Assembly: GCA_031417395.1 (NCBI GenBank)
Contig: JANOVM010000057.1
Coordinates: forward strand, 18,078-82,077
Source: Bacteroidota bacterium
GTDB taxonomy: Bacteria > Bacteroidota > Bacteroidia > AKYH767-A > 2013-40CM-41-45
Reading direction: 5' to 3'
DNA: 64,000 bases
In this document: one piece after another, positions 1-64,000 of the stretch
Position numbering within the stretch: position 1 is the first letter of the stretch
How the letters are laid out: each line of letters starts with the position of its first letter
Translations under genes and position numbers: made by a program
The notes under the pieces: generated by a model
What the model was told of the DNA's origin: nothing
What the model saw: the letters and a program-made list of their open reading frames with translations, nothing else
Database searches by the model: none

Positions 1-166
1 GATATTGAGAACCTATACCGGAACTTATAGTCATAACAGCCCCGTATGGAGTAATGGTAGTAGTTAGAACCGTATATCGGCGGGTATGATTGGGAGATAC
101 TGAAACGATTTGTGCATCTAATGAATAACTACAGGCTAAAAACAAAAAAAGGTAAAATGCTTTCAT
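1..166 (-). CDS. 5' end of a secreted protein gene that runs off the left edge of the window (N-terminus only)
   Basis: Minus-strand ATG at 166..164 opens an ORF reading MKAFYLFLFLACSYSLDAQIVSVSPNHTRRYTVLTTTITPYGAVMTISSG... with a clear signal peptide. It continues beyond position 1. It is absent from the ORF track because it is edge-truncated. Confidence 0.35.
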   Translation of the reverse strand, partial: MKAFYLFLFLACSYSLDAQIVSVSPNHTRRYTVLTTTITPYGAVMTISSGIGSQY

Positions 167-509
167 GGGAAATTTATTAAACGTATGTAAGGACGACTTA
201 ATTCAACTCCTGTAATTTACTTTTTGGTTAAGCTGCTTTATTGAGTTGCAGACCTTCAAAAAACAAGGGTGTATTTTAATTATTTCCTAATCGCCGGACC
301 TCCTTGTGGAAATTAATTTGCTATTATTAACTTCGCCGGCTTTACACTCCGGCCTTGAAGGGATTCACATTTATTCGCATCTACTTTTCCTCCATTAATT
401 AAATAACTTCACCCTTCCTTAAATTAAGTTTACTACATATAAGAGGTTTAGCTTTGCAGTTTCGCGGAAAATCATTTTCTTCACTGTATAATTTTTAATT
501 TAGAAACCG

Positions 510-2081
510 ATGACAAAAATTTTACAACTTCTAATTTTGCTTACATGCAGTAATGTGGCATTAGCGCAACATGTCGCCTGGTTGCAAAGCGACACACTTG
601 GTTACAATTCCAATCCGCAGTTGCCGGTGCACAAGCTGGCAGCTACAAGTCAGGGAGCAGTCGTGGCGAAACTCAGCTCTTCGAATCAGTTGTTTGGCAA
701 TGAAATATTAGGCGATTATGCTCTGGATAATTTAGATAGCACCGGATCTTTGTTGTGGCGAATGATGATATATGGGAAAGTGAAAGTTGCTGCTTTGGCA
801 GTTGACGGTGCAGAGAATATTTATTTGGGCGGCGACTATATGGATACTTTGTTCATTAATAGCTCTGATACGATGCTAAATACTGGTTCCGGCTTTGATA
901 AAAATTATTTTCTGATGAGCTTTTCTCCTCAAGGGGTTTTACGATGGAAGAAAAATTTGTCGCTGACCAACAATAATATTTATGATATCACAACGTTGGC
1001 AAAAGATGCCAATGGATCGGTGTGGTATGTTATGCAGCGCTTAACCTCCTTTGAGCATCAGATTACGAAACTGGATAGCAATGGCAATGAGTTAACAACG
1101 TATACAACATCCGATACTCGCTTATGCAATAGCATCAGTTTTGATGCTAATAATAATTTATACCTGGCCGGATCCACAGAGAATGGAATCATCAGCATTA
1201 ATGGTCTAACGGAATTGGTTCCGGAATCGTATATGATGTTTGTGTCGCGCATCAACAATGCAGGACAAACATCGTGGATAAGATTGGCATTCGATATCAC
1301 TTTTCAAACTCCTCAGGTAGTTGCACTGCCAGCGGGAGATGCTATTCTCGGTGGAAATAATTTTGATTCGACAACTTGGGGCTCGATTAATTTCCCCAAT
1401 AATTTTTTCGGAACCAGTTTTTTCCTGACAAGAGTCGACAGCAATGCTAATTTTTTATGGGGATATGGTTTGCCGTTGAACGACACAGGATATTTCGATG
1501 TAGGAAGTGGACATTTTTTTGATGTTGATGCAGATGAAAATATTTATGTAACAGGAACCATGCAAGGGACCATTCATTTTACACCGTCGTTGGTAGTGAA
1601 CAGCGGTATACCGGCGACGTATAATTTAGGAATCTTGAAATTGACCGGTGGAGGACAAGTGCTGTCATTAAAATTAGGGGGCGGCATGAATTCAAATTAT
1701 CCGCAAGACCTATGGATGAGCGGAGTCGACAAAGGATATGTAGTGGCAACAATACTTGGCGAGGCTATTTTTGACTCGTTAACATCCGGAGTAGCCGGCT
1801 TACAATCTGCTTTAGTTATTCATTTCGATGATGGCAACACAACAACAGGCATATATCCTATGAATGGCAAAGAATGGTCTGTCTATCCCAATCCATTTAC
1901 CGATCGATTGGTATTGCAAGGCATTGATGAAAAAGTAAAAGTTGAATTCCTGAATGTACTTGGAAACGTAGTGAGTGAACAATACACGATGAATGGAGAA
2001 ATTAAATTGCCGTCGCTGGCTAAAGGAATTTATTTTTTACGAGTAGGTAATCAGGTGAAGCGAATGGTGAAGGAGGAGTGA
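510..2081 (+). CDS. secreted protein with T9SS C-terminal sorting domain (Por_Secre_tail-like)
   Basis: N-terminal signal peptide (MTKILQLLILLTCSNVALAQ). The C-terminus VYPNPFTDRLVLQG...GIYFLRVGN matches the type A T9SS CTD pattern. The internal region has propeller-like repeats. Confidence 0.7.
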   Translation: MTKILQLLILLTCSNVALAQHVAWLQSDTLGYNSNPQLPVHKLAATSQGAVVAKLSSSNQLFGNEILGDYALDNLDSTGSLLWRMMIYGKVKVAALAVDGAENIYLGGDYMDTLFINSSDTMLNTGSGFDKNYFLMSFSPQGVLRWKKNLSLTNNNIYDITTLAKDANGSVWYVMQRLTSFEHQITKLDSNGNELTTYTTSDTRLCNSISFDANNNLYLAGSTENGIISINGLTELVPESYMMFVSRINNAGQTSWIRLAFDITFQTPQVVALPAGDAILGGNNFDSTTWGSINFPNNFFGTSFFLTRVDSNANFLWGYGLPLNDTGYFDVGSGHFFDVDADENIYVTGTMQGTIHFTPSLVVNSGIPATYNLGILKLTGGGQVLSLKLGGGMNSNYPQDLWMSGVDKGYVVATILGEAIFDSLTSGVAGLQSALVIHFDDGNTTTGIYPMNGKEWSVYPNPFTDRLVLQGIDEKVKVEFLNVLGNVVSEQYTMNGEIKLPSLAKGIYFLRVGNQVKRMVKEE

Positions 2082-2139
2082 GAATGAAAGACATTTTTAG
2101 TAAACCGTAATCATTGTCGAAATTCGTATATTCGCACCA

Positions 2140-2430
2140 ATGGTTAGCCAACTCACACCCTCACTTTTTTGGGATATCGATAAACAAACGCTTTCTGAAG
2201 TGGATCATGCAGGTTTTATCATCCGGCGCGTGTGCATGTTAGGCACCTGGAACGATTGGCTATTGCTAAAAGAAAAGTATGGTTTAGATAGGATCAAATC
2301 AGAACTTATACTAGCACGTCATCTGGATCACAAAACGCTGAATTATTTTAGTTTGATTTTGAATGTCCCTAAAGAAAAATTTCGATGTTATTCTTTTCAG
2401 CAGTCAGTCCCGAAGCACTGGAATTATTAA
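2140..2430 (+). CDS. small protein overlapping the start of an AbiEii-like gene; putative cognate antitoxin or partner
   Basis: The 96-aa ORF overlaps the downstream nucleotidyltransferase ORF by 46 bp in a different frame, an arrangement that suggests translational coupling. MenT/AbiEii-type toxins are typically preceded by small antitoxin genes. I did not recognise a domain by eye. Confidence 0.4.
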   Translation: MVSQLTPSLFWDIDKQTLSEVDHAGFIIRRVCMLGTWNDWLLLKEKYGLDRIKSELILARHLDHKTLNYFSLILNVPKEKFRCYSFQQSVPKHWNY

Positions 2431-3002
2431 GAGAAGTTCAGGGCCTTCCGATCCTGAATGATTTTTATCTTGTTGGAGGTACGGCACTCGCTTTGCGGTA
2501 TGGGCATCGAATTTCTGTTGATCTGGATTTTTTTACTGAGAAAGAATTTGATACGAGTTCTCTGATTGATACACTCAAAGAGAAGTTTTCTGTTCGTGTT
2601 TTGTCGCAAGCCAAAAACTCATTGACATTGGATCTTCGCTCTGTCAAAACGGATTTCATCAGACATAATTATCCCATATTAAAACCATTCGTAAAAGCAG
2701 ATGAAATTAAAATGGCTTCCGTTGAAGATATAGCAGCCATGAAACTCAATAGTACCATGAACCGCGGTGCCAAAAAGGATTTTTATGATATTTATGAATT
2801 GCTGAATCATTTCACATTACAGGAGCTGATTACTTTTTATAATTCCAAATATGATTTTTCCTCTCAACTGATCGTACTTAAAAGTCTGGTTTATTTCGAC
2901 GACGCTGAACAGGAACCGGACCCTGTTACAGTTAAGCCGGTATCATGGAGTTTGGTAAAGCAAAGGATTTCGGAGGAAGTAGGTTTATTCGCAAGAAATT
3001 AA
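2385..3002 (+). CDS. AbiEii/MenT-like nucleotidyltransferase (toxin of a type IV/VII TA or abortive-infection module)
   Basis: The N-terminal motif LVGGTALALRYGHRISVDLDFF is the GG-TAL...R.S.DLD nucleotidyltransferase signature of the AbiEii/DUF1814 family. The upstream frame is closed by a stop at 2370-2372, so the ATG at 2385 is the start. Confidence 0.65.
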   Translation: MLFFSAVSPEALELLREVQGLPILNDFYLVGGTALALRYGHRISVDLDFFTEKEFDTSSLIDTLKEKFSVRVLSQAKNSLTLDLRSVKTDFIRHNYPILKPFVKADEIKMASVEDIAAMKLNSTMNRGAKKDFYDIYELLNHFTLQELITFYNSKYDFSSQLIVLKSLVYFDDAEQEPDPVTVKPVSWSLVKQRISEEVGLFARN

Positions 3003-6000
3003 TAAAAGACTGTAACAGAACCAAGATAAACATGTGTTTTCCCAAAAACGTCTGTCACCTTTGCTCTCCAAACATAAACATCCTGTTGTACAGGATTGCC
3101 GTTGATGGTTCCATTCCACTGACAAGAAGAGGACATTCCTTCATTGCCATAGGTATCGTAAGGAACATTAGAACCTTCCTCGTGACATGACCAGATTTTC
3201 AATCCCCAACGATCATAAATCCAGAAGTCGTAATTTTTAATACCCATTCCTTTAGCGTAAAAGAGATTGTTTTCGGAATCTCCATTTGGTGTGAATGCAT
3301 TAGGAACAAAGAAGGTGAAGTTTGGATTGATTTCATTAGGTTTAACAATGGTGTCTTTACATCCATACTCTGTGGTTACGATTAGTGTAGTGTAAAATTT
3401 GTAAAAGTCGTTTCCTGATGCTGATGAATAGAAATGCTTTTCAACAGGACCGCCATGTACAATACTTGAACTATCACCAAAATCCCATGTCCAATGAACA
3501 ACATTAGAAGAAGACTGATCCAGGAATGTAAGCGTCGGCGGATAATTTCCGGCTAAATCAGTGCTTATGCTAAAATCTGCAACAGGGTTTGAATAGACTT
3601 TAATAATATTATCAAAATATTTATAAGCGGAACAACCTAAATCGTTAACAACAGTAATCGATGCATCATAATACCCGGGAGTGTTGTAACAGACCTCGTC
3701 GGGATTTTGAGAAAAAGAAATACTCGGACTTCCACCCGGGAAATTCCATCCCCATTGAACAATGGAGCCATCTGCAGAAGTTGAAAGATCAATAAACGTA
3801 TGACAAAAAGGAATACAGCCGGTATCCGGACTATTAATCTGAATTTCGGGAAGCTTATAGACTGTAGCTGTTCCGTTGGAAGTATCTCTACAGCCTTTTT
3901 GTGTCTCTGCAATTAATGTTATTGGGAATGTACCTGTCGTGTCAAAACGGATAATAGGATTTTCTAATTGCGAAGAATCAGGTTGCCCATAAGGAACAGA
4001 CCAATGATAATCTAATCTGGCCCCATTACTAACGGATGATTGATTAACCAGGGTAACGGTACTGTTTTTACAAAGTGTTGGAGAAACAAATGAAGATAAT
4101 GGTAATGGGAAAACATTAAGTGTAAATGCTGCTGTATCAACACAACCTCCGTTAGCACTGGCAATAAGATTAACGGTATAGGACCCGGGAGTAGAAAATG
4201 TAACAACAGGATTTGCTGCAGTAGAGGAAGTCATAGAACCACCGGGAATAATCCATGAATAGGTAATGTTTGCACCGGCAGGTTGAACGGAAGAATTATT
4301 CGAAAAGATTATTTCCGAACCGGCGCATATATCCGGTAAGGAGAAATCAGCATGAGGATTAGCTGAAACAATAACTTGTTTTGCAATCGTGTCAGAACAA
4401 CCGTGGATGGTTGTTGTGATTAACTCCACAAGAGATGTGTCAACAGTTTGAAATGTAATCACCGGATGTGTTTGCGAAGAGGCAGCAGGAACAGCGTTTT
4501 CAAAATTCCATGCATAGGTTGCAAGAGTATCTCCCGGGAAGGCAGTAGATAAATTAGTAATACTATATGGCGTGCCCGCACAGTTTATCGGCGCATTAAA
4601 ATCAGCTTGAGGTAAAGGATAAATGGAAATAACTTTATCAATGGTGTCTTTACATCCGCCTGTTGATGATGCAATTAATTGTATGGTTGAATTACCGGGA
4701 TTCGCATAGCTTACTGCGGGTGTCACCATAGCGGAACTGGAAGGGTTACCGCCGGTAAACGACCAGGAATAAGATAATGGACCTCCGGAAGGAGAAAGTG
4801 TTGATGTATTCGCTAAAGAAAGTTGTTCGCCGAAACAAAAAGATTGAGCCGAGAAGGAGGCAACAGGTGTTTCAAAAATATTTATTGTTTGCTGAACGGT
4901 ATCAGGGCAGCCATTGGCAGTGTTAACAATAAGTGTAATTTGTGACGAGCCGGAATTTGAAAAGGTTACAACCGGATTTATCGCTGAAGAAGCAGCGGGA
5001 TTTCCACCGGCAATATTCCAGGAGTAAGAACTGATTGTATCACCCACGCCAATCGTTGAAGTATTGGTAATGGTCAACGGATAATCTGTACAAACATTTG
5101 GAGCGGTAAAAGAAGCAGCGGGATTCTGCGGCACATTAAAGGTATATTGTATCGTATCGATGCAGCCGGGCGAATAGGTGCCGGAAATTAACGTGACGGA
5201 ATGAGTTCCCGAAGGAAAGATTATTGAATCAGGGTTTGATACATTCGATGTTGCAGGAGAACCGCCGTTGAAATTCCATTGCCAGTATTTAATCGGATCC
5301 TGTGGCGTAGGCGAAATACATTGAGAAGTGAAATCAACATAACCGCAATGCGTTGTATATATATAATTAGCAGACACTGAAAAATGTTGCGGAACATAAC
5401 GTGCCGACCAATTGCATCCGGAAGGTAAAGAAACTTTCACGGTAAACGTATCTCCCGGTTGTGCATAAGAAGTAACGGTTTGTGTAGTGGCAAACGGAAT
5501 CGTATCCTTATTGAGAAACCATTCATAGGAATAACTATTAATTAAATCAGGTGATGAGGGAGCAACCAATGTATCAGGAGCATTTGTATAACAGTTCGGT
5601 TTTAAAATTACTGATGATGATCCGCATGCAAAATCCCAGTAGGAATGAGCAAAATGTCCGCCTAAACGACAATCAGCATTGGTAATAACAACAGTTAAAG
5701 TTTGTCCGATATAGTTAGACAAATTAACGCCTTCAATTGTCCAGGGCTTATAAATAGCAGTGTCGCGCATAAAGCCGCCGCCGCCTCCACCTCCACCGCC
5801 ACCACCAGTACGGGCACGGTTACATGTATATTGACCGGGGAATGATTCACTGGCTATGTAACGCTGATATGCACAGGGAATGGTATCTCCATTCGGATCG
5901 AGAATCATAAACTCAACATAGGGCATGTTATCAATCGTATGTGTTGAATCGCCCGGATTTTCCATCACAAATGCATAAGAGTAGATAAAATTTGTATCAG

Positions 6001-6628
6001 CTGCCCCAACTGTAAAACAATATGTCAATCGCTCTGCACAACCGGCGGCAAATGGATTAATTGGTAAGGAACAACCACCACCCTGTCCATCGGTCATAGG
6101 TTGTCCAAGTTGGATCGAACTCATACCAAAACCGGGAGGTGCAACAAGTGTAATAGGCGGATCTCCCGGTTTCACGCCCGGAGTCAATGGATCTATTCCC
6201 GGGCCGGTGGTAATATTAAATCTGATTGGAGCCGGAACTGCAGATGTCAAAATTAATCCAAGTGAATCATAATTTTTACCTTCTTCAGCCTGCCAAACAT
6301 CCCAACCATTTTCAGCACCCATATTGTAACAAGTACCACATGCAGAGGAGGATGATTGCCTCGAATAAGAGTGTACGGATAATTTTCTGCCTTGCTGAAT
6401 AATTAATTCATTTTGAGTGCGGATTGCATCCAAAGTTGCAGCGGGAATTTTGTTTGATTTGATTTGGTCCGAAACAGATGGCTTTTCTTTGAAAAAGACT
6501 GCTGCGTCTTTTGATTTATCCCGAATGTTTTGTGCGGCAGAATTAAAAGAATAAATGAATAGAAAAGCCATTATGAAAACAGCAATTCGTTTTGAAAATA
6601 AATAATAGGCAATACGTGTGGAATTCAT
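2999..6628 (-). CDS. large cell-surface protein with multiple PKD-like repeats and a gliding-motility-associated C-terminal domain (CHU_C / T9SS type B CTD)
   Basis: Signal/TM at the N-terminus. Repeated ~85-aa units of the type ...FSNNSS...YSW...GG...NPVVTFS..G.YTV.L (PKD-like). An 11-Gly tract. The C-terminus FFVPNAFTPNGDSENNLFYAKGMGIKNYDFWIYDRWGLKIW...YVWRAKVTD matches the CHU_C domain. Confidence 0.8.
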   Translation of the reverse strand: MNSTRIAYYLFSKRIAVFIMAFLFIYSFNSAAQNIRDKSKDAAVFFKEKPSVSDQIKSNKIPAATLDAIRTQNELIIQQGRKLSVHSYSRQSSSSACGTCYNMGAENGWDVWQAEEGKNYDSLGLILTSAVPAPIRFNITTGPGIDPLTPGVKPGDPPITLVAPPGFGMSSIQLGQPMTDGQGGGCSLPINPFAAGCAERLTYCFTVGAADTNFIYSYAFVMENPGDSTHTIDNMPYVEFMILDPNGDTIPCAYQRYIASESFPGQYTCNRARTGGGGGGGGGGGFMRDTAIYKPWTIEGVNLSNYIGQTLTVVITNADCRLGGHFAHSYWDFACGSSSVILKPNCYTNAPDTLVAPSSPDLINSYSYEWFLNKDTIPFATTQTVTSYAQPGDTFTVKVSLPSGCNWSARYVPQHFSVSANYIYTTHCGYVDFTSQCISPTPQDPIKYWQWNFNGGSPATSNVSNPDSIIFPSGTHSVTLISGTYSPGCIDTIQYTFNVPQNPAASFTAPNVCTDYPLTITNTSTIGVGDTISSYSWNIAGGNPAASSAINPVVTFSNSGSSQITLIVNTANGCPDTVQQTINIFETPVASFSAQSFCFGEQLSLANTSTLSPSGGPLSYSWSFTGGNPSSSAMVTPAVSYANPGNSTIQLIASSTGGCKDTIDKVISIYPLPQADFNAPINCAGTPYSITNLSTAFPGDTLATYAWNFENAVPAASSQTHPVITFQTVDTSLVELITTTIHGCSDTIAKQVIVSANPHADFSLPDICAGSEIIFSNNSSVQPAGANITYSWIIPGGSMTSSTAANPVVTFSTPGSYTVNLIASANGGCVDTAAFTLNVFPLPLSSFVSPTLCKNSTVTLVNQSSVSNGARLDYHWSVPYGQPDSSQLENPIIRFDTTGTFPITLIAETQKGCRDTSNGTATVYKLPEIQINSPDTGCIPFCHTFIDLSTSADGSIVQWGWNFPGGSPSISFSQNPDEVCYNTPGYYDASITVVNDLGCSAYKYFDNIIKVYSNPVADFSISTDLAGNYPPTLTFLDQSSSNVVHWTWDFGDSSSIVHGGPVEKHFYSSASGNDFYKFYTTLIVTTEYGCKDTIVKPNEINPNFTFFVPNAFTPNGDSENNLFYAKGMGIKNYDFWIYDRWGLKIWSCHEEGSNVPYDTYGNEGMSSSCQWNGTINGNPVQQDVYVWRAKVTDVFGKTHVYLGSVTVFY

Positions 6629-6796
6629 AAAGGGGATCCAATTTCGTTAATAAATTGCAGAAAAAAAAATAAATCCCTGGATTAGAGCATAAATTCTCGT
6701 TTTTTTATTAATTAAACTTTATTACAAATAGCTATATTCTTTGTTTTTTGATTGAAAAACAAGAATTATTTTTTCGATTTTGCCAATTATATTTAA

Positions 6797-7339
6797 TTAA
6801 ATGGTCTCAAGATATATTCTGTATCCACCATAAGCACCCATTGAATTGTCGTAGGAATACAAACCATGTTTAATGTTAAGATCATTTCCAATTGCAGAAT
6901 GCGTATCCAATACAATATCATTATCTACTGCCAAATTTAATTCATTTAATGGTATCGATCCCTGAGGTTTTGCAGCAAGTAAAATATCAAAATAATATTT
7001 ACTAGTGTTTGGATCGAGCTCCAGAATAGTAGCACATCCATCTATAGGATTCACGTTAGGGACTGTGTGTTCAGGTTGCGGCCACCAAACGGGTTTACAA
7101 AGGCCAAAACCTCTACAGTCCCTGCTGGTCCTTCCCCATTTATCCCAGCTCACAATGACTATTTCTCCTCTGACGGAGTTTGTTATTTCTTTAATTCTAT
7201 CCTTCACTTCGACGAATTTGAGATGCTTAGCAATATTGTCCTGATCAAAGGCAATGACTTTCTGTTCTTTGTAACAAGAACTAAATATTCCTGCGATAAA
7301 GATTGCTGTTCCGAAAATAAGTAGATTTTGTTTTTTCAT
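6797..7339 (-). CDS. hypothetical lipoprotein
   Basis: Signal peptide with lipobox-like ...GIFSSC. I recognised no domain. Confidence 0.5.
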   Translation of the reverse strand: MKKQNLLIFGTAIFIAGIFSSCYKEQKVIAFDQDNIAKHLKFVEVKDRIKEITNSVRGEIVIVSWDKWGRTSRDCRGFGLCKPVWWPQPEHTVPNVNPIDGCATILELDPNTSKYYFDILLAAKPQGSIPLNELNLAVDNDIVLDTHSAIGNDLNIKHGLYSYDNSMGAYGGYRIYLETI

Positions 7340-7648
7340 AATAATGATTTTTAAAAGGTTTATTCTGCAAAGTTGTTGTCAAAAGTCTCAAAATACAACC
7401 CAATGAAAGAAGGATAATTTATGCTGTGTACCTGTGAGCATGTATTAAGCGGGAACTTAAACAGTGACGAATGTGGTAAAAATTTATTTTCTGAAATTTG
7501 TTTTAAATAGGGGAGTGCAAATACGAAGTTTATATCAAGCAGTAAGTAAAATTTCAATAGGAAATAAAATGAAAACGGTTTCCCTTCCGTAAAAAAGAAA
7601 ACCGTTTATTCATTGCTGTATAAAAATGATAGGAACTTATGGCTTTTT

Positions 7649-8263
7649 TTATTTCAATCGAATTCCTACTCCAAATTCTAAAGATAGATTTGCCAGGTTC
7701 CCATCGACGGAATTAATGTCTGAGCTTTTAAAAGGATAAGGGTATAGAGGCAAATACATTCTATAGCTGAAAAAGTACTTCTTCGTTCCAACTTTAATAT
7801 TATACATTAATCCCAAGTCAGGACTAGAAGAACTTACAACTACTGACACTTTTTCAAATTCGGGATTGTTTAATGTTTCTTTGAAGGTATCGTATTTTAT
7901 TCCTGCAATAAGGGAAAATGTGTGAGAAGTGTGTTTCCCGGAAAAAGAAGTTCCAATCCCGAATTTTTGACTTAATGAATAATCGTAGTTTGTTTTAATG
8001 TAATTAAAATCTCTGAGAAAGGCATTGTTGTATGAAAAGGAAGTATGCGAAACAATGCTAAGACGTTTAAGAATATTCCATTGCGTAAGGTTGCTCAAAA
8101 GCAAAGCCGGCATGGGATATAATTTTATCCCGATTCCCATTTCAATTGTTAATTGACGATCCGTGATATTCTTCCTGGAAATTTTAGAAGAATCCAATTG
8201 ACCATAAGCAAATGAAAAATTTAAAAGCAATAAAGTGATAGATAAGGTTTGTATGAGTTTCAT
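7649..8263 (-). CDS. putative outer-membrane beta-barrel protein
   Basis: Signal peptide MKLIQTLSITLLLLNFSFAYGQ. Alternating hydrophobic beta-strand-like segments. The C-terminus has aromatic/hydrophobic residues (GVGIRLK) as in porin-like OMPs. Confidence 0.45.
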   Translation of the reverse strand: MKLIQTLSITLLLLNFSFAYGQLDSSKISRKNITDRQLTIEMGIGIKLYPMPALLLSNLTQWNILKRLSIVSHTSFSYNNAFLRDFNYIKTNYDYSLSQKFGIGTSFSGKHTSHTFSLIAGIKYDTFKETLNNPEFEKVSVVVSSSSPDLGLMYNIKVGTKKYFFSYRMYLPLYPYPFKSSDINSVDGNLANLSLEFGVGIRLK

Positions 8264-8307
8264 AATTATTTATTTTTTTAGAAATATGGATTTGATGTAT
8301 GTTAGAA

Positions 8308-9099
8308 TTATCTGTTTTCGAAATAAAAAGTTAAACCATCAACTATGTTTGGGTTCCGGGATCCCATATGGTCAAGATGTGGTTGGAGGTGACTGGTAAT
8401 TTTAATGTCAGGATAATTGTTTTGTAAACGTTGATGAAATGCTTCATAAGGAGCCGGCATTCTTCCACTATTCTCCAGTCCGCCCAAACCCATGAATACC
8501 AATTGATGATTATTCATGTTGATATTCCTGTTTTCTTTTTCGAATCGAAGCATTATTTCATTGTCATACCATATCGAAGGACTTAACATAAGGTAATTGC
8601 CGAATACATCATTGAAATTTGTAAAGGCGTAAGCAGCAAGCAAACCACCAAATGAATGTCCTAGAATAGTTCTGTTTTTTCGTAACGTGTCAGCCCCAAA
8701 GTCATTCTCTATTTTAGGTATTAATTCGTATTTCACAAACTGCATAAACTTTTCTGCACCTCCGCCGCCTTCACCGGTATTGGAAGGTGTGTAATCTATA
8801 GCTCTGTCATTTCCGTAACCAATACTAACTACCAGAACATTTGAAGTTGAATAATTACTGCAAATCTCTTTGCAATTATTTGTAACAAAGTTGAAATTCT
8901 CCTCCCCATCTAAAACATATACAGTTGCATATTTCTGAATGGAGGAATCGTAATTGTCAGGCAAAGCAATTTTAATTTTATAGTTTGCATTTGTTGAAGT
9001 TGATTGGATTGAAAACTCCTTTATCAGGCCGGGGTTTACATCTTCTTTTTTACAAGAAGTTATTAATATGATTAAAAATATTGGAAGTAGTTTTTTCAT
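8308..9099 (-). CDS. alpha/beta-hydrolase esterase (putative esterase family)
   Basis: Lipoprotein signal (IILITSCKK). GHSFGG nucleophile elbow (GxSxG), with a downstream His (HLDHMGS) and an acidic residue (SPSIWYD) consistent with a Ser-His-Asp triad. Confidence 0.7.
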   Translation of the reverse strand: MKKLLPIFLIILITSCKKEDVNPGLIKEFSIQSTSTNANYKIKIALPDNYDSSIQKYATVYVLDGEENFNFVTNNCKEICSNYSTSNVLVVSIGYGNDRAIDYTPSNTGEGGGGAEKFMQFVKYELIPKIENDFGADTLRKNRTILGHSFGGLLAAYAFTNFNDVFGNYLMLSPSIWYDNEIMLRFEKENRNINMNNHQLVFMGLGGLENSGRMPAPYEAFHQRLQNNYPDIKITSHLQPHLDHMGSRNPNIVDGLTFYFENR

Positions 9100-9145
9100 T
9101 TTTTGTTGTTTTCTTTAGTGGTTAGTGTTTTTTGATTTTGATATG

Positions 9146-9212
9146 ACAAATGTATATCCTTCATCACATGCCATTATTATATTACTTTGGGAAAGGATTA
9201 TAGAATTTTGGG
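9146..9212 (-). promoter_or_regulatory. promoter plus candidate operator upstream of the esterase gene (copy A of a duplicated bipartite element)
   Basis: In gene sense this reads CCCAAAATTCTATAATCCTTTCCCAAAGTAATATAA - 21 nt - ATACATTTGT. The distal 10-mer contains a TAnnTTTG -7 box. The 36-bp block is 34/36 identical to a second copy at 10898-10933, and both copies share the same 21-nt spacing to the 10-mer. Confidence 0.5.
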
Positions 9213-9230
9213 ATACTTGCATTAAGCGTA

Positions 9231-9265
9231 AAAAAAACTCCGTCGGTTGACGAAGTTTTAAAGAA
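9231..9265 (-). terminator. putative intrinsic terminator downstream of the multicopper oxidase gene
   Basis: Minus-strand reading aacttcgtc-aacc-gacggagtt followed by a T7 run. It lies 18 bp after the MCO stop. Confidence 0.45.
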
Positions 9266-9282
9266 AGCAGATAAAATCAATA

Positions 9283-10608
9283 TTAATGGTGATTCGTATG
9301 CATCATTTCTTTTTCTTCGTAGGACAAAGTGGGATCAATGAGGTCAAAGTTTGCCATCATACCGGCAGCGTGGTGTTCAAGAATATGGCAATGATACATC
9401 CAGGTTCCTGTGCGGTTATCCGGCATCCACGCTATTTTTATCTTGCTCCTTGGCGTTAAATTATAGGTGTCTTTCCACGCTCTGAATTCCGGAGCTTTGC
9501 CATTCTCTTCTAATACCTGGAAAAAGAAGCCATGGAGATGAAATGGGTGATCCATCATACTAACGTTTGAAATTTCCCATATCTGTAATTCTTCGATGTT
9601 TACCGGTTTATCATTGACATGCATGTTGTCATTAACCAGGAAATTCATTCCGTTCTTCAGACTGGGTCCGACAGAAAATTTTATCTTTCTTGTAGCAACA
9701 GCATTCTTCGAAGCAAGGGGTTTGATTTTCCTAAGAGTTTCAGGAATGAAGGCTACGGAAGGTTTGTTTTCTCCTACCTGAACCGTTGCAAATTTTTCCC
9801 GTTTTGCTTTGAGAAAAGTTACACGGTTATAGGGAAGAGATTCTATAGCAAAAGTCTCACCTGCTGTAAAGGGACCAACAGTGATATCTATCCGTTCACC
9901 GGGAGTAATCAATACTTCCGTAACAGTACGCGGATGTTCTAAGAGTCCGCCGTCAGTGCCGATTATTTTAAACTCTTTGCCCTCCAGATGTAGAAGAAAA
10001 TAGCGGGCACTTGATGAATTTATGAAACGCCATCTTTCGGTTTGGGAACCATTCACATTGACTATAGTATTTTCTTTTCCATTTAATAGTAGGGTATTGC
10101 CTTGTCGGCCATCGTGCCTTTCTACGACTCTTGGAATAAACCAACCGGGTTTTGTAAATTCATTGACAATGTTGAGTTTCATGTCATCAATCATAAAAAT
10201 TCTTTCGCCATCTGTAACAACATCCGTTTCGTCTTCGACAATCAAAGCGCCATACATACCTCTTTCCATCTGAACGGTTTCATTGGCATGTGAATGGTAC
10301 CAGAATGTACCTGCATCAGGAACAACAAAACGGTATTCAAAGGTTTCGCCGGGAGCAACAGGTTTCTGAACGCCGTCTGTTCCATCCATTGCTGCAGGAA
10401 GGCATATGCCATGCCAGTGAATGGTTGTTGGCTCATTCAGGTTATTCGTTAACCGGACAATAAGTGTATCGCCCACGTTTGCTCTTAATACAGGGCCGGG
10501 AAGCTGTTTGTTAAATCCCCAGGCTTCAACGGTTTTTCCCGGAGCAATTTCCCAATTAAAAGCACTTGCTTCAAAATTGTATTCTACTATTTTTGATTCG
10601 GATTTCAT
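9283..10608 (-). CDS. multicopper oxidase (laccase/CueO/CopA-like)
   Basis: Four copper-binding motifs are present: HWHG, WYHSH, HPFHLHG and HCHILEHHAAGMMANF. It has the three-cupredoxin-domain size of 441 aa. Confidence 0.9.
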   Translation of the reverse strand: MKSESKIVEYNFEASAFNWEIAPGKTVEAWGFNKQLPGPVLRANVGDTLIVRLTNNLNEPTTIHWHGICLPAAMDGTDGVQKPVAPGETFEYRFVVPDAGTFWYHSHANETVQMERGMYGALIVEDETDVVTDGERIFMIDDMKLNIVNEFTKPGWFIPRVVERHDGRQGNTLLLNGKENTIVNVNGSQTERWRFINSSSARYFLLHLEGKEFKIIGTDGGLLEHPRTVTEVLITPGERIDITVGPFTAGETFAIESLPYNRVTFLKAKREKFATVQVGENKPSVAFIPETLRKIKPLASKNAVATRKIKFSVGPSLKNGMNFLVNDNMHVNDKPVNIEELQIWEISNVSMMDHPFHLHGFFFQVLEENGKAPEFRAWKDTYNLTPRSKIKIAWMPDNRTGTWMYHCHILEHHAAGMMANFDLIDPTLSYEEKEMMHTNHH

Positions 10609-10681
10609 GATGATTAATTTTATTTTAGTTTTTATAGATTATTTTTCGTTAAAAAAGTCGCCCGGAGTGGGCGGCTTTGAA

Positions 10682-10798
10682 TTAGCAATTGCAGGAATTA
10701 CTGCAGTTACATTTTTCACATTTGCAAGATGTACCGCAAGTGCAGTTTTCACAGACACAAGGTTGACATGTGCATTTTGAATTGGCAGAATTTTTCAT
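10682..10798 (-). CDS. small cysteine-rich metallothionein-like peptide (38 aa, 12 Cys)
   Basis: Hand translation of the minus strand gives MKNSANSKCTCQPCVCENCTCGTSCKCEKCNCSNSCNC*, six regularly spaced CxC pairs. It lies between the HMA-AraC regulator and the multicopper oxidase on the same strand. It is below the 60-aa cutoff of the ORF track. Confidence 0.5.
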   Translation of the reverse strand: MKNSANSKCTCQPCVCENCTCGTSCKCEKCNCSNSCNC

Positions 10799-10866
10799 AC
10801 TGCTTTGAGCACCTTGGCTCTTTTTTAAGTTTGTTTTCATGACTTTTTTGAATTAAAATTTACACT

Positions 10867-10933
10867 ACAAATGTATGGCAAGCATGCACCGTGAGCGTTA
10901 TATTACTTTGGGAATGAATTATAGAATTTTGGG
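10867..10933 (-). promoter_or_regulatory. promoter plus candidate operator upstream of the Cys-rich peptide / multicopper oxidase unit (copy B)
   Basis: In gene sense this reads CCCAAAATTCTATAATTCATTCCCAAAGTAATATAA - 21 nt - ATACATTTGT (TAnnTTTG -7 box). It is near-identical to copy A at 9146-9212. Confidence 0.5.
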
Positions 10934-11032
10934 TTTCCTTAAAAGGAAGGTTTATTGCCTTTTATAAGCAAAAGCATTCCACCCGGATAATAGGCGAATA
11001 GTTAATAAAAAGGAAACAGACTAAATGAGCGG

Positions 11033-11608
11033 TTATACTTTATCAAGCGCTTTACGCTTTACCGTCCCAACTTTTTTAAAGTAAGAGGGTGTAAGTCCGG
11101 TGATTTTCTTGAATTGACTGGAAAGATGCGCTGTACTGCTATAATCAAGTTCAAAAGCAATTTCAGAGAGAGTCTTTTCTCCATAAATGAGTAACTCTTT
11201 AGCTTTTTCAATTCTTTGTTCAATATAAAAATTTTCTATAGTTCTTCCTTCGACTGATGAGAATAAACTGCTAAGATGTGTGTACTCATAATGCAGTTTT
11301 TCAGAAAGGTAGTTTGAAAGGTTTATTTTTTTTTCTTTAGAATCAACTTCGAACCGGGCTTTCTTAATTGCAAGCTGTTTGATTTTTTCAATCAGTCCGC
11401 TCATATGACTGTCGATTAATTCAAAGCCAATACCATTAAGATTTCTTGAAAGGGCAGTTTTCTGTTTTTCATTTAATTCATCCATTAAATGAATCTCACT
11501 AAAAAGAACTTTTTGAAAAGGGATCTTTTCTCTGTTTAGGATTTCTTCTACGGCCAGAACACAGCGATGACAAACCATATTTTTTACAAGTACAATATGT
11601 GAGGTCAT
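11033..11608 (-). CDS. AraC-family transcriptional regulator with an N-terminal HMA-like metal-binding domain
   Basis: The N-terminus IVLVKNMVCHRCVLAVEEIL has an MxCxxC motif in a beta-alpha-beta-beta-alpha-beta-like segment, as in the heavy-metal-associated fold. The C-terminus ...LSEIAFELDYSSTAHLSSQFKKITGLTPSYFKK is an AraC-type HTH. Confidence 0.7.
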   Translation of the reverse strand: MTSHIVLVKNMVCHRCVLAVEEILNREKIPFQKVLFSEIHLMDELNEKQKTALSRNLNGIGFELIDSHMSGLIEKIKQLAIKKARFEVDSKEKKINLSNYLSEKLHYEYTHLSSLFSSVEGRTIENFYIEQRIEKAKELLIYGEKTLSEIAFELDYSSTAHLSSQFKKITGLTPSYFKKVGTVKRKALDKV

Positions 11609-11956
11609 ATATAAATAGCGTATTATTATTTCTTGAGTATTTTCAGAATATCAACTTTAATATGGAATAATTGATTGTAATACCCAAAAGTAACTTAAAT
11701 AAAGCACATTCATGCCTCATTGGGCTTTGCGAGATTGCTTTATAGTAGATAAAAAAGGATGGAGATAAAAAAGTTTAGGGTACATTACATTATTCAATGT
11801 TATATTCAGCGAATACCCGACTTATTCTTAATCTTGCAGACAATTATCGCCGTTTTGAATAGTACTTTTTCCAAAAACTCTAAAACTGATAAATAATAAG
11901 GCTTGATAGAATTAATTCGGGAAACTTTGAAAAACATTAAACATTAAAGAATCAAT

Positions 11957-12568
11957 ATGAATCAGAAATGGGATGAACGGTATAAGGAGCATGAATTTGC
12001 TTACGGTAAAGAACCTAATGTTTTTTTCAAAGAGTGGATTTCGAAACTTGAACCCGGGGAAATATTAATGCCTGCCGATGGAGAAGGCCGCAATGGGGTA
12101 TTTGCTGCACGGCTTGGGTGGAAAGTAACGTCTTTTGATCTAAGCAAAGAAGGAAAATCAAAAGCTTTACAATTGGCCAAAGAGAATAATGTAACTATCG
12201 AATATATTGTTGGGGATTTAGAACAACTCGAGTTTGAACAAAAAACATTTGATGTCATAGGACTTGTGTATGCGCATTTTTCAGCAGACAAGAAATCTAC
12301 CTTCCACCTGAAATTAAATAGCTTTCTCAAACCCGGAGGGGTAATTATTTTTGAGGCTTTCAGTAAGAAGCAAATACAGTATAAAAAACTCAATCCTCAA
12401 GTAGGTGGCCCCGATGATATTAATATGCTGTACTCCAAAGAAGAAATAATTGCGGATTTTGGTAATTATGAAGTCTTAATGTTAGAAGAAGAAGAAATTC
12501 TTTTAAATGAAGGAAAATATCATAATGGAAAGGGTTCTGTGATAAGATTTGTTGGGAGAAAAAAATAA
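11957..12568 (+). CDS. class I SAM-dependent methyltransferase
   Basis: Motif I ILMPADGEGRNGVFAARLGW (D/ExGxGxG) followed by acidic VTSFDLS. Size 203 aa. Confidence 0.65.
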   Translation: MNQKWDERYKEHEFAYGKEPNVFFKEWISKLEPGEILMPADGEGRNGVFAARLGWKVTSFDLSKEGKSKALQLAKENNVTIEYIVGDLEQLEFEQKTFDVIGLVYAHFSADKKSTFHLKLNSFLKPGGVIIFEAFSKKQIQYKKLNPQVGGPDDINMLYSKEEIIADFGNYEVLMLEEEEILLNEGKYHNGKGSVIRFVGRKK

Positions 12569-13342
12569 AGCACTGCTAACAAAAATAAATTGCAGAAAAA
12601 AAATGATCACCTAAATTTAAGTATAAATCCTTTTTTTTGATCAATTCACCTTAAATACAAAATTGCCAGATTCCCTGGCTGTACGGGGTTTCCTTATAAT
12701 TATTCTACAATCGGTGTGGTTTTGTTATTTCAATTTCAGGTGGGAAAACAACGTACAATATAAATCCTTTGGGCGCATGAGAATAAATACTCTGCCCTTG
12801 GGCTCTTTAAAGTAAAAAGACCAGCATATTTAATCGCCTGTAAACAAGCTTAAGTATGAAAAAAAAGGCTTGCGCCTGTTGTTCGTACGGTTTTCCCTCT
12901 TACCCTGCCGCACATTTCATCATTACCAGCAATAACAATGATGTTTTTAAATAGTCAAAGATTATTTTTCCCTTTCAGCTTAACAATTGCATATAAGCCG
13001 GTTCTTTTATTAAAATAGTTGTCATTGCGAGATAATCTGTATTCACATAACCTGAACCTTTCAAGTTTAAAAAATTAAAATAATACTAATTGTGAAAGAA
13101 AGTATTTTTAAGCTGTTCCGTCGAGCTGGGTCCCAAAAGAAGATCCGGCGACAGCCAGGTACCTGAAGTCTATTACCACATTAGCCGGTTTGATCCAGCA
13201 AGCAAGTTCTATTTATTGTTAGGTCTTAATTATCCCAATCAATCTTTTTTCCATCGTTGGGCGAAGTCATGCGTTTAAGGATGGCATACCACTCTGATTA
13301 TAGATAGACGTTTGTGCAAAAGACTTAGTCAAACAAGAGAGA

Positions 13343-14227
13343 TTAAGAATGAGGCCTTGATGTCTCTCTATAACGATATAAATTTGCTCCGTTATTATTT
13401 ACTCCAACCAAAATTATTTTAATAGTTGAATTTGTGTCCTTTCGGTCTAGACCATAATAATATCGGATGCCCTTGCAATCTGGATCTGAAAAGATCTGTT
13501 CAACTGTATTGTTTCTGCTAAAGTAAGACTCATAATTGGAACAGTTAATATTAAAAATATTTCTGCATTTGAGGTAATCTTTTGATAATGTAATAAGATT
13601 ATTACCTGGATTATTATATATAATATCCTGATTTCCTCCACCATTTATTTTACGATGAGTCACAAGCTTACTAATATATTGATCTAATGTGGTAATATTT
13701 TGAAAACGGTCAAACATATTGTTATTACTCGATTTCTTACAATTTAAAGCTCGTACACCGGGGGTTCCCACACCAGAATTACAGACATCATTGTCTAAAG
13801 CGAGAAAAAAGTTTACTGTCGAATTATCGGAAGGAGGGCAGACTACGGTCCCTTTATCTGAAGTACCACATAAATGAAATTTTATAGCATTATATGATAC
13901 CAAATCAGCCATTTTTAACGTGAAATAATCTATATCCCCATATATAGTTCCACCAAAATATTTTATTTTACCATTAAATTCTATTTGAAAATCCATTATT
14001 AGTTGAGCAGCGTCTTCAGCAGAATATGTATGATCAGGTTCTTTAACTGGGTCGCAATAAATGCATGGATCAGCCACAGTTCCAACCGGTTTATAATTTT
14101 CATTAGAAGAGTCCCGCAGATTGCCAGATGCAGAACTGTCGGTAATATTCCCACTGCTATCGTTAGGTTTTTGATTGCAGCTATAAAAAACAAGAGTAAA
14201 CAATAGTAATCTAAATAAATTTTTCAT
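13343..14227 (-). CDS. secreted/lipoprotein hypothetical protein, Cys-motif family member A
   Basis: Lipoprotein signal (LVFYSC). It has an N-proximal DPCIYCDP motif and a C-terminal DPDCKGIRYYYGLDR...IKIILVGVNNNGANLYRYRETS block. Both are shared with the divergently transcribed paralog at 14537-15358. Confidence 0.55.
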   Translation of the reverse strand: MKNLFRLLLFTLVFYSCNQKPNDSSGNITDSSASGNLRDSSNENYKPVGTVADPCIYCDPVKEPDHTYSAEDAAQLIMDFQIEFNGKIKYFGGTIYGDIDYFTLKMADLVSYNAIKFHLCGTSDKGTVVCPPSDNSTVNFFLALDNDVCNSGVGTPGVRALNCKKSSNNNMFDRFQNITTLDQYISKLVTHRKINGGGNQDIIYNNPGNNLITLSKDYLKCRNIFNINCSNYESYFSRNNTVEQIFSDPDCKGIRYYYGLDRKDTNSTIKIILVGVNNNGANLYRYRETSRPHS

Positions 14228-14536
14228 AATTTTTAAAGTTTAAATTTTGTGTTACAAATAAAGAGACAATGAAACTCAAACAAAAATAATCATATAGTTT
14301 TAAAGTCCAAATGTTTTTACAAATATTTTGAACCTGAATATACTTTTGGCTTTCGTTGACACGTGTTAAAGTAATTGAAGTAAACTTACCACAGAAGGTA
14401 TTTGTGGTAAAAGCATGTTTTAGTATTTAAATCCGATAACTTACTTAAAAAGTTGCCTAATTTGCTTTCAAGATATAATTTCATAAATTTGACAAAGCGT
14501 ATTTTTGAAATTTTATTTTACTAAAACATTTTTTAA

Positions 14537-15358
14537 ATGAGAACTCACAAAAAGCGCTGGTTATTTTTATTAATCGCTTCTGTAATTACAGCAGCTATAT
14601 TTTTTATTGTTATTCCGGATAATCCCTGCGAAGTTTGCGACCCTAATCAAGATCATCATTTTAGTGCAAGCGAATCGGTACCCCTGATTGCTGTCTTTAA
14701 TACCAGGTTTAATATAACTACATATGGCGGAACTATTTTTGGAGTAAAAGACTACTTCGAAAAGGGATTTGATAGCAAGCACCTTCCGCAAGGCGGCTCT
14801 CGTGCATTTAAGTTTCATTTTTGTTCTCCCAAAAGTGGCGCTAGCGATTTTTTTTTAGTTTTTCAAAATGCATATTGTATTAATAACAGACTGATGGATT
14901 TTGAAAATGTTGTACCTTTTTATTTTACCGGAGGAGATTTGACTTTTCCAAAGACAAGGTGCAACTCTTCAAGTTCGGTTGATTGTGTACAAAGAGATGG
15001 CGAAAGCAGACCTTACCCTGATGCAACAAGACCTTTGTCAGATTGGCAGAAAAGCCAAGAATTTAATGGGATTGACCTTCCTGCAGTTAGGGCAGCTTTT
15101 AAGCTGAAAACAATTTTTACCCGGGAATTACAAAAATGCACTGACAATTACGTAGGATATTTTATTTACAATACATCGCTTTTGGATATATTTGGTAATA
15201 AGGATAAGCCAGGTGATCCACCATGTCAGGGAATTCGTTATTATTATGCATATGACAGAGTAAAGAGCACATATAAAATAAGAATAATCTTGGTTGGAGT
15301 AGATGCTAATGGCAGGAATCTTAACACCTGGCGAGAAACGTCTGTACCATTTAATTAA
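14537..15358 (+). CDS. membrane-anchored/secreted hypothetical protein, Cys-motif family member B (paralog of 13343-14227)
   Basis: N-terminal TM anchor. It has NPCEVCDPN and C-terminal PPCQGIRYYYAYDR...IRIILVGVDANGRNLNTWRETS, plus the shared YGGTIFG..DYF and KFHFC blocks. Confidence 0.55.
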   Translation: MRTHKKRWLFLLIASVITAAIFFIVIPDNPCEVCDPNQDHHFSASESVPLIAVFNTRFNITTYGGTIFGVKDYFEKGFDSKHLPQGGSRAFKFHFCSPKSGASDFFLVFQNAYCINNRLMDFENVVPFYFTGGDLTFPKTRCNSSSSVDCVQRDGESRPYPDATRPLSDWQKSQEFNGIDLPAVRAAFKLKTIFTRELQKCTDNYVGYFIYNTSLLDIFGNKDKPGDPPCQGIRYYYAYDRVKSTYKIRIILVGVDANGRNLNTWRETSVPFN

Positions 15359-15478
15359 AAAGGTCAAATATTATTTTCATTTAGTCATAACATAAAATAT
15401 TCTGCTATTTTTGCTGACCATCGGCAGTTTCATTCTTGCATGAATGTTAAACCCCCTTTTATCTATCAGAAAAATTAA

Positions 15479-18400
15479 ATGCAAAAATATTTTAGTCGAC
15501 ATTTTATTGGAATTTATTTTTTATTATTTATTGTTTGTTGTTCTCCTGATCATCAACAATCTTCTGTATACACATCAAAGACAGATTCTATCGTCCCGCC
15601 TGTACGAATTGTCGCCGGAAAACCTGTTGTTATAAAAACCGATACGTGTCCACCTCCTCGTTGTATTGTTATACCGGAAAAACCATTCAATTATCCCACA
15701 AAGATTGCAGGCGTTACCAAATTTATAAAGTTATTACAGCCCATTAAAAAACCTGTTGATTTTTCCATTGCCCTTCAAAATTTTAACACAGACAAAGGCC
15801 TGGCTCTTAGTTCCGTTCTTAGTTCTTGCAAGGATCGTAACGGCAACCTCTGGTTTGGAACCGATGGCGGCGGTGTAAGCAGGTACGATGGTAAATCATT
15901 TACCAATTTTACTTTGGGACATGGACTTGGTCACAATTCTGTTTACTGTATTCATGAAGATAAAAAGGGCAACATCTGGTTCGGTACCAATGGTGGAGGT
16001 TTAAGTAAATATGATGGAAAATCATTTGTCACTTTTACTGTCGCTCAAGGCCTTTCAAGCAATGCTGTTCACTCCTTAATCGAAACGAAAGATAACAGAC
16101 TATGGATTGGTACGGAAAAAGGTGTGAGTATTTATGATGGTAAATCTTTCATTAGGTTTAATGCTTCAACTGAATTGGATAGTTGTGAAGTGGATTGCAT
16201 GACGGAGGATTCAAATGGGACAATTTGGTTTGGCACAAATGAACATGGTGCTTTTAAGTTTACCGGGGATAGTTGTATTCATTTCACCGCCAACAATGGA
16301 CTAGCCGATAATAATGTGAGAAGTATTATTCAGGATAGTTCTATAATCTGGCTGGGTTGCGAATCGGGTCTTGTGAAGTATAAAGATAAATTGTTTTCGA
16401 CTATTACTACAAAGGAAGGATTGAGAGACAATAATATCAATTGTATTCATAAGGATAATCAGCAAAATATCTGGGTAGGCAATTCAGGAGGTATAAACAA
16501 ATATGATGGTCACTCATTCAAAACAATTGCAACTAATGAAAATCTATTGAACAGCGAAGTATACTGCATCACAGAGGATAATTCGGGAAATTTATGGTTT
16601 GGTACGTATGGTGGCGGTTTATTTTTGTATTCCAATTCCGGTTGTACTACCTCAAATAACCTTGCCGGAAATGTTGTCAATAATATTATCGAAGACAAAG
16701 CAGGAAATATATGGTTTGGAACTGACGGAGGCGTAACCAGGAATGACGGAAAAATTTTTACATCATATTCAATCTCTCAAGGGCTTGCAGACAACCGTGT
16801 TTTAAGTATTGCCGAAGACAGTGCAGGCCTTTTGTGGTTTGGCACTTATGGAAGGGGTGTAAGCAGCTATGATGGAAAATGCTTTACTACATTCACTACT
16901 GACAATGGATTAGTGGATAATACTGTGTGGGTTATTACTAAAGATTTGTCAAATAATATCTGGATGGGTACTAACGGGGGTGTCTCGAAGTATAAAAACG
17001 GAGTTTTCACGAATTACAATACAAATACAGGTCTTTCTAACAATAAAATCCGGTGTATTACTCCCGATAATTTTGGAAATATATGGTTTGGAACAGATGG
17101 CGGCGGTGTATGCTATTTTAATGGCAAAACATTTACAAATTTTACTACAAAACAGGGTCTAGCCAATAATTCAATTTACTGCATTACTAAAGATCAAACC
17201 GGAAACTTATGGTTCGGTACTGCAGGAGGTGGCATTAGTATTTTAAGTGTTGACATACTTAATAAGCTTACTTCTTATGAAAATAGAGGTTTAGACAAGT
17301 TTGAGCAAAGGGATCAGATATTTAAAAATTTTACCACTGAAGACGGCCTGGCAAATGATGTCGTATATGATATCGTTGAAAATAAACAGGGTGATGTAAT
17401 TATTGGTACCAATGAAGGCTTTACAGTTCTTAATGGTGGTTATGATTCTATAAAAAAAACAGCTGCAAAAAAAGGGATTACTTACTTGAATCAAAAAACA
17501 GGTTATCCTATAAAAGACATAAATATTAATGCCCTTTATATGGATTCTATAGGAATTATCTGGGCAGGTACCGGTGATAAATTAATACGTTTTGATTTTA
17601 ACTCTATTCTTAAGCCAAATTCAAAGCCTACTGTTGTAATTCAAAACATTAAATTAAATAACCAAAACATCAGCTGGTATGATTTGGAGCGTTCAAAAGG
17701 AAAGAATGAAAGTTTTGAATTGGACAGTTTAACCTTTCCTCCAAATATTACGGAAGAGGCAATTGTTTTTGGCAGCTCTTTAAGTAATGCTAAACGCGAT
17801 TCCATGCGTAAGACATTTGATGGGGTTTTGTTTGATAGTATTAGCCGTTTTTACTATTTACCGATAAATCTGGTTTTACCCTGCATTGATAATAACATTA
17901 CGTTTGATTATGCAGCTATTGAACCTGCCAGACCGTTTCTTGTGAGATATCAGTTCATGCTTGTAGGATTTGATAAAACCTGGAACCCGGTAACGGATAG
18001 AACCCATGCAAGTTTCGGTAATTTGTTTGAAGGTGCTTATACTTTTAAATTAAGAGCCAAAAGTCCCGAAGGGATATGGAGCGATGATATAAGTTATAGT
18101 TTCATTATTCTGCCCCCATGGTATCGTACCTGGTGGGCCTATACAATGTATGTAGTTATATTTTTAGCACTATTTATCGGTTACATAAGATGGCGATTAT
18201 TTGATTTGAAAAGAGAAAAAGAAATACTGGAAGAGAAGGTTGCTCTCCGTACTTCTGAATTAAAGAAGGAAAATGAAAGAGCAGAAAGTCTACTATTAAA
18301 TATTTTACCCCATGAAATAGCCGAAGAACTGAAAGTAACAGGAACTGCATTGCCGAAGGAATTTGAAGAAGTAACAGTATTATTTACTGATTTTAGGAAT

Positions 18401-18910
18401 TTCACTCAGTTGACAGAACAAAGCAATGCGCAGCAATTGGTCAGCCAGATCAATTATTATTACAGCGCATTCGATAGTATAATTTCCAAATATGCAATTG
18501 AAAAAATAAAAACGATTGGAGACAGTTACATGTGTGCCGGCGGACTTCCTGTTGAAAATAAAACCAACCCTCAGGATACAATTATGGCTGCATTGGAAAT
18601 CAGGAATTTTGTTTTAAAAGAAAAGGAAATCAGGCAAAAAACAGGTCAAATATTTTTTGAAATTAGAATTGGCCTTCATACGGGGCCCGTTGTAGCCGGA
18701 ATTGTTGGTGTCAAGAAATATGCTTATGACATTTGGGGCGATACTGTCAACGTAGCTAAACGCATGGAAAGCAGCAGCGAGCCGGGGAAAGTAAATGTTT
18801 CCGGCAGCACATATGAATTGGTAAAAGATAAATTTAAATTTTCTTACCGCGGAAAGGTTCAGATAAAAAACAAAAACGATCTGGACATGTATTTTGTGGA
18901 TAATATGTAA
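15479..18910 (+). CDS. sensor protein: periplasmic two-component-regulator propeller repeats, single TM helix, coiled coil and a class III adenylate/guanylate cyclase domain
   Basis: About 14 repeats of the type GL..N.V..I.EDK.GNIWFGT.GGGLS.YDG.SF (Reg_prop). TM helix WWAYTMYVVIFLALFIGYI. The cyclase motifs VLFTDFRNFT, IKTIGDSYMCAGGLP and YDIWGDTVNVAKRMES are present, including both metal-binding Asp residues. Confidence 0.8.
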   Translation: MQKYFSRHFIGIYFLLFIVCCSPDHQQSSVYTSKTDSIVPPVRIVAGKPVVIKTDTCPPPRCIVIPEKPFNYPTKIAGVTKFIKLLQPIKKPVDFSIALQNFNTDKGLALSSVLSSCKDRNGNLWFGTDGGGVSRYDGKSFTNFTLGHGLGHNSVYCIHEDKKGNIWFGTNGGGLSKYDGKSFVTFTVAQGLSSNAVHSLIETKDNRLWIGTEKGVSIYDGKSFIRFNASTELDSCEVDCMTEDSNGTIWFGTNEHGAFKFTGDSCIHFTANNGLADNNVRSIIQDSSIIWLGCESGLVKYKDKLFSTITTKEGLRDNNINCIHKDNQQNIWVGNSGGINKYDGHSFKTIATNENLLNSEVYCITEDNSGNLWFGTYGGGLFLYSNSGCTTSNNLAGNVVNNIIEDKAGNIWFGTDGGVTRNDGKIFTSYSISQGLADNRVLSIAEDSAGLLWFGTYGRGVSSYDGKCFTTFTTDNGLVDNTVWVITKDLSNNIWMGTNGGVSKYKNGVFTNYNTNTGLSNNKIRCITPDNFGNIWFGTDGGGVCYFNGKTFTNFTTKQGLANNSIYCITKDQTGNLWFGTAGGGISILSVDILNKLTSYENRGLDKFEQRDQIFKNFTTEDGLANDVVYDIVENKQGDVIIGTNEGFTVLNGGYDSIKKTAAKKGITYLNQKTGYPIKDININALYMDSIGIIWAGTGDKLIRFDFNSILKPNSKPTVVIQNIKLNNQNISWYDLERSKGKNESFELDSLTFPPNITEEAIVFGSSLSNAKRDSMRKTFDGVLFDSISRFYYLPINLVLPCIDNNITFDYAAIEPARPFLVRYQFMLVGFDKTWNPVTDRTHASFGNLFEGAYTFKLRAKSPEGIWSDDISYSFIILPPWYRTWWAYTMYVVIFLALFIGYIRWRLFDLKREKEILEEKVALRTSELKKENERAESLLLNILPHEIAEELKVTGTALPKEFEEVTVLFTDFRNFTQLTEQSNAQQLVSQINYYYSAFDSIISKYAIEKIKTIGDSYMCAGGLPVENKTNPQDTIMAALEIRNFVLKEKEIRQKTGQIFFEIRIGLHTGPVVAGIVGVKKYAYDIWGDTVNVAKRMESSSEPGKVNVSGSTYELVKDKFKFSYRGKVQIKNKNDLDMYFVDNM

Positions 18911-19090
18911 ATTTAAATCAATCCTTGATACTTTTACTAATCTTCCAGAGCGTAAGCATTTCCAAAATATAAATATATATGAAACCGCTTTTAACAATTT
19001 ATAACCTGAGCTCTTAGGAAAAATAAATCTGGAAAATATTATTACTATTGAAATAATTTTACTCAAAGCATTGAATTTTCAAATTTTGAA

Positions 19091-19195
19091 AATTATGAAA
19101 TCTTAATGTTAGAAGAAGAGGAAATTCTTTTGAATGAAGGAAAATATCATAATGGGAAGGGTTCTGTGATAAGATTTGTTGGAAGAAAAAAATAG
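19091..19195 (+). pseudogene. orphan duplicate of the 3' end of the methyltransferase gene (matches 12461-12568)
   Basis: About 94% nucleotide identity over ~105 bp to the last 35 codons of the 11957-12568 gene. It encodes ...[35 protein letters not shown] with no upstream gene body. Confidence 0.6.
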
Positions 19196-19256
19196 ATCAC
19201 TCTTAACAGCAATATTATTATATTTTTGTCTAACTTTCTCAAATCAATTTCCGCTT

Positions 19257-21212
19257 ATGCAAAAAAAAAGTAATAGGAATATTTCGCCGAAGAAACCTGT
19301 TGCTTCAAATCAACCGGCAAATAAGGAAGAGAGAAAGAACAATCTGATTCCAATCATTATTCTGGTTTTAGTAACAATTATATGTTTTTCCAATTCCCTG
19401 AACAATGATTTTACCAATTGGGATGATCCCGGATATGTAATCGATAATCCTCTAGTAAAGAGTTTGTCATCCGGCAATATCAAAGAAATGTTTAAAACAC
19501 CGGTACAGGGAAATTATCATCCGCTAACCATATTATCACTGGCGCTAGACTACAAGGTAAATCAGCTAAATCCTTTCGGATATCATTTTTCGAATTTGTT
19601 GTTTCATCTTCTTAATGTAATTCTCGCTTTTGTATTTGTACGGATGTTAACCGGACGAATGCTTATTGCATTTATTGTGGCATTGTTTTTTGGAATCCAT
19701 CCCATGCATGTCGAATCAGTTTCCTGGATCTCTGAGCGAAAGGATGTTTTATACGTATTGTGGTATCTCGCTTCGCTATGTACATGGCTATTCATGTTGA
19801 GAACACAGAGGAATCAGACTATTTATTATTCATTGACAGTTATCTTTTTCATTTTCTCTTTACTTTCAAAGGCACAGGCTGTCACCTTACCATTGGTTTT
19901 ATTATTGATCGATTATTTTAAAGAGAGAAAATTAAGTAAGAAATTAATTTTGGAGAAACTTCCTTTTTTCCTGATAGCCATAGTTATGGGTGTAATAGCT
20001 TTGAAGGCTCAGAAGATGTCGGGCGCTATTGCAGAAATGCCGGCAATTAATCTTTACGAAAGATTTCTGTTTGCCTCATATGCATTTATTATATATGTAT
20101 ATAAATTATTCTTACCGTTTAATTTATCAACGTACTATCCGTATCCCGAAAAAACAGGAAATTCTTTTCCGACAATTTTTTATATAGCTCCAATTTTGTT
20201 ATTGGGTTTAATATTTATTGTAGTTAAGTATTTCAGTAAAAATAAATCGTTTGTTTTTGGATTTGTTTTTTTTATTCTTAATATCATCCTTCTGTTGCAA
20301 ATACTTCCCGTTGGTTCCTCTATACTATCTGAAAGATATACTTACCTGGCATATATAGGGCTCTTCTTTATTATCGGATATTTATTTGACAAAGTTTGGT
20401 ATTCAAAAGTCAAAAACGAATCGAAGTATAAATATTTATTTGCCGGCGGAATATTCCTGTTTGCAATTTTCCTTTCAGTGAATACAGTTGCCAGAAATAA
20501 AGTGTGGAAGAACAGTGAAACCTTGTGGACAGATGTGCTCAACCAATTTCCAAGAGTTGTTATCGCTTTATGCGATCGCGGCAATTATTACAAAGCAAAG
20601 GATAAGGAGGATTTGGCATTTGCAGATTTTGACAGGGCATTACAAATTAATCCCGATCATGTGGAAACACTTATTAATCGTGCAGAGATCTACCGACTTC
20701 GTGGACAACTGGAACTATCTCTAGCCGATTGTAACAGGGCTATTAATGTGAATCCTAAATACAATGGAGCTTATGTAAATCGCGGCATTGTGTATTGCAT
20801 GACTTCCAGGCTTGATGATGCAATGATGGATTTCAACAAAGCAGCTTTACTCGATCCTAATTTTTCAAGTACCTATTGCGATCGCGGTAACTTGTATGAC
20901 ATGAAAGGTATGCTCGACTCCGCTATCATAGACTATACAAAAGCAATTCAATTGAAGCCTGATTATGCCGAAGCATTTTATAATCGGGGCAAGACCTATT
21001 TTAGAAAGCAAGAATTTGATGCTGCATTGAATGATTTCAATGCTGCATTAAAAATTAGGAAGAATTATTTCGGTGTGTATTTTTATCGCTCTAAGGTTTA
21101 TAAAGCCAGGAAAGATTATCAAAATGCACTCAACGACGCTCTATATATTAAAGAAAGCGGACAGCCAATCGATGAAAATTATATTGTTGAATTACGTAAT
21201 TTGTTGCAATAA
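19257..21212 (+). CDS. TMTC/PMT-like GT-C membrane glycosyltransferase fused to C-terminal TPR repeats
   Basis: About 11 TM helices carrying a NWDDPGYVIDNPLV-type motif (DUF1736/TMTC-like). At least six C-terminal TPR units (AFADFDRALQINPDH..., YVNRGIVY..., FYNRGKTY...). The ORF track starts at a TTG at 19176. ATG 19257 (MQKKSNRN...) is the more plausible start. Confidence 0.6.
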   Translation: MQKKSNRNISPKKPVASNQPANKEERKNNLIPIIILVLVTIICFSNSLNNDFTNWDDPGYVIDNPLVKSLSSGNIKEMFKTPVQGNYHPLTILSLALDYKVNQLNPFGYHFSNLLFHLLNVILAFVFVRMLTGRMLIAFIVALFFGIHPMHVESVSWISERKDVLYVLWYLASLCTWLFMLRTQRNQTIYYSLTVIFFIFSLLSKAQAVTLPLVLLLIDYFKERKLSKKLILEKLPFFLIAIVMGVIALKAQKMSGAIAEMPAINLYERFLFASYAFIIYVYKLFLPFNLSTYYPYPEKTGNSFPTIFYIAPILLLGLIFIVVKYFSKNKSFVFGFVFFILNIILLLQILPVGSSILSERYTYLAYIGLFFIIGYLFDKVWYSKVKNESKYKYLFAGGIFLFAIFLSVNTVARNKVWKNSETLWTDVLNQFPRVVIALCDRGNYYKAKDKEDLAFADFDRALQINPDHVETLINRAEIYRLRGQLELSLADCNRAINVNPKYNGAYVNRGIVYCMTSRLDDAMMDFNKAALLDPNFSSTYCDRGNLYDMKGMLDSAIIDYTKAIQLKPDYAEAFYNRGKTYFRKQEFDAALNDFNAALKIRKNYFGVYFYRSKVYKARKDYQNALNDALYIKESGQPIDENYIVELRNLLQ

Positions 21213-21229
21213 ATCAGCTATTAATAAAA

Positions 21230-22057
21230 ATGACTAATAGAATAGAGCAATTTAAAAAGGATGGGTATTTAATTCTTGATGGATTTAATACCGACCGGGA
21301 GTGTGACGATTTAATGAAACAAGCTGCTAAATTAGTAGCCGGCTTTAATTATGACGGTCACCCATCCGTTTTTCAAACAGATGATCAGACAAAAACGTCC
21401 GATGAGTATTTTCTTAACTCCGGTGATCGCATTTCATTCTTTTTTGAAAAGAACGCTTTTGATTCAAAGGGAAATCTTAAGAATGATTTATTCCACTCCC
21501 TTAATAAAATCGGACATGCTTTGCATGATATAGATCCTGTATTTAACCGGTTCTCAAGATCTGTTCAAATGAAAAAATTAGCCTCTGATCTTAACTTAAG
21601 CGATGCAGTAGTTATACAAAGCATGTACATTTTTAAACATGCCGGAATTGGTGGAAAAGTGGACGTACATCAAGATGCAAGTTTTTTATATACTGAACCA
21701 CAATCCTGCATTGGATTTTGGTTTGCTTTAGAAGATGCAACAAGGGAAAATGGCTGTTTGTGGGCTATGCCGGGAGGACATCGGACAGCATTGCGTTCAT
21801 GGTTCCGGAGAAAAGAAGGCGGCGGAACGGAGAATGTTACATTAAATAATGAATCAATATCAATAGAGAATATGAAAGCACTGGAAGTTAAAAAGGGAGC
21901 TTGCATAGTACTTGATGGATTGCTGCCTCATTATAGTTTACCTAATACCGGCAACAAATCAAGACAGGCATATTCAATCCATACTATAAATAAAAATTAC
22001 AATTATCCTTTGGAAAACTGGCTTCATCGGAAGGCCGGTGAGCTTTCAGGTATTTAG
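21230..22057 (+). CDS. phytanoyl-CoA dioxygenase (PhyH) family Fe(II)/2-oxoglutarate oxygenase
   Basis: HQD facial-triad motif (VDVHQDASFLYTEP) and a distal His (WAMPGGHR). The size and motif order are typical of the PhyH family. Confidence 0.7.
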   Translation: MTNRIEQFKKDGYLILDGFNTDRECDDLMKQAAKLVAGFNYDGHPSVFQTDDQTKTSDEYFLNSGDRISFFFEKNAFDSKGNLKNDLFHSLNKIGHALHDIDPVFNRFSRSVQMKKLASDLNLSDAVVIQSMYIFKHAGIGGKVDVHQDASFLYTEPQSCIGFWFALEDATRENGCLWAMPGGHRTALRSWFRRKEGGGTENVTLNNESISIENMKALEVKKGACIVLDGLLPHYSLPNTGNKSRQAYSIHTINKNYNYPLENWLHRKAGELSGI

Positions 22058-22083
22058 CTTAGGAATTTAGTAAAGGCTTATTA

Positions 22084-23628
22084 TTAATTAATGTTACATT
22101 CTTTATCCAGCACTTGTACAGTCCTTATATAAAATTCATGAGCTTCTTCCACTGTTTTGCCAATGCAAACAACTCCTAGTTTTCCATATTGTGACAATGC
22201 ACCAATCATGTGAAACATTACGCCGGTTTGTTTCGAACTATCGTATAGAATGTGATTGCAGATGGCAATGTCGATTAAATCTTGCGGTGTAAGTCCAATA
22301 TATTTTTCATTCACTAAATTATCTGAAGCAAAATAGCAGCGCTTTTCTCCGTTGGACATTTTATAAATTCCTTCCTTCCAGTTAAAATCGCCATCCGTTA
22401 AAAACTTAAGCATAATAAAAGGATGTGTAGTGCCGCCTTTTCGTAAATTAATTTCAATAGCATAATGTTTCCAGCCTACCGGTTGTTTAACCGATAAAAA
22501 GTCAATACTGAACCTGCCTAATACACCTAAGCGTTGCATTTCAAAGGAAATGGCTTGAGCCATCATTGCAATTTCTGTATTATATCTTATGTTGGCCGGA
22601 AAAGTAGCTCCAAGAAAGACTTGTCCGCTTTCGCCGCCCAGCAGTTGATCGTGTGTCGATATAATTTCAGGTTCGCCAAGCGGATTTATCCTGCATTGCA
22701 CGGAAGGTGATTCTTTGTATTCGCCTTCGATAAACTCTTCTACAATGCCACCCATGCTGGTAAACTTTTCAATAAATATCTCATAGCTTAATTGATTTGC
22801 GATAATTAATAAGTTACCGGGTAATTTTTTTAGAATTTCAGCAGCTAAATTATTTTGTGATCCGTCAACGATAGAATAATTAAATATGGCATTTCCTTCT
22901 CCGGAAAATCCGTCATTCATCTTTACAACTGCTTTGCGCAATATTGGATTGTTTATTTTTAATTGTGCCAGGGCAAGAGCGATATCGTTTTCGTTTTGCA
23001 GCGATTCAAAACCGACCGCTAATGGAATGTTTAATCTTTTAAATATTTCACGACTTCCTTTTTTTGTACCCAGATATAAAAGTTTGGGGTCGCACCCAAA
23101 AATTGGAATATTCAAAGCAAGCGAAAGTTGTTTTTCGTATTCAGTAACATTGAAAGAAGCCATGTGAGCCAGTTGGGGAAATTTAATGGCTTGTCTAATT
23201 CTTTTGATTAAGCGCGGACGTTCAAGAATTTTTTCGGTAAGGGATCTGGAAGATGCATCGTAGCAGCTCAAAATCGTTAACCGCTGGCGTGCATGATAAC
23301 CGGTTATGCCGGGCAATAGATGAAGGTAATAATCGATAATGCTGTTGTCTATCGGCACACTGGTAATGTAAATAACCTGCGTTCGAGGCATACGCAATAA
23401 CATAAGCATGCATAGCATTCTTTCTTCATAATGAAAAACACCTTTTATGGATTTTATAATTTCCTGGTCAAGCGTAAGGCTGGGAATAATAACTACTGTT
23501 TTTTCAGCCATGTCATCCAAAAAGATTTCATAGAAATGTTTTTTAAATCTTTCCTGAAGTAAATCAAAAGCTGAATTAGCCTGACTGAAATGATAATGAG
23601 TCATAGGAGTCGTATTAATTGTATCCAT
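22084..23628 (-). CDS. ATP-grasp superfamily protein, PGM1-like peptide ligase architecture (pre-ATP-grasp plus ATP-grasp)
   Basis: The N-terminal region VVIIPSLTLDQEII...HYEER resembles the pre-ATP-grasp domain of PGM1-type ligases. The central Gly-rich ATP-grasp-like stretch is VVKMNDGFSGEGNAIF...IEEFIEGE. Confidence 0.45.
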   Translation of the reverse strand: MDTINTTPMTHYHFSQANSAFDLLQERFKKHFYEIFLDDMAEKTVVIIPSLTLDQEIIKSIKGVFHYEERMLCMLMLLRMPRTQVIYITSVPIDNSIIDYYLHLLPGITGYHARQRLTILSCYDASSRSLTEKILERPRLIKRIRQAIKFPQLAHMASFNVTEYEKQLSLALNIPIFGCDPKLLYLGTKKGSREIFKRLNIPLAVGFESLQNENDIALALAQLKINNPILRKAVVKMNDGFSGEGNAIFNYSIVDGSQNNLAAEILKKLPGNLLIIANQLSYEIFIEKFTSMGGIVEEFIEGEYKESPSVQCRINPLGEPEIISTHDQLLGGESGQVFLGATFPANIRYNTEIAMMAQAISFEMQRLGVLGRFSIDFLSVKQPVGWKHYAIEINLRKGGTTHPFIMLKFLTDGDFNWKEGIYKMSNGEKRCYFASDNLVNEKYIGLTPQDLIDIAICNHILYDSSKQTGVMFHMIGALSQYGKLGVVCIGKTVEEAHEFYIRTVQVLDKECNIN

Positions 23629-23971
23629 AAGATATAATTTAATAAGGAAAGGTAGTATTTTCTCTTGAAATTTTATATTGAATGCATTTTATTTTTTAAT
23701 TTAATTTACCGGCAAACATGGAAAAGTTAGTCAACGCCCGCCTTCCTATATAACTTCGAATTTAGCCGGCTATAGCCATCGGAATCATCCTTTGTGTTGG
23801 GGCTTTGCATATTCATCTGCTTTAAATGTCTAATGCAATTTCAATAGAAAATTTACTTCAATAGCCTAAATTTATTCAAGGATAACAATCGACAAAAATC
23901 GTTAAGCATATTTGAACAACCCAAGAAGTACCTTGAAAAAAGGCAATGAAACATAGGATTAAATAAAGGAA

Positions 23972-24006
23972 GCAAAAAATCCTGCAGACACACTGCAGGA
24001 TTTTAG
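23972..24006 (-). terminator. intrinsic terminator after the His/Gly-rich lipoprotein gene
   Basis: aaaatcctgcag-tgtgtc-ctgcaggatttttt on the minus strand: a perfect 11-bp stem followed by a T-run. Confidence 0.6.
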
Positions 24007-24025
24007 AAAACAGGATAAAGTGATC

Positions 24026-24805
24026 TTACTGTTCACAAATAACAGTTCCGTCATCCGCTAAAAGAACTCTTTTATGTGTTGTTCCATTGAAAAGGTAAAC
24101 TCCATATTGAATTTGTCCGTTTGCCAGAGTGTATTTTTGACTTTTATGTCTGGGTGTATAACCGGGATAATTTGCTGTAATAGTCGCTTGCACTGCAGCC
24201 GGTGTAGTTGAGTATTCAATTCTTGAAGCACTCATGAGATAATTTCCTGCTGCATCAAATATCAATTTAACAGGTTCAACGCCTGTTGTGCGGATAATTA
24301 CTTCAATTATATTGCCTGCTGAACAGGAAGAATCTTTTTCTGCATGTAAAATCTGGTAACCCGGATAGTTAGTTGAAATGTAGCCGGTAACAGTTGAAGA
24401 AAGGGAATCAAGAGGAATTTCATCAAAGTTGCCGTGCTCAAAACCATGACAATGACCTCCGCCGTTTCCATGTCCTCCATGGTGTCCATTACCTCCACCA
24501 TGTCCATGACCACCCTGGTGACCATGACCTAAATGAAAAATCTCGCCTTGTCCAAGATAATTATCACTAGTGTTGAAAGCGAGTTCTTCAGTGGTATTAA
24601 GCGTTACAATTGTTTTTGCTGTATTATTAGTTATTGAAACAGCACTGGCAATAAAAGCATCAGGATAATTGTTCTCTACATAACTAACGATTCTTTCGGG
24701 TACCTGGTTAACTGCTAGGTCCTGTTCGGTTGCAGTACTGTTTTCTTTGCTGCAAGAGCTAATAAATAAGGATAATGCAATAAATGCAATTTTGTGGATT
24801 TTCAT
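24026..24805 (-). CDS. lipoprotein with a His/Gly-rich metal-binding tract and PepSY-like (BLIP-like) repeats
   Basis: Signal plus SSCSK lipobox. The tract HLGHGHQGGHGHGGGNGHHGGHGNGGGHCHGFEHG. Flanking repeats of the form ...FDAAGNYL... are typical of DUF2874/PepSY-like domains. Confidence 0.45.
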   Translation of the reverse strand: MKIHKIAFIALSLFISSCSKENSTATEQDLAVNQVPERIVSYVENNYPDAFIASAVSITNNTAKTIVTLNTTEELAFNTSDNYLGQGEIFHLGHGHQGGHGHGGGNGHHGGHGNGGGHCHGFEHGNFDEIPLDSLSSTVTGYISTNYPGYQILHAEKDSSCSAGNIIEVIIRTTGVEPVKLIFDAAGNYLMSASRIEYSTTPAAVQATITANYPGYTPRHKSQKYTLANGQIQYGVYLFNGTTHKRVLLADDGTVICEQ

Positions 24806-25070
24806 TTCTTTTTGTTTTTTTTAGTTTATTTGAATAAAGAATGGATAATCAATACACTTCAATCGTTGTTTTTAAATTTCATTTACTACGAAACGTGCTT
24901 TGAACTATAAGATAGTATCATGCATTAAAAGGTTGGGTAGAAATATTTAGGTAAATTGCCTGAAAAACCTTACAATTACATATTAGAAGTAGAAAATGGA
25001 GTGTATTATTTAAGGTTTAACAGTACTAAAAAATTCTAACATTTTAATATTTAATAACAATCGATAAATC

Positions 25071-25682
25071 ATGAAGTACCTAATCTCTTTAATTTCATTT
25101 GCATTAATTTCATATACAGTTGATGCCAACATTCATATTGTTACCTGCCAGAATAACCCCGTACATTTTCTACCCGAAACATTTGCCTGCGAGGTTGGAG
25201 ACACCATTCAATGGACATGGGTAGCAGGAAATCATATTGTTGGCCCGATTGATCCCTCTTATATACCCGGCGGTGCGGCAATGTTTATTGCTCCTATTGA
25301 TGTCAACAATCAATCTTTTGAATATGTTGTAACTGTTATAGGGACTTATAATTATGATTGTCATCCAGCTACACCGCATGGTGAAACCGGTAGTTTTATT
25401 GTTTCCTCTGTAGCCGGAATACAAAACGATTTTTCATTAATTAATCTTACATCTGCTTATCCAAACCCTTCCGATGGGAAATTTCAATTTGTAATTGATA
25501 ATTCACTGCTTAATCAAAATTGTAAATTAAGGATTCTTGATTTTCAGGGGAAATTAATCTATCAATCAACAATTTCAAATGCAAAATCGAATATTGAATT
25601 AAGTAATATAATTAAAGGAACTTATTTTCTGGAATTTGATAATGGGGAGACTATTATCAATAAAAAAATAGCTATTCAATAG
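25071..25682 (+). CDS. secreted cupredoxin-like domain protein with T9SS C-terminal domain
   Basis: Signal peptide. IHIVTC...FLPETFACEVGDTIQWTWVAGNHIV plus ...YDCHPATPHGETGSFIV resembles a type-1 copper site (His...Cys..His). The C-terminus YPNPSDGKFQF...GTYFLEF is a T9SS CTD. Confidence 0.5.
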   Translation: MKYLISLISFALISYTVDANIHIVTCQNNPVHFLPETFACEVGDTIQWTWVAGNHIVGPIDPSYIPGGAAMFIAPIDVNNQSFEYVVTVIGTYNYDCHPATPHGETGSFIVSSVAGIQNDFSLINLTSAYPNPSDGKFQFVIDNSLLNQNCKLRILDFQGKLIYQSTISNAKSNIELSNIIKGTYFLEFDNGETIINKKIAIQ

Positions 25683-25760
25683 TATAAGAATATTAAACTA
25701 TTGAAAATCCTCGAATATTTTATTTACTAAAAATAAAATAATAACTTTAGATATCTTCTT

Positions 25761-26123
25761 ATGAAATCAACAATTAAAAAATCAATCTATTCTGGCGTAA
25801 TGGCATTTTCATTGATAATGCTAATTTCATTTACTTCTAAAAATTCTGAAACAATAGTTGTAAAGACTAACATTTATTGCGACCACTGCAAAGTATGCAG
25901 TAGTTGCGGCGGTAAAATTATTAAAGACCTGGGTTTTTCTAAAGGAATACAATTGGTCGAGCTCGATGAAGTAAAGATGACAATTACAATAACTTATAAT
26001 CCAAAGAAAACTTCACCGGAAGCAATCAGGCAAGCAATTTCAATGTATGGATATGATGCAGATTCTGTAAAGGCTGATTCTGCAGCCTATTCCAGGTTGG
26101 ATGAATGTTGTCATAAGAAATAA
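25761..26123 (+). CDS. membrane-anchored HMA-like (heavy-metal-associated fold) domain protein
   Basis: ETIVVKTNIYCDHCKVCSSCGGKI...IQLVELD...MTITITYNPKKTSPEAIRQAISMYGYDA follows the beta-alpha-beta-beta-alpha-beta HMA pattern, with a CxxC cluster and a C-terminal CCH. Confidence 0.45.
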   Translation: MKSTIKKSIYSGVMAFSLIMLISFTSKNSETIVVKTNIYCDHCKVCSSCGGKIIKDLGFSKGIQLVELDEVKMTITITYNPKKTSPEAIRQAISMYGYDADSVKADSAAYSRLDECCHKK

Positions 26124-26377
26124 CTTTTTTTTATTTCAAAGGATGGTTTAATGATTCCAATAGCAATTGGAGTATTAAAGTAATTATTAATTTATTACAT
26201 TTTTTTTTTGTAAATGTTGAGTGCTATCGTCCAAATAGACAAGAATGAAACACAAGGATCAAATCGTTTCTATATTTTTTCGAATCAGATTATAGTTGGA
26301 TTGATAATAACAAAAAGGATGTAATTCTCATAGAAGGTTTTGTGAAATACAAATATAGAAAAGAGGATCCCCAGTTT

Positions 26378-27979
26378 TTAATAGGCAATTGAAATTTTTG
26401 TAACCAGTCTGCTGTTCGATGTTACAATAACTACCTGATAAAGTCCCGGCTTTAGATTTAAATTATACTCGACCTGTCTCAAAGATCCGGGCAAGACATC
26501 TCTGAATTCTTCCTTACCTAAACTATTTAAAACATAGAAATACTTATTGCTTTCTTGATCGGTCGGCCATTTCATGGTTATGTTTCCTGAAGATGGATTT
26601 GGAAAAATCATAAAGCTATTGGTTTTATAATTTTTTATTTCATTAAAGATGCCGGACAAATCATACTTAGCCACGCCGATATTCGAAGTCTCTAAATTAT
26701 TTTCATAATTAAACCTACCGCAAACATAAACGCTGCCATCGACTCCTTCAGTTATCGATTTTCCGTTTTCTCCTAAGAGGTTCAGGGAATCGAAGATATC
26801 ATATCCAAGAAGGTTAAGTGAAGTATCAAAAGCGGCAAAGAATAAATCAGACTTAGGGAAGGATAGAACAAAAAGGCTTCCTGTTGCGCCTATTATTCCA
26901 TTGTCGAGCATGCGGATATCTCCAAGTTCAGAGGTAAAATATGCAGTAAGTTGAAAACTTGAACTGTCAATCAATGCTCCTGATGAATCTAATTTTTCAA
27001 TACTTAAAACATCCAGGCCATTTTGAGGAACCTTAGATCCATAAATGTTCCCATGATTATCGGAGAGTAATCTTAAATAGGACAGAGGTAGAATAGACTT
27101 TTTCCAAAGTAAATTTCCTGTTGTATCCAATTTCATGAGTATACCAACTTGTCCAATGGTATCCATAAGTATGCCGGAGACATAAATATTTTTGTTGACA
27201 TCAATTATCATGTCATTCAAGTCAGCAAAGGATTGAGTAGAATATTGTTTCAATGTCCAATCACGAACACCGTTTGAAGTATAATGAGATACAAAAATAA
27301 AATTTAAAGATGTAGTTGTATCTCTCCCTGATCCTGCAGCAAATAATCCGCCTGATGAATCCGCCAGCAACTTAACGTCATACGAAAACCCAAAGGAAGA
27401 ATCTACTCGTTCCCAAAGGACAGTCCCGGCCGAGTCCATGCATAGCAGCGACAAGCATACAAGTGGGAAGGCATCCCAATGAGATGCAACAACGAAACTT
27501 GAATTACTTAGAATTTCCATATCTAAAACATCGTAACCTGGAAAAGTTGTACTGCTGTCCGGTACATAAAAGTGCCTGACAGCAAAAGTAGTATCAAAAC
27601 GAGCCACAACTATTTTACTTATAGGCAGTGAATCGTTGTAAAGTGTAGCGGCGGCAAAAATATTTCCATGGTTATCTTGCTTAACTTTAACATAGCCCGG
27701 TCCGGGATTGGAAGTATCAATATCGAGAAAAGCTGCTGATTCATCAATGAAAAGCAGTGCATTCTTGTTTCTGCCTGAAACGCTTTGGTAAATACCGCTT
27801 GTAACGGTTTTCCCCGAAGGCAGAACTGTAATGCTCTTCCCCGATGATTCGTAATTCCCGTTTGGGCTATAGGAATAATCCCATGTACGGCTAATCTGTG
27901 AAAAAACATTATTATGCATTAAAATACCTGCTATCAAAATCAGGAATAATAGATAAGTTTTGAAAGAAATTTGTTTCAT
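26378..27979 (-). CDS. secreted protein with T9SS C-terminal sorting domain
   Basis: Signal peptide. C-terminus MIFPNPSSGNITMKW...GLYQVVIVTSN. Confidence 0.6.
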   Translation of the reverse strand: MKQISFKTYLLFLILIAGILMHNNVFSQISRTWDYSYSPNGNYESSGKSITVLPSGKTVTSGIYQSVSGRNKNALLFIDESAAFLDIDTSNPGPGYVKVKQDNHGNIFAAATLYNDSLPISKIVVARFDTTFAVRHFYVPDSSTTFPGYDVLDMEILSNSSFVVASHWDAFPLVCLSLLCMDSAGTVLWERVDSSFGFSYDVKLLADSSGGLFAAGSGRDTTTSLNFIFVSHYTSNGVRDWTLKQYSTQSFADLNDMIIDVNKNIYVSGILMDTIGQVGILMKLDTTGNLLWKKSILPLSYLRLLSDNHGNIYGSKVPQNGLDVLSIEKLDSSGALIDSSSFQLTAYFTSELGDIRMLDNGIIGATGSLFVLSFPKSDLFFAAFDTSLNLLGYDIFDSLNLLGENGKSITEGVDGSVYVCGRFNYENNLETSNIGVAKYDLSGIFNEIKNYKTNSFMIFPNPSSGNITMKWPTDQESNKYFYVLNSLGKEEFRDVLPGSLRQVEYNLNLKPGLYQVVIVTSNSRLVTKISIAY

Positions 27980-28275
27980 AAATTTAAATTAACTGATGGG
28001 AAATAAATCTTACTGTAAATAAAAGCAATTGCCTTCAATGATACGTAAAGCTATTGTTAATTATTTCCGGCGTTTTAAAAAGGGTATTATTTAAATGAAA
28101 TATGCAAAATACACGAATTTAGGTGCCAACACTTTATTAATCTCTTCTGTTTTATTATTACAAGGGTTTAGCCATTGAAATATGGCTTTTCTGGCATTGA
28201 CAATCCAACCGGACTAAGCATAAATTAGTTACATTTGTTGTCCTGCATCTTTGCAACAATGCCCCCTCCATTAAA

Positions 28276-30540
28276 ATGAGAAACTGCAACCTTTTACTGC
28301 TTTGCTTCGCCTTTCCGATGTCAGGATTTTCTCAGCTTGTTATTACAAATAATGCCTCTGCTACATCATTGGCGCAAACCATTGTAGGGAATGGAATCAC
28401 TGTCAGCAATGCTATGATTGACTGTGGAGTTAATTCAACTGCAACATTTACCTATACCGGGTCAAGTCTCGGATTGCCCAATGGAGTTTTATTAACCAGT
28501 GGACTTGCTTCTGATGTTTCAAATCCGGGAACGTATTTCAGCAGTGTTCAAAATGGAAATAATTTAAGCGATCCCAATGTAATTGCTATCAGTTCCCAAG
28601 CACGCTACGATGCCTGTTTCCTGGAGTTTGATTTTATACCTGTTTGTGATACACTTAACATTACCTACGTTTTCGGTTCAGAGGAATATCCACAATACAT
28701 CAATCAATACAACGATGTTTTTGCAATGTTTCTCACCGGTCCGAATCCTGCCGGAGGAAATTATTCTTCTCATAACATAGCGACATTGCCCAATGGAACA
28801 ACACCTGTTTCAATATTTACCATCAATGGCGGCTGGCCCCTTGGCTCCGGAGCTGCTAACCTCGCGTATTATGTAGATAATTATACAAATCCCAATACAG
28901 ACATTGTTTACGATGGTTATACAATTCCAATTACTTCGACAGTAGCTGTAACCCCATGCGTTTCTTATCACCTTAAAATTGCTATTGTAGATGCCTTAAA
29001 TGGAAGATACGATTCAGGTGTTTTTATTCAGGGAAATACTTTTACGTGCAGTACTGCACCAAATCCAACCATAGCTGCAACCGATGCATGCATAAATAAT
29101 GGTACTGCCACTGTATTGGTCTATAATTATTCCGGTCCATCAAACTATTTATGGTTCCCCGGTGGACAAACTTCATCTACCATAACAAATTTAGCGCCCG
29201 GAGATTATTCTTGTTTGATTACCTATCCCGGATTGTGCACTACAGACAGTTTAACTGTTACAGTTAATGATGGTCAACCATCTGTTGTTACAATGCCGTC
29301 AACAACGATTTGCATTGGACAATCGGTTTCATTAACAGCAAATGCTACCGGTGGTGCTTCCGGTTATAATTATTCATGGACAACGGGATCAACTCCCATG
29401 AATGTAAATGTAAGTCCGACAGTAACTACAACATACACCGTAATAGCTTCCGATGCAAATGGATGCAATTCATTGCCGAAATCTGTTACAATCAATGTTA
29501 ATCCGCCGTTGACGGTTCAAACTACGAATGCAATATCGATATGCGAAAATGCATCAACAACACTTTCAGCATTGGCCGGCGGAGGTAATGGAAACTACAG
29601 TTACATGTGGTCTCCTTCATCCGGACTTAGTGATACAACAATTTCTAATCCCATTGCAACTCCCGCAATTAGTACGTCATACATTTTAACGTTGTCAGAT
29701 GATTGCGGCACACCTCCAATTTCAACTGCCATTTCTGTCTCCGTTGAACCACAGCCAACTCCTTTGATTTCTGCAAATGTTTTATCGGGTTGTGTGCCGC
29801 TATGTGTTGCTTTTACAGATACTTCATCGGCAACATGCTCAACAGCGACATGGACTTTTGGTGATGGTGCCGATACAATTTCTTGCAGCAATTTAATACA
29901 TTGTTTTACTAAACCCGGTACATATACTGTTGCCAATACAAAAACAAGCACGGCAGGTTGTATTGGAACGGGAAGGAGAAGCAATTACATCACTGTATTT
30001 TCTAAACCAATTCCTGCATTTTCATATTTGCCCAATCCGGTTTTAATTATTGATCCGGCGGTTGGTTTTACAGATCAATCAACCGATGCTATTTCATGGC
30101 ATTGGTCCTTTGGCGACAATGTTAATAATACGTCACAAGAGAAAAATCCTGTTCATGTTTATGCAGATACAGGATGTTATGATTTGCAGCTTGCCGTCAT
30201 GAATCTCAACGGTTGTGCCGACACAATAAATTCTCAGATATGTGTAGAAATGGAATTGGAATTCTATGCACCGAATGCTTTTACTCCCAATAATGACGGA
30301 ATAAATGAAGTCTTTCTACCCTTGGGAACAGGAATTAACAAAAGCGAATATGAATTTTCAATATTTGATCGATGGGGAAGAGAAATTTTCAAAACCTCAA
30401 GACTTGGTGAAGGCTGGACAGGGAAAGTCTCAAATGGATCAAAGACAGCACCCGAAGACACCTATGTTTGGCTTGTCAAGTTGTATGACTTCCAAAGAAA
30501 TTTTCATCAATTTGTAGGGAAGGTGAGTTTGATAAAATAA
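28276..30540 (+). CDS. surface protein with a choice-of-anchor L-like N-terminal domain, PKD-like repeats and a CHU_C / T9SS type B CTD
   Basis: The N-terminus ITNNASATSLAQTIVGNGITVSNA...GLPNGVLLTSG is choice-of-anchor L-like. The repeated Ig/PKD units have CxxT motifs. The C-terminus FYAPNAFTPNNDGINEVFLPLG...FSIFDRWGREIF...YVWLVKL is CHU_C. Confidence 0.75.
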   Translation: MRNCNLLLLCFAFPMSGFSQLVITNNASATSLAQTIVGNGITVSNAMIDCGVNSTATFTYTGSSLGLPNGVLLTSGLASDVSNPGTYFSSVQNGNNLSDPNVIAISSQARYDACFLEFDFIPVCDTLNITYVFGSEEYPQYINQYNDVFAMFLTGPNPAGGNYSSHNIATLPNGTTPVSIFTINGGWPLGSGAANLAYYVDNYTNPNTDIVYDGYTIPITSTVAVTPCVSYHLKIAIVDALNGRYDSGVFIQGNTFTCSTAPNPTIAATDACINNGTATVLVYNYSGPSNYLWFPGGQTSSTITNLAPGDYSCLITYPGLCTTDSLTVTVNDGQPSVVTMPSTTICIGQSVSLTANATGGASGYNYSWTTGSTPMNVNVSPTVTTTYTVIASDANGCNSLPKSVTINVNPPLTVQTTNAISICENASTTLSALAGGGNGNYSYMWSPSSGLSDTTISNPIATPAISTSYILTLSDDCGTPPISTAISVSVEPQPTPLISANVLSGCVPLCVAFTDTSSATCSTATWTFGDGADTISCSNLIHCFTKPGTYTVANTKTSTAGCIGTGRRSNYITVFSKPIPAFSYLPNPVLIIDPAVGFTDQSTDAISWHWSFGDNVNNTSQEKNPVHVYADTGCYDLQLAVMNLNGCADTINSQICVEMELEFYAPNAFTPNNDGINEVFLPLGTGINKSEYEFSIFDRWGREIFKTSRLGEGWTGKVSNGSKTAPEDTYVWLVKLYDFQRNFHQFVGKVSLIK

Positions 30541-30599
30541 GTTGGAACGGTTAATATTTATTCTTTTTATACTTCAAGTCAAAGAAATTCATTCGAAGA

Positions 30600-30990
30600 C
30601 TAACAAATAGATCAAAGCTCGGCTGAGCGCAGTCGAAGCCAAAATTAAAATTGATCCCGGTCACTGAGCGCAGCCGAAGTGCGGTTATTGAGCACTGACG
30701 AAGTGTGGTTCCTCCCGCTGGTCGAAGTCTTAAGCGGGAGCAGCATAATTATTTTATTGCTCTGCAATCAAATCGAGCGCGTGACTTCGTCCTCTACGAA
30801 GAACGGTAAGTAAAATTCCTTTAAATGATAATAGAGATTAATATTGTTATCATTAATAAATACGTAAAATCATTGATCATTAAATTCGTAAGCACTTTAA
30901 TTGGCATGTCGTGGACGAAGTCACGCGCTCGATTTGGAGGCTAAACTTTTACTAAAGGTTAGTGGTTCGCGCTTAGACTTCGCCCAGCAA
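30600..30990. repeat. GC-rich cluster of short repeats, including a perfect 24-bp inverted repeat (30769-30792 / 30913-30936) around a 120-bp AT-rich spacer
   Basis: CAAATCGAGCGCGTGACTTCGTCC and its exact reverse complement. There are multiple cGAAGTGyGGT / GAGCGCAG-cGAAG direct repeats and small hairpins (cccgct..agcggg). Confidence 0.6.
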
Positions 30991-31090
30991 AGTGCGGTCA
31001 TTAACCAGATTCTATATATATTTATCCAAATCATAAAATCTCTCCCTTTTAATGAATATAATTATTAAATTTAGATATTATTAATCTACC

Positions 31091-31723
31091 ATGATGCAGT
31101 TTTCAGAAGAGGAGAAAAAAGAAATCCTAAAACATTTTGGTAAACCTTTATCCGATTTGGACTACGATGATTTTATAAAACAAAGAAAGCAGTTGTTTTT
31201 AAAGTATCATCCTGATGTGTATCAGAATCTCGGCAATGAAACGGTCAATCAAATGATGAATGAACAATTTCAAAAAATAAACATTCTTTGCGACAAACTT
31301 GAAAATCATTTCACGTCAAAAAAATCTTTGGTAAGCGAAATAAACATACTTAAAGAAAATGCAGCATTCAGTATTGATGGCTTAGAAATTGAATTGCTTA
31401 CCAGCGATAAAGATTTGGTGTATCACTTGTTTGGAACCCAGTATCGATGGTTGCAGCGCGGTGAAAAATTCAAAATTCCCGAAACCAATGCTTTTATAAT
31501 TATTCGGGAAGATCACTTAAATCGGTCTGTAGGTTTTCGTCAGAGTGTTAAAATGTTCTTGACATTTACGGAAAATGATTCTCTGGAAGTTATTGCTGCG
31601 TGGCTTTTTCTAAATATTGAAAAATCGGTGGAGACACTTATAATTAATAAAGAAGTTCAAAAAATGGATTTCGCAAATATTCTTTTAGCGCTTATGAGAA
31701 CTTCACGACGTCTTTTGAATTGA
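31091..31723 (+). CDS. J-domain (DnaJ-like) protein
   Basis: N-terminal ...DYDDFIKQRKQLFLKYHPDVYQN contains the invariant HPD tripeptide in a helix II / helix III context. Confidence 0.6.
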   Translation: MMQFSEEEKKEILKHFGKPLSDLDYDDFIKQRKQLFLKYHPDVYQNLGNETVNQMMNEQFQKINILCDKLENHFTSKKSLVSEINILKENAAFSIDGLEIELLTSDKDLVYHLFGTQYRWLQRGEKFKIPETNAFIIIREDHLNRSVGFRQSVKMFLTFTENDSLEVIAAWLFLNIEKSVETLIINKEVQKMDFANILLALMRTSRRLLN

Positions 31724-32187
31724 CTTTGTCAACACTTTGGTGTTGTTGCTCAACACCAATTTTTAGAAAAATCTTCCTGGTACTTTTATTTATCTATGAT
31801 TACTTATTTTTGTATTTGCTCCGGGCTATTAATAAGCTATTTTTATATTAGTATGTTTAAAATAAGCATATTACTTCAATAAGCGTCGGAGAAAATCACT
31901 GCCGCGCAACCGCCGCGTACCGCCGCTTCGCTGCGGTTGACTCGTCCTAAAAAAAGGTTATTTTTCTCCGACCATAAAAACTGTACCAATATTCAAGATC
32001 TTTTTTCAAAATCATAAGAAGACAGAAAAGGGGGGAGTCATCAAAACTGTCATTATTCTATTACTATCCTGATTGAACCTAAAATATTTTTCAATCCCTT
32101 AAATCCAGAAGACTGTTTACCCCGTATGTTGATTTTGAAAGGTACCCATTCACATCCATATTTATTTACAATTTAAAATTAACTTTT

Positions 32188-34278
32188 ATGAAAAAAATAA
32201 CTAGTATGAAATTTGTAATTTCTGCAGTATTGTTTGGAGGAATTCTCTTTGGATTAATTGCTACAAACATTATTGATTTAACCGCTTCAAGCCATAGGGA
32301 AGCACCACTAATTGCTAATGATCCTTTGGCTGATAATACCGATTTATATGCATTTCGTAATCCCAACGATACCAATAAAATTGTAATTATTGCGAATTAT
32401 GTGCCGGCTGAATTACCACAGGGCGGACCCAATTATTATTCTTTCGGCGAAAATGTAAGGTATGAAGTCCATGTTAAAAATGGTCATTCCAAGAAAATGA
32501 ATGAAGACGACATCGTTTATCGTTTCACTTTCAAGCAGGTAAACGAAGATCCAACCACTTTTTTTAACATTCGATTGGGCAAACAAAACCTGAAGACGAC
32601 CTATACCTGTGAACGGAGTATGAATGGAGGAAAGTCATTTCAAACAATTGCAACCAATGGAATAGTTCCTCCTAATAACATTGGTCCTCGTTCAATTGAC
32701 GGACCTGTTGGTTTAAACACGCCTTATGCTACTTTACGCACCAATGCACTTAAGCAAGCTTCAACGGGAGAACAAATTTTCTGTGGACCTTCTGATGATC
32801 CTTTCTTTGTGGATTTAGGCGGTATATTTGATTTAGGTCAATCAAGAGACGGTGGTACAGGCGTGGATAGTCCACGCGATGCTCTGGCATGTAAAAACGT
32901 TCACTCCATTTGTTTGAATATTCCAATTTCCACCTTGCAAAAGGATGGTAAAAATGTTACCATGGCTCAGAATATTTTGGATAAAGATTATATTATAGGA
33001 GTTTGGGCAAGTGCAAGCAGACAAAAGATCACCATGCTCGACGACAATGGTGGATCCCCAAAAACTTCAGGAAAATGGATTCAGGTATCAAGAATTGGAA
33101 TGCCTTTAACAAATGAAGTTGTTATTCCAATTGGAGACAAAGATTATTGGAATGCACAAACACCATACAATGAAGTCGCTTTTGAAAAATACTTTATGAA
33201 TCCGGAGCTTGCTTTATACATGGACAACAGTCAGTTTGGTGGAGCAGTACCTGCATTTAGTTCATTGAGAATTCAAACCAACTCATTGCAGGCCTTTGAT
33301 TTTAGGAATACTAAAAACGGATTATTCTCATTGTTAGGTTCACCTGCAGTTACAAATACTGCATTGGATCCTTCAATCTTCGGAAATTATTTACTTAGAG
33401 CTAATAATCCGCGTTCGGTAGATATTCTCCCAATTTTTATGATGGGCGTTCCAAACCTTCCTCCATATCAATTGGCCACAGGAAAAAATGGAAATCCTTT
33501 AGCGGCCGGAAAACCTTTTATTAATAATTTTCTTCCTACCAATGGTGACATGTTGCGGTTGAATATGGCCGTACCGGTAACAGACAGAAATGATCCAAAT
33601 TTTAACTCGCTGGGATTAATATATGCAGCTGTTCTTGGACTAACCGATCCAGCTTACAATCAAAATGCAAGTTTGCAATTTATTCCTAACATGGATGGAT
33701 TTCCGAATGGCAGAAGACTTGAAGATGATGTAACGAGAATTGAGCTGCAGGCTGTGAGCGGCGCAGTACTTGCAGCGATTGGATTATGGTATGATGATTA
33801 TACAGCAGGTGGTCCTAACCCTGTTACACCGGCACTTCTGGGAGTATTGGGTTATAAAACCGGTGTGGAAGAAAACGATACAGCGTTTCAAACACAATTT
33901 CCTTACGTACAAACTCCGTGGAATGGTTACAGTGGGTGCAAGTGTGGTCCGACAGGTTATTACAAGATGGCAAGTACTATTGCACCGATGAATCTTGGAT
34001 TAAATTTAGGAACTCCCGTGAGTGTGATGATGAATTATCCTAATCCCGCTTCTGATAAAACAACCTTTAAAGTGAAACTTATGGAAAATGCAAAGGTCTC
34101 CATTAAGATTTATGATATCAATGGACGAATTATTGCTACACCTTTAAATGAAAATAAAACAGAAGGAACATTTGAAGTACCTGTTGACTTGTCAGATTTT
34201 AATGCAGGAGTATATTTTGCAATATTGTCGAACAATGAACAAACTGTACAGACAGTAAAATTTTTAGTATCTAAATAG
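32188..34278 (+). CDS. secreted DUF4331-like protein with T9SS C-terminal domain
   Basis: The mature N-terminus ASSHREAPLIANDPLADNTDLYAFRNPND...IIANYVP.E.P.GGPNYY is the characteristic start of DUF4331-family proteins, as I recall it. The C-terminus NYPNPASDKTTFKV...GVYFAILSNN is a T9SS CTD. Confidence 0.55.
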   Translation: MKKITSMKFVISAVLFGGILFGLIATNIIDLTASSHREAPLIANDPLADNTDLYAFRNPNDTNKIVIIANYVPAELPQGGPNYYSFGENVRYEVHVKNGHSKKMNEDDIVYRFTFKQVNEDPTTFFNIRLGKQNLKTTYTCERSMNGGKSFQTIATNGIVPPNNIGPRSIDGPVGLNTPYATLRTNALKQASTGEQIFCGPSDDPFFVDLGGIFDLGQSRDGGTGVDSPRDALACKNVHSICLNIPISTLQKDGKNVTMAQNILDKDYIIGVWASASRQKITMLDDNGGSPKTSGKWIQVSRIGMPLTNEVVIPIGDKDYWNAQTPYNEVAFEKYFMNPELALYMDNSQFGGAVPAFSSLRIQTNSLQAFDFRNTKNGLFSLLGSPAVTNTALDPSIFGNYLLRANNPRSVDILPIFMMGVPNLPPYQLATGKNGNPLAAGKPFINNFLPTNGDMLRLNMAVPVTDRNDPNFNSLGLIYAAVLGLTDPAYNQNASLQFIPNMDGFPNGRRLEDDVTRIELQAVSGAVLAAIGLWYDDYTAGGPNPVTPALLGVLGYKTGVEENDTAFQTQFPYVQTPWNGYSGCKCGPTGYYKMASTIAPMNLGLNLGTPVSVMMNYPNPASDKTTFKVKLMENAKVSIKIYDINGRIIATPLNENKTEGTFEVPVDLSDFNAGVYFAILSNNEQTVQTVKFLVSK

Positions 34279-34293
34279 TTTATATTGTTGGTA

Positions 34294-34327
34294 AGAGTGC
34301 ATTCGAAAGGGTGCACTCTTTTTTTAT
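34294..34327 (+). terminator. intrinsic terminator
   Basis: agagtgca-ttcgaaaggg-tgcactct followed by a T7 run. It lies 16 bp after the stop of the 32188-34278 gene. Confidence 0.6.
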
Positions 34328-34452
34328 TCAGGTATTAATTCAAAAGTAAAGACTATAAATTCAACATTCACATAATAATAGTTGTAATTGACCAATAATT
34401 TCATGGTAGAAGTTAATAATTCCTAACTTTAATATTATTAACATCAAAAGCC

Positions 34453-35829
34453 ATGAAAAAATATTTTTTTGTTCTATGTTTATTTGTTTTATTACTGCAA
34501 ATTGAAAAGGTGCAAAGTCAATCTTTTAAATTCGCAAATACTATTGATGGTAAATATGCACCTTATGGAATTCGCCGTACAAGCTGGCAATCGGCTACAA
34601 CGGTTTTTAAACTTGATTCGACAGGAAACACTGTGTGGGTTAGAGATTTTTCGGGATATATTGTACCCTCAACATATTCTAACCAATTAATTGGTTCTGC
34701 TTTCGATGGAAAATACTTGTATGTTCTGGAGATACAAGGAGTCGATAATGGTTCGGGTCCTCCTCATACGTATAATCCTGCCATAATTAAATTAGACACA
34801 TTGGGTAATGTGCTTTTTATCGTTAATGCTTCTGTTCAACCGGGCGGAAGTTATAATGTAATTGATATATTTCCTTCACTTACAAATGGCGTTTGGTTAT
34901 TGGATGATTATGCTCCGGGATTTACGCATTATGGAAATGCATTGTATTTTGATAGTTTAGGACAAGCAGGGGTCAATCTTGGATTTTGGTATGGATCTGT
35001 TGCAACGATGAGGGAATTGAAAATTTTACCGGATTCAAATTATATAATATGTGTAAATCATCGACCTTCAGGAGCCGGTATGGGAGATTCATATCCTGCA
35101 TTGACTAAAATTGATGTCCTTGGTACAATTTTATGGCGAAGAGATTTCATCATTACAGGAGCAACTTTTACCGATGGTTTAAGAGAGCTCGTAATGAACA
35201 CTGATAGTTCAGGAAATATTTATTTGATTTGCGATTATTATCAAAACGGAATATCCGGAGTTGCCGGAATTAAAGTTTCTTCTTCAGGCAATTTGTTAGT
35301 TTCAAATCTGTGGACAAATCTTTCCGGAAGTAACGTTAATTCTCTAAAGTTTGAAAACAATGAATTGGTTTGTTCATACAATGGCACGGAAATACATTTT
35401 GATACATTATTAAATAACCCATGCCTTAATGCACAGAATTTACAACTTGCACAGGGCAATCATTTTTTGGGAGGCAGTTATACGCAACAATATTCAAGCA
35501 CTACTTTTTCACCTGTTAATGGAGCACAGCTTACGTATACACCGCAAATATTAACAGATTATTGCAATGCAGCATCTTCTGAGGAGAAAGAGTCGCGCAC
35601 ATCTATTTTAAAAATATTTCCAAACCCGGCTGAAAGTGAAATAAACATCACAACTAATTTTATTGGAACTTGTTTACTGACGATCACTGACCTTCAAGGA
35701 AGAATATGTATTAAAAAGAACAATTGGCCCGGAACTAAAATTGATCTAAATTCTCTAAAGCGGGGAGTTTATTTTATTTCTTTATTTTATGATGACAGAA
35801 GCGAATACAATAAGTTTGTAATAAGGTAA
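34453..35829 (+). CDS. secreted hypothetical protein with T9SS C-terminal domain
   Basis: Signal peptide. C-terminus KIFPNPAESEINITT...GVYFISLFYDD. Confidence 0.6.
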   Translation: MKKYFFVLCLFVLLLQIEKVQSQSFKFANTIDGKYAPYGIRRTSWQSATTVFKLDSTGNTVWVRDFSGYIVPSTYSNQLIGSAFDGKYLYVLEIQGVDNGSGPPHTYNPAIIKLDTLGNVLFIVNASVQPGGSYNVIDIFPSLTNGVWLLDDYAPGFTHYGNALYFDSLGQAGVNLGFWYGSVATMRELKILPDSNYIICVNHRPSGAGMGDSYPALTKIDVLGTILWRRDFIITGATFTDGLRELVMNTDSSGNIYLICDYYQNGISGVAGIKVSSSGNLLVSNLWTNLSGSNVNSLKFENNELVCSYNGTEIHFDTLLNNPCLNAQNLQLAQGNHFLGGSYTQQYSSTTFSPVNGAQLTYTPQILTDYCNAASSEEKESRTSILKIFPNPAESEINITTNFIGTCLLTITDLQGRICIKKNNWPGTKIDLNSLKRGVYFISLFYDDRSEYNKFVIR

Positions 35830-36059
35830 TTTGTATGCAATATTTATCAAGGGTGATATTATTTATGCGAAACTATTAATGATTTTCACCCCAGGTCTGT
35901 TTATCAATACCGTTTTGCAATTTCTAAACTAATTTCGCTATTTTCAGGAATTGAATGAACAATCATTTATATAGGTAAATAATTAATGTAAAAAAAAGTT
36001 AATGGAATGATCCTTTGTTTTTGTGCATTGTAAATTCCCCCTTATGATTTGAATCGTCT

Positions 36060-38135
36060 TTATGAAACAACAAGCCTCCGAACAAACCGTTTATTATTCA
36101 CCGTCACTTCTACCAGGTAAATACCGGGAGTTAAAACAGGCAAAGTATATTCATGGATTCCGGAAGAAAGGTTTTTGTCCGGTATAGTCACTAGGGTTTG
36201 TCCTAAAATATTTTTTACATCTATAATTACAGTACCGTTTTTATTAAGAGCAAAACTTACCGTAGATGTTCCATAGGAAGGATTGGGAAAAAGGGCAAAA
36301 CCGGTTTGCAGTTCATCTGCTTCATCAATTCCGACGATATTGCCGGTAATATTTATATCATCTATGTAGATGTTGTTGCCTCGATCACTGGTATTCTGAA
36401 ATTTGAAACGCACATTTGCTTTGTTCTGCACCGGATTTGTATTTACATTTTCTAATCTCCATTGACCGGCATTGACAGGAGTAAAATTCGAAGTTAATAT
36501 TCCTGAAGTTGACAAGACTGCTCCTGATTTATTAAAACCTGTAGACGACCATGTTTGTCCGCAATTTATAGAATAGTAAAGTCTCAATTCATCAGTTGAT
36601 GAATTGTTCCGTTGTGCATTTGCAACTTTAAATGATACATTTATCGGGTAACTTACATTGCTAAAATCAATGGAAGGAGTTATCCACGAATCAACTTCTC
36701 CTGCAGTATTGTTATAGTTATTTATTTTAATTGAATGATTGCCGCCTGCAGTTGTATTGGCATTGGATACTCTCGTCCATGTTCCGCTTATTGAGTTATC
36801 CGGATTATCTACCCAGCCATCTATGCCGGGAAAAGAAGCAGAGTCTTCGAAATCTTCGGTAAACGGCATTGTTCTCATAGGTGCAGCGGTTATTCGAACG
36901 GTTGAATTCTTAGTAATAGAATCTGTTCCGCCTGCACTCGTAACAACCAGTGTTGCATTATAAATACCGGCGGCTGAATAATAAACCAAAGGAGCACTGT
37001 CAATACTTGTAGCCGGATTTCCACCCGGAAAGCTCCAGTTCCATGAAGTAACCGGAGCATTCCAGCTTTGGTCAATATACTGAATAGGAGAACCGGCACA
37101 ACTGTAAAAATTGGCCACTGTAAAATCAGCAGTAGGAATGCATATAGCTGCTGTTGATCCATCAGTTCCTGTAGCAATAAGATTTGTTGAAGTCCATAAA
37201 TTATTTCTTCCGCCAATTGGTGAATTTAGTGTTGCAAGCATACGTGTTTTTTGCCCTTGGGTAAACATCTTATCGCAATAAGAATATTCCATATAATTCT
37301 GAACATTTTCAACTATTGGTGGATTGCAATAAGCACCTGTAAGGATGCATTGATTCCATCCAATACTAATAGGGGTATCAGAAACATTATCATCGCCGCA
37401 AGCTACACCCGGGGAATTATTACTTCCCCATACATGGGAAAGGTTTAAATAATGACCAACTTCATGAGTAAGTACTCTGGAATGAAAGAGGCTGCTATAG
37501 CCAATACTTCCCACGTAATTTGCAAGAGACATAACTCCGTCAGTAAGGCTCCATCCACCGGGATATTGAGCATACGCTGCAGCTCCTGACAAGCCCAGGC
37601 TATAGGCAGTCCAGATATTCAGGTATTTGTTATTGGGCCAGGGATTTAGTTTAGAATCGTCATCAGCATTGTACGTTTTGTCAGTATAAATTCGTTCTAT
37701 TCCATTCGTACAATTTCCATTTGGATCGATGGTAGCCAGACGAAATTCAATTTCACAATCGGCAGCAATTGATTTGAAAGCGGGAACAATGTCAACCGTG
37801 TCGTCATTCAATTTGCGAAAATCGCGTGTCATAATATTTACAGCATCAATTACCTGAGCATCAGAAATATTTTCCGGTCCGTATTGATGTAGAATATGAA
37901 ACACTACAGGAATAACATAGATTTGTCGTGTTCCTGTATGCTGCACCCGGGCATTATTTTTATATTGGGTGGTAAAATCTTCCAGGTCTGCTAGATTTTT
38001 TTCATATTCCGGATTTTTCAAAATATCCGCTTTGAATTTTTCCGTAGTAAAACAATGGAGAAGCGTTTCCTGTGCAAATGCATTGGAAAAAGTAACTAAG
38101 GCAAACAGGAGAAATAGATTTTTCATTCGTTTCAA
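36060..38135 (-). CDS. secreted zinc metalloprotease (M43 pappalysin/cytophagalysin-like HExxHxxGxxH) with PKD-like domain and T9SS CTD
   Basis: VLTHEVGHYLNLSHVWG carries the HExxHxxxxxH zinc motif. A signal peptide is present. The C-terminus ALFPNPSYGTSTVSF...GIYLVEVTVNN is a T9SS CTD. Confidence 0.7.
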   Translation of the reverse strand: MKRMKNLFLLFALVTFSNAFAQETLLHCFTTEKFKADILKNPEYEKNLADLEDFTTQYKNNARVQHTGTRQIYVIPVVFHILHQYGPENISDAQVIDAVNIMTRDFRKLNDDTVDIVPAFKSIAADCEIEFRLATIDPNGNCTNGIERIYTDKTYNADDDSKLNPWPNNKYLNIWTAYSLGLSGAAAYAQYPGGWSLTDGVMSLANYVGSIGYSSLFHSRVLTHEVGHYLNLSHVWGSNNSPGVACGDDNVSDTPISIGWNQCILTGAYCNPPIVENVQNYMEYSYCDKMFTQGQKTRMLATLNSPIGGRNNLWTSTNLIATGTDGSTAAICIPTADFTVANFYSCAGSPIQYIDQSWNAPVTSWNWSFPGGNPATSIDSAPLVYYSAAGIYNATLVVTSAGGTDSITKNSTVRITAAPMRTMPFTEDFEDSASFPGIDGWVDNPDNSISGTWTRVSNANTTAGGNHSIKINNYNNTAGEVDSWITPSIDFSNVSYPINVSFKVANAQRNNSSTDELRLYYSINCGQTWSSTGFNKSGAVLSTSGILTSNFTPVNAGQWRLENVNTNPVQNKANVRFKFQNTSDRGNNIYIDDINITGNIVGIDEADELQTGFALFPNPSYGTSTVSFALNKNGTVIIDVKNILGQTLVTIPDKNLSSGIHEYTLPVLTPGIYLVEVTVNNKRFVRRLVVS

Positions 38136-38341
38136 TTAAATAGCAGAGGATTGGGAGTATTGATAATTCAAATATAGTTAAAAAATTTCACATGCAGAAA
38201 CTACCGTAAATAGTACTATTTTATAGTATTCTTTAATTGCTGAATGGAAGTCCGCTTACATTAAATATGCATTAAAACAATAATAAATTTTGTTCAAGGT
38301 ATAATATTTATAATATTTGTTAACTCGAAATCCCCAAAGTA

Positions 38342-39979
38342 ATGTTCAAAAAACACCCCAAGGCCTTACCGTATCTTTTCCTTTCTGAAATGTGGGAACG
38401 ATTCGGCTACTACCTGATGCTCGGCATATTTTTTCTTTATATGACCGATACACAAAAGGGTGGTATGGCCATTGATCGAAAGGAAGCATCGGATATATTC
38501 GGAACATTTATCGCTCTTGTTTTTCTTACACCTTTTATCGGCGGATTACTTGCAGACCGTGTACTCGGTTACAGGGTGTCAATTACCATCGGAGGAATTC
38601 TTATGGGAGCCGGTTATTGTACGCTTGCTTTGCCGGGGATGCCTGCGTTTTATATTGCCATGTTGTTAATCATTATTGGCAATGGATTTTTTAAACCGAA
38701 TATTTCAACGCTTCTCGGCAATGTATACAATAGGGAAGAATATAAGACGCATAAGGATTCGGGTTACAATATTTTTTACCTTGGAATTAATCTCGGAGCT
38801 TTTATCTGTAATTTTTTTGGATCGTATCTGAGAAATAATTTTTCATGGGGGCATGCTTTCTTAGCTGCAGGCGTGGGCATGTTTGTTGGCGTAATTATTT
38901 TCTGGCTGGGGAATAGGCACTATAAGGATGCCGATGTGCGTAAACCCGTTCAGGCCGAAGACATGTCCTTGCCAAAAATATTCAGCATTGTTCTTTTACC
39001 TGCAGTAATAGCAGGATATATTGGATGGATAATTCCCGGCAATATCTTTGGCAGTGATTCAACCGATGCTTTTATTTTTGGTGCATTGCCGGTAATAGGA
39101 TTTTATTTCTCCCTTTTTGTGCGTGCGCGTGCTGAAGACAAGCGTCCCATAGCTGCACTCCTGTCTGTTTTTGCAGTAGCAATAATTTTCTGGGCTATCT
39201 TCAAGCAAAACGGTACAGCATTAACTACCTGGGCGGAAAACTATACTGACAGAGAACTTCCGGCCGCTCTTGTAAAGCCGGCAAATGCGCTGGGAATGGT
39301 GCAGGAAGCTAAGATGACAAAGGATTCTGTTCCATTATCTGATGAACAATTCAGAATAACACGCAGTGCAGAAGGGAAAGTATTGCGCACATTCGATCAT
39401 CCCTTGTATTTTAAAAACCTTCCTGAAGAAGGACGACCGGCAGAAGGGGAGTCGTTAAAACTTCTATCCACAGAACTTTTCCAGTCAGTAAATCCTTTTT
39501 GGGTAGTAACGCTTACTCCGCTTGTAGTTGCTTTCTTTTCATTTCTAAAGAGAAGGGGAAAAGAACCATCAACACCGTGGAAGATATTTTACGGACTATT
39601 CATAACGGCATTGTCAACCCTTGTAATGGTTGGAGCAGCAATTTTTTCTGATAATGGAATGGTAAAAAGTTCCATGATGTGGCTGATATCTTCTTATTTT
39701 GTCATTACGATAGGTGAATTGTGTCTCAGTCCTATGGCCCTGTCGCTGGTGTCAAAATTAAGTCCGCCCCGGTTAACAGCCTTGATGATGGGCGGATGGT
39801 TTTTATCTACCTCCATTGGAAATAAATTAAGCGGCGTACTTGCTTCACTTTGGGATGGCTACGAACACAAAGCGAATTTCTTTCTTGTGAATTTTATACT
39901 TGCTCTGATTACATCTGTAATTATTCTCTTAATGGTTCGCTGGCTGAATAAAATTCTGAAAGAGCACGGCTTATTGTAA
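38342..39979 (+). CDS. POT/PTR2 family proton-dependent di-/tripeptide transporter
   Basis: The PTR2 signature SEMWERFGYYLMLGIFFLYM (ExxERFxYY), and about 14 TM segments. Confidence 0.85.
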   Translation: MFKKHPKALPYLFLSEMWERFGYYLMLGIFFLYMTDTQKGGMAIDRKEASDIFGTFIALVFLTPFIGGLLADRVLGYRVSITIGGILMGAGYCTLALPGMPAFYIAMLLIIIGNGFFKPNISTLLGNVYNREEYKTHKDSGYNIFYLGINLGAFICNFFGSYLRNNFSWGHAFLAAGVGMFVGVIIFWLGNRHYKDADVRKPVQAEDMSLPKIFSIVLLPAVIAGYIGWIIPGNIFGSDSTDAFIFGALPVIGFYFSLFVRARAEDKRPIAALLSVFAVAIIFWAIFKQNGTALTTWAENYTDRELPAALVKPANALGMVQEAKMTKDSVPLSDEQFRITRSAEGKVLRTFDHPLYFKNLPEEGRPAEGESLKLLSTELFQSVNPFWVVTLTPLVVAFFSFLKRRGKEPSTPWKIFYGLFITALSTLVMVGAAIFSDNGMVKSSMMWLISSYFVITIGELCLSPMALSLVSKLSPPRLTALMMGGWFLSTSIGNKLSGVLASLWDGYEHKANFFLVNFILALITSVIILLMVRWLNKILKEHGLL

Positions 39980-40000
39980 ATCAACAGTACTGTAAAAAAA

Positions 40001-40453
40001 TTAATTTTCGGCGGAAGGAATATCTAAGGAAAAATTCGACCGAAGAACAGAATCTAACTTTTCATAACTGGATTCTCCTTTGATTACATAACCGATTACT
40101 CCTTTTTTCCTTGCAAGTTCCATTATCCTTTCATTGTCAATGGAGGTAAACATGATAAAATCAGAATATGGACTTATCTCTTTAAGCTTCGTAAGTACTT
40201 CAAGACCGTCTTTGGAAGATGCTACGGTAGAATCTAAAAAGAAATCAAGTAAAATCAGGTTGGGAGTAGCTTTAGAAACGATTATATCCTTAATACATTC
40301 ATCTCCATTGTTAAAACCTTTTACGACAAGATGCGGGTATTTTCCAAAAAAATCAATAAGCATACTGCGCTCAAAAAGGTTGTCTTCAATAATGTAGACA
40401 GTACTAATTTTTTTAGGTTTGGGAACATTAAAAGATAGTTTAATCGGGTCCAT
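40001..40453 (-). CDS. single-domain response regulator (receiver/CheY-like)
   Basis: STVYIIEDNLFERSMLIDFF...PNLILLDFFLDS...GLEVLTKLKE has the receiver acidic pocket and phospho-acceptor Asp. The ORF track extends to 40516. The internal Met (MDPIKL) at 40453 fits the domain start better. Confidence 0.55.
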   Translation of the reverse strand: MDPIKLSFNVPKPKKISTVYIIEDNLFERSMLIDFFGKYPHLVVKGFNNGDECIKDIIVSKATPNLILLDFFLDSTVASSKDGLEVLTKLKEISPYSDFIMFTSIDNERIMELARKKGVIGYVIKGESSYEKLDSVLRSNFSLDIPSAEN

Positions 40454-40920
40454 TTTATTTTGAGAATTTAATAGTCGGGCAAAGATAAAAATTATATGGT
40501 ATGTTAAGTAAGTCAATTCGTTGAATCAAACAAAAGGCCTGCTCAAATAACACTTACATGTAGTGTTGAAAACCTTTTCAAATTTACATTTTAAAGGTAT
40601 TTATTTTTATCCGTAAATCAGGATTTTTGGATTTGCTTAATGTAGAGGGGATAAAAAAGCAATAAAAAATTATTTTCTATTCACCCAAAAATTTTAAAAC
40701 TCTGACAAAAAAAGCGCTTTTTCTTATTTAAAAAGTGCGTTTTTTTGATCCGATAATATTTAACCAATATTTAATGTACTTTTCTGTTGTTATTGATTAA
40801 ATTTAAAAATAGTTAATCTTAAAATATAACAGAATTCGGCTTTAGAAAATATGTTATAGATAACGAGTCCTCACGGTATAGTATCTAAGTTAAATATACA
40901 TAATAAAACCTTAATCCTTC

Positions 40921-43900
40921 ATGATTCGATTTATACAAAGTTTATTAGTTGTCATGTTTTTGTTTCTGTCTTCTTCAGTTGCACAGAACATTAAGATTAA
41001 TGAAATTTGCCCAAGTAATTACATTTCTTTCGAGGATTCCTATGACGAAAGGGGTGACTGGGTAGAATTTTACAATGCAGGAAATTCCAGTATTAATATG
41101 GCCGGAATGTATCTGACGGATAATTTCGCCAATCTCACAAAATTTCAAATTCCTGCTAACAATTCATCCGCTACCACAATAGCTTCTCACGATCATTTAA
41201 TTTTTTGGCTGGATGAAGAACAGTATAAAGGTCCGACACATACCAATTTCAAACTGAGCAATACCGGTGAACGTATTGCACTCGTGGCTTCCGATGGAGT
41301 TACTATAATCGATTCTATTTCCTTTGGTGCAATTACATATGATGTTACCCTTGGACGCACGACGGATGGCAGTTCCTCTTGGAGCTACTTTCCTGTACCT
41401 ACTCCCGACAATAATAATTCAGGCGGGGGTTATTTAGAGATAACAGGTAAAGCGAATTTTGTTCAGTTCGCCGGATTTTATCCTTCAACCATACAGGTTG
41501 AACTTACTTATCCGGATCCGACAGCTTCAATCTACTATTCAATAAATGGAAATGAACCATCACCCACGCGCGGAATATTGTATACCGGTCCCATTACCGT
41601 AAATACAACTACTGCTATGCGAGCGCGTGTATTTAAAGCAAATTATATTCCCGGAGAAGTAACAACAAGTACCTATTTCATCAACAGACCTCACGATCTG
41701 CCCATACTTTCAGTGGTAACTGATTCATTAAATCTATGGGATGAGAATACGGGAATTTATTGTTTTGGTGTAGACGATTACGATCACTCTTATCCTTACA
41801 GCGGGGCTAATTTTTGGGAGGACTGGAAAAAACCTGCACACATTGAATTATTCGAAACATCGGGAGGAGAAGTAATCAGCCAGAATTTAAAACTTTCCAT
41901 TAGCGGCAATACCAGCCGCGCCTATGCACAAAAGTCGCTCAATTTTGAATCAGAGGATGCACTCGGGAAGAAAAATATTTCTTACCAGATTTTTCCTCAG
42001 TTGCCAATTACAGAGTATAAGTCTTTTAAAGTGCGCAACGGAGGATCTGACTGGAGCAGTACAGGTATAAGGGATGCTTTTAACCACACACTTCTCGAAG
42101 GAGCAATGGATGTTGATCACCAGTCTTTCCGGCCCGTTATTCTGTATATTAACGGAGCGTACTGGGGGTTAATTCAAATGACAGAAAAGATCGATGAAGA
42201 TTATCTGAATGCGCATTTTCCGGCTATAGATAAAGACAGTGTGGATTTATTATTCAGTAATGCACAAGTTGCCAATGGTGATGCCAATAGTTACAATGCT
42301 ATGATTAACTACATAGCAAATAATTCCATGACGCAGCAATCAAACTATAACTTCATAAAGAACCAAATAGACATACCGGAATACATCAATTATTATGAAT
42401 CCCGAATTTACTATGCTTCTACAGACTGGCCATATAAAAATCTTTATTTCTGGCGCCCCAAAGACCAGAGCATGAAATGGAGATGGATTATGTGGGATAC
42501 TGACCGGTCAACCTTACTTACAACAAATGCTAATCATCCCTGCAATGTAAACCACAATACTCTTGCCTGGGCAACTACCAGCAGCTCAAACCCCCCATGG
42601 TCTCAGTTCCTAATTAATAATTTACTGCTAAATTCAGAATTCAAATCGCAATTCATTACGCAATTCGCTCATCATATTAATTTTACCTTTTGTCCGAGCC
42701 GAACGGATTCTGTACTGAATGTTTTTAGAAACAGACTCCAGAATGAAATGCCTGCACACATAGCAAGATGGGAGTATTCTAACGATACGCTCGACTATTA
42801 TACTGCAGGTTATTACCATAGTCTTAACCAATGGAATAAGGAAGTTGACACGATTAAATTATTTTATGACAACAGGGCAAATTACATGCGTAAATTCATC
42901 ATGCAACAATTCTCAATCGGAGATACTTCTCATCTATCGTTAGTGAAAAATCCCCCTCAAGGCGGAATTGTTGTTATTGACACATTCAAAGTTCCTTCCA
43001 ATCCTTGCCGTCTGGTTTATTTTGACGGATATCCGGTTACACTAAAAGCAATAGCAAATCCGGGTTATGTTTTTGCAGGATGGACATCAGGCGGAGGAAA
43101 TATTTTACCCTTTAACTGGGTTCCAAACGGAGACACGACTGTAACGGCTTATTTCACTCCCTCATCTGCTACTCAACCCAATCTTGCTTCATCGAATTAT
43201 TCAGCTACAATCACGGGTTGTACAGACATTGATTTAAGCTGGTTTTCCGGAAATGGTTCCTCAAGATTAGTTATAGCCAGAGCAGCTTCGGCTGTTAATG
43301 CTTTACCTCTGGATCTTCAGGGATACGTTGCTGATGCCATTTTTGGTAATGGTTCAAATCTTGGAGGAGGTAACTTTGTAGTTTATTCCGGAAGTGGTAA
43401 TTCCTGTACTGTTACCGGACTTACCGCCGGAGAAACATATTATTTTGCCATAATAGAATTTAATGGAAGCTCCAATACCAGCGATTATTATACTACAAGT
43501 TACCTAACAGGAAATACGATAGCCGCATCTTTTACCGCTTATACAGCAGCTATTTCAAATACAATTTGCCAGGGATCCTCTACAGTAATAACGGCGGGGG
43601 GAGGAGTAACTTACCAATGGTCACCTTCTACCGGTTTATCATCTTTAACAGGAGCTACAGTAACCGCTAGTCCAAACAATACCCTTACCTATACTGTTAT
43701 TGCTACGGATGGCAATGGATGTCAGGCCATATCCAAAATTAAAATCACAGTGAACCCCCGGCCAACAGTTACGCTTAATAATTTTTCAGATGTATGTTTA
43801 TCATCTAATCAGGTTACTTTAACCGGCGGCTCTCCGGCGGGCGGCGTGTATTCTGGAACGAACGTTTCTTCAGGTTCATTTAACATATCAGCTGCAGGTG

Positions 43901-45378
43901 TCGGGAATCATACAATTAAATATCGTTACACAAACACTTATGGCTGCAGCGATTCTGCTTCTGCACAGCTAAAAGTACTCGCACTTCCAAACGTAGCATT
44001 AAGTGCATTTAACAGCGTGTGTTTAAACTCGTCTGCATTTTTATTAAACGGCGGAACACCATCAGGAGGCACATACAGCGGACCGGGAATTAGCGGAGGA
44101 TCATTTAATCCTGCAACTGCCGGTGCAGGGTTACATACAGTCACTTATTCTGTTACAAATAGTTCCGGATGTTCCGGTCAATCTACGTCAACCATTGTAG
44201 TAAATGCTAATCCTAATGTTTCTTTAAATGCATATAGCAATATTTGTCTGGGTGCTTCACCGATTGTATTAAGCGGCGGAACACCATCAGGAGGCACATA
44301 CAGCGGACCGGGAATTAGCGGAGGATCGTTTAATCCTGCAACTGCCGGTGCAGGGTCACATACAGTCACTTATTCTGTTACTAATAGTTCCGGATGTTCC
44401 GGTCAATCTACGTCAACCATTTTAGTAAATGCTAATCCTAATGTTTCTTTAAATGCATTTAGCAATATTTGTCTGAGTGCTTCACCGATTGTATTAAGCG
44501 GCGGAACACCATCAGGAGGCACATACAGCGGACAGGGAATTAGCGGAGGGTCGTTTAATCCTGCAGCTGCCGGTGCAGGGTCACATACAGTCACCTATTC
44601 TGTAACAAATAGTTCCGGATGTTCCGGTCAATCTACCTCAACCATATTGGTAGATGCTATTCCGAATGTTGCATTAAATGCATTTAGCAGTACTTGCCTG
44701 AATGCTTCACCAATTGTATTAAGCGGCGGAACACCATCAGGAGGAAGCTACACAGGACCGGGAGTAAGTTCCGGTTCTTTCGATCCTGCAACAGCAGGAG
44801 TGGGAACACACACTGTCACGTATTCTGTTACGAATAGTTCCGGATGCTCCGGTCAGTCGGCTTCTACTATTTTAGTAAATGTTAATCCAACTATTTCACT
44901 GGGTATTGATACGACGATTTGTGATTTCAATTCCATTCAACTCGATGCGGGAAGCGGATTAAGTTCTTACCTGTGGTCAACAGGTGAAACTTCGCAAAGC
45001 ATAATTGCTGATAGCGCAGGCCATGGATTGGGGACAGTATCCTATAGTGTAACCGGCACCAATGCTTTTGGATGCACAGCGAATGATGACATCAATGTAA
45101 CGTTTGATTTATGTTCTTATATTAATAGCGCACCCCTTCAATCCTCTTTATTAGTATTTCCTAATCCGTTTAGCGATGAAATTACCATTCTGATATCAGA
45201 AAATAATTTCACAATAAATATGTTTGATGTACTGGGCAATATCGTATTCAGCAAGCGGACGAATTCAACAAGTGCCATCATCCAACCTGTTGTTTCGGCA
45301 GGAGTTTATTTCCTCCAGGTTGTGACGGCAAATGGTAGTAAGACGATTAAAGTCGTTAAGACAAATGGAGTAAATTGA
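40921..45378 (+). CDS. giant secreted CotH kinase-like protein with N-terminal lamin-tail domain, chitobiase-C-like domain, tandem SprB-type Ig-like repeats and T9SS CTD
   Basis: The lamin-tail domain is KINEICPSNY...DWVEFYNAG...GMYLTD. CotH-like block: ...VRNGGSDWSSTGIRDAF...ILYINGAYWGLIQMTEKIDEDYL. There are five 75-77-aa repeats (GGTPSGGTYSGPGISGGSFNPATAGAGSHTVTYSVTNSSGCSG). The C-terminus LVFPNPFSDEITILI...GVYFLQVV is a T9SS CTD. Confidence 0.8.
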   Translation: MIRFIQSLLVVMFLFLSSSVAQNIKINEICPSNYISFEDSYDERGDWVEFYNAGNSSINMAGMYLTDNFANLTKFQIPANNSSATTIASHDHLIFWLDEEQYKGPTHTNFKLSNTGERIALVASDGVTIIDSISFGAITYDVTLGRTTDGSSSWSYFPVPTPDNNNSGGGYLEITGKANFVQFAGFYPSTIQVELTYPDPTASIYYSINGNEPSPTRGILYTGPITVNTTTAMRARVFKANYIPGEVTTSTYFINRPHDLPILSVVTDSLNLWDENTGIYCFGVDDYDHSYPYSGANFWEDWKKPAHIELFETSGGEVISQNLKLSISGNTSRAYAQKSLNFESEDALGKKNISYQIFPQLPITEYKSFKVRNGGSDWSSTGIRDAFNHTLLEGAMDVDHQSFRPVILYINGAYWGLIQMTEKIDEDYLNAHFPAIDKDSVDLLFSNAQVANGDANSYNAMINYIANNSMTQQSNYNFIKNQIDIPEYINYYESRIYYASTDWPYKNLYFWRPKDQSMKWRWIMWDTDRSTLLTTNANHPCNVNHNTLAWATTSSSNPPWSQFLINNLLLNSEFKSQFITQFAHHINFTFCPSRTDSVLNVFRNRLQNEMPAHIARWEYSNDTLDYYTAGYYHSLNQWNKEVDTIKLFYDNRANYMRKFIMQQFSIGDTSHLSLVKNPPQGGIVVIDTFKVPSNPCRLVYFDGYPVTLKAIANPGYVFAGWTSGGGNILPFNWVPNGDTTVTAYFTPSSATQPNLASSNYSATITGCTDIDLSWFSGNGSSRLVIARAASAVNALPLDLQGYVADAIFGNGSNLGGGNFVVYSGSGNSCTVTGLTAGETYYFAIIEFNGSSNTSDYYTTSYLTGNTIAASFTAYTAAISNTICQGSSTVITAGGGVTYQWSPSTGLSSLTGATVTASPNNTLTYTVIATDGNGCQAISKIKITVNPRPTVTLNNFSDVCLSSNQVTLTGGSPAGGVYSGTNVSSGSFNISAAGVGNHTIKYRYTNTYGCSDSASAQLKVLALPNVALSAFNSVCLNSSAFLLNGGTPSGGTYSGPGISGGSFNPATAGAGLHTVTYSVTNSSGCSGQSTSTIVVNANPNVSLNAYSNICLGASPIVLSGGTPSGGTYSGPGISGGSFNPATAGAGSHTVTYSVTNSSGCSGQSTSTILVNANPNVSLNAFSNICLSASPIVLSGGTPSGGTYSGQGISGGSFNPAAAGAGSHTVTYSVTNSSGCSGQSTSTILVDAIPNVALNAFSSTCLNASPIVLSGGTPSGGSYTGPGVSSGSFDPATAGVGTHTVTYSVTNSSGCSGQSASTILVNVNPTISLGIDTTICDFNSIQLDAGSGLSSYLWSTGETSQSIIADSAGHGLGTVSYSVTGTNAFGCTANDDINVTFDLCSYINSAPLQSSLLVFPNPFSDEITILISENNFTINMFDVLGNIVFSKRTNSTSAIIQPVVSAGVYFLQVVTANGSKTIKVVKTNGVN
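43753..44883. repeat. five tandem ~225-231-bp coding repeats inside the CotH-like gene (units 3 and 4 roughly 95% identical at DNA level)
   Basis: Unit starts are at 43753, 43984, 44209, 44434 and 44659. Comparing unit 3 with unit 4 by eye shows about 10-12 mismatches per 225 bp. Confidence 0.8.
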
Positions 45379-45732
45379 CTTTAAAAGATTTATTTTTTAA
45401 TATATATAGTTCTATTTTTGCCTTAAATAATCAGCCCTTGCATATTTTAAAGTCAAATAGTTGAATGGTGTGCTTAAATTCTTATATAAGCCCCGGGTCC
45501 GTCATTAATTGGGGCATTTAACTAAGTTTTAACTTCATTTTTTTGTTTTGTTATAAAATTATTTTTCAAATACTTGACAATGATCAAATCATATAGTAAG
45601 TTTGATTAAGAAATTTTTAGTTTAGTATTAATTTAAGAAACCTTCTGTTATTTAATTATGTCGTAATTTGTTTTTACATTTTTAATTACACCAAAGACCA
45701 AAGGTACAAGAGGTCATAAAAAACTAATCACA

Positions 45733-45969
45733 ATGGAAAAGAATCCAATAAAATCATTTGAAAGTTTGAAAGGTCAGGAAGTAGATGGTCAAAATGTAAA
45801 GGGTGGTTTCAGCTTAATTCGCAACGAAGATAATGCCGGCCACTACCATGTAGTTAATTTTGATCGTGCCATGCACAATGCTCTTGATGATGCAAGACAT
45901 CATGGATTTAAGAAGGCAACTTTAACGGATAAAGTTAGCGGCAAATCCACAACATTTATTATTGATTAA
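45733..45969 (+). CDS. double-glycine leader peptide precursor (bacteriocin-like/secreted peptide), copy 1
   Basis: The 25-aa leader MEKNPIKSFESLKGQEVDGQNVKGG ends in GG. A 53-aa Cys-free core follows. A C39-peptidase ABC exporter gene lies downstream. Confidence 0.5.
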   Translation: MEKNPIKSFESLKGQEVDGQNVKGGFSLIRNEDNAGHYHVVNFDRAMHNALDDARHHGFKKATLTDKVSGKSTTFIID

Positions 45970-46294
45970 GTTCCCCCTTAGTAAAAGCCATTCTTACTTC
46001 ATTTTATTTTAAAATATTGATAATCAAACAATTAAAATCATTATTGAACGATTTTATATTGAAATAGTGCATGTTTAAAGAAATTTTAGAAAAACAATAA
46101 TTTCAAAGATGAAACAACAATTTTTTGAAAACACTTGCTAGTTAATAATTTTAATATTAGATTTGATATAAGATTATGGAACACTAACGTTCTTTAATTG
46201 AAAGATTTTATTTTTAATAGTTAAATAGTTAATCAATTTTTTTTCAAAAACCAAGGACTTAAGGTACAAGAGGTCAACAAAAAACAAAACCACA

Positions 46295-46531
46295 ATGGAA
46301 ACAAACCCAAAAAGATCTATCGACAGCTTGAAAGAACAAGAAGTAGATGGCCAAAATGTTAAAGGCGGATTCGTATTAACCAGCGAAAGCAATGGTACCG
46401 GTTATTACACAGCGGATAGCCCGGATGACAAAAATGCAGCTTTAAATGATGCAAAAATGAAGCATTATAAATATGCGGTAATTACTAACAGAACTACCGG
46501 TGTAGCTAAAACGTTTACTATTGCATATTAA
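46295..46531 (+). CDS. double-glycine leader peptide precursor, copy 2 (paralog of 45733-45969)
   Basis: The leader METNPKRSIDSLKEQEVDGQNVKGG is nearly identical to copy 1 and the core is divergent. The 5' UTR motif AAGGTACAAGAGGTCA is shared at the same distance from the ATG. Confidence 0.5.
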   Translation: METNPKRSIDSLKEQEVDGQNVKGGFVLTSESNGTGYYTADSPDDKNAALNDAKMKHYKYAVITNRTTGVAKTFTIAY

Positions 46532-46608
46532 TTCTTAGACCTCATTTTGTAGTTAGATTATTCTATAATAATTGACGCAAATGGAGGTAAAAAACAAATT
46601 TAGTAATT

Positions 46609-46649
46609 AAAGCGGGGTTGGTTCATATAACCAACCCCGCTTTTTTTTT
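46609..46649 (+). terminator. strong intrinsic terminator after the second leader-peptide gene
   Basis: aaagcggggttggtt-catat-aaccaaccccgcttt followed by a T9 run. Confidence 0.7.
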
Positions 46650-46755
46650 AATACTAACTTAAAAGTTGTATTATTGAATTTTAAATACAATTATTCTGAA
46701 ATTTTTTAAAAATAAAAAGCGCATTTTCTTTCCTGCTATTCAGGGGGCTGATGCT

Positions 46756-48930
46756 ATGGATTGTGGTCCGACCAGCCTGCGAATCATTGCCCGTTTCTAT
46801 GGCCGAAATCACTCGTTGGAATCGTTACGAAAGAAAAGTTACACCAATCGTGAAGGCTCCAGTTTGTCACAGTTAGCAGCTGCAGCGGAGTCTATTGGAT
46901 TTCGTTCACTTAGTGCAAAAATTGATTTTAAACAGCTTACGGAAGATGCTCCTCTTCCCTGTATTGTGCATTGGAATCAAAATCACTTTGTAGTAGTATA
47001 CAATGTAAAAAACAATAAGGTTTATGTATCCGACCCGGCTTTGGGATTGGTTTCTTATTCCAAAGAAGAGTTTATTGAACATTGGATAGGAGTCGGTGCA
47101 GGTGTTGACAAAAAGGAAGGTATCGTTTTGATGCTGGAGACAACTGCTGAGTTTTTTACGATGGAAGAGGATAAAGGTCCAAAGAAAAAAGGGCTTTCAA
47201 TAATGCTTCCGTACTTGTTTCCTCATAAACGCTATTTAGTACAAATATTATTAGGCCTGCTTGCCGGAAGTATATTATCACTTATTTTTCCTTTCCTCAC
47301 CCAGGCTGTTGTTGATATCGGTATTCGAAACAATGATCTTAATTTTATTTATCTGGTACTCATCGCCCAGTTATTTCTATTCTTCGGGCGTACTGCCATT
47401 GATGTAATCAGGGGTTGGCTGCTTATTCATTTGAGTACCCGGATTAGCATTTCTCTGGTATCAGATTTTTTCACTAAACTAATGCGTCTCCCAATTTCTT
47501 ATTTCGATTCGAAAATGAGTGGAGATATTTTACAACGTATCTCAGACAATAGACGTATTGAACACTTACTTACGGGAAGCTCTTTAAGTGTTTTATTCTC
47601 CTTGATTAATCTGATCTTTTTTGGTTTTATTCTGGCATTTTATGATATCCGGATTTTCCTCGTTTTTGTAGCAGGCAGCGCAATGTATGTAGGCTGGATT
47701 ACTTTTTTCCTTAAGAGGCGAGCAGTTATGGATTACCGCTCTTTTGACCTGCAATCAAAAAATCAGGACAAGGTTTTGGAATTGGTAAATGGAATGCAGG
47801 AAATAAAACTTAACAATGCTGAGCGGTATAAACGATGGGGCTGGGAGCATTTACAAGCTCGTTTATTCAAATTAAATTTAAAACAATTGGCGCTCAATCA
47901 AAGTCAGACTTATGGAGCCGGTGCCATAAATGAAGTAAAAAACATTCTGATATCATTTTTGTCGGCAAGCCTCGTAATAAAAGGCGAGATTACGGTGGGT
48001 GTAATGATGTCCATATCCTATATCATAGGCCAGCTCAACGGACCGGTTAGTGAGTTGGTTAGCTTTATGCATGACATACAGGATGCCCGTTTGAGTATGG
48101 AGCGTATGGCAGAAATTCATAACAGGGAAGATGAAGAACCCCAGGGAGCGGAAAAGATTAATGAATTACCAAAGGAGGGCTCGTTGTTTCTGGATAAAGT
48201 ATCCTTTCAATATTCAGGTCCTGAATCCAGCTGGGTAATTCGTAATATGAATTTAACAATACCCTACAATAAAATTACAGCCATTGTTGGAAGCAGTGGC
48301 AGTGGTAAAACCACTTTATTGAAGCTTTTGCTGAAATTTTATGAACCCGTAAGAGGAGAAATAAGATTAAATACCTATAATTTAAATAATATTTCACAAT
48401 CTGCATGGCGTGAAAAATGTGGTGTGGTAATGCAGGAAGGTTTTATTTTTAATGACACTATTGCTCACAATATAGCAGTAGGAACAGATAATATTAACCA
48501 GGAAAGACTGCAGGAGGCTGTGGAGATTGCAAACATCAGGGAATTCATTGAAGATTTACCTTTAGGTTACAATACAAAAATTGGACAGAATGGTGTAGGA
48601 ATTTCCGGCGGACAAAAACAAAGAATACTTATTGCACGAGCGGTTTATAAAAACCCTGATTATCTTTTATTCGATGAAGCAACTTCTGCTTTAGATGCGC
48701 GGAATGAAAAAATAATAATGGAAAATTTTTCAAGGTGGTTTCAGGGAAAAACTGTTATCGTTGTGGCTCACCGCTTAAGTACGGTTCGTAATGCAGATAA
48801 AATAGTTGTGTTGGAAAAAGGAAGGGTGTCAGAAGAGGGAACACATGAAGAATTAATTGCAATGAAAGGACTTTATTTTGGTCTTGTAAGAAATCAACTG
48901 GATCTTGATAAACTGGATGAAAAAGAATAG
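46756..48930 (+). CDS. peptidase C39 domain-containing ABC transporter (PCAT; bacteriocin/peptide cleavage-export ATPase)
   Basis: N-terminal C39 catalytic context MDCGPTSL...HWNQNHFVVVY. Six-TM ABC exporter core. Walker A GSSGSGKTT, ABC signature ISGGQKQR and Walker B LLFDEATSALD. Confidence 0.85.
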   Translation: MDCGPTSLRIIARFYGRNHSLESLRKKSYTNREGSSLSQLAAAAESIGFRSLSAKIDFKQLTEDAPLPCIVHWNQNHFVVVYNVKNNKVYVSDPALGLVSYSKEEFIEHWIGVGAGVDKKEGIVLMLETTAEFFTMEEDKGPKKKGLSIMLPYLFPHKRYLVQILLGLLAGSILSLIFPFLTQAVVDIGIRNNDLNFIYLVLIAQLFLFFGRTAIDVIRGWLLIHLSTRISISLVSDFFTKLMRLPISYFDSKMSGDILQRISDNRRIEHLLTGSSLSVLFSLINLIFFGFILAFYDIRIFLVFVAGSAMYVGWITFFLKRRAVMDYRSFDLQSKNQDKVLELVNGMQEIKLNNAERYKRWGWEHLQARLFKLNLKQLALNQSQTYGAGAINEVKNILISFLSASLVIKGEITVGVMMSISYIIGQLNGPVSELVSFMHDIQDARLSMERMAEIHNREDEEPQGAEKINELPKEGSLFLDKVSFQYSGPESSWVIRNMNLTIPYNKITAIVGSSGSGKTTLLKLLLKFYEPVRGEIRLNTYNLNNISQSAWREKCGVVMQEGFIFNDTIAHNIAVGTDNINQERLQEAVEIANIREFIEDLPLGYNTKIGQNGVGISGGQKQRILIARAVYKNPDYLLFDEATSALDARNEKIIMENFSRWFQGKTVIVVAHRLSTVRNADKIVVLEKGRVSEEGTHEELIAMKGLYFGLVRNQLDLDKLDEKE

Positions 48931-48933
48931 CAA

Positions 48934-50232
48934 ATGGCTAAGTTAAAAGAAGATATTGGCATTCGTAGTGAAGAGGTTCAGGACATCATGAGCAGGGTTC
49001 CTAACAGGCTCATCAGTCATGGACTTTCCGGAATTTTTCTTCTGATATTATTTGGCATGTTTTTATCCTGGTTTATTAAATATCCTGAAATAATAAGAGG
49101 AAAATTTATTCTAACCACTACCGTAGAACCGGTCAAGTTAGTTAGCCAGTCGAGCGGTGTTATCTCAAAGTTATATGTAAAGGATGGCGATTTTGCCGAG
49201 GCAGGAAAAGTCCTTGCCGAAATTGAAAACCCTTTATCGGCCGGTGCAGCTAATTACCTTCAGAACTATTTAGTAAAATTAGAAAAAGCTATTGAACGGA
49301 ATGCTGACGAATTACCCTTGCCTGATACTATGTTGGTTTCCTTGGGAGATTTGCAGAGTGTAGTGAATTCATTAATGAAAGAACTGCTTGTTTACAACAT
49401 TTCATCTACGTTAAAAATGGACGATGCGGAGATAAACAGCATAAAGAATAAAATTACGAACCAAAATGAAATGATTGCAGTAAATGAAAGAATAATTTCA
49501 ATTACTAAGAAGGATGTTCAAGATTCGAAATTGAAACTGGAAGCGGATGAAAAACTTTACAAAGAGTCATTTATTTCTAAGATGGAGTTTCTTCAATCGG
49601 AATCTGCCTTTAGGTCGAAAGAGTTGTCCCTGGAACAATTGTATCAAAGCCGGTTAAGTCAAAAGAATGTTTTGGATGCACTTGTATTGCAATTTAAACA
49701 GGCAGAATATAGTAAGTATAATAAAGGAAGAACCAACCTCGATGCTATAAAGGGCCTGAGCAAAGACATACGAACTTATGTTTACGGTTGGCAGCAAAAA
49801 TACAATCTTATTGCAATAAAGGCAGGAAGAGTGAATTTTTTGCAGCGCATCCAGGCCGGAAATTTTCTTAAGGGCGGGGAAGAACTTATGGCAATTACTG
49901 AACCCGGAGGAACGTATATGGGAGTGGCAACCGTTCCTGCCGGTGGATATGGAAAAGTTAAAGTCGGACAGGATGTAAATATTCTCCTTCAGAATTATCC
50001 CTACTATGAATACGGCATACTGAAGGGAAGGGTCAGTAACATTGCGCTATTCCCTAATACAAATGAGTACAGAGTTGAAATTTCAATGCCTAACGGCATG
50101 ATGTCTTCCCAGAAACAATTATTGAACTATACTCCGGAAATGGGTGGAGATGCAGAAATTATCACCGAAGACAGAAGAATTTTAGAGCGATTGTTTGATT
50201 CGATTATTAAAGCATTAAAAAGAAAACAATAA
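48934..50232 (+). CDS. HlyD-family membrane fusion/secretion protein
   Basis: Single N-terminal TM helix. Long coiled-coil region. The C-terminal beta-domain has ...VATVPAGGYGKVKVGQDVNILLQNYP. It is 3 bp downstream of the PCAT gene. Confidence 0.75.
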   Translation: MAKLKEDIGIRSEEVQDIMSRVPNRLISHGLSGIFLLILFGMFLSWFIKYPEIIRGKFILTTTVEPVKLVSQSSGVISKLYVKDGDFAEAGKVLAEIENPLSAGAANYLQNYLVKLEKAIERNADELPLPDTMLVSLGDLQSVVNSLMKELLVYNISSTLKMDDAEINSIKNKITNQNEMIAVNERIISITKKDVQDSKLKLEADEKLYKESFISKMEFLQSESAFRSKELSLEQLYQSRLSQKNVLDALVLQFKQAEYSKYNKGRTNLDAIKGLSKDIRTYVYGWQQKYNLIAIKAGRVNFLQRIQAGNFLKGGEELMAITEPGGTYMGVATVPAGGYGKVKVGQDVNILLQNYPYYEYGILKGRVSNIALFPNTNEYRVEISMPNGMMSSQKQLLNYTPEMGGDAEIITEDRRILERLFDSIIKALKRKQ

Positions 50233-50243
50233 AATTTTATAAA

Positions 50244-51038
50244 ATGCCTATCAGGAAAATAATTTCACTAATAGATTTTACGGGAGTTTCTCAATTGGCA
50301 TTAGAACATACTGCAATAATTGCCCGTCAAAGCATTTGTCTTGTTACGTTACTTCACATAGCCGACGAAAGTAAAAGAAAAGATGAGAAAGAATTAAAAA
50401 ACCAGATTAGAGAGTTTGCCTCTCATCTGGAAGATGAGGGCGTTTCTTTTGCCATTCAAATTGATTATGGTAATTTTTTCGAAATAATAGCGAATAGTAT
50501 AGAAAAACTTGATTGCGATTTAATTGTAATCGGAACCCACGGTATCAAAGGAATAAAGCAAAACTTTGTAAGTTCAAATATTGTTAAATTAATTAGGTTA
50601 ATTTCTACACCGGCATTAATTATTCAGGGTCATAGTCAAACTCCGCAGGAAGGTTATTTAAATATGTTAGTACCCATGCTTGAAACAGCTGATCCAAAAA
50701 TTCTGGAAAAACCTGTTGAACAATTTTCTTCCCTTTTTAAATCAAACCTTCACCTCCTGGGTTTTTATGTAAAGGAAATGGAACAAACTTTTACCCAAAA
50801 AACAAACGATCAGGCTGCAAGGTTCAGGACTATGGGTTTTAATACACATGTTCAAATGGAAGAAACAAGTGTGTATACAAGCAGTTATTCAAGATCAATT
50901 ATTCAGTATGCCGACATTGAAGATATTGAAGTGCTCGTTTTAGTTTTCCATGAATCGGAAGGAATTAAAAACTTTGACAATGCCGACATGGAAAATATTT
51001 TACTGAATAGGTTAGGAAAGCCTGTGCTTTGTATTTAA
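50244..51038 (+). CDS. universal stress protein (tandem UspA-like domains)
   Basis: LIVIGTHGIKGIKQNFVSSNIVKLI matches the Usp G-x2-G-x9-G(S/T) ATP-binding motif. A weaker second domain is present. Confidence 0.55.
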   Translation: MPIRKIISLIDFTGVSQLALEHTAIIARQSICLVTLLHIADESKRKDEKELKNQIREFASHLEDEGVSFAIQIDYGNFFEIIANSIEKLDCDLIVIGTHGIKGIKQNFVSSNIVKLIRLISTPALIIQGHSQTPQEGYLNMLVPMLETADPKILEKPVEQFSSLFKSNLHLLGFYVKEMEQTFTQKTNDQAARFRTMGFNTHVQMEETSVYTSSYSRSIIQYADIEDIEVLVLVFHESEGIKNFDNADMENILLNRLGKPVLCI

Positions 51039-51053
51039 TTCAATTACCGGGAA

Positions 51054-51653
51054 TTATTTTTCTTTCCATTCTACGGAAACAATAATTTCATTTCTTCTTC
51101 CGAAAAGCTGATAGGGAGGATTGTATCCTAAAAAACGATAATGGCCGTAAGGTTTAATATTTTTTTCTTTTAAAAGAAGCATGAGTTTTTCTGAATAGAT
51201 TTTGATATCTTCCTGAGAAGCAAAGCCGCCGAATTGAATGGCCGCGACATATTCTTCTTTCGTTTTTTTAATAATTACTTCGGGATCATTGGGTTTGGGT
51301 AAATTACCTTCATTGTAAGCAGAAGGCATTACAAAGCTCATGGTCGAGACGGAATCATTAATATCCATGTGTACCGGTGCCGTCATGGAAATTTTTACTT
51401 CCGATTCATTTCCTCCAAAGATATACCCGGCCAGTCGGCGAAATCCCGGACCGGATAATTCCTTATAAGTTTTTGCCTTTGAACGAATGGTTGCCATCGT
51501 CGCAGAAGGATAGAAACGGATTTCAAAATCGTTTTCTCTTTGTACTACAGTATAATTTTGCTCTTCTGTTTTATTGGTTGACATAATCGTATATCCTTGA
51601 ACTAATATTATTATTCCGATAAGTATCAGAGTTATTATTAGAATTATTTTCAT
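51054..51653 (-). CDS. SOUL/HBP family heme-binding protein
   Basis: Signal/TM. YE.R.Y.......T....F.RLAGYIFGGN....I.MTAPV pattern typical of SOUL domains. Confidence 0.6.
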   Translation of the reverse strand: MKIILIITLILIGIIILVQGYTIMSTNKTEEQNYTVVQRENDFEIRFYPSATMATIRSKAKTYKELSGPGFRRLAGYIFGGNESEVKISMTAPVHMDINDSVSTMSFVMPSAYNEGNLPKPNDPEVIIKKTKEEYVAAIQFGGFASQEDIKIYSEKLMLLLKEKNIKPYGHYRFLGYNPPYQLFGRRNEIIVSVEWKEK

Positions 51654-51828
51654 GGTAAAATCAATTAGTTTAGAATTCAGCCGTCGGTCCTATAGGGCTT
51701 TAATTATTTATAAAAATTCCGAAAATTATTATGGGAGAAATATTCAGCTATGAAAGTATTTTTTTCTATACTATTAGCAGAGATATTTATTCAGAAGATT
51801 GCACGTATAAAATAAAGCAATCAGATTG

Positions 51829-52332
51829 TTATTTCCCTTTCTTCAAAATGGAATTAGCTTCTTGCAAAAAAGTAAGTTCTTCCTTACCCTGCACAGCTCC
51901 GCGCGGATAACCAAGTGAGCCCAGTGTTGAAAGATTAAAACTCTTATCGTCTTTATTCTTTTTTAGGTAAAGCAGCCATACAGTAGGATAACCCTGAACC
52001 TGAAGTGCCTGTTGCAGGCCTTTATTCTGCTGTGCTAGCTCAGCAGGGAGTTGTTTATTTCTGGGGAAATCAAGCTCGACTAAAACCACACTTTTTTTAG
52101 CCCAATCTATAAAGCTTTGTTTTGAGAAAACATCATTCTGCAATTTATGACACCATCCACACCAGTCGCTGCCGGTAAAGAAGGCAAAAATAGGTTTACC
52201 GGATTTTTTTGAAATCTCATCGGCTTTCATCATATCGGTGTACCAAACCAGACCGCCTTTGGTTTCTTGGGCTACCGTGTAATTACAAATTAATAAAAGA
52301 ACGCATGCAGTAATGAATAGGCTGGCTTTCAT
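51829..52332 (-). CDS. thioredoxin-like protein (periplasmic, WCGWC active site)
   Basis: Signal peptide. FFTGSDWCGWCHKL is a thioredoxin-fold CxxC motif. Confidence 0.65.
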   Translation of the reverse strand: MKASLFITACVLLLICNYTVAQETKGGLVWYTDMMKADEISKKSGKPIFAFFTGSDWCGWCHKLQNDVFSKQSFIDWAKKSVVLVELDFPRNKQLPAELAQQNKGLQQALQVQGYPTVWLLYLKKNKDDKSFNLSTLGSLGYPRGAVQGKEELTFLQEANSILKKGK

Positions 52333-52450
52333 AGGTTGGCTTAATTTTTACAATTTACAAAAGTAAGGATAAATTTTAATTAGAACAACTTGAAAATTAA
52401 AGTCTTCCGATGGGAAAGCTTTTCAGTTAGGGATTTTTACTTTATTCCAT

Positions 52451-54037
52451 TCAGGGATGTGCAACAGTTATCACAAGCTTTGCATTATTTTCCACAAGAC
52501 TGAAATCAGAAGATTCAATAAAACTATCGCCTGTCAAATCAGCGTTTAAGTAGCCTGTAAAGAATACTATTGCTTTCGATGATAAAACGGAAACATCTAT
52601 TGAATCAATAACTCCATTTTGATTTACATCACCGCTATAAAGAGCGAAAACTCCACCACCCATATCTTTTAATTGGTTTTGATATGCTTTTGAGGCCAGA
52701 TTGGTAAATGAATAATTAGCAAAGGCACTGCTTAGCATAACCGGTAATGAGCTCCAGGTTTCTATGGAATTTCTATGCTTGACGACAATGTAATAGCTCC
52801 CGGCCACAATCTGAGGGAATGTGAAATTGCCGGTGCCGGCTGTACTAATCGTGCTTTTAGAACTATAGGCCAATACATGATTTGCACCGGGTAAATGTAA
52901 CTCTACAACAACTGTATCGCAAAGCAAAGGGTAAAGCACGGCATTAATTGAAGGCTTCATTATTCCGGCACCTAAATAAAAACCCTGTAAATACATTTGA
53001 ACATTTAATGTCAATGACAAATAATTTACACAGGATCCCGGAGCTGTAAACGGTTTAAACCACCGCAAACAATCCTGTTGGTAACTGAGCGCTTCTGAAC
53101 TGGAAACATCTCTGCAAAGCCAGGCGCTCACATGGGTGCTATCCGGGCATCTTCTTGAAATGGCAAATCCTTCAATATTTACATTCGTGCCCGAAGGATT
53201 AGAAATTGCATATTCTGCTTTAGTGACGAACTTTTTTATACTTCCGGAAACCGTTGTAGTTGTAAGGTTGGTAACTTCCAGTGAATTGCCTGAAGTATTA
53301 TGAAGTATATAGAGCAATCCGGTGGTTTGATCAAAAGCAAGATCACAACTTTCTGTTTTATTTGTCTGATATTTTCCAACATAGACAAAATCATTGCTCA
53401 CATTTGGATTAAGGTCAAAGACCCATATATACCCCTGATCCTGGTGTGAAATGAAAATCAATCCTCCCATACCTTTTACAGAAGTATAAAGTGCTCCCGT
53501 TGACTGGCTGATAAAACCTATTGCTGACAAAAAACTATCGGGAATAAAGGTAATACCTTCCGGCCCGGTATTTCCGGTGTTTGTCATAGGAGAAGGTGCT
53601 GCAAGTATGTTCCAGGATTTCGCTAATGTCAGAGTGGAAAAATCAGACGGATGGGTATATTTTCTTATTAGATAATTATTCTCATCAATATCATAAAATT
53701 CATTGGCATTCAGATTTGCTTGTGTAATTCCTTCCGGTCCTCCGGAAACAGAATTGGCGGCAATCAATGAAAAACTATTTGTAACTGAATTATACTGCAA
53801 TACTTTTAACTGTCCAATATTTGAAATAGTATAAAGTCTTTTTGTAACATCATTCCAGAATAATCCGCTTAACTCAATTATACCGGAAGGATTCAAAATA
53901 GAAGTAAGATTTACAGCACTACTCCATGACTGAGAAGGCCATGCGGTTTGAGCCGTAATCTTATTGGAATACAAAAGCGAAATAAAGAAAACAATATATC
54001 CAAAGAGTAAAAGTGTTTTCTTTTTTTGATAGAACAT
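52451..54037 (-). CDS. secreted phytase-like/SdiA-regulated-type propeller protein with a C-terminal dockerin-like double Ca-binding repeat
   Basis: Signal peptide. ...ELSGLFWNDVTKRLYTISN...GGPEGIT. The C-terminus GDVNQNGVIDSIDVSVL / ADLTGDSFIESSDFSLV resembles paired dockerin type I repeats. There is no T9SS CTD. Confidence 0.45.
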   Translation of the reverse strand: MFYQKKKTLLLFGYIVFFISLLYSNKITAQTAWPSQSWSSAVNLTSILNPSGIIELSGLFWNDVTKRLYTISNIGQLKVLQYNSVTNSFSLIAANSVSGGPEGITQANLNANEFYDIDENNYLIRKYTHPSDFSTLTLAKSWNILAAPSPMTNTGNTGPEGITFIPDSFLSAIGFISQSTGALYTSVKGMGGLIFISHQDQGYIWVFDLNPNVSNDFVYVGKYQTNKTESCDLAFDQTTGLLYILHNTSGNSLEVTNLTTTTVSGSIKKFVTKAEYAISNPSGTNVNIEGFAISRRCPDSTHVSAWLCRDVSSSEALSYQQDCLRWFKPFTAPGSCVNYLSLTLNVQMYLQGFYLGAGIMKPSINAVLYPLLCDTVVVELHLPGANHVLAYSSKSTISTAGTGNFTFPQIVAGSYYIVVKHRNSIETWSSLPVMLSSAFANYSFTNLASKAYQNQLKDMGGGVFALYSGDVNQNGVIDSIDVSVLSSKAIVFFTGYLNADLTGDSFIESSDFSLVENNAKLVITVAHP

Positions 54038-54175
54038 TTAACCGAAAGTTAGAAAATAAGCTATAACCCTTTGTTAATTGGGCATCGGACCAATTAGTTT
54101 TAATAAACATACTGAATTTTATCGAAAAACCAATCATTATTCTATTTTTGCAAGATTAATCTAAAATTTAACACT

Positions 54176-56359
54176 ATGCGTACTACTACTGCATTACTTT
54201 GCGTCTTATTTTCTCTGCCCGTTATAGGAAGGCCACCAATTACTTCTAAAATAAAAATTGAACAGGCTATCAAAACAGAATCAAACACAGAATCCTTGGT
54301 TGCTCCGGATATAAATCCTGTACAGCAGCCATGGAGCGGCCCCTATGGCGGCATACCACCTTTCGATAAAGTTGAAATTTCTTATTTCAAGCCTGCTCTT
54401 GAAGCAGCGATGAGTGAGAACTTAAAAGAAATCGAAGCAATAGCAACAAATACTGCTCCGCCAACATTTGAAAATACCATTAAAGCAATGGAGCGTTCCG
54501 GTAAAACCATGGATAGGGTTCAAACGCTTTTTGGAATATGGAGTTCTAATATGAATGTTCCGGAATTTCAGGAAATAGAGACAGAGATGTCTCCCAAGCT
54601 TGCGGAATTCTCTGATAAGATAACTCAGAATGAAAAATTATTCAGAAGAATAGAAACAGTTTATAACTCAACCGAAAAGAAAACCTTAAATGACGAGCAA
54701 CAGCGATTAGTTTGGTTATACTATACAAATTTCGTAAGGGCAGGAGCTAAACTCGATGCAACAACAAAAGAGAAACTTTCCGGGATCAATCAGGAACTTG
54801 CCGGGCTTTTTACAAAATTCAGTCAGAACTTAATGTCAGACGAATCAGAATTATATGTTGAGATAAAAACAGAAGCAGAACTTTCCGGATTGCCCCAATC
54901 TTTAAAAGACGCAGCTTCCAATGCTGCTACACAGAGGAAACTCAACGGTTCATGGGTAATAACAAATACACGTTCTTCCGTTGATCCTTTTTTGACCTAT
55001 TCCGATAATAGAAATCTTCGCGAGAAAGTTTGGAAGATGTTTATCAGTCGTGGTGACAATGGGGGAGAACATGATAATAATTCTATTATTACAACCATAC
55101 TTAGACTTCGTGCCGATAGAGCAAAACTTCTCGGCTTTGCAAGCCATGCTCACTGGCGTGTAGAAAACACAATGGCAAAAACTCCGGAAAAAGCCATAGA
55201 ACTTATGGAAAGTGTCTGGCCTCCTGCTATTGAAAGAGTAAAAGAAGAAGTAAAGAGTATGCAGGAAATGGCAAATAAAGAAAAAGCAAATATTACCATT
55301 GAGCCCTGGGATTATCGGTATTATGCAGAGAAAGTAAGAAAAGATCGCTACGATCTTGATCAAAATGAAGTGAAGCAATATTTGCAGCTTGAGAAATTAC
55401 GCGAAGGAATGTTTTGGGTTGCGGGTGAATTATTCAATTTCAGTTTTACCCCTGTTAAAGATGTTACTGTTTATCATCCTGATGTTCGTGTATGGCAGGT
55501 AAAAGATAAAACATCGGGAAAATTAATCGGCCTTTGGTATTTCGATGCTTATGCCAGAAAAGGAAAGCGTTCCGGTGCATGGATGAATGCTTATAGAAAT
55601 CAGCAGCGTGTGGACAATGAAATTACAACGATCGTTTCTAACAATTCAAATTTTATTAAAGGCAAAGAAGGTGAGCCTGTTTTAATTTCCTGGGATGATG
55701 CTACAACATTGTTTCATGAATTTGGACATGCATTACACGGACTTGCTTCCAATGTTGTATATCCTACCCTTTCAGGAACAAATGTGGTAAGAGATTATGT
55801 TGAATTTCCTTCACAGCTTCTAGAACATTGGCTGTCGACACCGGAAGTACTTTCGCAATTTGCTATCCATTATAAGACAGGTCAGGCTATTCCAAAATCA
55901 CTTGTGGAGAGAATCGAAAAGGCATCTAAATTCAATAAAGGTTTTACTACTACGGAATATCTTTCAAGTGCCCTGGTAGATATGAAAATACACTTGTCAA
56001 AAGCTGAAATCATTGATCCGAAAGCGTTCGAGCGCGAAACTCTTGAAAAATTAGGAATGCCCAAAGAGCTTGTCATGCGTCATCGTTTACCTCAGTTCGC
56101 TCATATTTTTAGTTCGGATGATTATTCGGCGGGCTATTACAGTTATTTATGGTCTGATGTATTGACGGCAGATGCTTATGAAGCATTTACAGAAGGCGGT
56201 GGTCCGTATAGCAAAACTGTTGCAGATCGTTTAATTAAATACATTTTTTCAGTCGGGAATACCATTGACCCACAGGATGGATATAAGAAATTCAAAGGAA
56301 GAGATGCAAGCAGCGATGCTTTAATGCGTAAACGTGGTTTTCCTGTAATTAAAAAATAA
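54176..56359 (+). CDS. dcp: M3 family zinc metallopeptidase (peptidyl-dipeptidase Dcp / oligopeptidase A-like)
   Basis: HEFGHALHG HExxH motif in the M3 context. Size 727 aa. N-terminal signal peptide. Confidence 0.8.
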   Translation: MRTTTALLCVLFSLPVIGRPPITSKIKIEQAIKTESNTESLVAPDINPVQQPWSGPYGGIPPFDKVEISYFKPALEAAMSENLKEIEAIATNTAPPTFENTIKAMERSGKTMDRVQTLFGIWSSNMNVPEFQEIETEMSPKLAEFSDKITQNEKLFRRIETVYNSTEKKTLNDEQQRLVWLYYTNFVRAGAKLDATTKEKLSGINQELAGLFTKFSQNLMSDESELYVEIKTEAELSGLPQSLKDAASNAATQRKLNGSWVITNTRSSVDPFLTYSDNRNLREKVWKMFISRGDNGGEHDNNSIITTILRLRADRAKLLGFASHAHWRVENTMAKTPEKAIELMESVWPPAIERVKEEVKSMQEMANKEKANITIEPWDYRYYAEKVRKDRYDLDQNEVKQYLQLEKLREGMFWVAGELFNFSFTPVKDVTVYHPDVRVWQVKDKTSGKLIGLWYFDAYARKGKRSGAWMNAYRNQQRVDNEITTIVSNNSNFIKGKEGEPVLISWDDATTLFHEFGHALHGLASNVVYPTLSGTNVVRDYVEFPSQLLEHWLSTPEVLSQFAIHYKTGQAIPKSLVERIEKASKFNKGFTTTEYLSSALVDMKIHLSKAEIIDPKAFERETLEKLGMPKELVMRHRLPQFAHIFSSDDYSAGYYSYLWSDVLTADAYEAFTEGGGPYSKTVADRLIKYIFSVGNTIDPQDGYKKFKGRDASSDALMRKRGFPVIKK

Positions 56360-56410
56360 AAATAAATTAAAGGGCTCCGCTGAGACGGATATAGGTATTC
56401 CCAATAATAA

Positions 56411-56467
56411 AACCAACGCTGCTAATATTGATTTTAAAATCTTTATTAGCAGCGTTGGTTTTTTATT
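56411..56467 (+). terminator. intrinsic terminator after the M3 peptidase gene
   Basis: aaaccaacgctgctaat...attagcagcgttggttt followed by a T-run. Confidence 0.65.
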
Positions 56468-56625
56468 TAGCAGTTAATAAGAACCAATATCTTAAGCCTG
56501 ATTCTTTAGCTAAAACTAATTAACATTTATGCTCGTTAGACTGCTTATAAGTGAAATAATAAGTAAGCTTGTTGTAATAAACTATATCCTTATATTGTGT
56601 TATTGTTAAAAATTAAAAACGAGCA

Positions 56626-57930
56626 ATGAAATCAGCTAAAGTTGAATTAGACAACAAGATTTATGAAATCCCGGTGATAACCGGAACAGAAAATGAAATG
56701 GCAATTGATATTTCCAATCTGCGCAGTCAGACCGGATACATAACGTTGGATACAGGTTATAAAAATACAGGAGCAACACAGAGTGCCATTACTTTTCTGG
56801 ATGGAGAAAAGGGGATTTTAAGATACAGGGGATATCCTATTGAGCAATTGGCTGATCAATCAACTTTTCTGGAGGTAGCATATCTTCTTATCTATGGTGA
56901 ATTGCCAACGAAAGATGAATTAGAAAAATTCATTACCGGTATAACACACCACAGCCTGATTCATGAAGACATGAAAAAATTTTACGAAGGGTTTCCCGGC
57001 AAGGCACATCCTATGGGTGTACTGGCATCAATGATGTGTGCTTTGTCAACTTTTTATCCTGAAGCTCAAAAGACGGATATGAGTAAACTGGAGATTGATC
57101 TCACCATTCAGCGGTTAATCGCTAAATGTTCTACTATTGCAGCCTGGTCTTATAAAAAATCTCAGGGTTTTCCGACGATGTATCCGAAGAATAAGTTGAG
57201 CTATTGTGAGAATTTTCTTTACATGATGTTTGCTCAGCCTACTGAAGAATTTCCATTAAACGATACAGTAAAGAAAGCGCTAGACATATTACTAATTCTC
57301 CACGCCGACCATGAGCAGAATTGTTCAACCTCTACGGTAAGGCTTGCAGGATCATCTCAGGCCAGTTTATATGCTGCAATATCTTCGGGAATATGTGCAT
57401 TATGGGGGCCTTCTCACGGAGGAGCAAATCAGGCCGTGATAGAAATGCTTGAAATGATTCATCAGGGAGGAAGCAGCGTTGACTCTTGGGTTGAAAAAGC
57501 AAAGGATAAAAACAGCAAATTTCGTCTGATGGGTTTTGGTCACCGCGTTTATAAAAATTTTGATCCGCGGGCAAAAATAATTAAGAAAGCATGCGATGAT
57601 GTTTTAAAAGAGCTGGGCATTCAGGATCCTTTACTTGATATTGCCAAATCGTTGGAGGAAGTTGCTTTAACGGATAATTATTTCATAGAAAAAAAATTGT
57701 ATCCTAACGTTGACTTCTACTCCGGAATCCTGTATCGTGCTATAGGTATTCCTACAGATATGTTCACCGTTATGTTTGCCATGGGAAGAATGCCGGGCTG
57801 GATTGCTCAATGGAAAGAAATGAGAGAAGGTGGGGAGCCAATTGCCAGACCGAGACAAATTTATACGGGATATACTCAGCGACCTTATGTGAAGATTAAT
57901 AACAGGAAGCCGGTTGGTGTAAGCATCTAG
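56626..57930 (+). CDS. gltA: citrate synthase
   Basis: The citrate synthase signature GFGHRVYKNFDPRA. N-terminal ...FLDGEKGILRYRGYPIEQLA parallels E. coli GltA. Confidence 0.9.
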   Translation: MKSAKVELDNKIYEIPVITGTENEMAIDISNLRSQTGYITLDTGYKNTGATQSAITFLDGEKGILRYRGYPIEQLADQSTFLEVAYLLIYGELPTKDELEKFITGITHHSLIHEDMKKFYEGFPGKAHPMGVLASMMCALSTFYPEAQKTDMSKLEIDLTIQRLIAKCSTIAAWSYKKSQGFPTMYPKNKLSYCENFLYMMFAQPTEEFPLNDTVKKALDILLILHADHEQNCSTSTVRLAGSSQASLYAAISSGICALWGPSHGGANQAVIEMLEMIHQGGSSVDSWVEKAKDKNSKFRLMGFGHRVYKNFDPRAKIIKKACDDVLKELGIQDPLLDIAKSLEEVALTDNYFIEKKLYPNVDFYSGILYRAIGIPTDMFTVMFAMGRMPGWIAQWKEMREGGEPIARPRQIYTGYTQRPYVKINNRKPVGVSI

Positions 57931-58066
57931 TTGAGAAAATTATCCATTTTAGGCACGTGAATCTTTTTTCATGAACGTTGTATTCAATATGGTAAATAAA
58001 TATTCCGGTACGAATATTTTTTGAAAATTAATACTCAGCTTTGCATTTATTAATTTAACATCTAAA

Positions 58067-59809
58067 ATGAAATCACTCATGAACATTAAACTCGTTTTTG
58101 TTGTCGCTTCGTTCACGCTTCTTATTTTAGTTTTCGAAAAATCAATGGCACAATCACCGGATTGGCTTTGGGCTAATAAAATAGGTGGTTCAAGCAGCGA
58201 TAAAGGACAAGCAATAGCTACCGATGCTTTTGGAAATGTGTATACTACAGGATCATTCAAAGGACAAGTTGATTTTGATCCGGGCTTAGCCGTAAATTAT
58301 ATTACATCAGGCGGAGACCTGGATATATTCATTTCTAAGTTGGATGCATCAGGTAATTATTTATGGGCAAAAGCATTTGAAGGAATTAATACGGATGAGG
58401 GCTTATCGATAACTGTTGATGCTTCCGGAAATATTTACACTACGGGATATTTTCAAGGCACAGTTGATTTTGATCCTGGTCCGGGAACCTATAATATGAC
58501 TTCTGCGGGAGTGTTTGATGTTTTCATTTCTAAACTGGATGGTTCCGGTAATTTTATTTGGGCAAAACGAATGGGCGGATCCGGTATTGATGAAGGTAAG
58601 TCAATAGCAATCGATTCTTCCGGATATGTTTATGCAGCAGGCTATTTTTCAGCAACTGCAGATTTTAATCCTGATTCAGCAAATAGTTTTAATTTGACTA
58701 CTGCCGGTGGGAAAGACATATTTATTTCCAAACTTGATAATCAGGGAAACTTTGTATGGGCAAAAGCAATGGGTGGAACAGGAGGGGACGAATGTCTTGA
58801 TTTAATACTTGATGCTTCCGGAAATGTTTTTATCTCAGGTTATTTTGTTCAAACTGCTGACTTTGATCCGGGAGCCGGAACGGTTAATCTTACTTCTGCA
58901 GGAGGCAGCGACATATATATTTCCAAATTGGACAACTCAGGAAATTATGTATGGGCAAAATCAATTGGTAAAACAAATCCCGATTGGGGGTATTCAATCG
59001 CCCTTGATAATTTTGGTAATATTTATACAACAGGTTATTACTCAGGAATAGTCGATTTTGACCCGGGGCCCGGCTATTTTGATTTAACTTCTACAGGAAG
59101 CAATTCAATTTTCATTTCCAAATTGGACAGCTCCGGCAATTTTGTTTGGGCTAAGTCAATGGGAGGAAACGGATTTGCAACTGCATATTCAATAGCAATT
59201 GATATTGCAGGTAGCGGAGATGTATACACTACAGGTTATTTCTCAACTACGGTCGACTTTGACCCGGGATCTGGAATTGTAAATATTACTTCTAACGGTA
59301 ACGATGATATTTTTATTTCCAAATTGGATTCTTCCGGCAATTTTGTTTGGGCAAAAGCAATTGGCGGAACAAATGCAGATTACGGTCAGTCGCTTGCTAT
59401 TAGTTCAACCGGAAAAATATATTTGACAGGATGGTTTTCAAGCGCATCTATATCCTTTGGAACATTCTCTGTGGCAAATACAGTTACAACCGGATTTCCG
59501 GAAATTTTAATTGCCAAACTGGATAATTTAATTAATGGAATTGAACCATCTGTAAATGGCAATAGGGTATCTGTTTATCCAAATCCTGCAAGAGATCAAC
59601 TAATTATTGAATTGAATGGAATGCACAGAAATTTGGAAATTTCTTTATATGATCTAACAGGAAAAATCATTCCGGTAAGAATCGATAACTCGGCTGAAAA
59701 TACGTACAGGGTAGGGAATAATGTTCTTGATCAATCTCCCGGAATTTATTTAATGCAAATTAAAACAGATGATTTTATTGAAACAAAAAGAATAGCCATT
59801 ATTAAATAG
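58067..59809 (+). CDS. SBBP-repeat beta-propeller protein with T9SS C-terminal domain
   Basis: About 8 repeats of the type SGN.IWAK..GG...D.G.SIA.D.SGNIYTTGYF.GT.DFDPG. The C-terminus VYPNPARDQLIIELNG is a T9SS CTD. Confidence 0.7.
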   Translation: MKSLMNIKLVFVVASFTLLILVFEKSMAQSPDWLWANKIGGSSSDKGQAIATDAFGNVYTTGSFKGQVDFDPGLAVNYITSGGDLDIFISKLDASGNYLWAKAFEGINTDEGLSITVDASGNIYTTGYFQGTVDFDPGPGTYNMTSAGVFDVFISKLDGSGNFIWAKRMGGSGIDEGKSIAIDSSGYVYAAGYFSATADFNPDSANSFNLTTAGGKDIFISKLDNQGNFVWAKAMGGTGGDECLDLILDASGNVFISGYFVQTADFDPGAGTVNLTSAGGSDIYISKLDNSGNYVWAKSIGKTNPDWGYSIALDNFGNIYTTGYYSGIVDFDPGPGYFDLTSTGSNSIFISKLDSSGNFVWAKSMGGNGFATAYSIAIDIAGSGDVYTTGYFSTTVDFDPGSGIVNITSNGNDDIFISKLDSSGNFVWAKAIGGTNADYGQSLAISSTGKIYLTGWFSSASISFGTFSVANTVTTGFPEILIAKLDNLINGIEPSVNGNRVSVYPNPARDQLIIELNGMHRNLEISLYDLTGKIIPVRIDNSAENTYRVGNNVLDQSPGIYLMQIKTDDFIETKRIAIIK

Positions 59810-59897
59810 GATTTTCCAAAATAGTAATATGCTTGGGATTGATTGGAATATAAATCTTTATGACAGCATCAAACAGAGCCGGTATTAGAAAACATCC

Positions 59898-62417
59898 ATG
59901 ATCCTGAAATACAAAAATTATTTTTATTTTTTATTATTCGCTTTTATTGGTTATGTAATTTATAAATTTCAAATAGAGAAGAGTTTTAATTTACTTTCGA
60001 TTTATTTGCTAAGTATTACTTTTAGCTTTTTCTGTTTTATTTTAAAAATTGACCCGAGAAAAACACTTCCTGTTTTATTTGTAGTATCATTATTTGTAAT
60101 GTATGGCTTAAGTATTGAGGATGGATTGTATCAATTTAAGTTCTACACTTTTGCCATTTTAATTTCCGTTATACTATTGTTATTGGTTGTGCTGTTGGCC
60201 AATTACACACTATTGATTAAAAAAATTATCACAATAGCTATTTCTATAGTATTGGCCGGAATATACATTATCAACCGGGAAGCGTTTTCAGACTATAAGT
60301 ATATACCATTTGTAATTGGTAGTTTATTTATGTTTAGAAGCATTAGCTTTCTTCATGAAATCAAATTTATGAAGCGCGAGATTCCTTTGTTGGACAAGGT
60401 CAATTATTTTCTTTTGCCGCCAAATTTATCAATGCCCTTATTCCCAATTGTTGATTATAAATCTTTTATTTCTTCATACGAAGGGATAACCCCAAACACG
60501 CTAAGAAGAAGTTCATTATTAATTTGCCGTGGTTTGGTGCAGATGATAATTTACCGTTTTATTTATCATAAAATCATAATTCCTTTTGATGAAATCCATA
60601 CTGCTTTGCAGGTATTGACTTTCCTGATAGCAAATTTCCTGATAGTGCTGCGCGTGATCGCTGCTTTTCATATTGCCATTGGTCTGGTTATTCTTACGGG
60701 GTATAATATTCCGGATATTTTTAACAACATCTTTTTTTCTACGGGATTTAGCAATTTGTGGAGAAGAACGAATATGTACTGGCGGAATTTTATGATTAAA
60801 ATATTTTATTACCCGATTTATTTTAAAATAAAAAAAATCGGTATTTATCCGGCATTGTTTATTTCCACATTTATCTGCTTTATTATAACATGGATATTGC
60901 ATACCTATCAATGGTTTTGGTTAAAAGGGACATTCCCTCTTGAATTGAAAGACGCTATCTTTTGGGGTTCTTTTGGAATATTGGTGTCTGTTAACACACT
61001 TTTGCAACAGAGAGATCTGGACCGGTCTGTTACAAAGAAGGAGAATGTTCTTACAATTATTAAGCAGGCGTTTTCCGGTTTGATAGTCCTTTTTGTTATG
61101 TCTGTTTTATGGAGCATTTGGACCTGTAATTCGTTGCTAAATTGGTGGACAATTATTAAAGCATGTACAAATATAGATTACTATCAAGTTAAGCATATCG
61201 TTTTGTTTTCTGTTATTTATATTGGTATCGCTGCTGTATATCATTTTTCAGAAAAGGAAAAAAACAATCGATCCATTGCATTCAAAAAAATCATTTCCGG
61301 GTTTTCATACATAGGTTTTGTTTTATTTTGCCTCTTCCTTCTTGTCACAAGCCAACCGGAACGGAATTATGGCGGTAAATTGTTTAATAAAGCATCTGTT
61401 GCACCATTGTTAAGGGAACATCTTAATCGAGCCGATTTAATTTCAATTGATAATGGCTATTATACGAACCTGATAAGCACTAATAATTATTGCTCTCAGA
61501 TTTGGGCCAATGATTACGATATTTCCGGGAACTGGTCAAAAAATATTACAAAAATGACTACAAGGTCCAGTAATGATTTAATGTTAACGGAAAATATTCC
61601 ATTGGCTTCTGTAAAATACAATGGCATAGTATACACGTTAAATAAAGATGGTTTGCGTGATAAAGAATATTCAAAAATAAAACCCGATTCCTGCTATAGA
61701 ATTATCATTTTAGGAGGTTCCTTTGAGTGTGGAAATGGAATGAACGATGGTGAAGATTTTATTAGTCTCGTTGAAACGGAATTGAATGATAAATATCGCG
61801 CTACGATTAATAATAAACCGATACACATTGAACTAATAAATTTTTCTTCAAACGGGTACAGACTATTTCAGCGTTTATATCAATATAAGGATAAAGCGCG
61901 TTATTGGAATCCTGATGCAGTTTTCGTTTTTATTCATACTAACTATCATCATCGTATTTCCAGTTATGTTAATCGTTTAGTATATCAGGGTTATTCCATT
62001 AACGATCCTTATTTGAAAAACATTATTGAAATGAGAAAAATCACTAAAGAAGATAATGGTGATGTAATAAGAGAGAAGCTCGGAGAATATGCTGATTCAA
62101 TTAATTATTATGCTTTAAGAAACATAAGTGAGATAGCCCACAGAAATAATACCACGCCTGTCGCTGTCTATTTGCCGGCAATAAAGGATAAGAACCTGAA
62201 AAGCGATAGCCTTTTTGTGGAAGATATTTGTAGTAAATATGACATGAAAAAAATCAGCTTAACGGGAGTTTTTGACGGATATGAAAAAAAGGACTTGGTT
62301 TTATCAAATTTGGATTTTCACCCCAATAAGAAGGCAAATGGTTTGATTGCAAATAAACTGCTTGAAAGTATAATTAACCATCAGGACTATTTTAATATTC
62401 AGTTTACTCGGAAATAA
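59898..62417 (+). CDS. MBOAT-family membrane O-acyltransferase fused to a C-terminal extracytoplasmic SGNH/AlgJ-like domain (polysaccharide O-acylation type)
   Basis: Multi-TM N-terminal half with LWRRTNMYWRNF...YYPIYF and, about 40 aa later, WILHTYQWFWL (MBOAT N...H pair). A further TM helix follows, then a soluble domain with IIILGGSFECGNG. Confidence 0.55.
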   Translation: MILKYKNYFYFLLFAFIGYVIYKFQIEKSFNLLSIYLLSITFSFFCFILKIDPRKTLPVLFVVSLFVMYGLSIEDGLYQFKFYTFAILISVILLLLVVLLANYTLLIKKIITIAISIVLAGIYIINREAFSDYKYIPFVIGSLFMFRSISFLHEIKFMKREIPLLDKVNYFLLPPNLSMPLFPIVDYKSFISSYEGITPNTLRRSSLLICRGLVQMIIYRFIYHKIIIPFDEIHTALQVLTFLIANFLIVLRVIAAFHIAIGLVILTGYNIPDIFNNIFFSTGFSNLWRRTNMYWRNFMIKIFYYPIYFKIKKIGIYPALFISTFICFIITWILHTYQWFWLKGTFPLELKDAIFWGSFGILVSVNTLLQQRDLDRSVTKKENVLTIIKQAFSGLIVLFVMSVLWSIWTCNSLLNWWTIIKACTNIDYYQVKHIVLFSVIYIGIAAVYHFSEKEKNNRSIAFKKIISGFSYIGFVLFCLFLLVTSQPERNYGGKLFNKASVAPLLREHLNRADLISIDNGYYTNLISTNNYCSQIWANDYDISGNWSKNITKMTTRSSNDLMLTENIPLASVKYNGIVYTLNKDGLRDKEYSKIKPDSCYRIIILGGSFECGNGMNDGEDFISLVETELNDKYRATINNKPIHIELINFSSNGYRLFQRLYQYKDKARYWNPDAVFVFIHTNYHHRISSYVNRLVYQGYSINDPYLKNIIEMRKITKEDNGDVIREKLGEYADSINYYALRNISEIAHRNNTTPVAVYLPAIKDKNLKSDSLFVEDICSKYDMKKISLTGVFDGYEKKDLVLSNLDFHPNKKANGLIANKLLESIINHQDYFNIQFTRK

Positions 62418-62560
62418 ATTTATTTGCGAAGTTGTTATTTTGGGATGTCATGTGTACGAATAGAATCCATGAACGGATATTCTGACAATTTGAAAAGAAG
62501 AGAATTTAACAATTGAGTCAATTGTCAAAATGCAAATTGTCAAATTATAACAAAAACAAC

Positions 62561-62591
62561 GGACGGATCCCGAAAGCTATCGAGGACCGTC
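62561..62591. terminator. bidirectional intrinsic terminator between convergent genes
   Basis: ggacggatcc-cgaaagctatcga-ggaccgtc hairpin with a U-rich tract on both strands (tgggttttgtttt on +, gttgtttttgtt on -). Confidence 0.5.
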
Positions 62592-62802
62592 TAAGCGTCG
62601 TGGGTTTTGTTTTATTTGATGGATGGAAAGAAACAAAGTGGGGATAAGTAGTCCTTCACAGCTGGACAAGATCGAAACATGAGTATCAATAACTATACTA
62701 CCAATAACATTCATTTTTCCGGAGGAGCACAAAGGCATGATGATCCAACAAGAGTTTGAAGAACCGATTATTTCCCATGATACTGCAAAAGGGATCAACA
62801 AG

Positions 62803-64000
62803 TCATTGTTTCACAAGCTTCGTAGTTTGTGTTTTTCCGGCTGACAATAACTTACAGAAATAAATTCCTTTATTCAATTGAGACAAATCAATTGTGATTT
62901 TATTTTCCCCTAATTTAATATTTTTGACAGCTATGGATTTTACTTCTCTTCCCGTCAAATCAACGATTGAAAGTGAAGCGTTTTTTATTTCTGATAAATA
63001 AAATTCTAAAACAGCTGTAGAAGAAAAGGGATTAGGATAAACCAACAAATTATTTTCATTTGTATAAGTGCTTTCCTTTATTGAAGTAGGTGTAGTACAA
63101 ACACTCAAACTTTTATCCAAACAACTATAACCAACCACACCATTAGGATTAAATATTGCAGCTCCATTGCCCATCGTATTAATCCATATGTTGCCAAACG
63201 TATCCAATGCCATACGACTTACTTGCTTTTCCGGTAATCCTGAATTAGTTGTAGTATACGTTACCCACGAAGTTCCATCGAAGGAAAGTACTCCTTGAGG
63301 AACAGTGGGGAATACAGCGTCTTCGGCATGAATATATAATATACCGTTTGCATCAAAGACCAGCGTACTTACCCAGTCACCAAACATGGGAGTATTGTTG
63401 TGGTCGAATAATGTCCAGCTTGTATTGTCGAATTTATATAAGCCATGTTCTGTGGCAATCCATTTGTTGCCTAAGCTATCAAAAGCAATATCCAGTACAT
63501 TGCCGGCTTGCATAGGCGTATTAAGTGAAGTAAAAAATGTCCAATTGTTTTGGTCGTATTTTGCAAGTCCTGCCATACCACATACCCAGACATTATTGGA
63601 ATCATCTACACGAATGGAAGTGATTTCACCGACACCGCCAATCTGTGAGATGTTAAAATTGTTTGTCCACGAGTTGGTAGCATGACTATATTTTGATACC
63701 GTTGTGGCATATCTGTAACCCACCCAAACATTTCCGGTTTTATCTGCGCAAATCCTGGTGGTAGATCCCATAGGTATTCCGGCAGTAACATTATCCCAAA
63801 CAACCCAGGCTGCCGAATTATGTACATCGCCATTAGGTATTTGAACAACACCTCCCGGTGAGCCATCATAGAGCATCCAGATATCTCCATAACTATCTTC
63901 AGTAACGCCAACACCGGAACCTGTGTAAGTAATAGGCATAGGATAATGATTGCGATTATAGGGACTATAGCTTTCCCAATTCGGACAATCGAACATACTG
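62803..64000 (-). CDS. two-component-regulator-propeller (Reg_prop) repeat protein with T9SS CTD; N-terminus lies beyond the window end
   Basis: Repeats such as NNVWVCGMAGLAKYDQNNWTFF and GNKWIATEHGLYKFDNTSWTLF. The C-terminus LLVYPNPFSSTAVLEFYL...GIYFCKLL is a T9SS CTD. The ORF is open to position 64000. Confidence 0.6.
   Translation of the reverse strand, partial: SMFDCPNWESYSPYNRNHYPMPITYTGSGVGVTEDSYGDIWMLYDGSPGGVVQIPNGDVHNSAAWVVWDNVTAGIPMGSTTRICADKTGNVWVGYRYATTVSKYSHATNSWTNNFNISQIGGVGEITSIRVDDSNNVWVCGMAGLAKYDQNNWTFFTSLNTPMQAGNVLDIAFDSLGNKWIATEHGLYKFDNTSWTLFDHNNTPMFGDWVSTLVFDANGILYIHAEDAVFPTVPQGVLSFDGTSWVTYTTTNSGLPEKQVSRMALDTFGNIWINTMGNGAAIFNPNGVVGYSCLDKSLSVCTTPTSIKESTYTNENNLLVYPNPFSSTAVLEFYLSEIKNASLSIVDLTGREVKSIAVKNIKLGENKITIDLSQLNKGIYFCKLLSAGKTQTTKLVKQ

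Follow-up and report, generated by a model that had tools for sequence, protein, structure and literature searches.

A cysteine-rich gene beside an HMA-AraC regulator in Bacteroidota, and its probable metallothionein-like product

Introduction

The fungal Cu(I)-metallothioneins of Neurospora crassa and Agaricus bisporus (metallothionein family 8) are peptides of 25-26 aa with 7 Cys and 6 Cu(I), and the beta-domain of vertebrate metallothioneins (human MT2A residues 1-30) holds an M(II)3 or Cu(I)6 cluster with 9 Cys. In bacteria, SmtA has a zinc-finger-like core in which two His serve as ligands; it contains aromatic residues and binds Zn4, and its repressor is the ArsR-type SmtB. Known bacterial copper sensors include CueR (MerR), CsoR, CopY, CusRS/CopRS, and ComR. 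Bacterial metallothioneins are considered rare, and essentially SmtA/BmtA and MymT are recognized in reviews (PMC7558416) and in a 2026 survey. MymT, a mycobacterial Cu(I) metallothionein of 53 aa, was originally an unannotated ORF (PMC7558416).

Here, a short cysteine-rich ORF is examined in a 64-kb stretch of Bacteroidota DNA, hereafter the window. The evidence outlined below suggests that this gene probably makes a metallothionein-like peptide and that an adjacent HMA-AraC regulator switches the gene on. No description of Bacteroidota metallothioneins or of HMA-AraC copper regulators was found in the searchable, openly accessible literature.

A cysteine-rich ORF and its promoter

An earlier note on this DNA had reported a 38-aa ORF with 12 Cys and six CxC pairs on the minus strand. 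Exact re-translation of window:10682-10798 (-) returns the same peptide, MKNSANSKCTCQPCVCENCTCGTSCKCEKCNCSNSCNC followed by a stop, with these counts of residues, Cys, and CxC, and the ORF does lie, as described, between an AraC-type gene (11033-11608) and a multicopper oxidase (MCO) gene (9283-10608). The features of this small unit are as follows.

10919..10933, minus strand: operator half-site 1, CCCAAAATTCTATAA, the promoter-distal copy of a direct repeat
10898..10912, minus strand: operator half-site 2, CCCAAAGTAATATAA, 21 nt (two helical turns) from half-site 1
10868..10875, minus strand: -7 promoter element TAnnTTTG, TACATTTG, 22 nt downstream of the operator
10682..10840, minus strand: Cys-rich small ORF of 52 aa plus stop, MKTNLKKSQGAQSSMKNSANSKCTCQPCVCENCTCGTSCKCEKCNCSNSCNC, a putative metallothionein-like peptide
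10651..10675, minus strand: terminator-like hairpin, CGCCC-ACTCC-GGGCG with a T6 run, 7 nt past the peptide stop codon
10421-10780, plus strand: ORF overlapping the Cys-rich ORF and antisense to both conserved genes

The reading frame first proposed stands; its start and length do not. An upstream in-frame ATG at 10840 gives a 52-aa version with the N-terminus MKTNLKKSQGAQSSMKNSANSK..., and the 38-aa version begins at an internal ATG at 10798. Because the ATG at 10840 fits both the N-terminal 'MK...SQ.AQ' stretch that homologues share in the alignment and the operator-to-ATG spacing (93 nt here; 88-105 nt in 63/63 aligned loci), it is most likely the true start, and the Met at 10798 is read as internal Met15. 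The 52-aa peptide would then consist of about 22 hydrophilic N-terminal residues (mean Kyte-Doolittle value of the N-terminus, -1.4) and a 30-residue core that carries the 12 Cys with CxC/CxxC spacing. Its composition is 23% Cys (12/52), and Phe, Trp, Tyr, and His are absent. No signal peptide was found in it, and an AF2 prediction of the peptide (pLDDT 53, pTM 0.21) contains neither secondary structure nor an autonomous fold.

Such regularity of Cys had been judged improbable by chance, and the randomisations agree: when the 64-kb window was randomised 200 times under a first-order Markov model, the counts peaked at 8 Cys and 4 CxC. The six frames of the window contain 986 stop-free segments of 30 aa or more, and the runner-up among them reaches 7 Cys per 38 aa and no more than three CxC. 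The overlapping plus-strand ORF at 10421-10780, which had been called spurious, exists; it has no match in a Pfam search and lies antisense to both conserved genes.

A promoter/operator copy had also been placed about 70 bp upstream of the ORF, where the -7 box (10868-10875) and a direct-repeat operator (10898-10933) were found. The operator is a direct repeat with a 21-nt period, CCCAAAATTnTrTAA-N6-CCCAAAGTnnTrTAA, followed by 22 nt and then by the -7 box TAnnTTTG, which is the Bacteroidetes sigma-A -7 motif; half-site 2 abuts the expected position of the -33 element. Within the window the operator pattern has 6 matches against 1.4 expected, a number reached in 0 of 100 shuffles. Half-site matches at 23074-23088 and 32993-33007, each of which lacks a partner repeat, were taken as chance.

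Conservation in related loci

The ORF was compared across 80 related Bacteroidota loci, the closest ones examined, which were fetched via the regulator and the DNA of which was then scanned for ORFs. The operator is present in 78/80 of these loci, the CCCAAAATTnTrTAA consensus is kept in 63/63 aligned loci, and the 22-nt offset between operator and -7 box is the same in nearly every locus. In 66/80 loci the same promoter/operator drives a Cys-rich ORF, counted when it starts with ATG 80-115 nt past the operator/promoter and contains 6 or more Cys and 3 or more CxC. These loci hold 69 ORF copies in all, each of 37-75 aa with 7-13 Cys; several genomes carry the gene in tandem copies. Cultured carriers include Ferruginibacter paludis CECT 8366, Flavobacterium soyangense CGMCC 1.13493, and Confluentibacter lentus HJM-3, and the metagenome-assembled genomes originate from activated sludge and freshwater. 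With the window included, the ORF begins within a few hundred nt of the regulator stop and on the same strand in 63/81 loci.

When the peptides of 37-75 aa are aligned, the Cys core stays in register and in the same reading frame around an invariant C-x-C-x2-C-x-C-x2/3-C-x-C. The core Cys columns are Cys in 63/63 sequences, seven of them at 98-100%, and their codons switch freely between TGC and TGT. Purifying selection also acts on conserved residues other than Cys (Asn, Gly, Thr, and an 'NPNCTC' motif). Column entropy at codon positions 1, 2, and 3 is 0.83, 0.96, and 1.31, respectively, and the Nei-Gojobori dN/dS between the window and its closest relative (L001) is 0.10, from 7 synonymous and 4 non-synonymous changes, with values of about 0.1-0.5 for many pairs in the family. 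Conservation of the reading frame in relatives, the absence of which the earlier note had named as grounds for abandoning its proposal, is therefore present. The ORF is a genuine gene under purifying selection, tied to the regulator and the operator.

On its 3' side, a strict rule detects a hairpin with a T-run behind the ORF in 49/63 loci, and visual inspection shows one in most of the remaining loci; its distance from the stop codon varies from 7 to 45 nt. The next gene varies among loci and, in at least 10 of them, is encoded on the opposite strand. With a promoter predicted to depend on an activator, a short leader rich in A, and a terminator, the peptide gene would be a small transcription unit of its own.

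Annotation status

Neither Pfam nor NCBIfam returned a match to the window peptide, and 0 of 45 family members match any of the 18,950 NCBIfam naming models at E<=10. A profile of the family peptides searched against 5.8 billion proteins found only 25 similar proteins, none of them named. By exact look-up the window sequence is absent from the protein collection, and of 10 family peptides looked up in the same way 2 are present, neither with a name. A word-indexed homology search with the single peptide gave no match, and phmmer against 1.84 billion representatives gave one true match, a mis-called 89-aa ORF; an ankyrin-like protein from the same search was judged spurious. In a phmmer search of the PDB, an activin-receptor match, the sole one, was attributed to chance. 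The family came into view only through loci fetched by the regulator and a scan of their DNA. The regulator, by comparison, has at least 7,863 database clusters at E<=1e-20, some of which may be generic AraC matches, and carries only the label 'AraC family transcriptional regulator'. Gene callers miss the Cys-rich gene, which is almost never annotated in Bacteroidota, and with thousands of regulator entries against 25 peptide proteins the module is a concrete case of systematic annotation loss.

Comparison with known metallothioneins

The peptide has the features by which metallothioneins are operationally recognized: a size below about 10 kDa (52 aa; 37-75 in the family), about 15-30% Cys in CxC/CxxC arrangements, no aromatic residues, and no stable fold of the apo form. 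In a Pfam search with 45 members, five families were touched even weakly, and the three with the strongest matches are metallothionein families: PF12749 (Metallothio_Euk; 2/45 members, best E 7.6e-4), PF02068 (PEC; 2/45), and PF01439 (Metallothio_2; 1/45). The other two, Ribosomal_S5 and ATP_synth_reg, were touched by one member each at E 0.14-0.16. None of the curated thresholds of the eukaryotic metallothionein families (PF00131, PF12749, PF02068, PF01439, and others) was reached, and the window peptide itself has 0 matches to them. For the bacterial family PF02069 (Metallothio_Pro), the window peptide and the 45 members gave 0 matches at E<=10. The pairwise comparisons that follow used reference sequences of N. 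crassa Cu-MT, human MT2A, SmtA, and MymT.

The family-8 fungal Cu-MTs resemble the Bacteroidota peptides in being small and rich in Asn, Gly, and Ser, in lacking aromatics and His, and in having only CxC and CxxC spacings. A BLASTP comparison between a short-form member and N. crassa Cu-MT aligned all 7 fungal Cys with one 3-residue gap (E 6e-5 as a single comparison of short and compositionally biased sequences), giving the shared pattern C-x-C ... C-N-C-G-S-x-C-x-C-x-N-C. The fungal spacing is CxC-x5-CxC-x3-CxC-x2-C, whereas that of the short forms is CxC-x2-CxC-x3-CxC-x2-C plus one extra Cys. The bacterial peptides thus differ in a first spacer of 2 rather than 5 residues, and they add a Cys-free N-terminal stretch of 15-22 residues and an extra N-terminal Cys. 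In addition, the window version has 12 Cys, there is no membership at the profile level, and the regulator is of the HMA-AraC type instead of a Cu-fist/ACE1-type factor. The likeness may reflect either common descent or convergence, and similarity among Cys-rich low-complexity peptides in general can be convergent.

The earlier note had considered the CxC design closer to the beta-domain of eukaryotic metallothioneins than to SmtA/BmtA, and an alignment with human MT2A agrees: the window segment CTCGTSCKCEKCNC and the human segment CTCAGSCKCKECKC share 7/13 residues (BLASTP E 0.005), and 'DPNCSC' of the vertebrate beta-domain resembles 'NPNCTC' of the short forms. The bacterial peptide has no alpha-domain, no PF00131 match, and a different mode of regulation.

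SmtA/BmtA (PF02069, metallothionein family 14), from cyanobacteria and proteobacteria, are likewise cytoplasmic, small, and Cys-rich bacterial proteins, and the Bacteroidota peptide may share their induction by metal. The SmtA N-terminus, MTSTTLVKCACEPCLC, resembles MKSTT...VKC...CTCxNCNC of the family and KCTCQPCVC of the window (7/16 identical, E 5e-4 as a single comparison). This N-terminal KCxCxxCxC motif is all that SmtA shares with the Bacteroidota peptides, which have neither a zinc-finger-like core nor His. MymT, as a small, unannotated, copper-linked cytoplasmic thionein with a dedicated copper sensor, provides the best functional analogy in bacteria. Its sequence similarity is not significant (BLASTP E 0.19, 6/31 identities), and it differs in containing His and charged residues, in being restricted to actinobacteria, and in being derepressed by the CsoR-family RicR with no activator involved.

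The HMA-AraC regulator

The most constant partner of the peptide gene is the regulator encoded upstream.

11033..11608, minus strand: regulator of 191 aa, with an HMA-like N-terminus (residues about 1-66) and an AraC/XylS DNA-binding domain

The DNA-binding domain matches Pfam HTH_18 (PF12833) at 3.8e-18 and PF00165 at 3.1e-9. Because the Pfam HMA model (PF00403) misses the regulator, with no match at E<=1, the HMA assignment rests on a profile search against the PDB and on the predicted fold. HMA domains account for 16/17 matches of the N-terminal profile (ATP7B at 8.6e-4, ATP7A, CopZ, and ZntA). In an AF2 model computed on database proteins (pLDDT 88), the N-terminus is arranged beta-alpha-beta-beta-alpha-beta, with elements in the order E4-9, H14-26, E31-35, E38-41, and H47-59, and with C13 and C16 in the loop between beta1 and alpha1. 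These two residues belong to the sequence KNMVCHRC (K9-N-M-V-C13-H-R-C16), invariant in 49/49 regulator orthologues. Foldseek matched the N-terminus to CopZ (2qif) and Atx1 (2xmv) with TM 0.63-0.67 and probability 0.98-0.99, and the C-terminus to SoxS/MarA/Rob with TM about 0.75 normalised to the target. The regulator is thus an HMA domain, with a predicted CopZ/Atx1-like fold and an M-x-C-x-x-C loop, fused to an AraC domain. Its two domains superpose on the respective folds of the SoxS/MarA/Rob activators and the CopZ/Atx1 metallochaperones; what distinguishes it from both is the fusion, and no such metal-sensor fusion is described in the searchable literature. The CxxC sites of HMA domains accept Zn, Cd, and Hg as well and could serve for redox switching, so that specificity for Cu is only moderately supported.

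Neighbouring genes and the link to copper

Downstream of the peptide gene, the window holds the following features.

9283..10608, minus strand: three-domain multicopper oxidase of 441 aa, CueO-like, with Pfam Cu-oxidase_3/2/1
9147..9212, minus strand: second operator copy with -7 box (half-sites 9198-9212 and 9177-9191; -7 box 9147-9154)
8308..9099, minus strand: esterase-like lipoprotein of 263 aa, Pfam Esterase PF00756 at 8e-20, behind the second operator
7649..8263, minus strand: protein of 204 aa with a signal peptide and without a known family, downstream of the esterase

The oxidase matches NCBIfam CueO at 2e-63, under the family cut-off, and no signal peptide was found in it. It begins 74 nt past the peptide stop, has no operator of its own, and is preceded by an upstream in-frame stop. 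The intervening hairpin is weak (about -9.7 kcal/mol), and partial read-through past it into the oxidase gene is plausible. Conservation of the peptide beside MCO genes, a possibility raised earlier, was not borne out: an MCO lies within the locus (4 kb) in only about 20/80 related loci, and about 60/80 have the peptide without one. The oxidase was therefore rejected as the primary partner, the regulator and operator being nearly constant. The same operator drives an MCO directly in two loci (L050 and L064), in which a DJ-1/PfpI membrane protein is also directly operator-driven.

The second operator copy shares a 43-nt block, almost unchanged, with the copy that precedes the peptide gene. The operator-to-esterase arrangement recurs in L001, L033, L062, and L073, and the esterase-like lipoprotein is a putative part of the same regulon. 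The pair of 263-aa and 204-aa proteins is present in L002-L008, L012, L014, L027, L030, and L073, where it recurs past the peptide gene. Overall, the neighbours of the module are mostly non-metal genes (DJ-1/PfpI-AraC, esterase, and DUF6010). Regulator relatives at 39-46% identity occur in plasmid clusters with copA, cupredoxin, MCO, DUF305, and Csp-like genes. On one of these plasmids (L083), copA is preceded by an operator of the same architecture, and both plasmid copA genes that were examined (L081 and L083) encode the Cu(I)-type motifs CPC, YN(x)4P, and M(x)2SS. No Cys-rich peptide was found in the plasmid copper clusters that hold these distant regulator relatives.

Alternative functions

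The likeliest of the alternatives, although an unlikely one, is that the thiols of the peptide scavenge or buffer oxidants or electrophiles (reactive carbonyls, chlorine, or sulfide) instead of metals and that the regulator CxxC is a redox or electrophile switch. DJ-1/PfpI is the commonest downstream neighbour (18/76 loci), such domains are of the glyoxalase/deglycase type and linked to electrophile stress, and CxxC motifs can form regulatory disulfides. The direct drive of the DJ-1/PfpI membrane protein and the mostly non-metal surroundings point the same way. However, the CxxC belongs to an HMA fold, where it is part of the classic M-x-C-x-x-C metal loop. The genes driven by the operator include multicopper oxidases and, in a distant relative, copA; regulator relatives lie in copper clusters. 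Regular CxC/CxxC spacing is, moreover, typical of cluster-forming thioneins and not of simple thiol donors.

Less probable again is that the peptide serves as a dedicated metallochaperone, a Cu donor or acceptor for the co-regulated oxidase and other cuproproteins, rather than as a bulk thionein. The short distance to the oxidase, the weak terminator, and the MCO in about 20/80 loci speak for this, and because the oxidase has no signal peptide both products would be cytoplasmic. The roughly three quarters of loci without an MCO within 4 kb argue against it, and 7-13 Cys and tandem duplication fit capacity-driven sequestration better than service to a specific partner.

It is very improbable that the ORF is a RiPP- or bacteriocin-like precursor, i.e., a modified or disulfide-rich secreted peptide with residues 1-22 as leader. 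A hydrophilic N-terminus ahead of a Cys-rich core does superficially recall thioether and sactipeptide precursors, but no radical-SAM, LanB/C/M, YcaO, peptidase, or ABC exporter is among the 25 commonest neighbour Pfam families (76 downstream and 78 upstream neighbours). Neither a signal peptide nor, in the AF2 prediction, a confident disulfide-knot fold was seen, and the only constant partner is a regulator of metal-sensor type.

A shade more improbable still is a Cys-rich attenuator leader peptide that responds to Cys-tRNA or to the supply of cysteine and governs how often the terminator is read through, a reading suggested by the order of promoter, short Cys-rich ORF, terminator, and downstream gene. 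That gene differs between loci and is convergent in at least 10, non-Cys residues are conserved under purifying selection, the gap from stop to hairpin is variable with no alternative anti-terminator evident, and the promoter has its own activator site. Finally, a chance open frame or non-coding RNA, which the shortness of the ORF, the wealth of ORFs in AT-rich DNA, and its absence from the protein collection might suggest, is effectively refuted by a Cys density above all 200 randomisations, a frame and Cys columns conserved across families, a dN/dS well below 1, and synonymous switching of Cys codons.

A putative sense-and-sequester module

The metallothionein-like reading of the peptide, the best supported of those considered, draws together its 23% Cys content, its lack of aromatics and His, the Pfam matches of relatives to metallothionein families, the alignments of Cys patterns, and the CopZ-like domain of the regulator. 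From these data we infer metal binding by the peptide, its metal specificity, activation rather than repression by the regulator, and read-through into the oxidase. The peptide is probably a cytoplasmic, metal-induced thionein, and its metal probably Cu(I). In the mechanism proposed here, metal on the HMA domain, possibly bridging two protomers, would lead the regulator to occupy both of the 21-nt-spaced repeats. These direct repeats would replace the -33 element, and the operator-bound regulator would recruit RNA polymerase. The peptide made in this way would sequester soft metal ions, of which Cu(I) is the likeliest, in clusters with its thiolates; as it builds up it would buffer the metal and thereby remove the inducing signal, closing a loop of negative feedback. 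In the window, leaky termination would allow co-expression of the downstream multicopper oxidase, and the second operator copy would co-induce the operon of the esterase-like lipoprotein.

The regulator is a candidate metal sensor of new architecture, and its sharply defined operator makes the regulon predictable from sequence. The module, being small and portable, is also attractive for copper biosensors and bioremediation. As far as the searchable literature shows, cytoplasmic copper sensing in Bacteroidota is poorly described. A wider proposal, about as likely to prove right as wrong, is that Bacteroidota (Chitinophagales, Saprospiraceae, and Flavobacteriales) possess phylum-specific, undescribed Cu(I)-thioneins together with HMA-AraC copper sensors acting on 21-nt repeats that replace the -33 element. 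Together these would form a minimal two-gene module for sensing and sequestration, invisible to annotation, with a peptide core convergent with, or anciently related to, the fungal Cu-MTs and the vertebrate beta-domain. The peptides represent a conserved candidate third family of bacterial metallothioneins, with members in at least 66 species-level genomes across the 80 closest loci covered here.

Cysteine content and start of the peptide gene

Retranslation of the minus strand at 10682-10798 yields MKNSANSKCTCQPCVCENCTCGTSCKCEKCNCSNSCNC followed by a stop codon, that is, 38 residues with 12 Cys in six CxC pairs, exactly as the earlier note had translated it. The regularity was there held to be improbable by chance, and the Cys density of the ORF is far beyond chance: no other of the window's 986 stop-free segments (30 aa or longer) exceeds 7 Cys per 38 aa, and 200 first-order Markov randomisations of the 64 kb (36.5% G+C) reached maxima of only 8 Cys and 4 CxC. 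The length of 38 aa requires revision, as an in-frame ATG at 10840 lies farther upstream with no intervening stop, so that the product has 52 aa and begins MKTNLKKSQGAQSSMKNSANSKCTC. This ATG is the likely start because homologues share the N-terminal stretch of the 52-aa version and because its distance from the operator, a direct repeat upstream of the gene, is 93 nt (family range 88-105 nt), versus 135 nt for the Met of the 38-aa version. A plus-strand ORF (10421-10780) that overlaps the peptide ORF runs antisense to both conserved genes and has no family match.

Features of the peptide locus (window coordinates)
11033-11608, minus strand: AraC-type regulator, 191 aa
10919-10933, minus strand: operator half-site, promoter-distal (repeat match)
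10898-10912, minus strand: operator half-site, promoter-proximal (repeat match)
10868-10875, minus strand: -7 box (TAnnTTTG match)
10682-10840, minus strand: Cys-rich peptide gene, 52 aa, between regulator and multicopper oxidase (MCO)
10651-10675, minus strand: terminator-like hairpin and T-run, 3' of the peptide ORF
9283-10608, minus strand: three-domain MCO, 441 aa
9147-9212, minus strand: second copy of operator and -7 box, nearly identical to the first, preceding the esterase-like gene
8308-9099, minus strand: esterase-like lipoprotein (PF00756), behind the second operator
7649-8263, minus strand: exported 204-aa protein of no known family, behind the esterase-like gene

Distribution, annotation, and selection

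A word-indexed homology search with the window peptide returned nothing, its comparison with Pfam and NCBIfam gave zero matches, and phmmer over 1.84 billion representatives gave one real match. Related loci were fetched through the regulator protein from species-representative genomes, and the best 80 of 271 stretches (62-94% identity) were kept. All 80 belong to Bacteroidota (Chitinophagaceae, Saprospiraceae, Ferruginibacter, Flavobacterium, and related groups). When these loci were scanned in six frames, a small Cys-rich ORF appeared in 67 of the 80; on the strand of the regulator, and at most a few hundred nt past its stop, the ORF begins in 63 of 81 loci (window included). The spacing is mostly 93-132 nt; it is 196 nt in the window and in L001, its closest relative, whose spacers exceed those of other loci by about 100 nt. 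A strict, operator-anchored count gave 69 copies in 66 of the 80 loci, with 37-75 aa and 7-13 Cys (mode 8).

Three loci (L011, L033, and L037) carry two copies, each with its own operator, a tandem duplication that recalls how CUP1/MT copies multiply under metal selection; in L027 and L030 a second copy lies farther downstream. Variants or apparent frameshifts occur in L015, L021, L023, L039, L053, and L065. The copies in L015 (about 4673-4830) and L053 (about 5435-5640, minus strand) appear frameshifted or degraded, those in L021 and L023 carry a Cys-to-Tyr/Phe substitution, and loss of the stop in L070 (4653-4880) gives a 75-aa product that is also in databases as P0017. Pseudogenization or faulty MAG assembly could account for each of these aberrant copies (L015, L053, L021, L023, and L070).

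Searched with a profile of 45 members, 5.8 billion proteins gave just 25 matches, none with a name other than "hypothetical". The protein collection lacks the window peptide; by contrast, it contains a 100% identical match to the regulator, whose relatives run into the thousands. The few database entries of the family are often mis-called (P0003, 89 aa; P0019, 60 aa; P0013, 67 aa), their N-termini being spuriously extended across the promoter region, which shows how gene callers mishandle the locus.

The earlier note had made the reality of the ORF depend on frame conservation in related genomes, and the frame is conserved: the Cys core remains in register across aligned peptides of 37-75 aa. 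A variable, hydrophilic N-terminus ("MKSTT..SQS.QNVK") precedes a C-x-C-x2-C-x-C-x2/3-C-x-C core, in a short form (...KCSNPNCTCVNCNCGSTCTCANCK) and in long forms that include the window peptide. Cys occupies six core columns in 63 of 63 sequences with freely interchanged codons (e.g., TGC 25, TGT 38), and entropy at codon positions 1, 2, and 3 is 0.83, 0.96, and 1.31. By the Nei-Gojobori method, dN/dS is 0.10 between the window and L001 (7 synonymous and 4 non-synonymous changes); many other pairs give 0.1-0.5. The ORF is under purifying selection as a protein and is almost certainly a real protein-coding gene.

Operator and neighboring genes

Every aligned peptide copy is preceded by a direct repeat of 21-nt period, CCCAAAATTnTrTAA-N6-CCCAAAGTnnTrTAA; a TAnnTTTG box, the Bacteroidetes -7 element, comes next, almost always after exactly 22 nt, and an A-rich leader of about 27 nt and ATGAAA follow. 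No -33 TTTG is evident upstream of the peptide gene, and the promoter-proximal repeat sits just upstream of the expected -33 position, a geometry that would be that of an activator-dependent promoter. A hairpin and T-run follow the peptide stop in 49 of 63 loci when a strict rule is applied, and visual inspection adds most of the remainder. A terminator-like hairpin 3' of the regulator gene (10978-10998, minus strand) suggests that regulator and peptide are separate transcripts. Lone half-site matches at 23074-23088 and 32993-33007 (both minus strand), which lack a partner repeat 21 nt away, are probably due to chance.

Neighboring genes are not conserved (DJ-1/PfpI-AraC, esterase, DUF6010, and many more), and at least 10 loci have a convergent gene next; what stays constant is the module of regulator, operator, and peptide gene. 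The association with the oxidase raised in the earlier note does not generalise, as the MCO is missing from most loci and the constant partner is the regulator with its operator. Outside the window, the esterase is driven by the operator in L001, L033, L062, and L073, and in L050 and L064 the operator stands directly in front of the MCO and of a 391-aa DJ-1/PfpI membrane protein (4669-5844). The esterase and 204-aa exported protein recur as a pair behind the peptide gene in many of the related loci, and esterase membership is odd for a putative copper regulon. DJ-1/PfpI proteins make up 18 of 76 downstream neighbors, 16 of them also with an AraC HTH; their recurrence hints at a link to thiol/electrophile stress or to Cu-binding DJ-1-like proteins.

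In the window, the MCO may be co-expressed with the peptide by read-through, because the terminator behind the peptide gene is weak (about -9.7 kcal/mol versus -15 in L001) and the MCO has no separate operator. This CueO-like protein starts MKSESKIVEYNFEASAFNW, has no Sec/TAT signal peptide, and carries a His-rich tail (MMHTNHH) at its end; an in-frame stop lies 11 codons before its ATG. A three-domain MCO in the cytoplasm would be unusual. Unrelated to the peptide, 2999-6628 (minus strand) encodes a PKD-repeat-like surface protein of 1209 aa with a run of 11 consecutive Gly.

The regulator as a probable copper sensor

The regulator ends in an AraC/XylS DNA-binding domain (HTH_18, 3.8e-18), and its N-terminal 66 residues contain an invariant K-N-M-V-C-H-R-C (49 of 49 orthologues). 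The Pfam HMA model does not match the regulator at E<=1; a profile of the N-domain against PDB sequences retrieved HMA domains as 16 of 17 matches (ATP7B at 8.6e-4, ATP7A, CopZ, and ZntA). The AlphaFold2 model is confident (pLDDT 88) and has a beta-alpha-beta-beta-alpha-beta N-domain, for which Foldseek returned CopZ (2qif, probability 0.99) and Atx1 (2xmv), and a C-domain, for which it returned SoxS, MarA, and Rob.

Distant relatives of this HMA-AraC protein (39-46% identity over the full length) occur on Cytophagia and Sphingobacteriia plasmids, with copper-resistance clusters in L081, L083, L084, L086, and L087. In Mucilaginibacter robiniae, copA is followed by genes for an HMA protein, a hypothetical protein, AraC, MCO, three DUF305, and a Csp-like four-helix bundle, and in two Hymenobacter plasmids by cupredoxin and AraC; the relative adjoins a copper-translocating ATPase in Bernardetia and an SO_0444 Cu/Zn efflux transporter in Aureibacter. 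The Mucilaginibacter and Hymenobacter oligotrophus ATPases carry the CPC / YN(x)4P / M(x)2SS motifs characteristic of Cu(I) pumps. Upstream of Mucilaginibacter copA (plasmid NZ_CP051683, L083 3811-3846), the operator architecture recurs as two repeats 21 nt apart, 22 nt, and then TACTTTTG. No Cys-rich peptide was found in these plasmid clusters. Given the HMA-like fold, the relatives in copper clusters, and the copA operator, the regulator is a probable sensor of copper, or at least of a soft metal. A homologue on Runella rosea plasmid NZ_CP030852 (L082 6989-7549) lacks the first metal-loop Cys (FMVSLRC), does not adjoin metal genes, and may be a degenerate or repurposed sensor.

Proposed role of the peptide

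The 52-aa peptide has no signal peptide (mean hydropathy of residues 1-22, -1.4), 23% Cys, and zero aromatic residues or His, and AlphaFold2 gives it no autonomous fold (pLDDT 53). Neither the window peptide nor the 45 members reached a curated Pfam or NCBIfam threshold. Five Pfam families were touched by any of the 45; the strongest matches were to three metallothionein (MT) families (Metallothio_Euk, PEC, and Metallothio_2), weak and from one or two members each (best E 7.6e-4), and the remaining two were single-member matches (E 0.14-0.16). In pairwise comparisons, a short-form member matches Neurospora Cu-MT at all seven of its Cys (E 6e-5), and the window peptide has a stretch resembling the beta-domain of human MT2A, shares the N-terminal KCxCxxCxC motif of SmtA, and is not similar to MymT. 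The metallothionein-like reading of the earlier note is backed by Cys content, weak MT-family matches, and a probable metal-sensor regulator; metal binding itself is something we infer. Because these peptide features are combined with such a regulator, we propose a cytoplasmic, metallothionein-like peptide that would sequester a metal, probably Cu(I), once metal-loaded HMA-AraC has induced it. A metal-sequestering thionein under this regulator is the likely reading, and copper is somewhat favored as its main metal.

A thiol scavenger for oxidants or electrophiles has some support in the recurring DJ-1/PfpI neighbors; the links to copper genes and the metal loop of the HMA domain count against it. 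Service as a dedicated chaperone for the MCO is unlikely as a general role, since most loci have none. A RiPP precursor would be expected near modifying enzymes or exporters, which were not found among the 25 most frequent Pfam families of the 76 downstream and 78 upstream neighbors, and a leader-peptide attenuator fits poorly with downstream genes that are variable or convergent and with selection on non-Cys residues too. A chance ORF is excluded by the Cys density relative to randomisations, synonymous Cys-codon switching, and low dN/dS.

Searches of the literature outside subscription-only work found no description of such peptides or regulators, and the bacterial MTs named in a 2020 review (PMC7558416) and in a 2026 survey are limited to SmtA/BmtA and MymT. 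The peptides described here would represent a new bacterial metallothionein-like family, with putative metal binding, accompanied by a new type of metal-sensing regulator.

Follow-up and report, generated by a model that had tools for sequence, protein, structure and literature searches.

In Escherichia coli, e14 and phage 21 reside in the 3' end of icd, a conserved gene for which the incoming element supplies a replacement end, leaving the old end downstream as icdC, and the differences between the two gene ends are mostly synonymous (PMC13626634). The e14 element encodes its own integrase and excises upon SOS induction. Integrase-free insertion by a homologous single crossover gives the same repeat topology: when a circular molecule bearing a shortened homologous fragment undergoes a single crossover, duplications of 109-950 bp flank the insert, a Campbell-type case obtained experimentally with plasmids in E. 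coli at 100% homology (PMC3240628). Homology-facilitated illegitimate recombination is known from Acinetobacter, S. pneumoniae and P. stutzeri and has been called on to explain how C-termini are displaced at Rhs, CdiA and T6SS effector loci; a conserved gene acts as a one-sided anchor, new DNA is attached downstream of it, and what used to follow is moved away and left orphaned (PMC5361080, PMC3240628). The same homology anchoring has been proposed to displace cassettes at T6SS and Rhs loci (PMC5361080), and reported events of this type typically span ~1 kb and are accompanied by deletions (PMC3240628).

The 64-kb stretch of Bacteroidota DNA that we analyzed (hereafter the window) contains two copies of the 3' end of a methyltransferase gene that has 2458 homologues, at 70-90% identity, across Bacteroidota (Table 1). 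A repeat scan delimited a two-copy direct repeat of 132 nt (12456-12587 and 19083-19214; extents of 12456-12588 and 19083-19215 were also obtained) with 90% identity and a spacing of 6627 nt, and blastn aligned copy A with copy B at E=1.6e-47. Together with a codon-by-codon comparison, these searches establish that the gene-end duplication of ~105 bp described in the initial annotation is real, although its coordinates were a few bases off and there are eight mismatches over 12461-12568 rather than about seven. Across the coding core (12466-12568), 97 of 103 positions are identical, and all six differences are A<->G transitions. Four of these are synonymous (gaa/gag, tta/ttg, gga/ggg and ggg/gga, copy A given first) and one exchanges stop for stop (taa/tag), exactly the five pairs that had been listed as synonymous; the sixth is gtc/atc (V to I). 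Codon 12461-63 differs as well (ggt/gaa, G to E), and identity between the copies drops to 16/56 upstream of 12456. Similarity runs ~13-20 nt past the stop codon in both copies (14/20), and the post-stop motif CACTNNTAAC of copy A is also present in the DNA downstream of the gene in two of the contigs used for comparison, L019 and L003. Using an nhmmer profile of seven methyltransferase genes, we aligned copy B from 19060 to 19194 (profile positions 475-611), which makes the remnant ~46 codons long; it carries a 2-nt deletion as well as a 15-nt scrambled patch (19069-19083), is followed directly by the TPR gene, and is polymorphic (G/A) at 19120. The repeat is not the product of misassembly, because independent assemblies from several runs (L001, L002 and L013-L015) cross both insert junctions; the longest identical runs within it are 26, 23 and 19 nt, and none exceeds 26 nt.

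Table 1. Features of the methyltransferase locus, in window coordinates.
Feature	Position	Strand	Basis or remarks
Intact class I SAM-dependent methyltransferase gene, 203 aa	11957..12568	+	ORF; Pfam Methyltransf_25/11; last ~46 codons form copy A
Repeat copy A: 3' end of intact gene plus ~13-20 nt post-stop	12431..12588	+	high-identity core 12456-12588
AT-rich ~80-nt intergenic element, immediately after copy A	12584..12661		blastn: 76% copy at 6649-6728 in window
Inserted block, about 6.47 kb	12589..19059		absent from relatives L007-L011, L018, L019
Decayed YafK/LdtF-like L,D-transpeptidase gene fragment	13111..13242	+	NCBIfam NF040599, E=8.4e-6, profile 74-119/242
CysA, predicted lipoprotein, rare Cys-motif family	13343..14227	-	31% identical to CysB; no Pfam or NCBIfam match
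CysB, membrane-anchored or secreted CysA paralogue	14537..15358	+	family motifs
Sensor adenylate/guanylate cyclase: Reg_prop beta-propellers, Y_Y_Y, TM segment, class III cyclase domain	15479..18910	+	Pfam
Repeat copy B: displaced resident methyltransferase 3' end, non-functional	19060..19208	+	profile positions 475-611 plus post-stop bases; core from 19083
Perfect 21-nt palindrome AATTTTCAAA-T-TTTGAAAATT	19074..19094		centre is the start of high identity between copies
Multi-pass membrane protein, C-terminal TPR repeats	19257..21212	+	86% identical to L007 and L018 orthologues; next gene after methyltransferase in relatives

In three sampled relatives (represented by the seven contigs L007-L011, L018 and L019), the methyltransferase gene is followed directly by the TPR gene. 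The distance from the methyltransferase gene to the TPR gene or its upstream block is about 90 nt in L007-L011 and L018 and about 125 nt in L019, and what follows copy B can be aligned with the spacer between the methyltransferase and TPR genes in L007 and L018. These empty sites indicate that copy B is the resident 3' end, still at its native location, and that the intervening DNA, about 6.5 kb, is an insertion, as the initial annotation had held; the comparison with related genomes that it proposed as a check came out in favor of an insertion. The downstream gene, previously labeled a TPR glycosyltransferase, matches only TPR models, and the glycosyltransferase part of that label was not confirmed. 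The block is known from a single population (MAG GCA_031387945.1 and Logan runs SRR202171xx/2xx), and every contig recovered carries the cargo as a single copy. No empty-site contig turned up in these samples by exact-protein look-up, the AraC regulator being present only on the known contig. When metagenomes were scanned for the DNA pattern of the gene end, a first scan returned nothing and a second six distant genes, with no closer relatives. Codon usage of the three block genes and tetranucleotide frequencies are within the range of the rest of the window, and we therefore rejected compositional foreignness of the block, which the codon-usage comparison suggested earlier did not set apart; native-like composition is expected if, as we propose, the donor was related. 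A drop in identity to L007 at ~11850 gave no consistent sign that the whole methyltransferase gene came from the donor, as the right flank is also ~86% identical.

Several features of the two copies bear on their history. Copy A and copy B differ at a pS of 0.21 and a pN of 0.012 (pN/pS about 0.06), values that rest on five coding differences and that, conditioned on transitions, reach only p=0.05. When copy B is compared to every functional allele, pS ranges from 0.21 to 0.47 and pN from 0.012 to 0.048, the same values as are found between functional alleles, and copy B has no private nonsynonymous-type change. The preponderance of synonymous differences, together with the absence of private amino acid-type changes in copy B, argues for divergence under selection in separate lineages, in keeping with the coding constraint that had been read from the duplication at the outset. 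The states ATC, GAG, TAG and CACTCT of copy B are present in the functional gene of L019, and the states GTC, TAA and CACTG of copy A in L003 and L018. Moreover, pS between copies A and B is roughly equal to that between L007 and L018, as would be expected of two alleles from distinct lineages. Judged from these comparisons, the homologous pieces flanking the block appear to be different functional alleles, each shaped by selection in its own lineage, and the event that brought them together was probably recent, because the remnant shows no neutral decay. The two copies are each other's nearest sequences (95/100, versus 91-94 to others) and have AAG in common where four close relatives (L007, L018, L019 and L003) have AAA, which requires that the donor was very close or that gene conversion occurred. 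Allele states alternate from one end of the repeat to the other, and their sequence gives no information on the crossover point.

The right boundary is less orderly. From 19060 to 19084, a 9-nt in-register match to the gene gives way to the scrambled patch and the palindrome, with no clean microhomology readable. The palindrome is the only one in the window whose arms reach 10 bp or more around a spacer no longer than 1 nt (shuffles give 0.3); as a hairpin it is weak (z=-1.3), and a repeat scan found no convincing terminal inverted repeats of the block. Transposon insertion with target-site duplication, which would leave identical repeats of 2-15 bp, does not fit, since the repeat here is at least 130 nt long and 6-10% diverged and neither convincing terminal inverted repeats nor a transposase was found.

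The reading that we regard as probable, if with some reserve, is a homology-anchored insertion of related-lineage DNA, either Campbell-type or homology-facilitated illegitimate. According to this scheme, a related Bacteroidota lineage would have donated ~6.5 kb of chromosomal-type DNA, which would have entered the methyltransferase gene within its last ~46 codons and supplied its own version of the gene 3' end, copy A; because the incoming DNA carried that end, the reading frame would have stayed whole. The resident end, copy B, would have been moved 6.6 kb downstream, a dead scar that still occupies its old place before the TPR gene. The likeliest route would be host (RecA-type) recombination anchored on methyltransferase homology, with no dedicated integrase needed, either through a Campbell-type single crossover with a donor fragment that had circularised and contained a truncated gene end or through homology-facilitated illegitimate recombination. 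As in Campbell-type insertion, a direct duplication surrounds the insert and no site-specific recombinase is required, and the repeat of ~130-150 nt falls within the range of 109-950 bp (PMC3240628); unlike in the experimental case, one would have to assume a 6.6-kb circle formed from chromosomal DNA of a related species, and homology stands at 94%. The locus likewise shares with homology-facilitated illegitimate recombination its one-sided anchor in a conserved gene and the orphaning of the former downstream part (PMC5361080, PMC3240628), but the insert measures 6.5 kb, the scrambled patch and palindrome stand where typical joints show 3-10-bp microhomology, and the anchor is a housekeeping-type methyltransferase, whereas those of Rhs, CdiA and T6SS are polymorphic toxins. 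Against homology-anchored insertion stand the scrambled patch and perfect palindrome at the right boundary, which neither variant predicts, the small number of sites behind the selection statistics, the mutual closeness of copies A and B, and the cargo itself, as the Cys proteins are near-orphans and the closest relative of the cyclase is distant. A donor-like genome, with the methyltransferase gene followed by the block, was not found among 60 genome loci, in protein databases or in the contexts of cyclase homologues, which may reflect sampling. This is island acquisition of an ordinary, well-documented kind, with no recombinase in sight, and it leaves current knowledge of recombination unchanged. 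Its value is as a clean natural example of a chromosome gaining a small island without mobile-element machinery, a highly conserved gene serving as landing pad: the incoming DNA would repair the gene into which it breaks, and the displaced gene end gives the event its date and polarity. Such gene-end scars mark recent horizontal acquisition in metagenome-assembled genomes, with the caution that a gene-end duplication is not always an attachment site.

The initial annotation had instead proposed an integrating element that carries a replacement 3' end and is flanked by attL and attR. For such a site-specific element to fit the locus, its integrase would later have been lost or would have acted in trans from another element (a CIME-like, recombinase-less island). 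The topology is that of icd, e14 and icdC, including the mostly synonymous gene-end differences (PMC13626634, citing Hill et al. 1989); the flanking direct repeats are derived from the target, the target is unoccupied in relatives, the identical runs of 26, 23 and 19 nt could act as a core, and a unique perfect palindrome sits at the boundary. In contrast to e14, however, the block has no recombinase, no phage genes and no sign of excision, and its target is not reused in other genomes. Neither the ORFs of the block nor any six-frame fragment matched a recombinase, integrase, transposase or remnant thereof (Pfam, PHROGs and NCBIfam), as had been noted from the start, and no recombinase was found among ORFs of at least 150 aa in positions 1-52 kb of the window. 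A second 3'-end copy within 10 kb of the gene was seen in 0 of 58 other genomes carrying the methyltransferase gene, a test blind to elements larger than 10 kb. Downstream of the gene in those 58 loci, no integrase family was found among the 25 largest families listed with at least two matches, a scan of 92 integrase-sized ORFs within 8 kb in which a single match could be hidden. Viral contigs with the methyltransferase gene end or the Cys-family profile were likewise absent. The sole gene relic in the block is an L,D-transpeptidase fragment, traceless loss of an integrase is unlikely given how recent the event appears to be, the cargo consists of ordinary chromosomal-type genes of native-like composition, and a palindrome with a 1-nt spacer is unlike a tyrosine-recombinase core. 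We thus find the attL/attR interpretation unsupported and site-specific integration unlikely, though it retains a real chance of being right.

A replication or repair error in situ (template switching or fold-back priming), in which the gene end was duplicated, DNA was captured and the copies diverged in place, might account for the palindrome and scrambled patch at the right boundary, for copies A and B being mutually nearest with one derived site in common, for native-like composition, and for the second copy in the window of the ~80-nt element beside copy A. We nevertheless consider it improbable: neutral drift at pS=0.21 predicts about 4-9 nonsynonymous-type changes in the 83 sites of copy B and none is private, the states that distinguish copy B exist in the functional allele of L019, and the cargo has no second copy in the contigs recovered. 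It is slightly harder still to credit that the block and both copies are ancestral and were lost in relatives. Direct repeats of ~130 nt at 94% identity would be able to mediate such deletion, and loss of e14 at icd works by recombination of this sort (PMC13626634), but losses would be needed in at least three lineages (the L007 group, L018 and L019), great age is incompatible with a remnant in which no decay is seen, the cargo is found nowhere else, and the origin of the repeats would be left unexplained. Lowest of all in our estimation, and a speculation, is that a mobile cassette devoid of a recombinase (CIME-like or of unrecognised mechanism) makes up the block and lands via a surrogate gene end, for which the 21-nt palindrome would be a recombination site or footprint.

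With regard to the cargo, stop-free runs in the 774-nt stretch between the methyltransferase gene and cysA (12569-13342) do not exceed 62 codons in any frame. It had been singled out for an integrase or recombinase remnant, and a search of its stop-free fragments and six-frame translations (Pfam, PHROGs and NCBIfam) recovered only the decayed L,D-transpeptidase-like fragment, whose zone is also matched by phrog_17304 (E=3.6e-4), with a possible former start at the ATG at 12856 and truncation by the 3' end of the next gene. Pfam gave no match on this stretch, nor did distant blastn against phages and plasmids, and the AT-rich element within it folds no better than shuffles. A tRNA/tmRNA scan and Rfam returned nothing, whether in the whole window at gathering score or in 12500-13400 at E<=1, and promoter and terminator consensus sites are no more numerous than in shuffles. 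CysA and CysB are paralogous, as recognized initially (31% identity, E=3e-25), and belong to a family with 32 representatives among 1.84 billion; a word-based search of 5.8 billion proteins for relatives of CysB returned only itself, and its AlphaFold2 model (two-sequence alignment, pLDDT 36) was unusable. The propeller, Y_Y_Y and cyclase architecture previously assigned to the neighboring sensor was evident in Pfam; its best homologue is only 54% identical, and the contexts of the three closest homologues are unrelated to this locus. The pairing of a rare Cys-motif secreted family with a propeller-sensor adenylate cyclase may merit a study of its own.

A repeat scan identified a two-copy direct repeat of 132 nt with 90% identity and a spacing of 6627 nt (copy A versus copy B by blastn, E=1.6e-47), in which copy A is the 3' end of the intact SAM methyltransferase gene. 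When the copies were compared in the frame of this gene, 97 of 103 core positions (12466-12568) were identical, and each of the six differences was an A<->G transition: four are synonymous, one changes V to I, and one changes TAA to TAG. Codon 12461-63 also differs (GGT/GAA). Identity between the copies is at background level 5' of 12456 (16/56), and similarity persists for ~13-20 nt past the stop. Using a DNA profile of seven methyltransferase genes, we could align copy B from 19060 to 19194 (profile positions 475-611); the remnant therefore spans ~46 codons, broken up by a 2-nt deletion and 15 nt of scrambled sequence (19069-19083). The 9-mer at 19060, TACTCAAAG, is unique in the window and is a near-register match to the allele of the relative L018. 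The repeat reported in the initial annotation was thus confirmed and, by the gene profile, slightly extended to 19060.

Features in and around the bracketed DNA
Feature	Position (strand)	Location	Description
Multicopper oxidase		left of repeat	
AraC-type regulator	11033-11608 (-)	left of repeat	191 aa
Class I SAM methyltransferase	11957-12568	left of repeat	203 aa
Repeat copy A	12456-12587		
Stretch without ORFs	12569-13342	first part of bracketed DNA	774 nt
CysA	13343-14227 (-)	bracketed DNA	Cys-motif protein; predicted N-terminal export signal
CysB	14537-15358 (+)	bracketed DNA	paralogue of CysA; predicted N-terminal export signal
Sensor cyclase	15479-18910 (+)	bracketed DNA	1143 aa; ten Reg_prop repeats, Y_Y_Y domain, class III cyclase domain
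Repeat copy B	19083-19214		
Conserved box TATTTTTG	19221-19228	upstream of TPR gene	
TPR gene	19257-21212 (+)	right of repeat	651-aa multi-pass membrane protein with TPR repeats

An assembly artefact was rejected as the source of this arrangement, as each junction is spanned by contigs: the left by the NCBI MAG contig L001 and the Logan contig L002, and the right by the Logan contigs L013, L014 and L015 from three runs, with L001 and L013 overlapping by 4 kb. Logan contigs are built on a k=31 graph and the longest identical run between the copies is at most 26 nt; copy-to-copy collapse is therefore not expected.

Conservation of the methyltransferase family across Bacteroidota is very high. 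In L007-L011 (two MAGs and three Logan runs), which carry a methyltransferase relative at 86% identity, the multicopper oxidase is followed by the same AraC regulator, the methyltransferase and, after 92 nt, a TPR orthologue (86% identical). The TPR gene begins 88 nt past the stop in L018 (methyltransferase identity 90%), and in the relative L019 the block upstream of the TPR gene lies 125 nt past the methyltransferase stop. The empty site anticipated by the initial annotation is therefore found in all of these relatives, with the bracketed block absent. Moreover, the DNA after copy B (19196-19330) aligns with the relatives' methyltransferase-TPR spacer and the start of the TPR gene, and the DNA after copy A gives no alignment with this spacer. 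It follows that copy B is the resident gene end, still at its native position, and that ~6.47 kb (12589-19059) has been added; the block is an insertion into the methyltransferase 3' end. Among 60 loci with the methyltransferase in species-representative genomes, a TPR neighbour was found only in the L007 relative, and neither a further copy of the gene end within 10 kb nor Cys-family genes were present at any locus other than the one described here.

Several lines of evidence bear on the origin of the two copies. Although few sites are available, A versus B gave pS=0.21 (4/19.2 sites) and pN=0.012 (1/82.8), a ratio of 0.06, with a binomial p of 0.005 under uniform mutation and 0.05 with transitions only. 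Compared with each functional allele, B gave pS of 0.21-0.47 and pN of 0.012-0.048, the same as functional genes compared with one another. No amino-acid-type changes were private to B; ~4-9 would be expected had B drifted without constraint over its share of the A-B divergence. The B-type states ATC, GAG, TAG and CACTCT are present in the working gene of L019, the A-type states GTC, TAA and CACTG are present in the relatives L003 and L018, and at synonymous sites A and B are as far apart as the L007 and L018 lineages are. From the synonymous-skewed differences and the functional-like states of B, we thus infer that the copies are alleles of separate lineages whose divergence took place under selection, in agreement with the initial annotation, which had described mostly synonymous differences and divergence under coding constraint. 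The insert brought a gene end of its own, and the resident gene end was probably truncated recently. No sequence is closer to A than B, or to B than A (95/100 versus 91-94), and the two share AAG where four close relatives (L007, L018, L019 and L003) have AAA; therefore, either the donor was close or some gene conversion has occurred. Within the remnant, window position 19120 is still polymorphic (G/A) in the population, with A, the state of copy A and most relatives, in L015; L014 stops one base short of this site. The dead copy B would either still be segregating variants or be undergoing conversion by copy A.

The 774-nt stretch lacks ORFs, as initially annotated, but it carries a decayed gene: a YafK/LdtF L,D-transpeptidase model matched at 13111-13242 (+) (NF040599, E=8.4e-6, profile positions 74-119 of 242), and a PHROG matched the same zone, so the stretch is probably in large part a dead housekeeping-type gene. 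These were the only matches in the proposed search for an integrase or recombinase remnant; neither the stop-free fragments of 12569-13342 nor its complete six-frame translations yielded a recombinase, and the DNA of this stretch matched no phage or plasmid. The paralogy of the two Cys-motif proteins was borne out (31% identity). A word-based search of 5.8 billion proteins with CysB found only itself, and a CysA/CysB profile found 32 representatives among 1.84 billion, 12 of them below 1e-10. All are ~150-320 aa except one weak 840-aa match. The ten retrieved (243-297 aa) have YGGTIYG, KFHFC, LFLAFE..C, C.GIRYYFGYD, ILVGVD..G.NL and RE(N/T)S.P in common, and most start with a signal-peptide-like N-terminus. 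No family model matched CysA/CysB (13343-15358) and the structure model was unusable; the proteins belong to a rare uncharacterised family, predicted to be exported, with conserved Cys, YGGTIYG and GIRYYFGYD motifs. The best relative of the cyclase is 54% identical and its homologues lie in unrelated neighbourhoods; the donor context is not reconstructable. To the right of the repeat, the label of glycosyltransferase was not confirmed for the TPR protein, which matched TPR models only and no glycosyltransferase model. No tRNA genes or Rfam matches were found.

The insert is flanked on both sides by homologous pieces that are different alleles. Such a structure is generated by an element that encodes an integrase and supplies a surrogate gene end, the model being e14 at icd (PMC13626634), and the initial annotation had proposed an integrating element with attL/attR scars. 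Host recombination yields the same structure equally well. Duplications of 109-950 bp flank the insert when a circle with a shortened homologous fragment enters the chromosome by a single crossover (PMC3240628), homology-facilitated illegitimate recombination combines one homologous end with one illegitimate end (summarised in PMC3240628), and the same anchoring has been invoked for effector-end displacement at T6SS and Rhs loci (PMC5361080).

Neither the ORFs of the block nor those of 150 aa or longer in the window's first 52 kb matched an integrase, transposase or phage family, in keeping with the initial statement that no integrase or transposase is recognisable. No viral contigs encoding the methyltransferase or Cys family were found, and for 92 integrase-sized ORFs up to 8 kb downstream at the 60 methyltransferase loci, no integrase family was among those matched by at least two of the ORFs. 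In codon usage and in tetranucleotide composition, the block fell within the window's range. These results are evidence against the block being an integrating element; of the original reading, the insertion, empty site and coding constraint stand, and the site-specific element is not supported. Because the event is recent and there is no recombinase or relic, no recurrence, ordinary cargo and native-like composition, we lean slightly towards host recombination anchored on gene homology, which would have inserted the block with its own gene end. Integrase-mediated integration, despite sharing its topology with e14, is unlikely on the same grounds. In-situ duplication with later drift is disfavoured, being contradicted by the selection signature, and ancestral presence of the block with repeated loss is unparsimonious. 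Scars of this kind are known, and the locus adds a further case.

A perfect 21-nt palindrome, AATTTTCAAA-T-TTTGAAAATT (19074-19094), is centred on the onset of high identity between the copies (19083/19084), with methyltransferase sequence as its right arm and the inverted copy as its left. No other palindrome in the 64-kb window has arms of 10 bp or longer and a spacer no longer than 1 nt (0.3 in shuffles), and its hairpin is weak. The palindrome may represent a templated (fold-back) mutation in the dead remnant, an end-processing footprint or a binding site. The remnant also keeps an in-frame ATG (Met175 of the methyltransferase), opening a predicted 29-codon micro-ORF (19106-19195) that runs to the old stop.

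Directly 3' of copy A lies one copy of an ~80-nt AT-rich intergenic element starting ATAAATTGCAGAAAAAAAA (12584-12661 and 6649-6728, 76% identity), which folds no better than shuffles. Logan contigs from three runs end at 12840 (L002) or begin at 12999/13000 (L013, L014 and L016), and the MAG contig and the window are continuous across this interval, which suggests a 158-nt block (12841-12998), variable in the population, where the dead L,D-transpeptidase gene has its 5' end. Identity to the L007 relative is 91-98% across the AraC gene and spacer and falls to 82-89% in the methyltransferase, the drop lying at 11850-11900, just 5' of the gene's start; the TPR side is at ~86%. The drop marks a recombination breakpoint distinct from the insertion. 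Further upstream, a 52-aa ORF (10682-10840, -) consisting mostly of metallothionein-like CxC motifs adjoins the AraC-type regulator, which has an N-terminal MxCxxC metal-binding-like motif, and the multicopper oxidase; the three look like a copper-handling cluster. A 150-nt stretch in the esterase-multicopper oxidase interval (9119-9268) is absent from MAG contig L001 and present in the window, L002 and L007. Inside it, a 36-nt motif (9177-9212) recurs with 94% identity at 10898-10933, upstream of the small Cys-rich ORF, and could serve this cluster as a promoter or operator. Deletions have disrupted the oxidase gene in the L007 relatives.

Follow-up and report, generated by a model that had tools for sequence, protein, structure and literature searches.

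The window, i.e. the whole stretch of 64,000 nucleotides that was analysed (Bacteroidota bacterium, contig JANOVM010000057.1), carries two small divergent genes next to a large sensor gene. The features referred to below, with the evidence for each in brackets, are:

13343..14227, minus strand: distal paralog, 294 aa, probable lipoprotein (ORF list, BLASTP paralogy, family HMM)
14228..14536, no strand: divergent intergenic region, 309 bp, AT-rich (sequence)
14537..15358, plus strand: sensor-proximal paralog, 273 aa, with N-terminal membrane anchor (ORF list, AF2 model, hydrophobicity, hhalign, tree)
14848..14856, plus strand: T9 run within the 273-aa gene (codons GAT TTT TTT TTA, D-F-F-L)
15359..15478, no strand: spacer of 120 bp from the 273-aa gene to the sensor gene (sequence)
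15479..18910, plus strand: sensor adenylate cyclase, 1143 aa (Pfam: 12 Reg_prop, Y_Y_Y and Guanylate_cyc)

Both small open reading frames were found at the coordinates given in the preliminary description, and the divergent layout across 309 bp was upheld. Compared with each other by BLASTP, the proteins were 31% identical over 268 columns (88.6 bits, E=3e-25). This similarity is far above chance and the two are paralogous, as had been claimed. Three blocks are common to both: (D/N)PC(I/E)(Y/V)CDP; (Y/F)GGTI(Y/F)G..DYF with KFH(L/F)C; and DP(D/P)C(K/Q)GIRYYY...I(K/R)IILVGV(N/D).NG.NL..(Y/W)RETS.P. The blocks described earlier are real, although the register of the pattern DR....KI.IILVGV was one residue off for one of the two proteins. 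The proteins terminate at RETSVPFN and RETSRPHS.

The 294-aa protein starts with the signal MKNLFRLLLFTLVFYSC, which terminates in FYSC and is followed by an S/N/D-rich linker of about 35 residues. Nine of 12 aligned homologs have a Cys at that position, and the protein is, judged from its sequence, a probable lipoprotein. Downstream of the linker it consists of two tandem alpha/beta units with an N-proximal CxxC (C55, C58) and the C-terminal GIRYYY / IILVGV / RETS core; the family HMM scores it at E=1e-66. A third, decayed paralog in the ORF-free stretch of 774 bp at 12569-13342 was ruled out by tblastn, and no Rfam match to a non-coding RNA was detected in the region.

The 273-aa protein (P0001) has a single hydrophobic segment at residues 8-26 with R/K residues before it, a CxxC at C31 and C34, and a family HMM score of E=3e-59. 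The AF2 model (pLDDT 85.4, pTM 0.82) and the hhalign comparison of the halves resulted in an alpha-beta-alpha-beta-beta-beta unit occurring twice, at about residues 40-131 and 175-270. The conserved motifs sit on the core helices and strands of this modelled domain of 2 x 100 aa. The T9 tract had been reported at 14846-14854, which is 2 nt off; it consists of ordinary Phe-Phe-Leu codons (F105 F106 L107), and these three residues are the same in both window paralogs. Phase variation at T9 was rejected, since the tract is identical in all six independent assemblies carrying the gene and belongs to a conserved FFL codon run.

None of the searches placed either protein in a known domain family, in agreement with the initial failure to assign them. 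With Pfam, no family was found at E<=1 for the window proteins, and over 31 aligned family members there was no consistent match, the best single ones being E~0.01 in one member each. NCBIfam gave only a noise match of 14 bits against a cut-off of 400, and PADLOC gave no match. The best profile hits to PDB sequences had E=0.032 and 0.28, and Foldseek against PDB structures found nothing at E<=1e-3 (TM about 0.15). The DNA sliding-clamp fold (UL44, gp45, PCNA, 9-1-1) is named here for comparison. The thioredoxin fold has the order beta-alpha-beta-alpha-beta-beta-alpha, and its CxxC stands where a helix begins. A thioredoxin-like or Dsb oxidoreductase was rejected as a candidate: the predicted order of elements differs, the only thioredoxin-like PDB match had E=0.16, and no Pfam thioredoxin or DSBA match was detected although CxxC (C31, C34) is present.

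Word-indexed protein searches with each protein singly returned self-matches only. With a four-sequence alignment as the locus query, one genome locus was found, and none among the JGI metagenome loci. Relatives were recovered by an exhaustive HMMER scan, resulting in about 30 clusters among 1.84 billion representatives. The family was defined by two tandem alpha-beta-alpha-beta-beta-beta units, the core C.GIRYY[FY]G.D ... IR.ILVGVD..G.NL...RE.S.P and an N-proximal CxxC followed by H.I. Both window proteins carry every defining motif of this two-unit 'GIRYYFGYD / ILVGVD' family, and the pair belongs to a rare, unannotated Bacteroidota family. The conservation of the Cys motif held in the aligned members: CxxC starts the first domain, with C34 in 15/15 and C31 in 11/15 sequences, and the number of conserved Cys columns is about six. 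These cysteines may form disulfide bonds. In the tree, P0001 was sister to P0010, which is likewise sensor-proximal, with 98% bootstrap. The two window copies are not mutually closest, which indicates that both are old and have been retained.

A family member lies directly upstream of an orthologous Reg_prop sensor, on the same strand, in 7/7 loci with a visible downstream gene. Counted from the family member to its neighbour, these comprise the window and L007, L011, L018, L008/L009, L012/L013 and L014, where the co-occurrence with the Reg_prop cyclase initially noticed in the window is conserved. Two contexts that were too short or different stay outside the count, namely P0013, with a SpoIIE fragment upstream, and P0018/L015, which stops before the next full gene. 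The cyclase domain was seen in every locus whose contig reaches the C-terminus of the sensor (window, L007, L011, L018). The spacers between family gene and sensor are 9-120 bp, or 9-87 bp outside the window. The flanking genes vary (window, methyltransferase/TPR; L007, MnmA/response regulator; L018, helicase/MBOAT), and the accessory proteins are about 30% identical compared with 52-55% for the sensors. Therefore, selection and not recent common ancestry maintains the pairing.

L011 repeats the window layout, with the lipoprotein paralog P0008 divergent from P0007, which directly precedes the cyclase. A divergent lipoprotein copy was present in 2/6 loci with a visible upstream gene (window and L011) and absent from L007, L012/L013, L014 and L018. 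Most family members have Sec or lipoprotein signals, and P0005 additionally has a C-terminal TM anchor. The description 'secreted' fits both window proteins, which carry predicted export signals, but not to P0007 and P0009, the sensor-proximal type in L011, which are without a signal peptide; the L011 stop-to-stop ORF has no room for one.

The architecture of both proteins is a tandem repeat, each being a duplication of an alpha/beta unit of about 100 aa. The same unit defines a wider superfamily, with the consensus G.EGDPI.L..A..W..NYR...AHFFG..I...IL...C.GIR.YYA.D...L.LVGVD..G.NLL. With hhalign, the C-terminal half matched the single-domain superfamily with a probability of 98.8% (E=4.5e-17) and the N-terminal half more weakly with 87.5% (E=3.6e-6). 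The direct comparison of the halves was not significant (E=0.03), yet in the same register. Sixteen single-domain relatives had no Pfam-A or NCBIfam match. In 62 of the 63 informative metagenomic loci, superfamily members lie directly upstream of a multi-TM protein, a HisKA_3 kinase with one TM and a Response_reg-GerE regulator of the LuxR/GerE type, and one variant has a Response_reg-cyclase downstream. The constant neighbour across the superfamily is thus a membrane signal transducer. At their C-terminus, the single-domain relatives have a conserved tail with Cys residues, D.S.PCPxYC...LNS, which is absent from the window proteins, as these stop where the tail would start. Many members of about 105 aa lack a signal peptide, so in some systems the domain may have a cytoplasmic role.

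The position of the pair directly upstream of the sensor adenylate cyclase was confirmed: the 273-aa gene lies 120 bp from a gene with the order N-terminal signal with Cys, double Reg_prop beta-propeller with Y_Y_Y, TM, coiled linker and class III cyclase. The Guanylate_cyc domain was detected with E=5.7e-54 (Pfam). In class III cyclases, two Asp residues bind metal, a Lys and an Asp define the substrate, and an Asn and an Arg are the transition-state residues. All six are present (D971, K1011, D1015, D1084, N1091, R1095) and are invariant among four sensor orthologs. A single TM helix, at about 885-908, precedes the cyclase domain, and the double beta-propeller of about 850 residues, with Y_Y_Y, is predicted to be periplasmic. 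As there is this one TM, the export signals of the small proteins match the membrane side of the Reg_prop/Y_Y_Y domain.

We lean towards the reading that the two genes encode envelope accessory proteins, co-sensors or modulators, of the adjacent Reg_prop/Y_Y_Y adenylate cyclase. Among the functions proposed earlier, the signalling accessory is the one that the data favour. Both proteins would be located in the periplasm. The 273-aa protein would be held in the inner membrane by its N-terminal anchor and the 294-aa lipoprotein would sit on its flexible tether of about 35 residues, both exposing the same two-lobed alpha/beta head to the compartment of the double beta-propeller. The heads might bind the propeller/Y_Y_Y module directly, in which case either protein would contact the sensor physically, or they might bind and present a ligand or envelope component. 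Their action would shift the conformation of the sensor dimer and so activate or inhibit the cytoplasmic cyclase domain in its production of cAMP. The argument for an accessory partner is one of guilt by association. The signal-less P0007, P0009 and relatives of about 105 aa fit poorly with a purely periplasmic partner.

Several known systems are comparable. The ligand of the Bacteroides hybrid sensor BT4663 is reportedly an oligosaccharide (glycan) that is bound directly. The window sensor resembles BT4663 (PDB 4A2L, 4A2M) in having 12 Reg_prop and Y_Y_Y followed by one TM. BT4663 is the only structurally studied Reg_prop/Y_Y_Y sensor; it signals through a scissor-like dimer movement, and no protein partner is listed with the structures of its periplasmic region (PMC8534201). 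In this precedent, the sensor type does not require a partner protein. The output also differs, being a kinase with receiver and AraC domains in BT4663 and an adenylate cyclase in the window. Accessory proteins of kinases have been reviewed (PMC8534201). The lipoprotein QseG is encoded with the sensor QseE, which it binds and activates (PMC12691602), and NlpE is likewise an accessory lipoprotein controlling the inner-membrane sensor CpxA. The window shares with these systems a lipoprotein in the sensor cluster with a flexible tether and a folded head (PMC12691602; PMC6538781). A further likeness would be that the lipoprotein acts on the sensor's periplasmic portion, as is proposed here for the window. 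In contrast, the searches revealed no resemblance in sequence or fold, the sensors of QseG and NlpE are histidine kinases whereas the window sensor is a Reg_prop/Y_Y_Y class III adenylate cyclase, and the window has two paralogous candidate partners, one of them membrane-anchored.

In systems of this further type, LiaFSR among them, the kinase is controlled by separately encoded accessory proteins that are membrane-bound or extracytoplasmic. The superfamily operon, with an exported domain protein, a multi-TM protein, a 1-TM HisKA_3 kinase and a LuxR/GerE regulator, has the same parts list as LiaF-LiaS and WalH-WalI-WalK, the accessory proteins WalH and WalI being described in PMC8534201. However, no homology with LiaF, WalH or WalI was detected and the superfamily occurs in a different phylum (Bacteroidota); the comparison concerns the distant superfamily relatives and not directly the window cyclase system.

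An unlikely alternative is that these are envelope proteins with a role of their own (binding, adhesion, or CxxC-based redox or metal chemistry), which are co-expressed with the cyclase or controlled by it without contact. In that case, co-regulation or a common pathway, rather than a sensor complex, would account for the neighbourhood. The conserved CxxC that opens the first domain and the other conserved Cys columns fit such a role, as do the multicopper oxidase and putative metal-responsive AraC regulator in the window neighbourhood (Pfam), and the divergent lipoprotein gene lies outside the sensor's transcript. However, a tie to the copper genes was rejected, as these are missing beside the homologs in L007, L011 and L018, and the order of the fold is not that of thioredoxin. 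Moreover, the tight same-strand adjacency survives changes of both the sensor (Reg_prop or multi-TM) and the output (cyclase or kinase), which is explained more easily by direct partnership than by a shared regulon.

It is quite unlikely that the proteins are the sensed signal itself, namely cognate protein signals, or precursors of such, which the envelope releases and the neighbouring receptor recognises, a logic comparable to that of peptide-pheromone/kinase cassettes. The nearly invariant order of small exported protein, membrane receptor and output in the superfamily loci would agree with this, the accessories evolve much faster than the sensors, as specificity-determining ligands do, and the Cys tail of the single-domain relatives could be a processed peptide. 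On the other hand, the window proteins end at RETSxP without such a tail and are expected to be attached through a membrane or lipid anchor rather than free. Their motifs belong to the core of a folded domain, unlike those of a leader-plus-core peptide precursor, and no gene for a processing protease or exporter is conserved alongside in the window, L007, L011 and L018. The toxin/immunity-like pair of the preliminary description, extended here to a defence pair or a chance neighbour of the cyclase, is very improbable: two small exported proteins that are divergently encoded and have no assigned function might suggest it, but the members are mutual paralogs, which toxin/immunity partners are not, they have no enzymatic or toxin domain and no PADLOC match, and most loci have a single copy. 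The sensor adjacency among otherwise different neighbours argues against chance.

Presumably, the intergenic region 14228-14536 holds the promoters of both divergent genes. It contains a perfect 8-bp inverted repeat, TTACCACA-N9-TGTGGTAA, at 14386-14410. An operator common to the divergent intergenic regions was rejected, as neither half-site was seen in the L011 intergenic sequence. A scan for sigma-70-type promoters did not exceed the shuffled expectation, the model being of doubtful relevance to Bacteroidota promoters. The 120-bp spacer has a weak terminator-like hairpin at 15411-15427; terminator-like sites were no commoner than in shuffles, in a scan of similarly doubtful relevance to Bacteroidota.

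To our knowledge, cAMP signalling in Bacteroidota has barely been studied, and we know of no signals of Reg_prop/Y_Y_Y sensors beyond the glycan-utilisation systems; a literature search on Reg_prop cyclases returned nothing specific. A dedicated family of adjacent partners would offer a concrete way of studying what feeds into these cyclases. The recurrence of the unit in the 62 multi-TM/HisKA_3/LuxR loci points to a domain superfamily, as yet unannotated, that is linked to signal transduction at the envelope. It should be defined as a family in the domain databases, all members being now labelled 'hypothetical protein'. A more far-reaching proposal, to which we give a small chance, is that the unit of about 100 aa is a new Bacteroidota-centred module and the obligatory input of the adjacent transducer; in its strongest form, the fast-evolving proteins, or peptides with Cys that are cleaved from them, would be cognate self-produced signals. 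The transducers served would be Reg_prop cyclases, multi-TM/HisKA_3 kinases and the receiver-cyclase, and the proteins would be exported or anchored. If true, the self-produced signals would represent a new protein-based communication between cells, or of the envelope state, feeding into cAMP.

The two ORFs of the paralog pair were found at exactly the coordinates given in the preliminary description, together with the sensor gene next to them:

13343..14227, minus strand, 294-aa probable lipoprotein
14537..15358, plus strand, 273-aa anchored protein (P0001)
15479..18910, plus strand, 1143-aa sensor with 12 Reg_prop repeats, Y_Y_Y and a class III adenylate cyclase domain

As described there, the paralogous genes point apart with 309 bp between them, and all three proposed motif blocks were found when the two proteins were compared (31% identity over 268 columns, E=3e-25 in BLASTP). 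The sensor gene starts 120 bp past the 273-aa gene. The neighbour-joining tree of the family left the deeper branches unresolved and paired the 273-aa protein with P0010, a homolog from another locus, with 98% bootstrap and not with its own window paralog, which indicates that the duplication is old. The middle of the divergent intergenic region contains an 8-bp perfect inverted repeat, TTACCACA-N9-TGTGGTAA (14386-14410), a candidate that could serve as a regulator binding site. Neither half-site was visible in the intergenic sequence of L011, the locus of homologs P0007 and P0008.

Neither window protein matched Pfam or NCBIfam, and in a word-indexed search of 5.8 billion clusters the pair matched only itself. 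The HMMER scan of 1.84 billion representatives with a two-paralog profile resulted in 32 proteins at E<=1e-3, 12 of these at E<=1e-10; most of the relatives were 240-300 aa long with an N-terminal signal or lipoprotein sequence. The 31 aligned family members had no consistent Pfam match, and their profile gave nothing significant against PDB sequences. P0003, the only homolog for which the cluster look-up gave a source, was annotated as 'hypothetical protein', as were the named matches of the wider superfamily, and the homologs were labelled 'Bacteroidetes/Bacteroidota bacterium'. The sequence studied here recurs at 99.9-100% identity in MAG GCA_031387945.1 and in five Logan assemblies (SRR202171xx/SRR202172xx range).

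The AlphaFold2 model of the 273-aa protein, determined with the family alignment as input, is of high confidence (pLDDT 85.4, pTM 0.82). It begins with a helix that corresponds to the membrane anchor; two alpha-beta-alpha-beta-beta-beta units come after it, at about residues 40-131 and 175-270, with a linker of lower confidence between them. The conserved motifs were located as follows.

Conserved motifs in the AlphaFold2 model of the 273-aa protein
H.I..A..LI..F, first helix
GGTI, strand 1
DYF, short helix
KFHFC, strand 2
FFL.F, strand 3
GIRYYY (second unit), strand 2'
IRIILVGV (second unit), strand 3'
WRETS (second unit), strand 4'

Every conserved motif lies on a core element, so the motifs represent the structural skeleton; they do not form an obvious catalytic site. 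Cys conservation among the close relatives extends to about six columns: C34 (15/15 aligned members), C114 (14/15), C31 and C96 (11/15 each) and a further two close to the C.GIRYY motif (13/18 and 13/19). Against a single-unit alignment, the C-terminal half scored 98.8% probability (E=4.5e-17); the N-terminal half aligned to it in the same register at 87.5% (E=3.6e-6). A direct profile comparison of one half with the other was not significant. The profile-profile results support an ancient tandem duplication as the putative origin of the two units. Foldseek gave no match at E<=1e-3 (TM about 0.15). Matches to DNA sliding clamps were read as a common repeated helix-plus-sheet topology and not as homology. 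The earlier failure to assign either protein to a known domain was thereby repeated with profile and fold searches, and neither the family nor the broader unit appears to have been described before.

The only internal TM helix of the sensor lies at about 885-908. Its cyclase domain carries all six canonical catalytic residues, which are invariant in four sensor orthologs; their roles are assigned from established knowledge of class III cyclases, and the Lys/Asp pair among them is typical of ATP-specific enzymes. In all 7 informative loci, i.e. the contigs of close relatives showing the downstream gene, window included, the next gene downstream was a same-strand ortholog of this sensor.

Gene downstream of the family member in the loci outside the window
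L007 (GCA_016714535.1): P0003, then Reg_prop/Y_Y_Y/cyclase split into 186+931 aa; spacer 17 bp
L011: P0007, then 1136-aa Reg_prop/Y_Y_Y/cyclase; spacer 9 bp
L018 (MAG VAR_35_metabat_555): 289-aa homolog, then 1107-aa Reg_prop/Y_Y_Y/cyclase; spacer 68 bp
L012/L013: P0006, then Reg_prop protein running off the contig; spacer 29 bp
L008/L009: P0004, then fragment with the sensor's conserved GLALSS...GNLWFGTD start; spacer 68 bp
L014: P0010, then fragment AGKPFIVKIDTC, matching AGKPVVIKTDTC of the window sensor; spacer 87 bp

The suspected association with the cyclase is thus conserved in other genomes, which is the most informative finding of the analysis. L011 repeats the window layout, with the lipoprotein P0008 divergent from P0007, and a divergent second copy was found only in these two loci. 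Identity is 52-55% among the sensors and about 30% among the accessory proteins, and the genes outside the accessory-sensor pair vary among the loci, which indicates that the adjacency has outlasted long divergence and local rearrangement.

Just past a lipoprotein-like signal with Cys, the motif DTCPPxxC was observed in the sensors of the window (15479-15700), L011 (3350-3497, minus strand) and L014 (1465-1614), and was absent from those of L007, L008/L009 and L012/L013. A similar sequence, D.S.PCPxYC, forms the C-terminal tail of the distant single-unit relatives and has been lost from the window family.

The profile search added single-unit proteins of 100-165 aa and two-unit proteins of about 260 aa, with the signature G.EGDPI.L..A..W..NYR...AHFFG..I...IL...C.GIR.YYA.D...L.LVGVD..G.NLL...D.S.PCPxYC and no match in Pfam or NCBIfam. 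Two of these superfamily members were located directly upstream of a 6-7-TM no-Pfam protein, a HisKA_3 kinase and a Response_reg-GerE regulator. A metagenome scan with the alignment of superfamily relatives resulted in 75 loci. Of these, 63 extended 700 nt or more downstream, and in 62 of the 63 this multi-TM protein and/or the kinase began no more than 1.5 kb away in the same orientation. The cassette, on Bacteroidota-like contigs, is:

L019-L093 (metagenome), L016:6001-8576, L017:6001-8962; unit protein of ~100-165 aa with or without lipoprotein signal, 6-7-TM protein of ~220 aa, 1-TM HisKA_3 + HATPase_c kinase, Response_reg + GerE regulator

Its first two proteins are in neither Pfam nor NCBIfam. 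In the variant at L039:4953-7101, a signal-less unit protein and a multi-TM protein are followed by Response_reg + Guanylate_cyc in place of the kinase/regulator pair, a second tie of the superfamily to cyclase output. Taken together with the sensor loci, this indicates that the constant companion of the unit is a membrane signal transducer, irrespective of sensor or output type.

Two further contexts were observed. At L015:3116-4800, two family members of 268 and 291 aa form a tandem on the same strand. A T9SS-sorted protein and a no-Pfam protein of 483 aa are encoded upstream of them, and the contig breaks off before another complete gene. P0013, a more distant member of 321 aa, lies between no-Pfam proteins of 221 and 253 aa and downstream of a C-terminal fragment of a SpoIIE-type phosphatase; the family may thus be linked to a third type of signalling output.

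Judged by this context, the likeliest role of the window pair is that of accessory or co-sensor proteins to the adenylate cyclase beside it. They may contact the sensor itself, present a ligand to it or report an envelope state, and the effect may be activation or inhibition. In the 294-aa copy, as in P0008, the signal ends in Cys and leads into a ~35-residue stretch rich in S/N/D, and such a tether is typical of lipoproteins reaching across the periplasm. A positive-inside N-terminal anchor was predicted for the 273-aa copy, and P0005, another homolog, has a signal and a C-terminal anchor. The heads of these proteins are therefore predicted to share the compartment of the sensor's propellers. 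P0007 and P0009 are without a signal peptide, the stop-to-stop ORF of P0007 being too short to add one, as are many short superfamily members; some systems may thus use the unit on the cytoplasmic side. Of the roles raised in the preliminary description, that of a signalling accessory is favoured, and its interpretation stands, as no known family was assigned and the cyclase association is conserved. Sensors paired with a dedicated accessory protein are a known kind of system, although none is known for Reg_prop cyclases. The closest established parallels are the lipoprotein QseG, whose target is QseE (PMC12691602), and the kinase accessory proteins covered in a review (PMC8534201); no homology of the window pair to any of them was detected.

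That the proteins are instead the cognate signal or ligand of the adjacent receptor is attractive due to the fast divergence of the accessory proteins and the Cys-tail of distant relatives; however, the window proteins lack this tail and are predicted to be anchored, and we consider such a role quite improbable. An independent envelope function, merely co-regulated with the sensor, is unlikely. The toxin/immunity-like option raised earlier is disfavoured, since the two proteins are paralogs of one another, the pair had no match in PADLOC and most loci carry a single copy.

The T9 run reported inside the 273-aa gene is present, at a position two bases from that given earlier:

14848-14856, plus strand, T9 run within codons GAT TTT TTT TTA (D-F-F-L)

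Its Phe-Phe-Leu is the same in both paralogs and the run was unchanged across six independent assemblies, a comparison which gave no evidence of slippage-based switching.

T9SS-type sorting domains occur near the pair in the window; together with the labels of the homologs, they place the source among the uncultured Bacteroidota. In the 774 bp that separate the methyltransferase gene from the 294-aa gene (12569-13342), no ORF >50 aa was present, Rfam had no match and there was no trace of a third paralog. The multicopper oxidase gene (9283-10608, minus strand) adjoins an AraC-type regulator (11033-11608, minus strand) whose N-terminus reads like a heavy-metal-associated CxxC domain (MVCHRC); the two are probably a copper-response pair, which is not conserved beside the family elsewhere. 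Finally, 150 bp of the window (9119-9268) are missing from GCA_031387945.1, with 99.1% identity on the upstream side and 99.9% on the downstream side, which suggests a strain-level indel or recombination boundary.

Follow-up and report, generated by a model that had tools for sequence, protein, structure and literature searches.

The CotH kinase of Bacillus is a single-domain protein that is produced in the mother cell, is assembled into the spore coat, and phosphorylates CotB and CotG (PMC7821199). Mutation of D228 and D251 in B. subtilis CotH abolishes its activity (PMC7821199). CotH domains are also present outside the cell in cellulosomes. CseP (Cthe_0044) and Cthe_0239 of C. thermocellum have the order LTD-LTD-Fn3-CotH-dockerin (LTD, lamin tail domain), and the cellulosomes of anaerobic fungi carry CotH too. 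The role of these extracellular CotH proteins is not agreed (PMC12484212). Another related design is that of the Periscope proteins, whose operational criterion is the presence of repeats longer than 50 residues with an identity of at least 80% (PMC8201768). Finally, proteins that combine an LTD and a CotH domain with a T9SS C-terminal sorting domain (CTD) are common and already annotated. About 100 of the 120 best database matches to the protein described here have this combination, and many of the best matches are named "CotH kinase family protein" by NCBI. Such homologues occur in Bacteroidota, Ignavibacteria, KSB1, Latescibacterota, and Marinimicrobia. A sequence-only reading of this DNA had pointed to the placement of a CotH domain on the surface of a non-sporulating bacterium; given these matches and the cellulosomal proteins, such a placement is not unusual.

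The gene introduced here is located at 40921-45378 on the plus strand of the window, the 64,000-nucleotide stretch of DNA that was analysed. It is complete, with 1485 codons plus a stop codon, and orthologues of the protein are alignable over residues 1 to 1482. It seems to be monocistronic, and AT-rich intergenic DNA flanks both ends. The neighbouring genes encode a POT transporter, a response regulator, proteases, and a bacteriocin-type exporter, and no cellulolytic gene context was found around it. Six further ORFs of the window contain Por_Secre_tail or CHU_C CTDs, indicating that the organism uses T9SS.

All domains of the protein are given here in order on the plus strand. A Sec signal peptide is predicted from the translation at 40921-40983, and cleavage between MIRFIQSLLVVMFLFLSSSVA and the following Q would give an N-terminal Gln. 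The LTD (aa 18-135, 40972-41325) matches Pfam PF00932 with an E-value of 2.6e-13 and 50.7 bits (cutoff 34.3). A chitobiase/hexosaminidase C-terminal-like domain (CHB_HEX_C_1/Fn3_assoc; aa 184-252, 41470-41676) matches PF13290 (7.4e-12) and PF13287 (4.2e-10). The CotH atypical-kinase domain, modelled as aa 256-680 (41686-42960), matches Pfam CotH over aa 326-656 (E 1.9e-38, 133 bits, cutoff 23.8). It is followed by a divergent InlB B-repeat (Flg_new_2, PF18998; aa 702-747, 43024-43161; 3.2e-07 with the whole protein and 4.5e-09 with the fragment) and, tentatively, by a weak Fn3-like spacer domain (43162-43533) with sub-threshold matches to Pur_ac_phosph_N, NDNF, and fn3. An Ig_7 (CHU_C-associated Ig-like) domain (aa 872-946, 43534-43758; PF19081, 2e-08, 34.9 bits with the fragment) adjoins five tandem Ig-like stalk units of 225 nt or 75 aa each (43759-44883), which are supported by TRF, unit comparison, and an AF2 model. 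A degenerate sixth unit (aa 1322-1396, 44884-45108) scored 10 bits against the unit HMM and had no match in the Pfam search. The C-terminal end is a T9SS type A CTD (aa 1412-1480, 45154-45360; TIGR04183, 47.9 bits, cutoff 23; PF18962 Por_Secre_tail, 38.8 bits, cutoff 27). Thus, the Pfam and NCBIfam matches agree with the sequence-only reading that this is a CotH-type T9SS cargo with the order LTD, CHB_HEX_C, CotH, repeats, and type A CTD. The parts named in its domain list are present, while the InlB-type B-repeat, the Fn3-like stretch, Ig_7, and the degenerate sixth unit had been missed.

The CotH region was modelled with a pLDDT of 88, and its best Foldseek matches are the B. cereus CotH kinase structures 5jd9 and 5jda (probability 1.0, TM 0.65/0.76). 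Foldseek returned nothing else at E < 0.01, and the PDB searched by sequence gave no match. The catalytic residues were located by hhalign to B. cereus CotH together with motif logic; this alignment scores poorly in absolute terms (probability 46%, E 2e-4), so that the equivalences are putative. K338 in "AQKS" (41932-41934), the candidate ATP-binding Lys, aligns with a Lys of "EKKS". D502 and N507 in "DWPYKN" (42424-42441), the predicted catalytic loop D502-x4-N507, pair with the D-x4-N of "NFDGFVHN", and D526 in "WDTD" (42496-42498), the predicted metal-binding Asp, corresponds to the first Asp of "WDYD". These residues are conserved in 116 (K338), 112 (D502), 119 (N507), and 119 (D526) of 119 homologues. 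D502 and D526 are separated by 23-24 residues, as are D228 and D251 of B. subtilis CotH. The absence of the catalytic residues on proper alignment had been proposed as a way to refute the CotH assignment, and all four are present. By profile and predicted structure, the block is a true CotH domain. The most likely role of the head is that of an active, ATP-dependent phosphotransferase, or failing that of a nucleotide-binding domain; a dead scaffold is less likely.

The stalk units were previously called SprB-type repeats. The Pfam SprB repeat (PF13573) matched 0 of 46 units, drawn from this protein and from its orthologues; these units gave only sub-threshold matches to Big_9 and Bact_surface_Ig-like. 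The AF2 model of a unit is all-beta (pLDDT 93) and matches Ig-like, Rib, PKD, and cadherin-like folds, including the GhpA neck (9flp) from a T9SS organism. Judged by these profiles and the model, the units are generic Ig-like domains and not SprB repeats.

The earlier count of five repeats is upheld, with in-frame starts at 43759, 43984, 44209, 44434, and 44659 (+). Two Cys residues and a GGxPxGGxYSG motif are conserved in every unit. TRF detects a single, indel-free array at 44042-44888 (period 225, 3.8 copies, 89% matches). Units 3 and 4 had been estimated to differ at about 10-12 of 225 nt; the exact number is 12 (94.7% identity). DNA identity is 86% between units 2 and 3, 78% between units 4 and 5, and about 52% between unit 1 and the others. 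The best register is found between 44049-44273 and 44274-44498 (+), two 225-nt copies that differ at 6 nt (97.3%) and probably represent the youngest duplicated or converted block. Its left breakpoint, 44048/44049, is sharp and lies inside unit 2. Unit 2 is a mosaic relative to unit 3, with 97.5% identity in the 3' 160 nt and about 58% in the 5' 65 nt, and the switch is abrupt. dS is 0.13 between units 3 and 4, suggesting that array turnover is not very fast; comparisons of unit 5 with units 2-4 give 0.7-1.1. The dN/dS ratios of 0.15-0.42 among units 2-5 show that purifying selection acts on the copies. Three antisense ORFs of 63-68 aa (43938-44144, 44178-44369, and 44403-44594, minus strand) lie opposite the repeats at 225-nt spacing, wholly within a coding region with strong homology support, and their translations are near-copies of one another. 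They are repeat by-products and not genes, as had been suggested.

Unit number varies greatly among orthologues of 54-66% identity. CotH orthologues carry 0, 1, 2, 3, 10, and 15 units, and one MAG has two tandem paralogues with 10 and 3 units. This range indicates that copy number evolves. In orthologues with 10-15 units, adjacent units are only 41-66% identical and TRF is silent; since the 15-unit array is too diverged for TRF to detect, high DNA identity is not a constant property of the stalk. The 75-aa unit is also found in non-CotH proteins. Units 2-5 of the present protein are 77-93% identical to each other at the protein level and at most 63% identical to any orthologue unit. They cluster together, apart from the units of the orthologues, while the orthologue of unit 1 is the first unit of one of these proteins (P0002). 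The expansion or gene conversion proposed earlier thus agrees with unit comparison, which shows the expansion or homogenisation of units 2-5 to be specific to this lineage. In the collections searched for close relatives, nothing exceeded 68% identity and no public same-species sequence was found. The 90% cluster of the protein has one member, and identity to the nearest DNA is 63-68%.

We consider it probable, although well short of certain, that the protein is a T9SS surface cargo of an uncultured Bacteroidota bacterium, with a CotH kinase-fold head, probably an active kinase, on an Ig-like stalk whose unit number changes by recombination. According to established T9SS biology, the signal peptide would carry the protein into the periplasm and the type A CTD would route it via T9SS. 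The CTD would then be cut off and the new C-terminus joined to the cell surface. Domain matches and models indicate that Ig_7, the five 75-aa units, and the degenerate unit form a rod near the anchor. The rod would keep the N-terminal head (LTD, CHB_HEX_C-like, and CotH) at a distance from the cell, as in a Periscope or fibrillar-adhesin design. Stalk length would be determined by the count of 225-nt units, which may shift through unequal homologous recombination or gene conversion among units; in this lineage, units 2-4 have 86-97% DNA identity. The LTD and CHB_HEX_C-like domains are probably targeting or binding modules, and the CotH head, as a predicted phosphotransferase, would have its substrate outside the cell or on the cell surface.

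CotH may instead be a binding or structural module here, and the protein a fibrillar adhesin whose LTD, CHB_HEX_C, and CotH domains bind a polymer or a cell. We regard this as rather unlikely. CotH proteins of Mucorales are invasins, and the cellulosomal CseP-type proteins, whose role is unclear, have been discussed as structural or plant-cell-wall-binding. LTD, CHB_HEX_C-like, and Ig-like domains are typical binding or spacer modules, and no conserved gene for a kinase substrate or partner was found adjoining the CotH gene. An extracellular kinase also needs a phosphate donor, and ATP is not known to be available from the periplasm or the medium. However, the catalytic Asp, Asn, Asp, and Lys are near-invariant among the 119 homologues from several phyla, a conservation that a purely structural role would not call for.

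Similar doubt applies to the idea that the near-identical units stem from a single duplication that is fairly old and has since been under purifying selection, with copy number fixed within the species and no Periscope behaviour. The dS values and the short exact tracts (at most 57 nt at the 225-nt offset, from 44252) are in line with it, as are the diverged units of the 10-15-unit orthologues and the use of the unit in non-CotH proteins, as expected for a generic spacer. The abrupt switch in unit 2, however, points to later conversion or duplication, and copy number varies both among orthologues and between the tandem paralogues. It is very improbable that the array is an artefact of MAG assembly, in which strain variants were stitched in tandem or a longer array collapsed. 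All of the closest relatives are MAGs, which makes a MAG the probable source here as well, and short reads could not resolve extra, perfectly identical copies. Yet the array is exactly in frame and free of indels, its differences are biased to synonymous sites (dN/dS 0.24) as in real paralogous units, and multi-unit arrays are independently present in orthologues. Neighbouring copies differ at least every 57 nt, below ordinary read length, and reads of at least 100 nt resolve them. The present copies are thus resolvable and collapse is unlikely, contrary to the earlier suggestion that assemblies collapse at this site.

The interpretation of the protein as a surface-exposed CotH head on a recombining stalk is new only in part, because LTD-CotH-T9SS proteins and extracellular LTD-Fn3-CotH cellulosome proteins are already known. 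The closest relatives are the "CotH kinase family proteins" with LTD and T9SS CTD annotated by NCBI/PGAP, which number in the hundreds (30-67% identity; Pfam architecture LTD-CHB_HEX_C-CotH-...-Por_Secre_tail). They have the same head, made up of the N-terminal 700 aa, and the same type A CTD at the C-terminus but differ in the stalk: most lack the 75-aa unit, which only the closest clade has, in 0-15 copies, and units at 86-97% DNA identity are seen in this gene only. Bacillus CotH (B. cereus 5JD9/5JDA and B. subtilis) has the same predicted fold, with an equivalent D-x4-N catalytic loop, metal-binding Asp, and N-lobe Lys. Identity is only about 14-18%, and the present protein, unlike Bacillus CotH, is a predicted secreted, multidomain protein of a T9SS organism. 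The cellulosomal proteins likewise place an extracellular CotH after LTD and Fn3-like modules and end in a surface-targeting module, but are tethered by dockerin-cohesin instead of a T9SS CTD and have no Ig-repeat stalk. SprB and CHU_large gliding adhesins are also Bacteroidota T9SS cargo with long Ser/Thr/Gly-rich Ig-like arrays, and the Ig_7 domain next to the array is a further link to them. They differ in having a type B/CHU_C CTD and PF13573 repeats, whereas the present protein has a type A CTD (TIGR04183). Periscope and fibrillar adhesins such as SasG, Rib, Sgo_0707, Esp, and CdrA similarly combine a C-terminal surface anchor and a distal N-terminal head with a stalk of tandem structured domains that are highly identical; in the present protein, identity reaches 93% at the protein level and 97% at the DNA level. 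The modelled unit is similar to Rib and further Ig-like stalk domains, and repeat number varies among homologues in both cases. Stalk units 80% and 93% identical over 75 aa fall within the Periscope operational definition, although only 3-4 units reach this identity, and the class is defined by variation between strains while this protein is known from one sequence. Periscope proteins are anchored by sortase through LPXTG, whereas this protein would be anchored through the T9SS.

The CotH gene is a single long ORF (40921-45378, +) that encodes a protein of 1485 aa. The head of this protein consists of a Lamin tail domain (LTD; aa 18-135; Pfam/NCBIfam E 2.6e-13), a CHB_HEX_C_1 / Fn3_assoc domain (aa 184-252; E 7e-12), and a CotH domain (aa 326-656; E 1.9e-38; 133.2 bits, gathering score 23.8). 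A divergent InlB B-repeat (aa 702-747; E 3.2e-07) and an Ig_7 'CHU_C-associated' domain (aa 872-946; E 2e-08 in a fragment search) lie between the head and the tandem repeats, and a T9SS type A sorting domain closes the protein at aa 1412-1480 of 1485 (TIGR04183, 47.9 bits, cutoff 23). This C-terminal sorting domain (CTD) is also matched by PF18962 (38.8 bits, cutoff 27). The ORF and domain searches bear out the description of the gene in the sequence-only reading, except for the label 'SprB-type' that it gave to the repeats.

The N-terminus, MIRFIQSLLVVMFLFLSSSVA followed by Q, reads as a putative Sec signal peptide in which n, h, and c regions are present. T9SS cargo is exported by Sec and translocated in a CTD-dependent manner, and the CTD is then removed and the protein is covalently attached to the cell surface. 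By this route, the CotH protein would be exported by Sec and moved across by the T9SS via its CTD, which would be cut off, and the mature protein would be covalently fixed to the cell surface. Because of this presumed CTD-dependent attachment, the Ig rod would adjoin the anchor, and the LTD-CotH head would sit distal to it. No T9SS machinery genes are seen within the window. Six other ORFs of the window carry Por_Secre_tail or CHU_C CTDs (2999-6628 (-), 28276-30540 (+), 32188-34278 (+), 34453-35829 (+), 36060-38135 (-), and 58067-59809 (+)), which implies that the organism has a working T9SS. The window is dense in such cargo: two of these ORFs are of type B CHU_C with PKD arrays, and four are of type A Por_Secre_tail, including a DUF4331 protein, an M43 metallopeptidase, and an SBBP beta-propeller protein.

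The CotH block covers positions 2-322 of the 322 positions in the PF08757 profile. Among PDB sequences, neither phmmer with the CotH region nor a 20-sequence profile gave a match, so modelling, Foldseek, and hhalign were used. The AF2 model of aa 256-680, built on a 20-sequence alignment, has a pLDDT of 88.1 and a pTM of 0.88. The sole strong matches of this model in the PDB are those to the B. cereus CotH kinase 5jd9/5jda (E ~4e-14, probability 1.0, TM 0.65/0.76), and the weaker kinase-fold matches (PI3K, Fam20, and HipA) each have E >0.01. The domain is thus predicted, on the basis of the model, to adopt an atypical protein-kinase fold like that of B. cereus CotH.

The B. cereus 5jd9 sequence from the PDB served as the reference for the catalytic residues and was aligned with the family profile by hhalign (311 columns, E 2e-4). 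The alignment pairs D502-x4-N507 ('DWPYKN') with the D-x4-N of B. cereus 'DGFVHN', D526 ('WDTD') with the first Asp of 'WDYD', and K338 ('AQKS') with a Lys of 'EKKS'. D502 and D526 lie 24 residues apart, and their Bacillus counterparts 23. From the 23-residue spacing and the B. subtilis sequence, we take these B. cereus motifs to hold the probable equivalents of B. subtilis D228 and D251. The B. subtilis CotH mutants D228Q and D251A are inactive (PMC7821199). Judged by this alignment, D502 is probably the catalytic-loop Asp with N507 as its Asn, D526 the metal-binding Asp, and K338 the ATP-binding Lys. The loss of catalytic residues had been named beforehand as the finding that would speak against a CotH kinase; instead, the K/D/N/D set is present and is conserved in 112-119 of 119 homologues (K338 in 116, D502 in 112, N507 in 119, and D526 in 119).

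The head is probably an active phosphotransferase or a nucleotide-binding module that acts on an extracellular target. A more ambitious proposal, which we consider unlikely, is that the head is a truly active T9SS-displayed extracellular kinase for surface or environmental substrates, with its reach tuned by recombination-driven stalk length. Such a kinase could, for example, phosphorylate nearby surface proteins on their Ser/Thr-rich stalks, or polymers to which the LTD and CHB_HEX_C domains bind. If the proposal were true, the LTD-CotH-CTD proteins, of which Bacteroidota and the FCB group have hundreds, would make up a system of extracellular phosphorylation that has gone unrecognised. The weak point of any phosphotransferase activity of the head is the phosphate donor, as none is known outside the cell. 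Environmental Bacteroidota and their relatives, cellulosomes, and fungi all have secreted CotH domains in abundance. Our search of the literature for CotH together with T9SS returned no relevant study. Since every catalytic motif is kept, the present head offers a clean example for direct activity testing.

The five tandem units of the stalk (225 nt or 75 aa each, starting at 43759, 43984, 44209, 44434, and 44659) had been called SprB-type repeats. The SprB profile (PF13573) gives no match to single units at E <=1 and none at E <=0.1 to any of 46 units including those of orthologues, and the label is ruled out by these searches. The best Pfam matches of the units, all below threshold, are Big_9, Bact_surface_Ig-like, and HYR. 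In the alignment of the units, C13 and C63 are invariant, and a GGxPxGGxYSG motif is found. The AlphaFold2 model of the unit is confident and all-beta (pLDDT 93). Its Foldseek matches are Ig-like stalk domains with probabilities of ~1.0 and modest E values (3e-3 to 1e-1), and include SraP cadherin-like modules, Rib, PKD, and Big_3 domains, and the neck of the Aureispira grappling-hook protein GhpA (9flp, 29% identity). Against PDB sequences, the unit profile matches one chain, Anabaena All3314 (7b5h, 1.7e-8). Generic in type, this Ig-like stalk module also occurs in 2-5 copies in large CotH-less proteins encoded at three loci of related bacteria (L001, a (-) ORF of ~1716 aa; L009; and L010). 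Because it is found in CotH-less proteins of related MAGs, the 75-aa unit is a stalk module common to the surface proteins of these bacteria.

A unit-derived HMM recovers five strong 75-aa units (aa 947-1321), followed by a degenerate sixth. At the DNA level, Tandem Repeats Finder (TRF) reports one array (44042-44888) with a period of 225, 3.8 copies, 89% matches, and no indels. Nucleotide identity is 86% between units 2 and 3, 78% between units 4 and 5, and ~52% between unit 1 and the others. Units 3 and 4, for which about 10-12 differences had been estimated, differ at exactly 12 of 225 nt. When a sliding 225-nt window is compared with its +225 neighbour, the closest pair falls outside the domain register (44049-44273 versus 44274-44498; 6 nt differ, 97.3%). 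The mismatch density at this offset drops abruptly from ~50% to ~2% at 44048/44049, which is codon 22 of unit 2, and climbs gradually towards the 3' end. This switch makes unit 2 a mosaic, in which identity to unit 3 is ~58% over the first 65 nt and 97.5% over the last 160 nt. The mosaic was most probably left by unequal crossing-over or by a conversion tract, with the breakpoint lying within a domain.

Nei-Gojobori estimates for units 3 and 4 are dN 0.031, dS 0.129, and dN/dS 0.24, and those for unit 5 against units 2-4 are dS 0.7-1.1 and dN/dS ~0.15. By these values, the units are real, selected protein domains that differ in age. The array, for which recent expansion or conversion had been proposed in the sequence-only reading, is relatively young but not newly formed. 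The longest exact run between copies is 57 nt, which suffices for homologous recombination yet is shorter than ordinary sequencing reads. Existing copies can therefore be assembled, and short-read assemblies of this stalk locus are trustworthy for the copies present; the concern that assemblies collapse here holds only for hypothetical extra identical copies. The three antisense ORFs are by-products of the repeat, as had been supposed, because they are near-copies of one another spaced at 225 nt, and no gene calls are warranted for them.

The 90%-identity cluster of the CotH protein has one member, from one NCBI contig. Scans of genome and metagenome contigs gave no sequence above 68% identity and no same-species copy, only orthologues at 47-68%. 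The nearest relatives, at 54-68% identity, come from 'Bacteroidetes/Bacteroidia bacterium' MAGs and metagenomes. The architecture of head and CTD is common and already annotated, since about 100 of the 120 best matches have LTD, CHB_HEX_C, CotH, and Por_Secre_tail, and many of these already bear the name 'CotH kinase family protein' or 'T9SS C-terminal target domain-containing protein'. Their hosts belong to Bacteroidota, Ignavibacteria, KSB1, Latescibacterota, and Marinimicrobia. A CotH domain on the cell surface of a non-sporulating bacterium, as proposed in the sequence-only reading, is not surprising in this light.

Members of the close clade have collinear heads but differ in the number of 75-aa units, which is 0, 1, 2, 3, 5 (the CotH gene), 10, or 15. 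These counts show variability of repeat number between species or genera, whereas the variability anticipated in the sequence-only reading is between strains. A related MAG (QQVM01000012.1) carries two tandem CotH paralogues (locus L003, 5974-11547 and 11818-15822; also locus L004). One L003 paralogue has 10 units in 1857 aa and the other 3 units in 1334 aa, so duplication of the entire gene can join the head to stalks of unlike length in one genome. Units 2-5 of the CotH gene arose or were homogenised inside its own lineage, since they are 77-93% identical to one another in protein sequence and at most 63% identical to any unit elsewhere. Unit 1 has its closest counterpart (64%) in the first unit of the orthologue with 15 units. 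In orthologues, adjacent units are 41-66% identical, and TRF detects no DNA-level repeats at three orthologous loci. The stalks of bacterial surface proteins ordinarily evolve in this way. The CotH gene adds nothing categorically new.

The CotH gene is solitary, with an AT-rich spacer of ~400 nt upstream and 1.4 kb downstream. Promoter and terminator scans at the gene stayed at chance level. Its neighbours encode a POT-family transporter, a response-regulator receiver protein, an M43 peptidase, and two other T9SS-CTD proteins, with a C39-peptidase ABC exporter and an HlyD protein downstream. The only neighbours seen again beside orthologues, in each case a single one, are a response-regulator fragment and an M43 peptidase. 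Synteny with the orthologues reveals no conserved operon partner, so the gene context is uninformative on function.

Other loci of the window deserve mention. Two paralogous 78-aa ORFs (45733-45969 (+) and 46295-46531 (+)) share an N-terminal leader ending in a double glycine (consensus ME.NP.(K/R)S(F/I)(E/D)SLK.QEVDGQNVKGG, then F...), and neither peptide has a Pfam match. They are directly followed by genes for an ABC exporter whose N-terminal domain is a C39 peptidase (46756-48930, +) and for an HlyD-family protein (48934-50232, +), and 45733-50232 looks like a locus for bacteriocin or secreted-peptide precursors and their exporter. The 1143-aa protein encoded at 15479-18910 (+) combines Reg_prop beta-propeller repeats and Y_Y_Y with a C-terminal adenylate/guanylate cyclase catalytic domain. 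It is a sensor-cyclase fusion, whereas a histidine-kinase output is more usual. The sole Pfam signal in the 528-aa product of 52451-54037 (-) is a weak C-terminal Dockerin_1 (E 5e-06, with no single stretch above threshold), which is curious beside a CotH protein of the cellulosome-like LTD-Fn3-CotH type in the same genome.

The head has counterparts in cellulosomes, whose extracellular CotH proteins, such as one in C. thermocellum with the order LTD-LTD-Fn3-CotH, have no agreed function. For the stalk, a parallel is the Periscope proteins (Whelan et al. 2021). The CotH protein shares the layout of Periscope proteins and fibrillar adhesins, with an Ig rod at the anchor and a distal head: the CTD is C-terminal, the LTD-CotH head is N-terminal, and the repeats adjoin the CTD, through which the protein would be anchored. 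For Periscope proteins, it is proposed that stalk repeats are gained and lost owing to their high identity in DNA, so that projection of the head varies, and the operational criterion is repeats of >50 residues with an identity of at least 80% (PMC8201768). Units 2-4 reach these values, with 75 aa each and protein identities of 80% (unit 2 versus 3) and 93% (unit 3 versus 4), whereas units 4 versus 5 (77%) and 1 versus 2 (47%) fall below them. With its datable recent expansion, this stalk provides a test case for Periscope-like variable length in T9SS-anchored as compared with Gram-positive adhesins.
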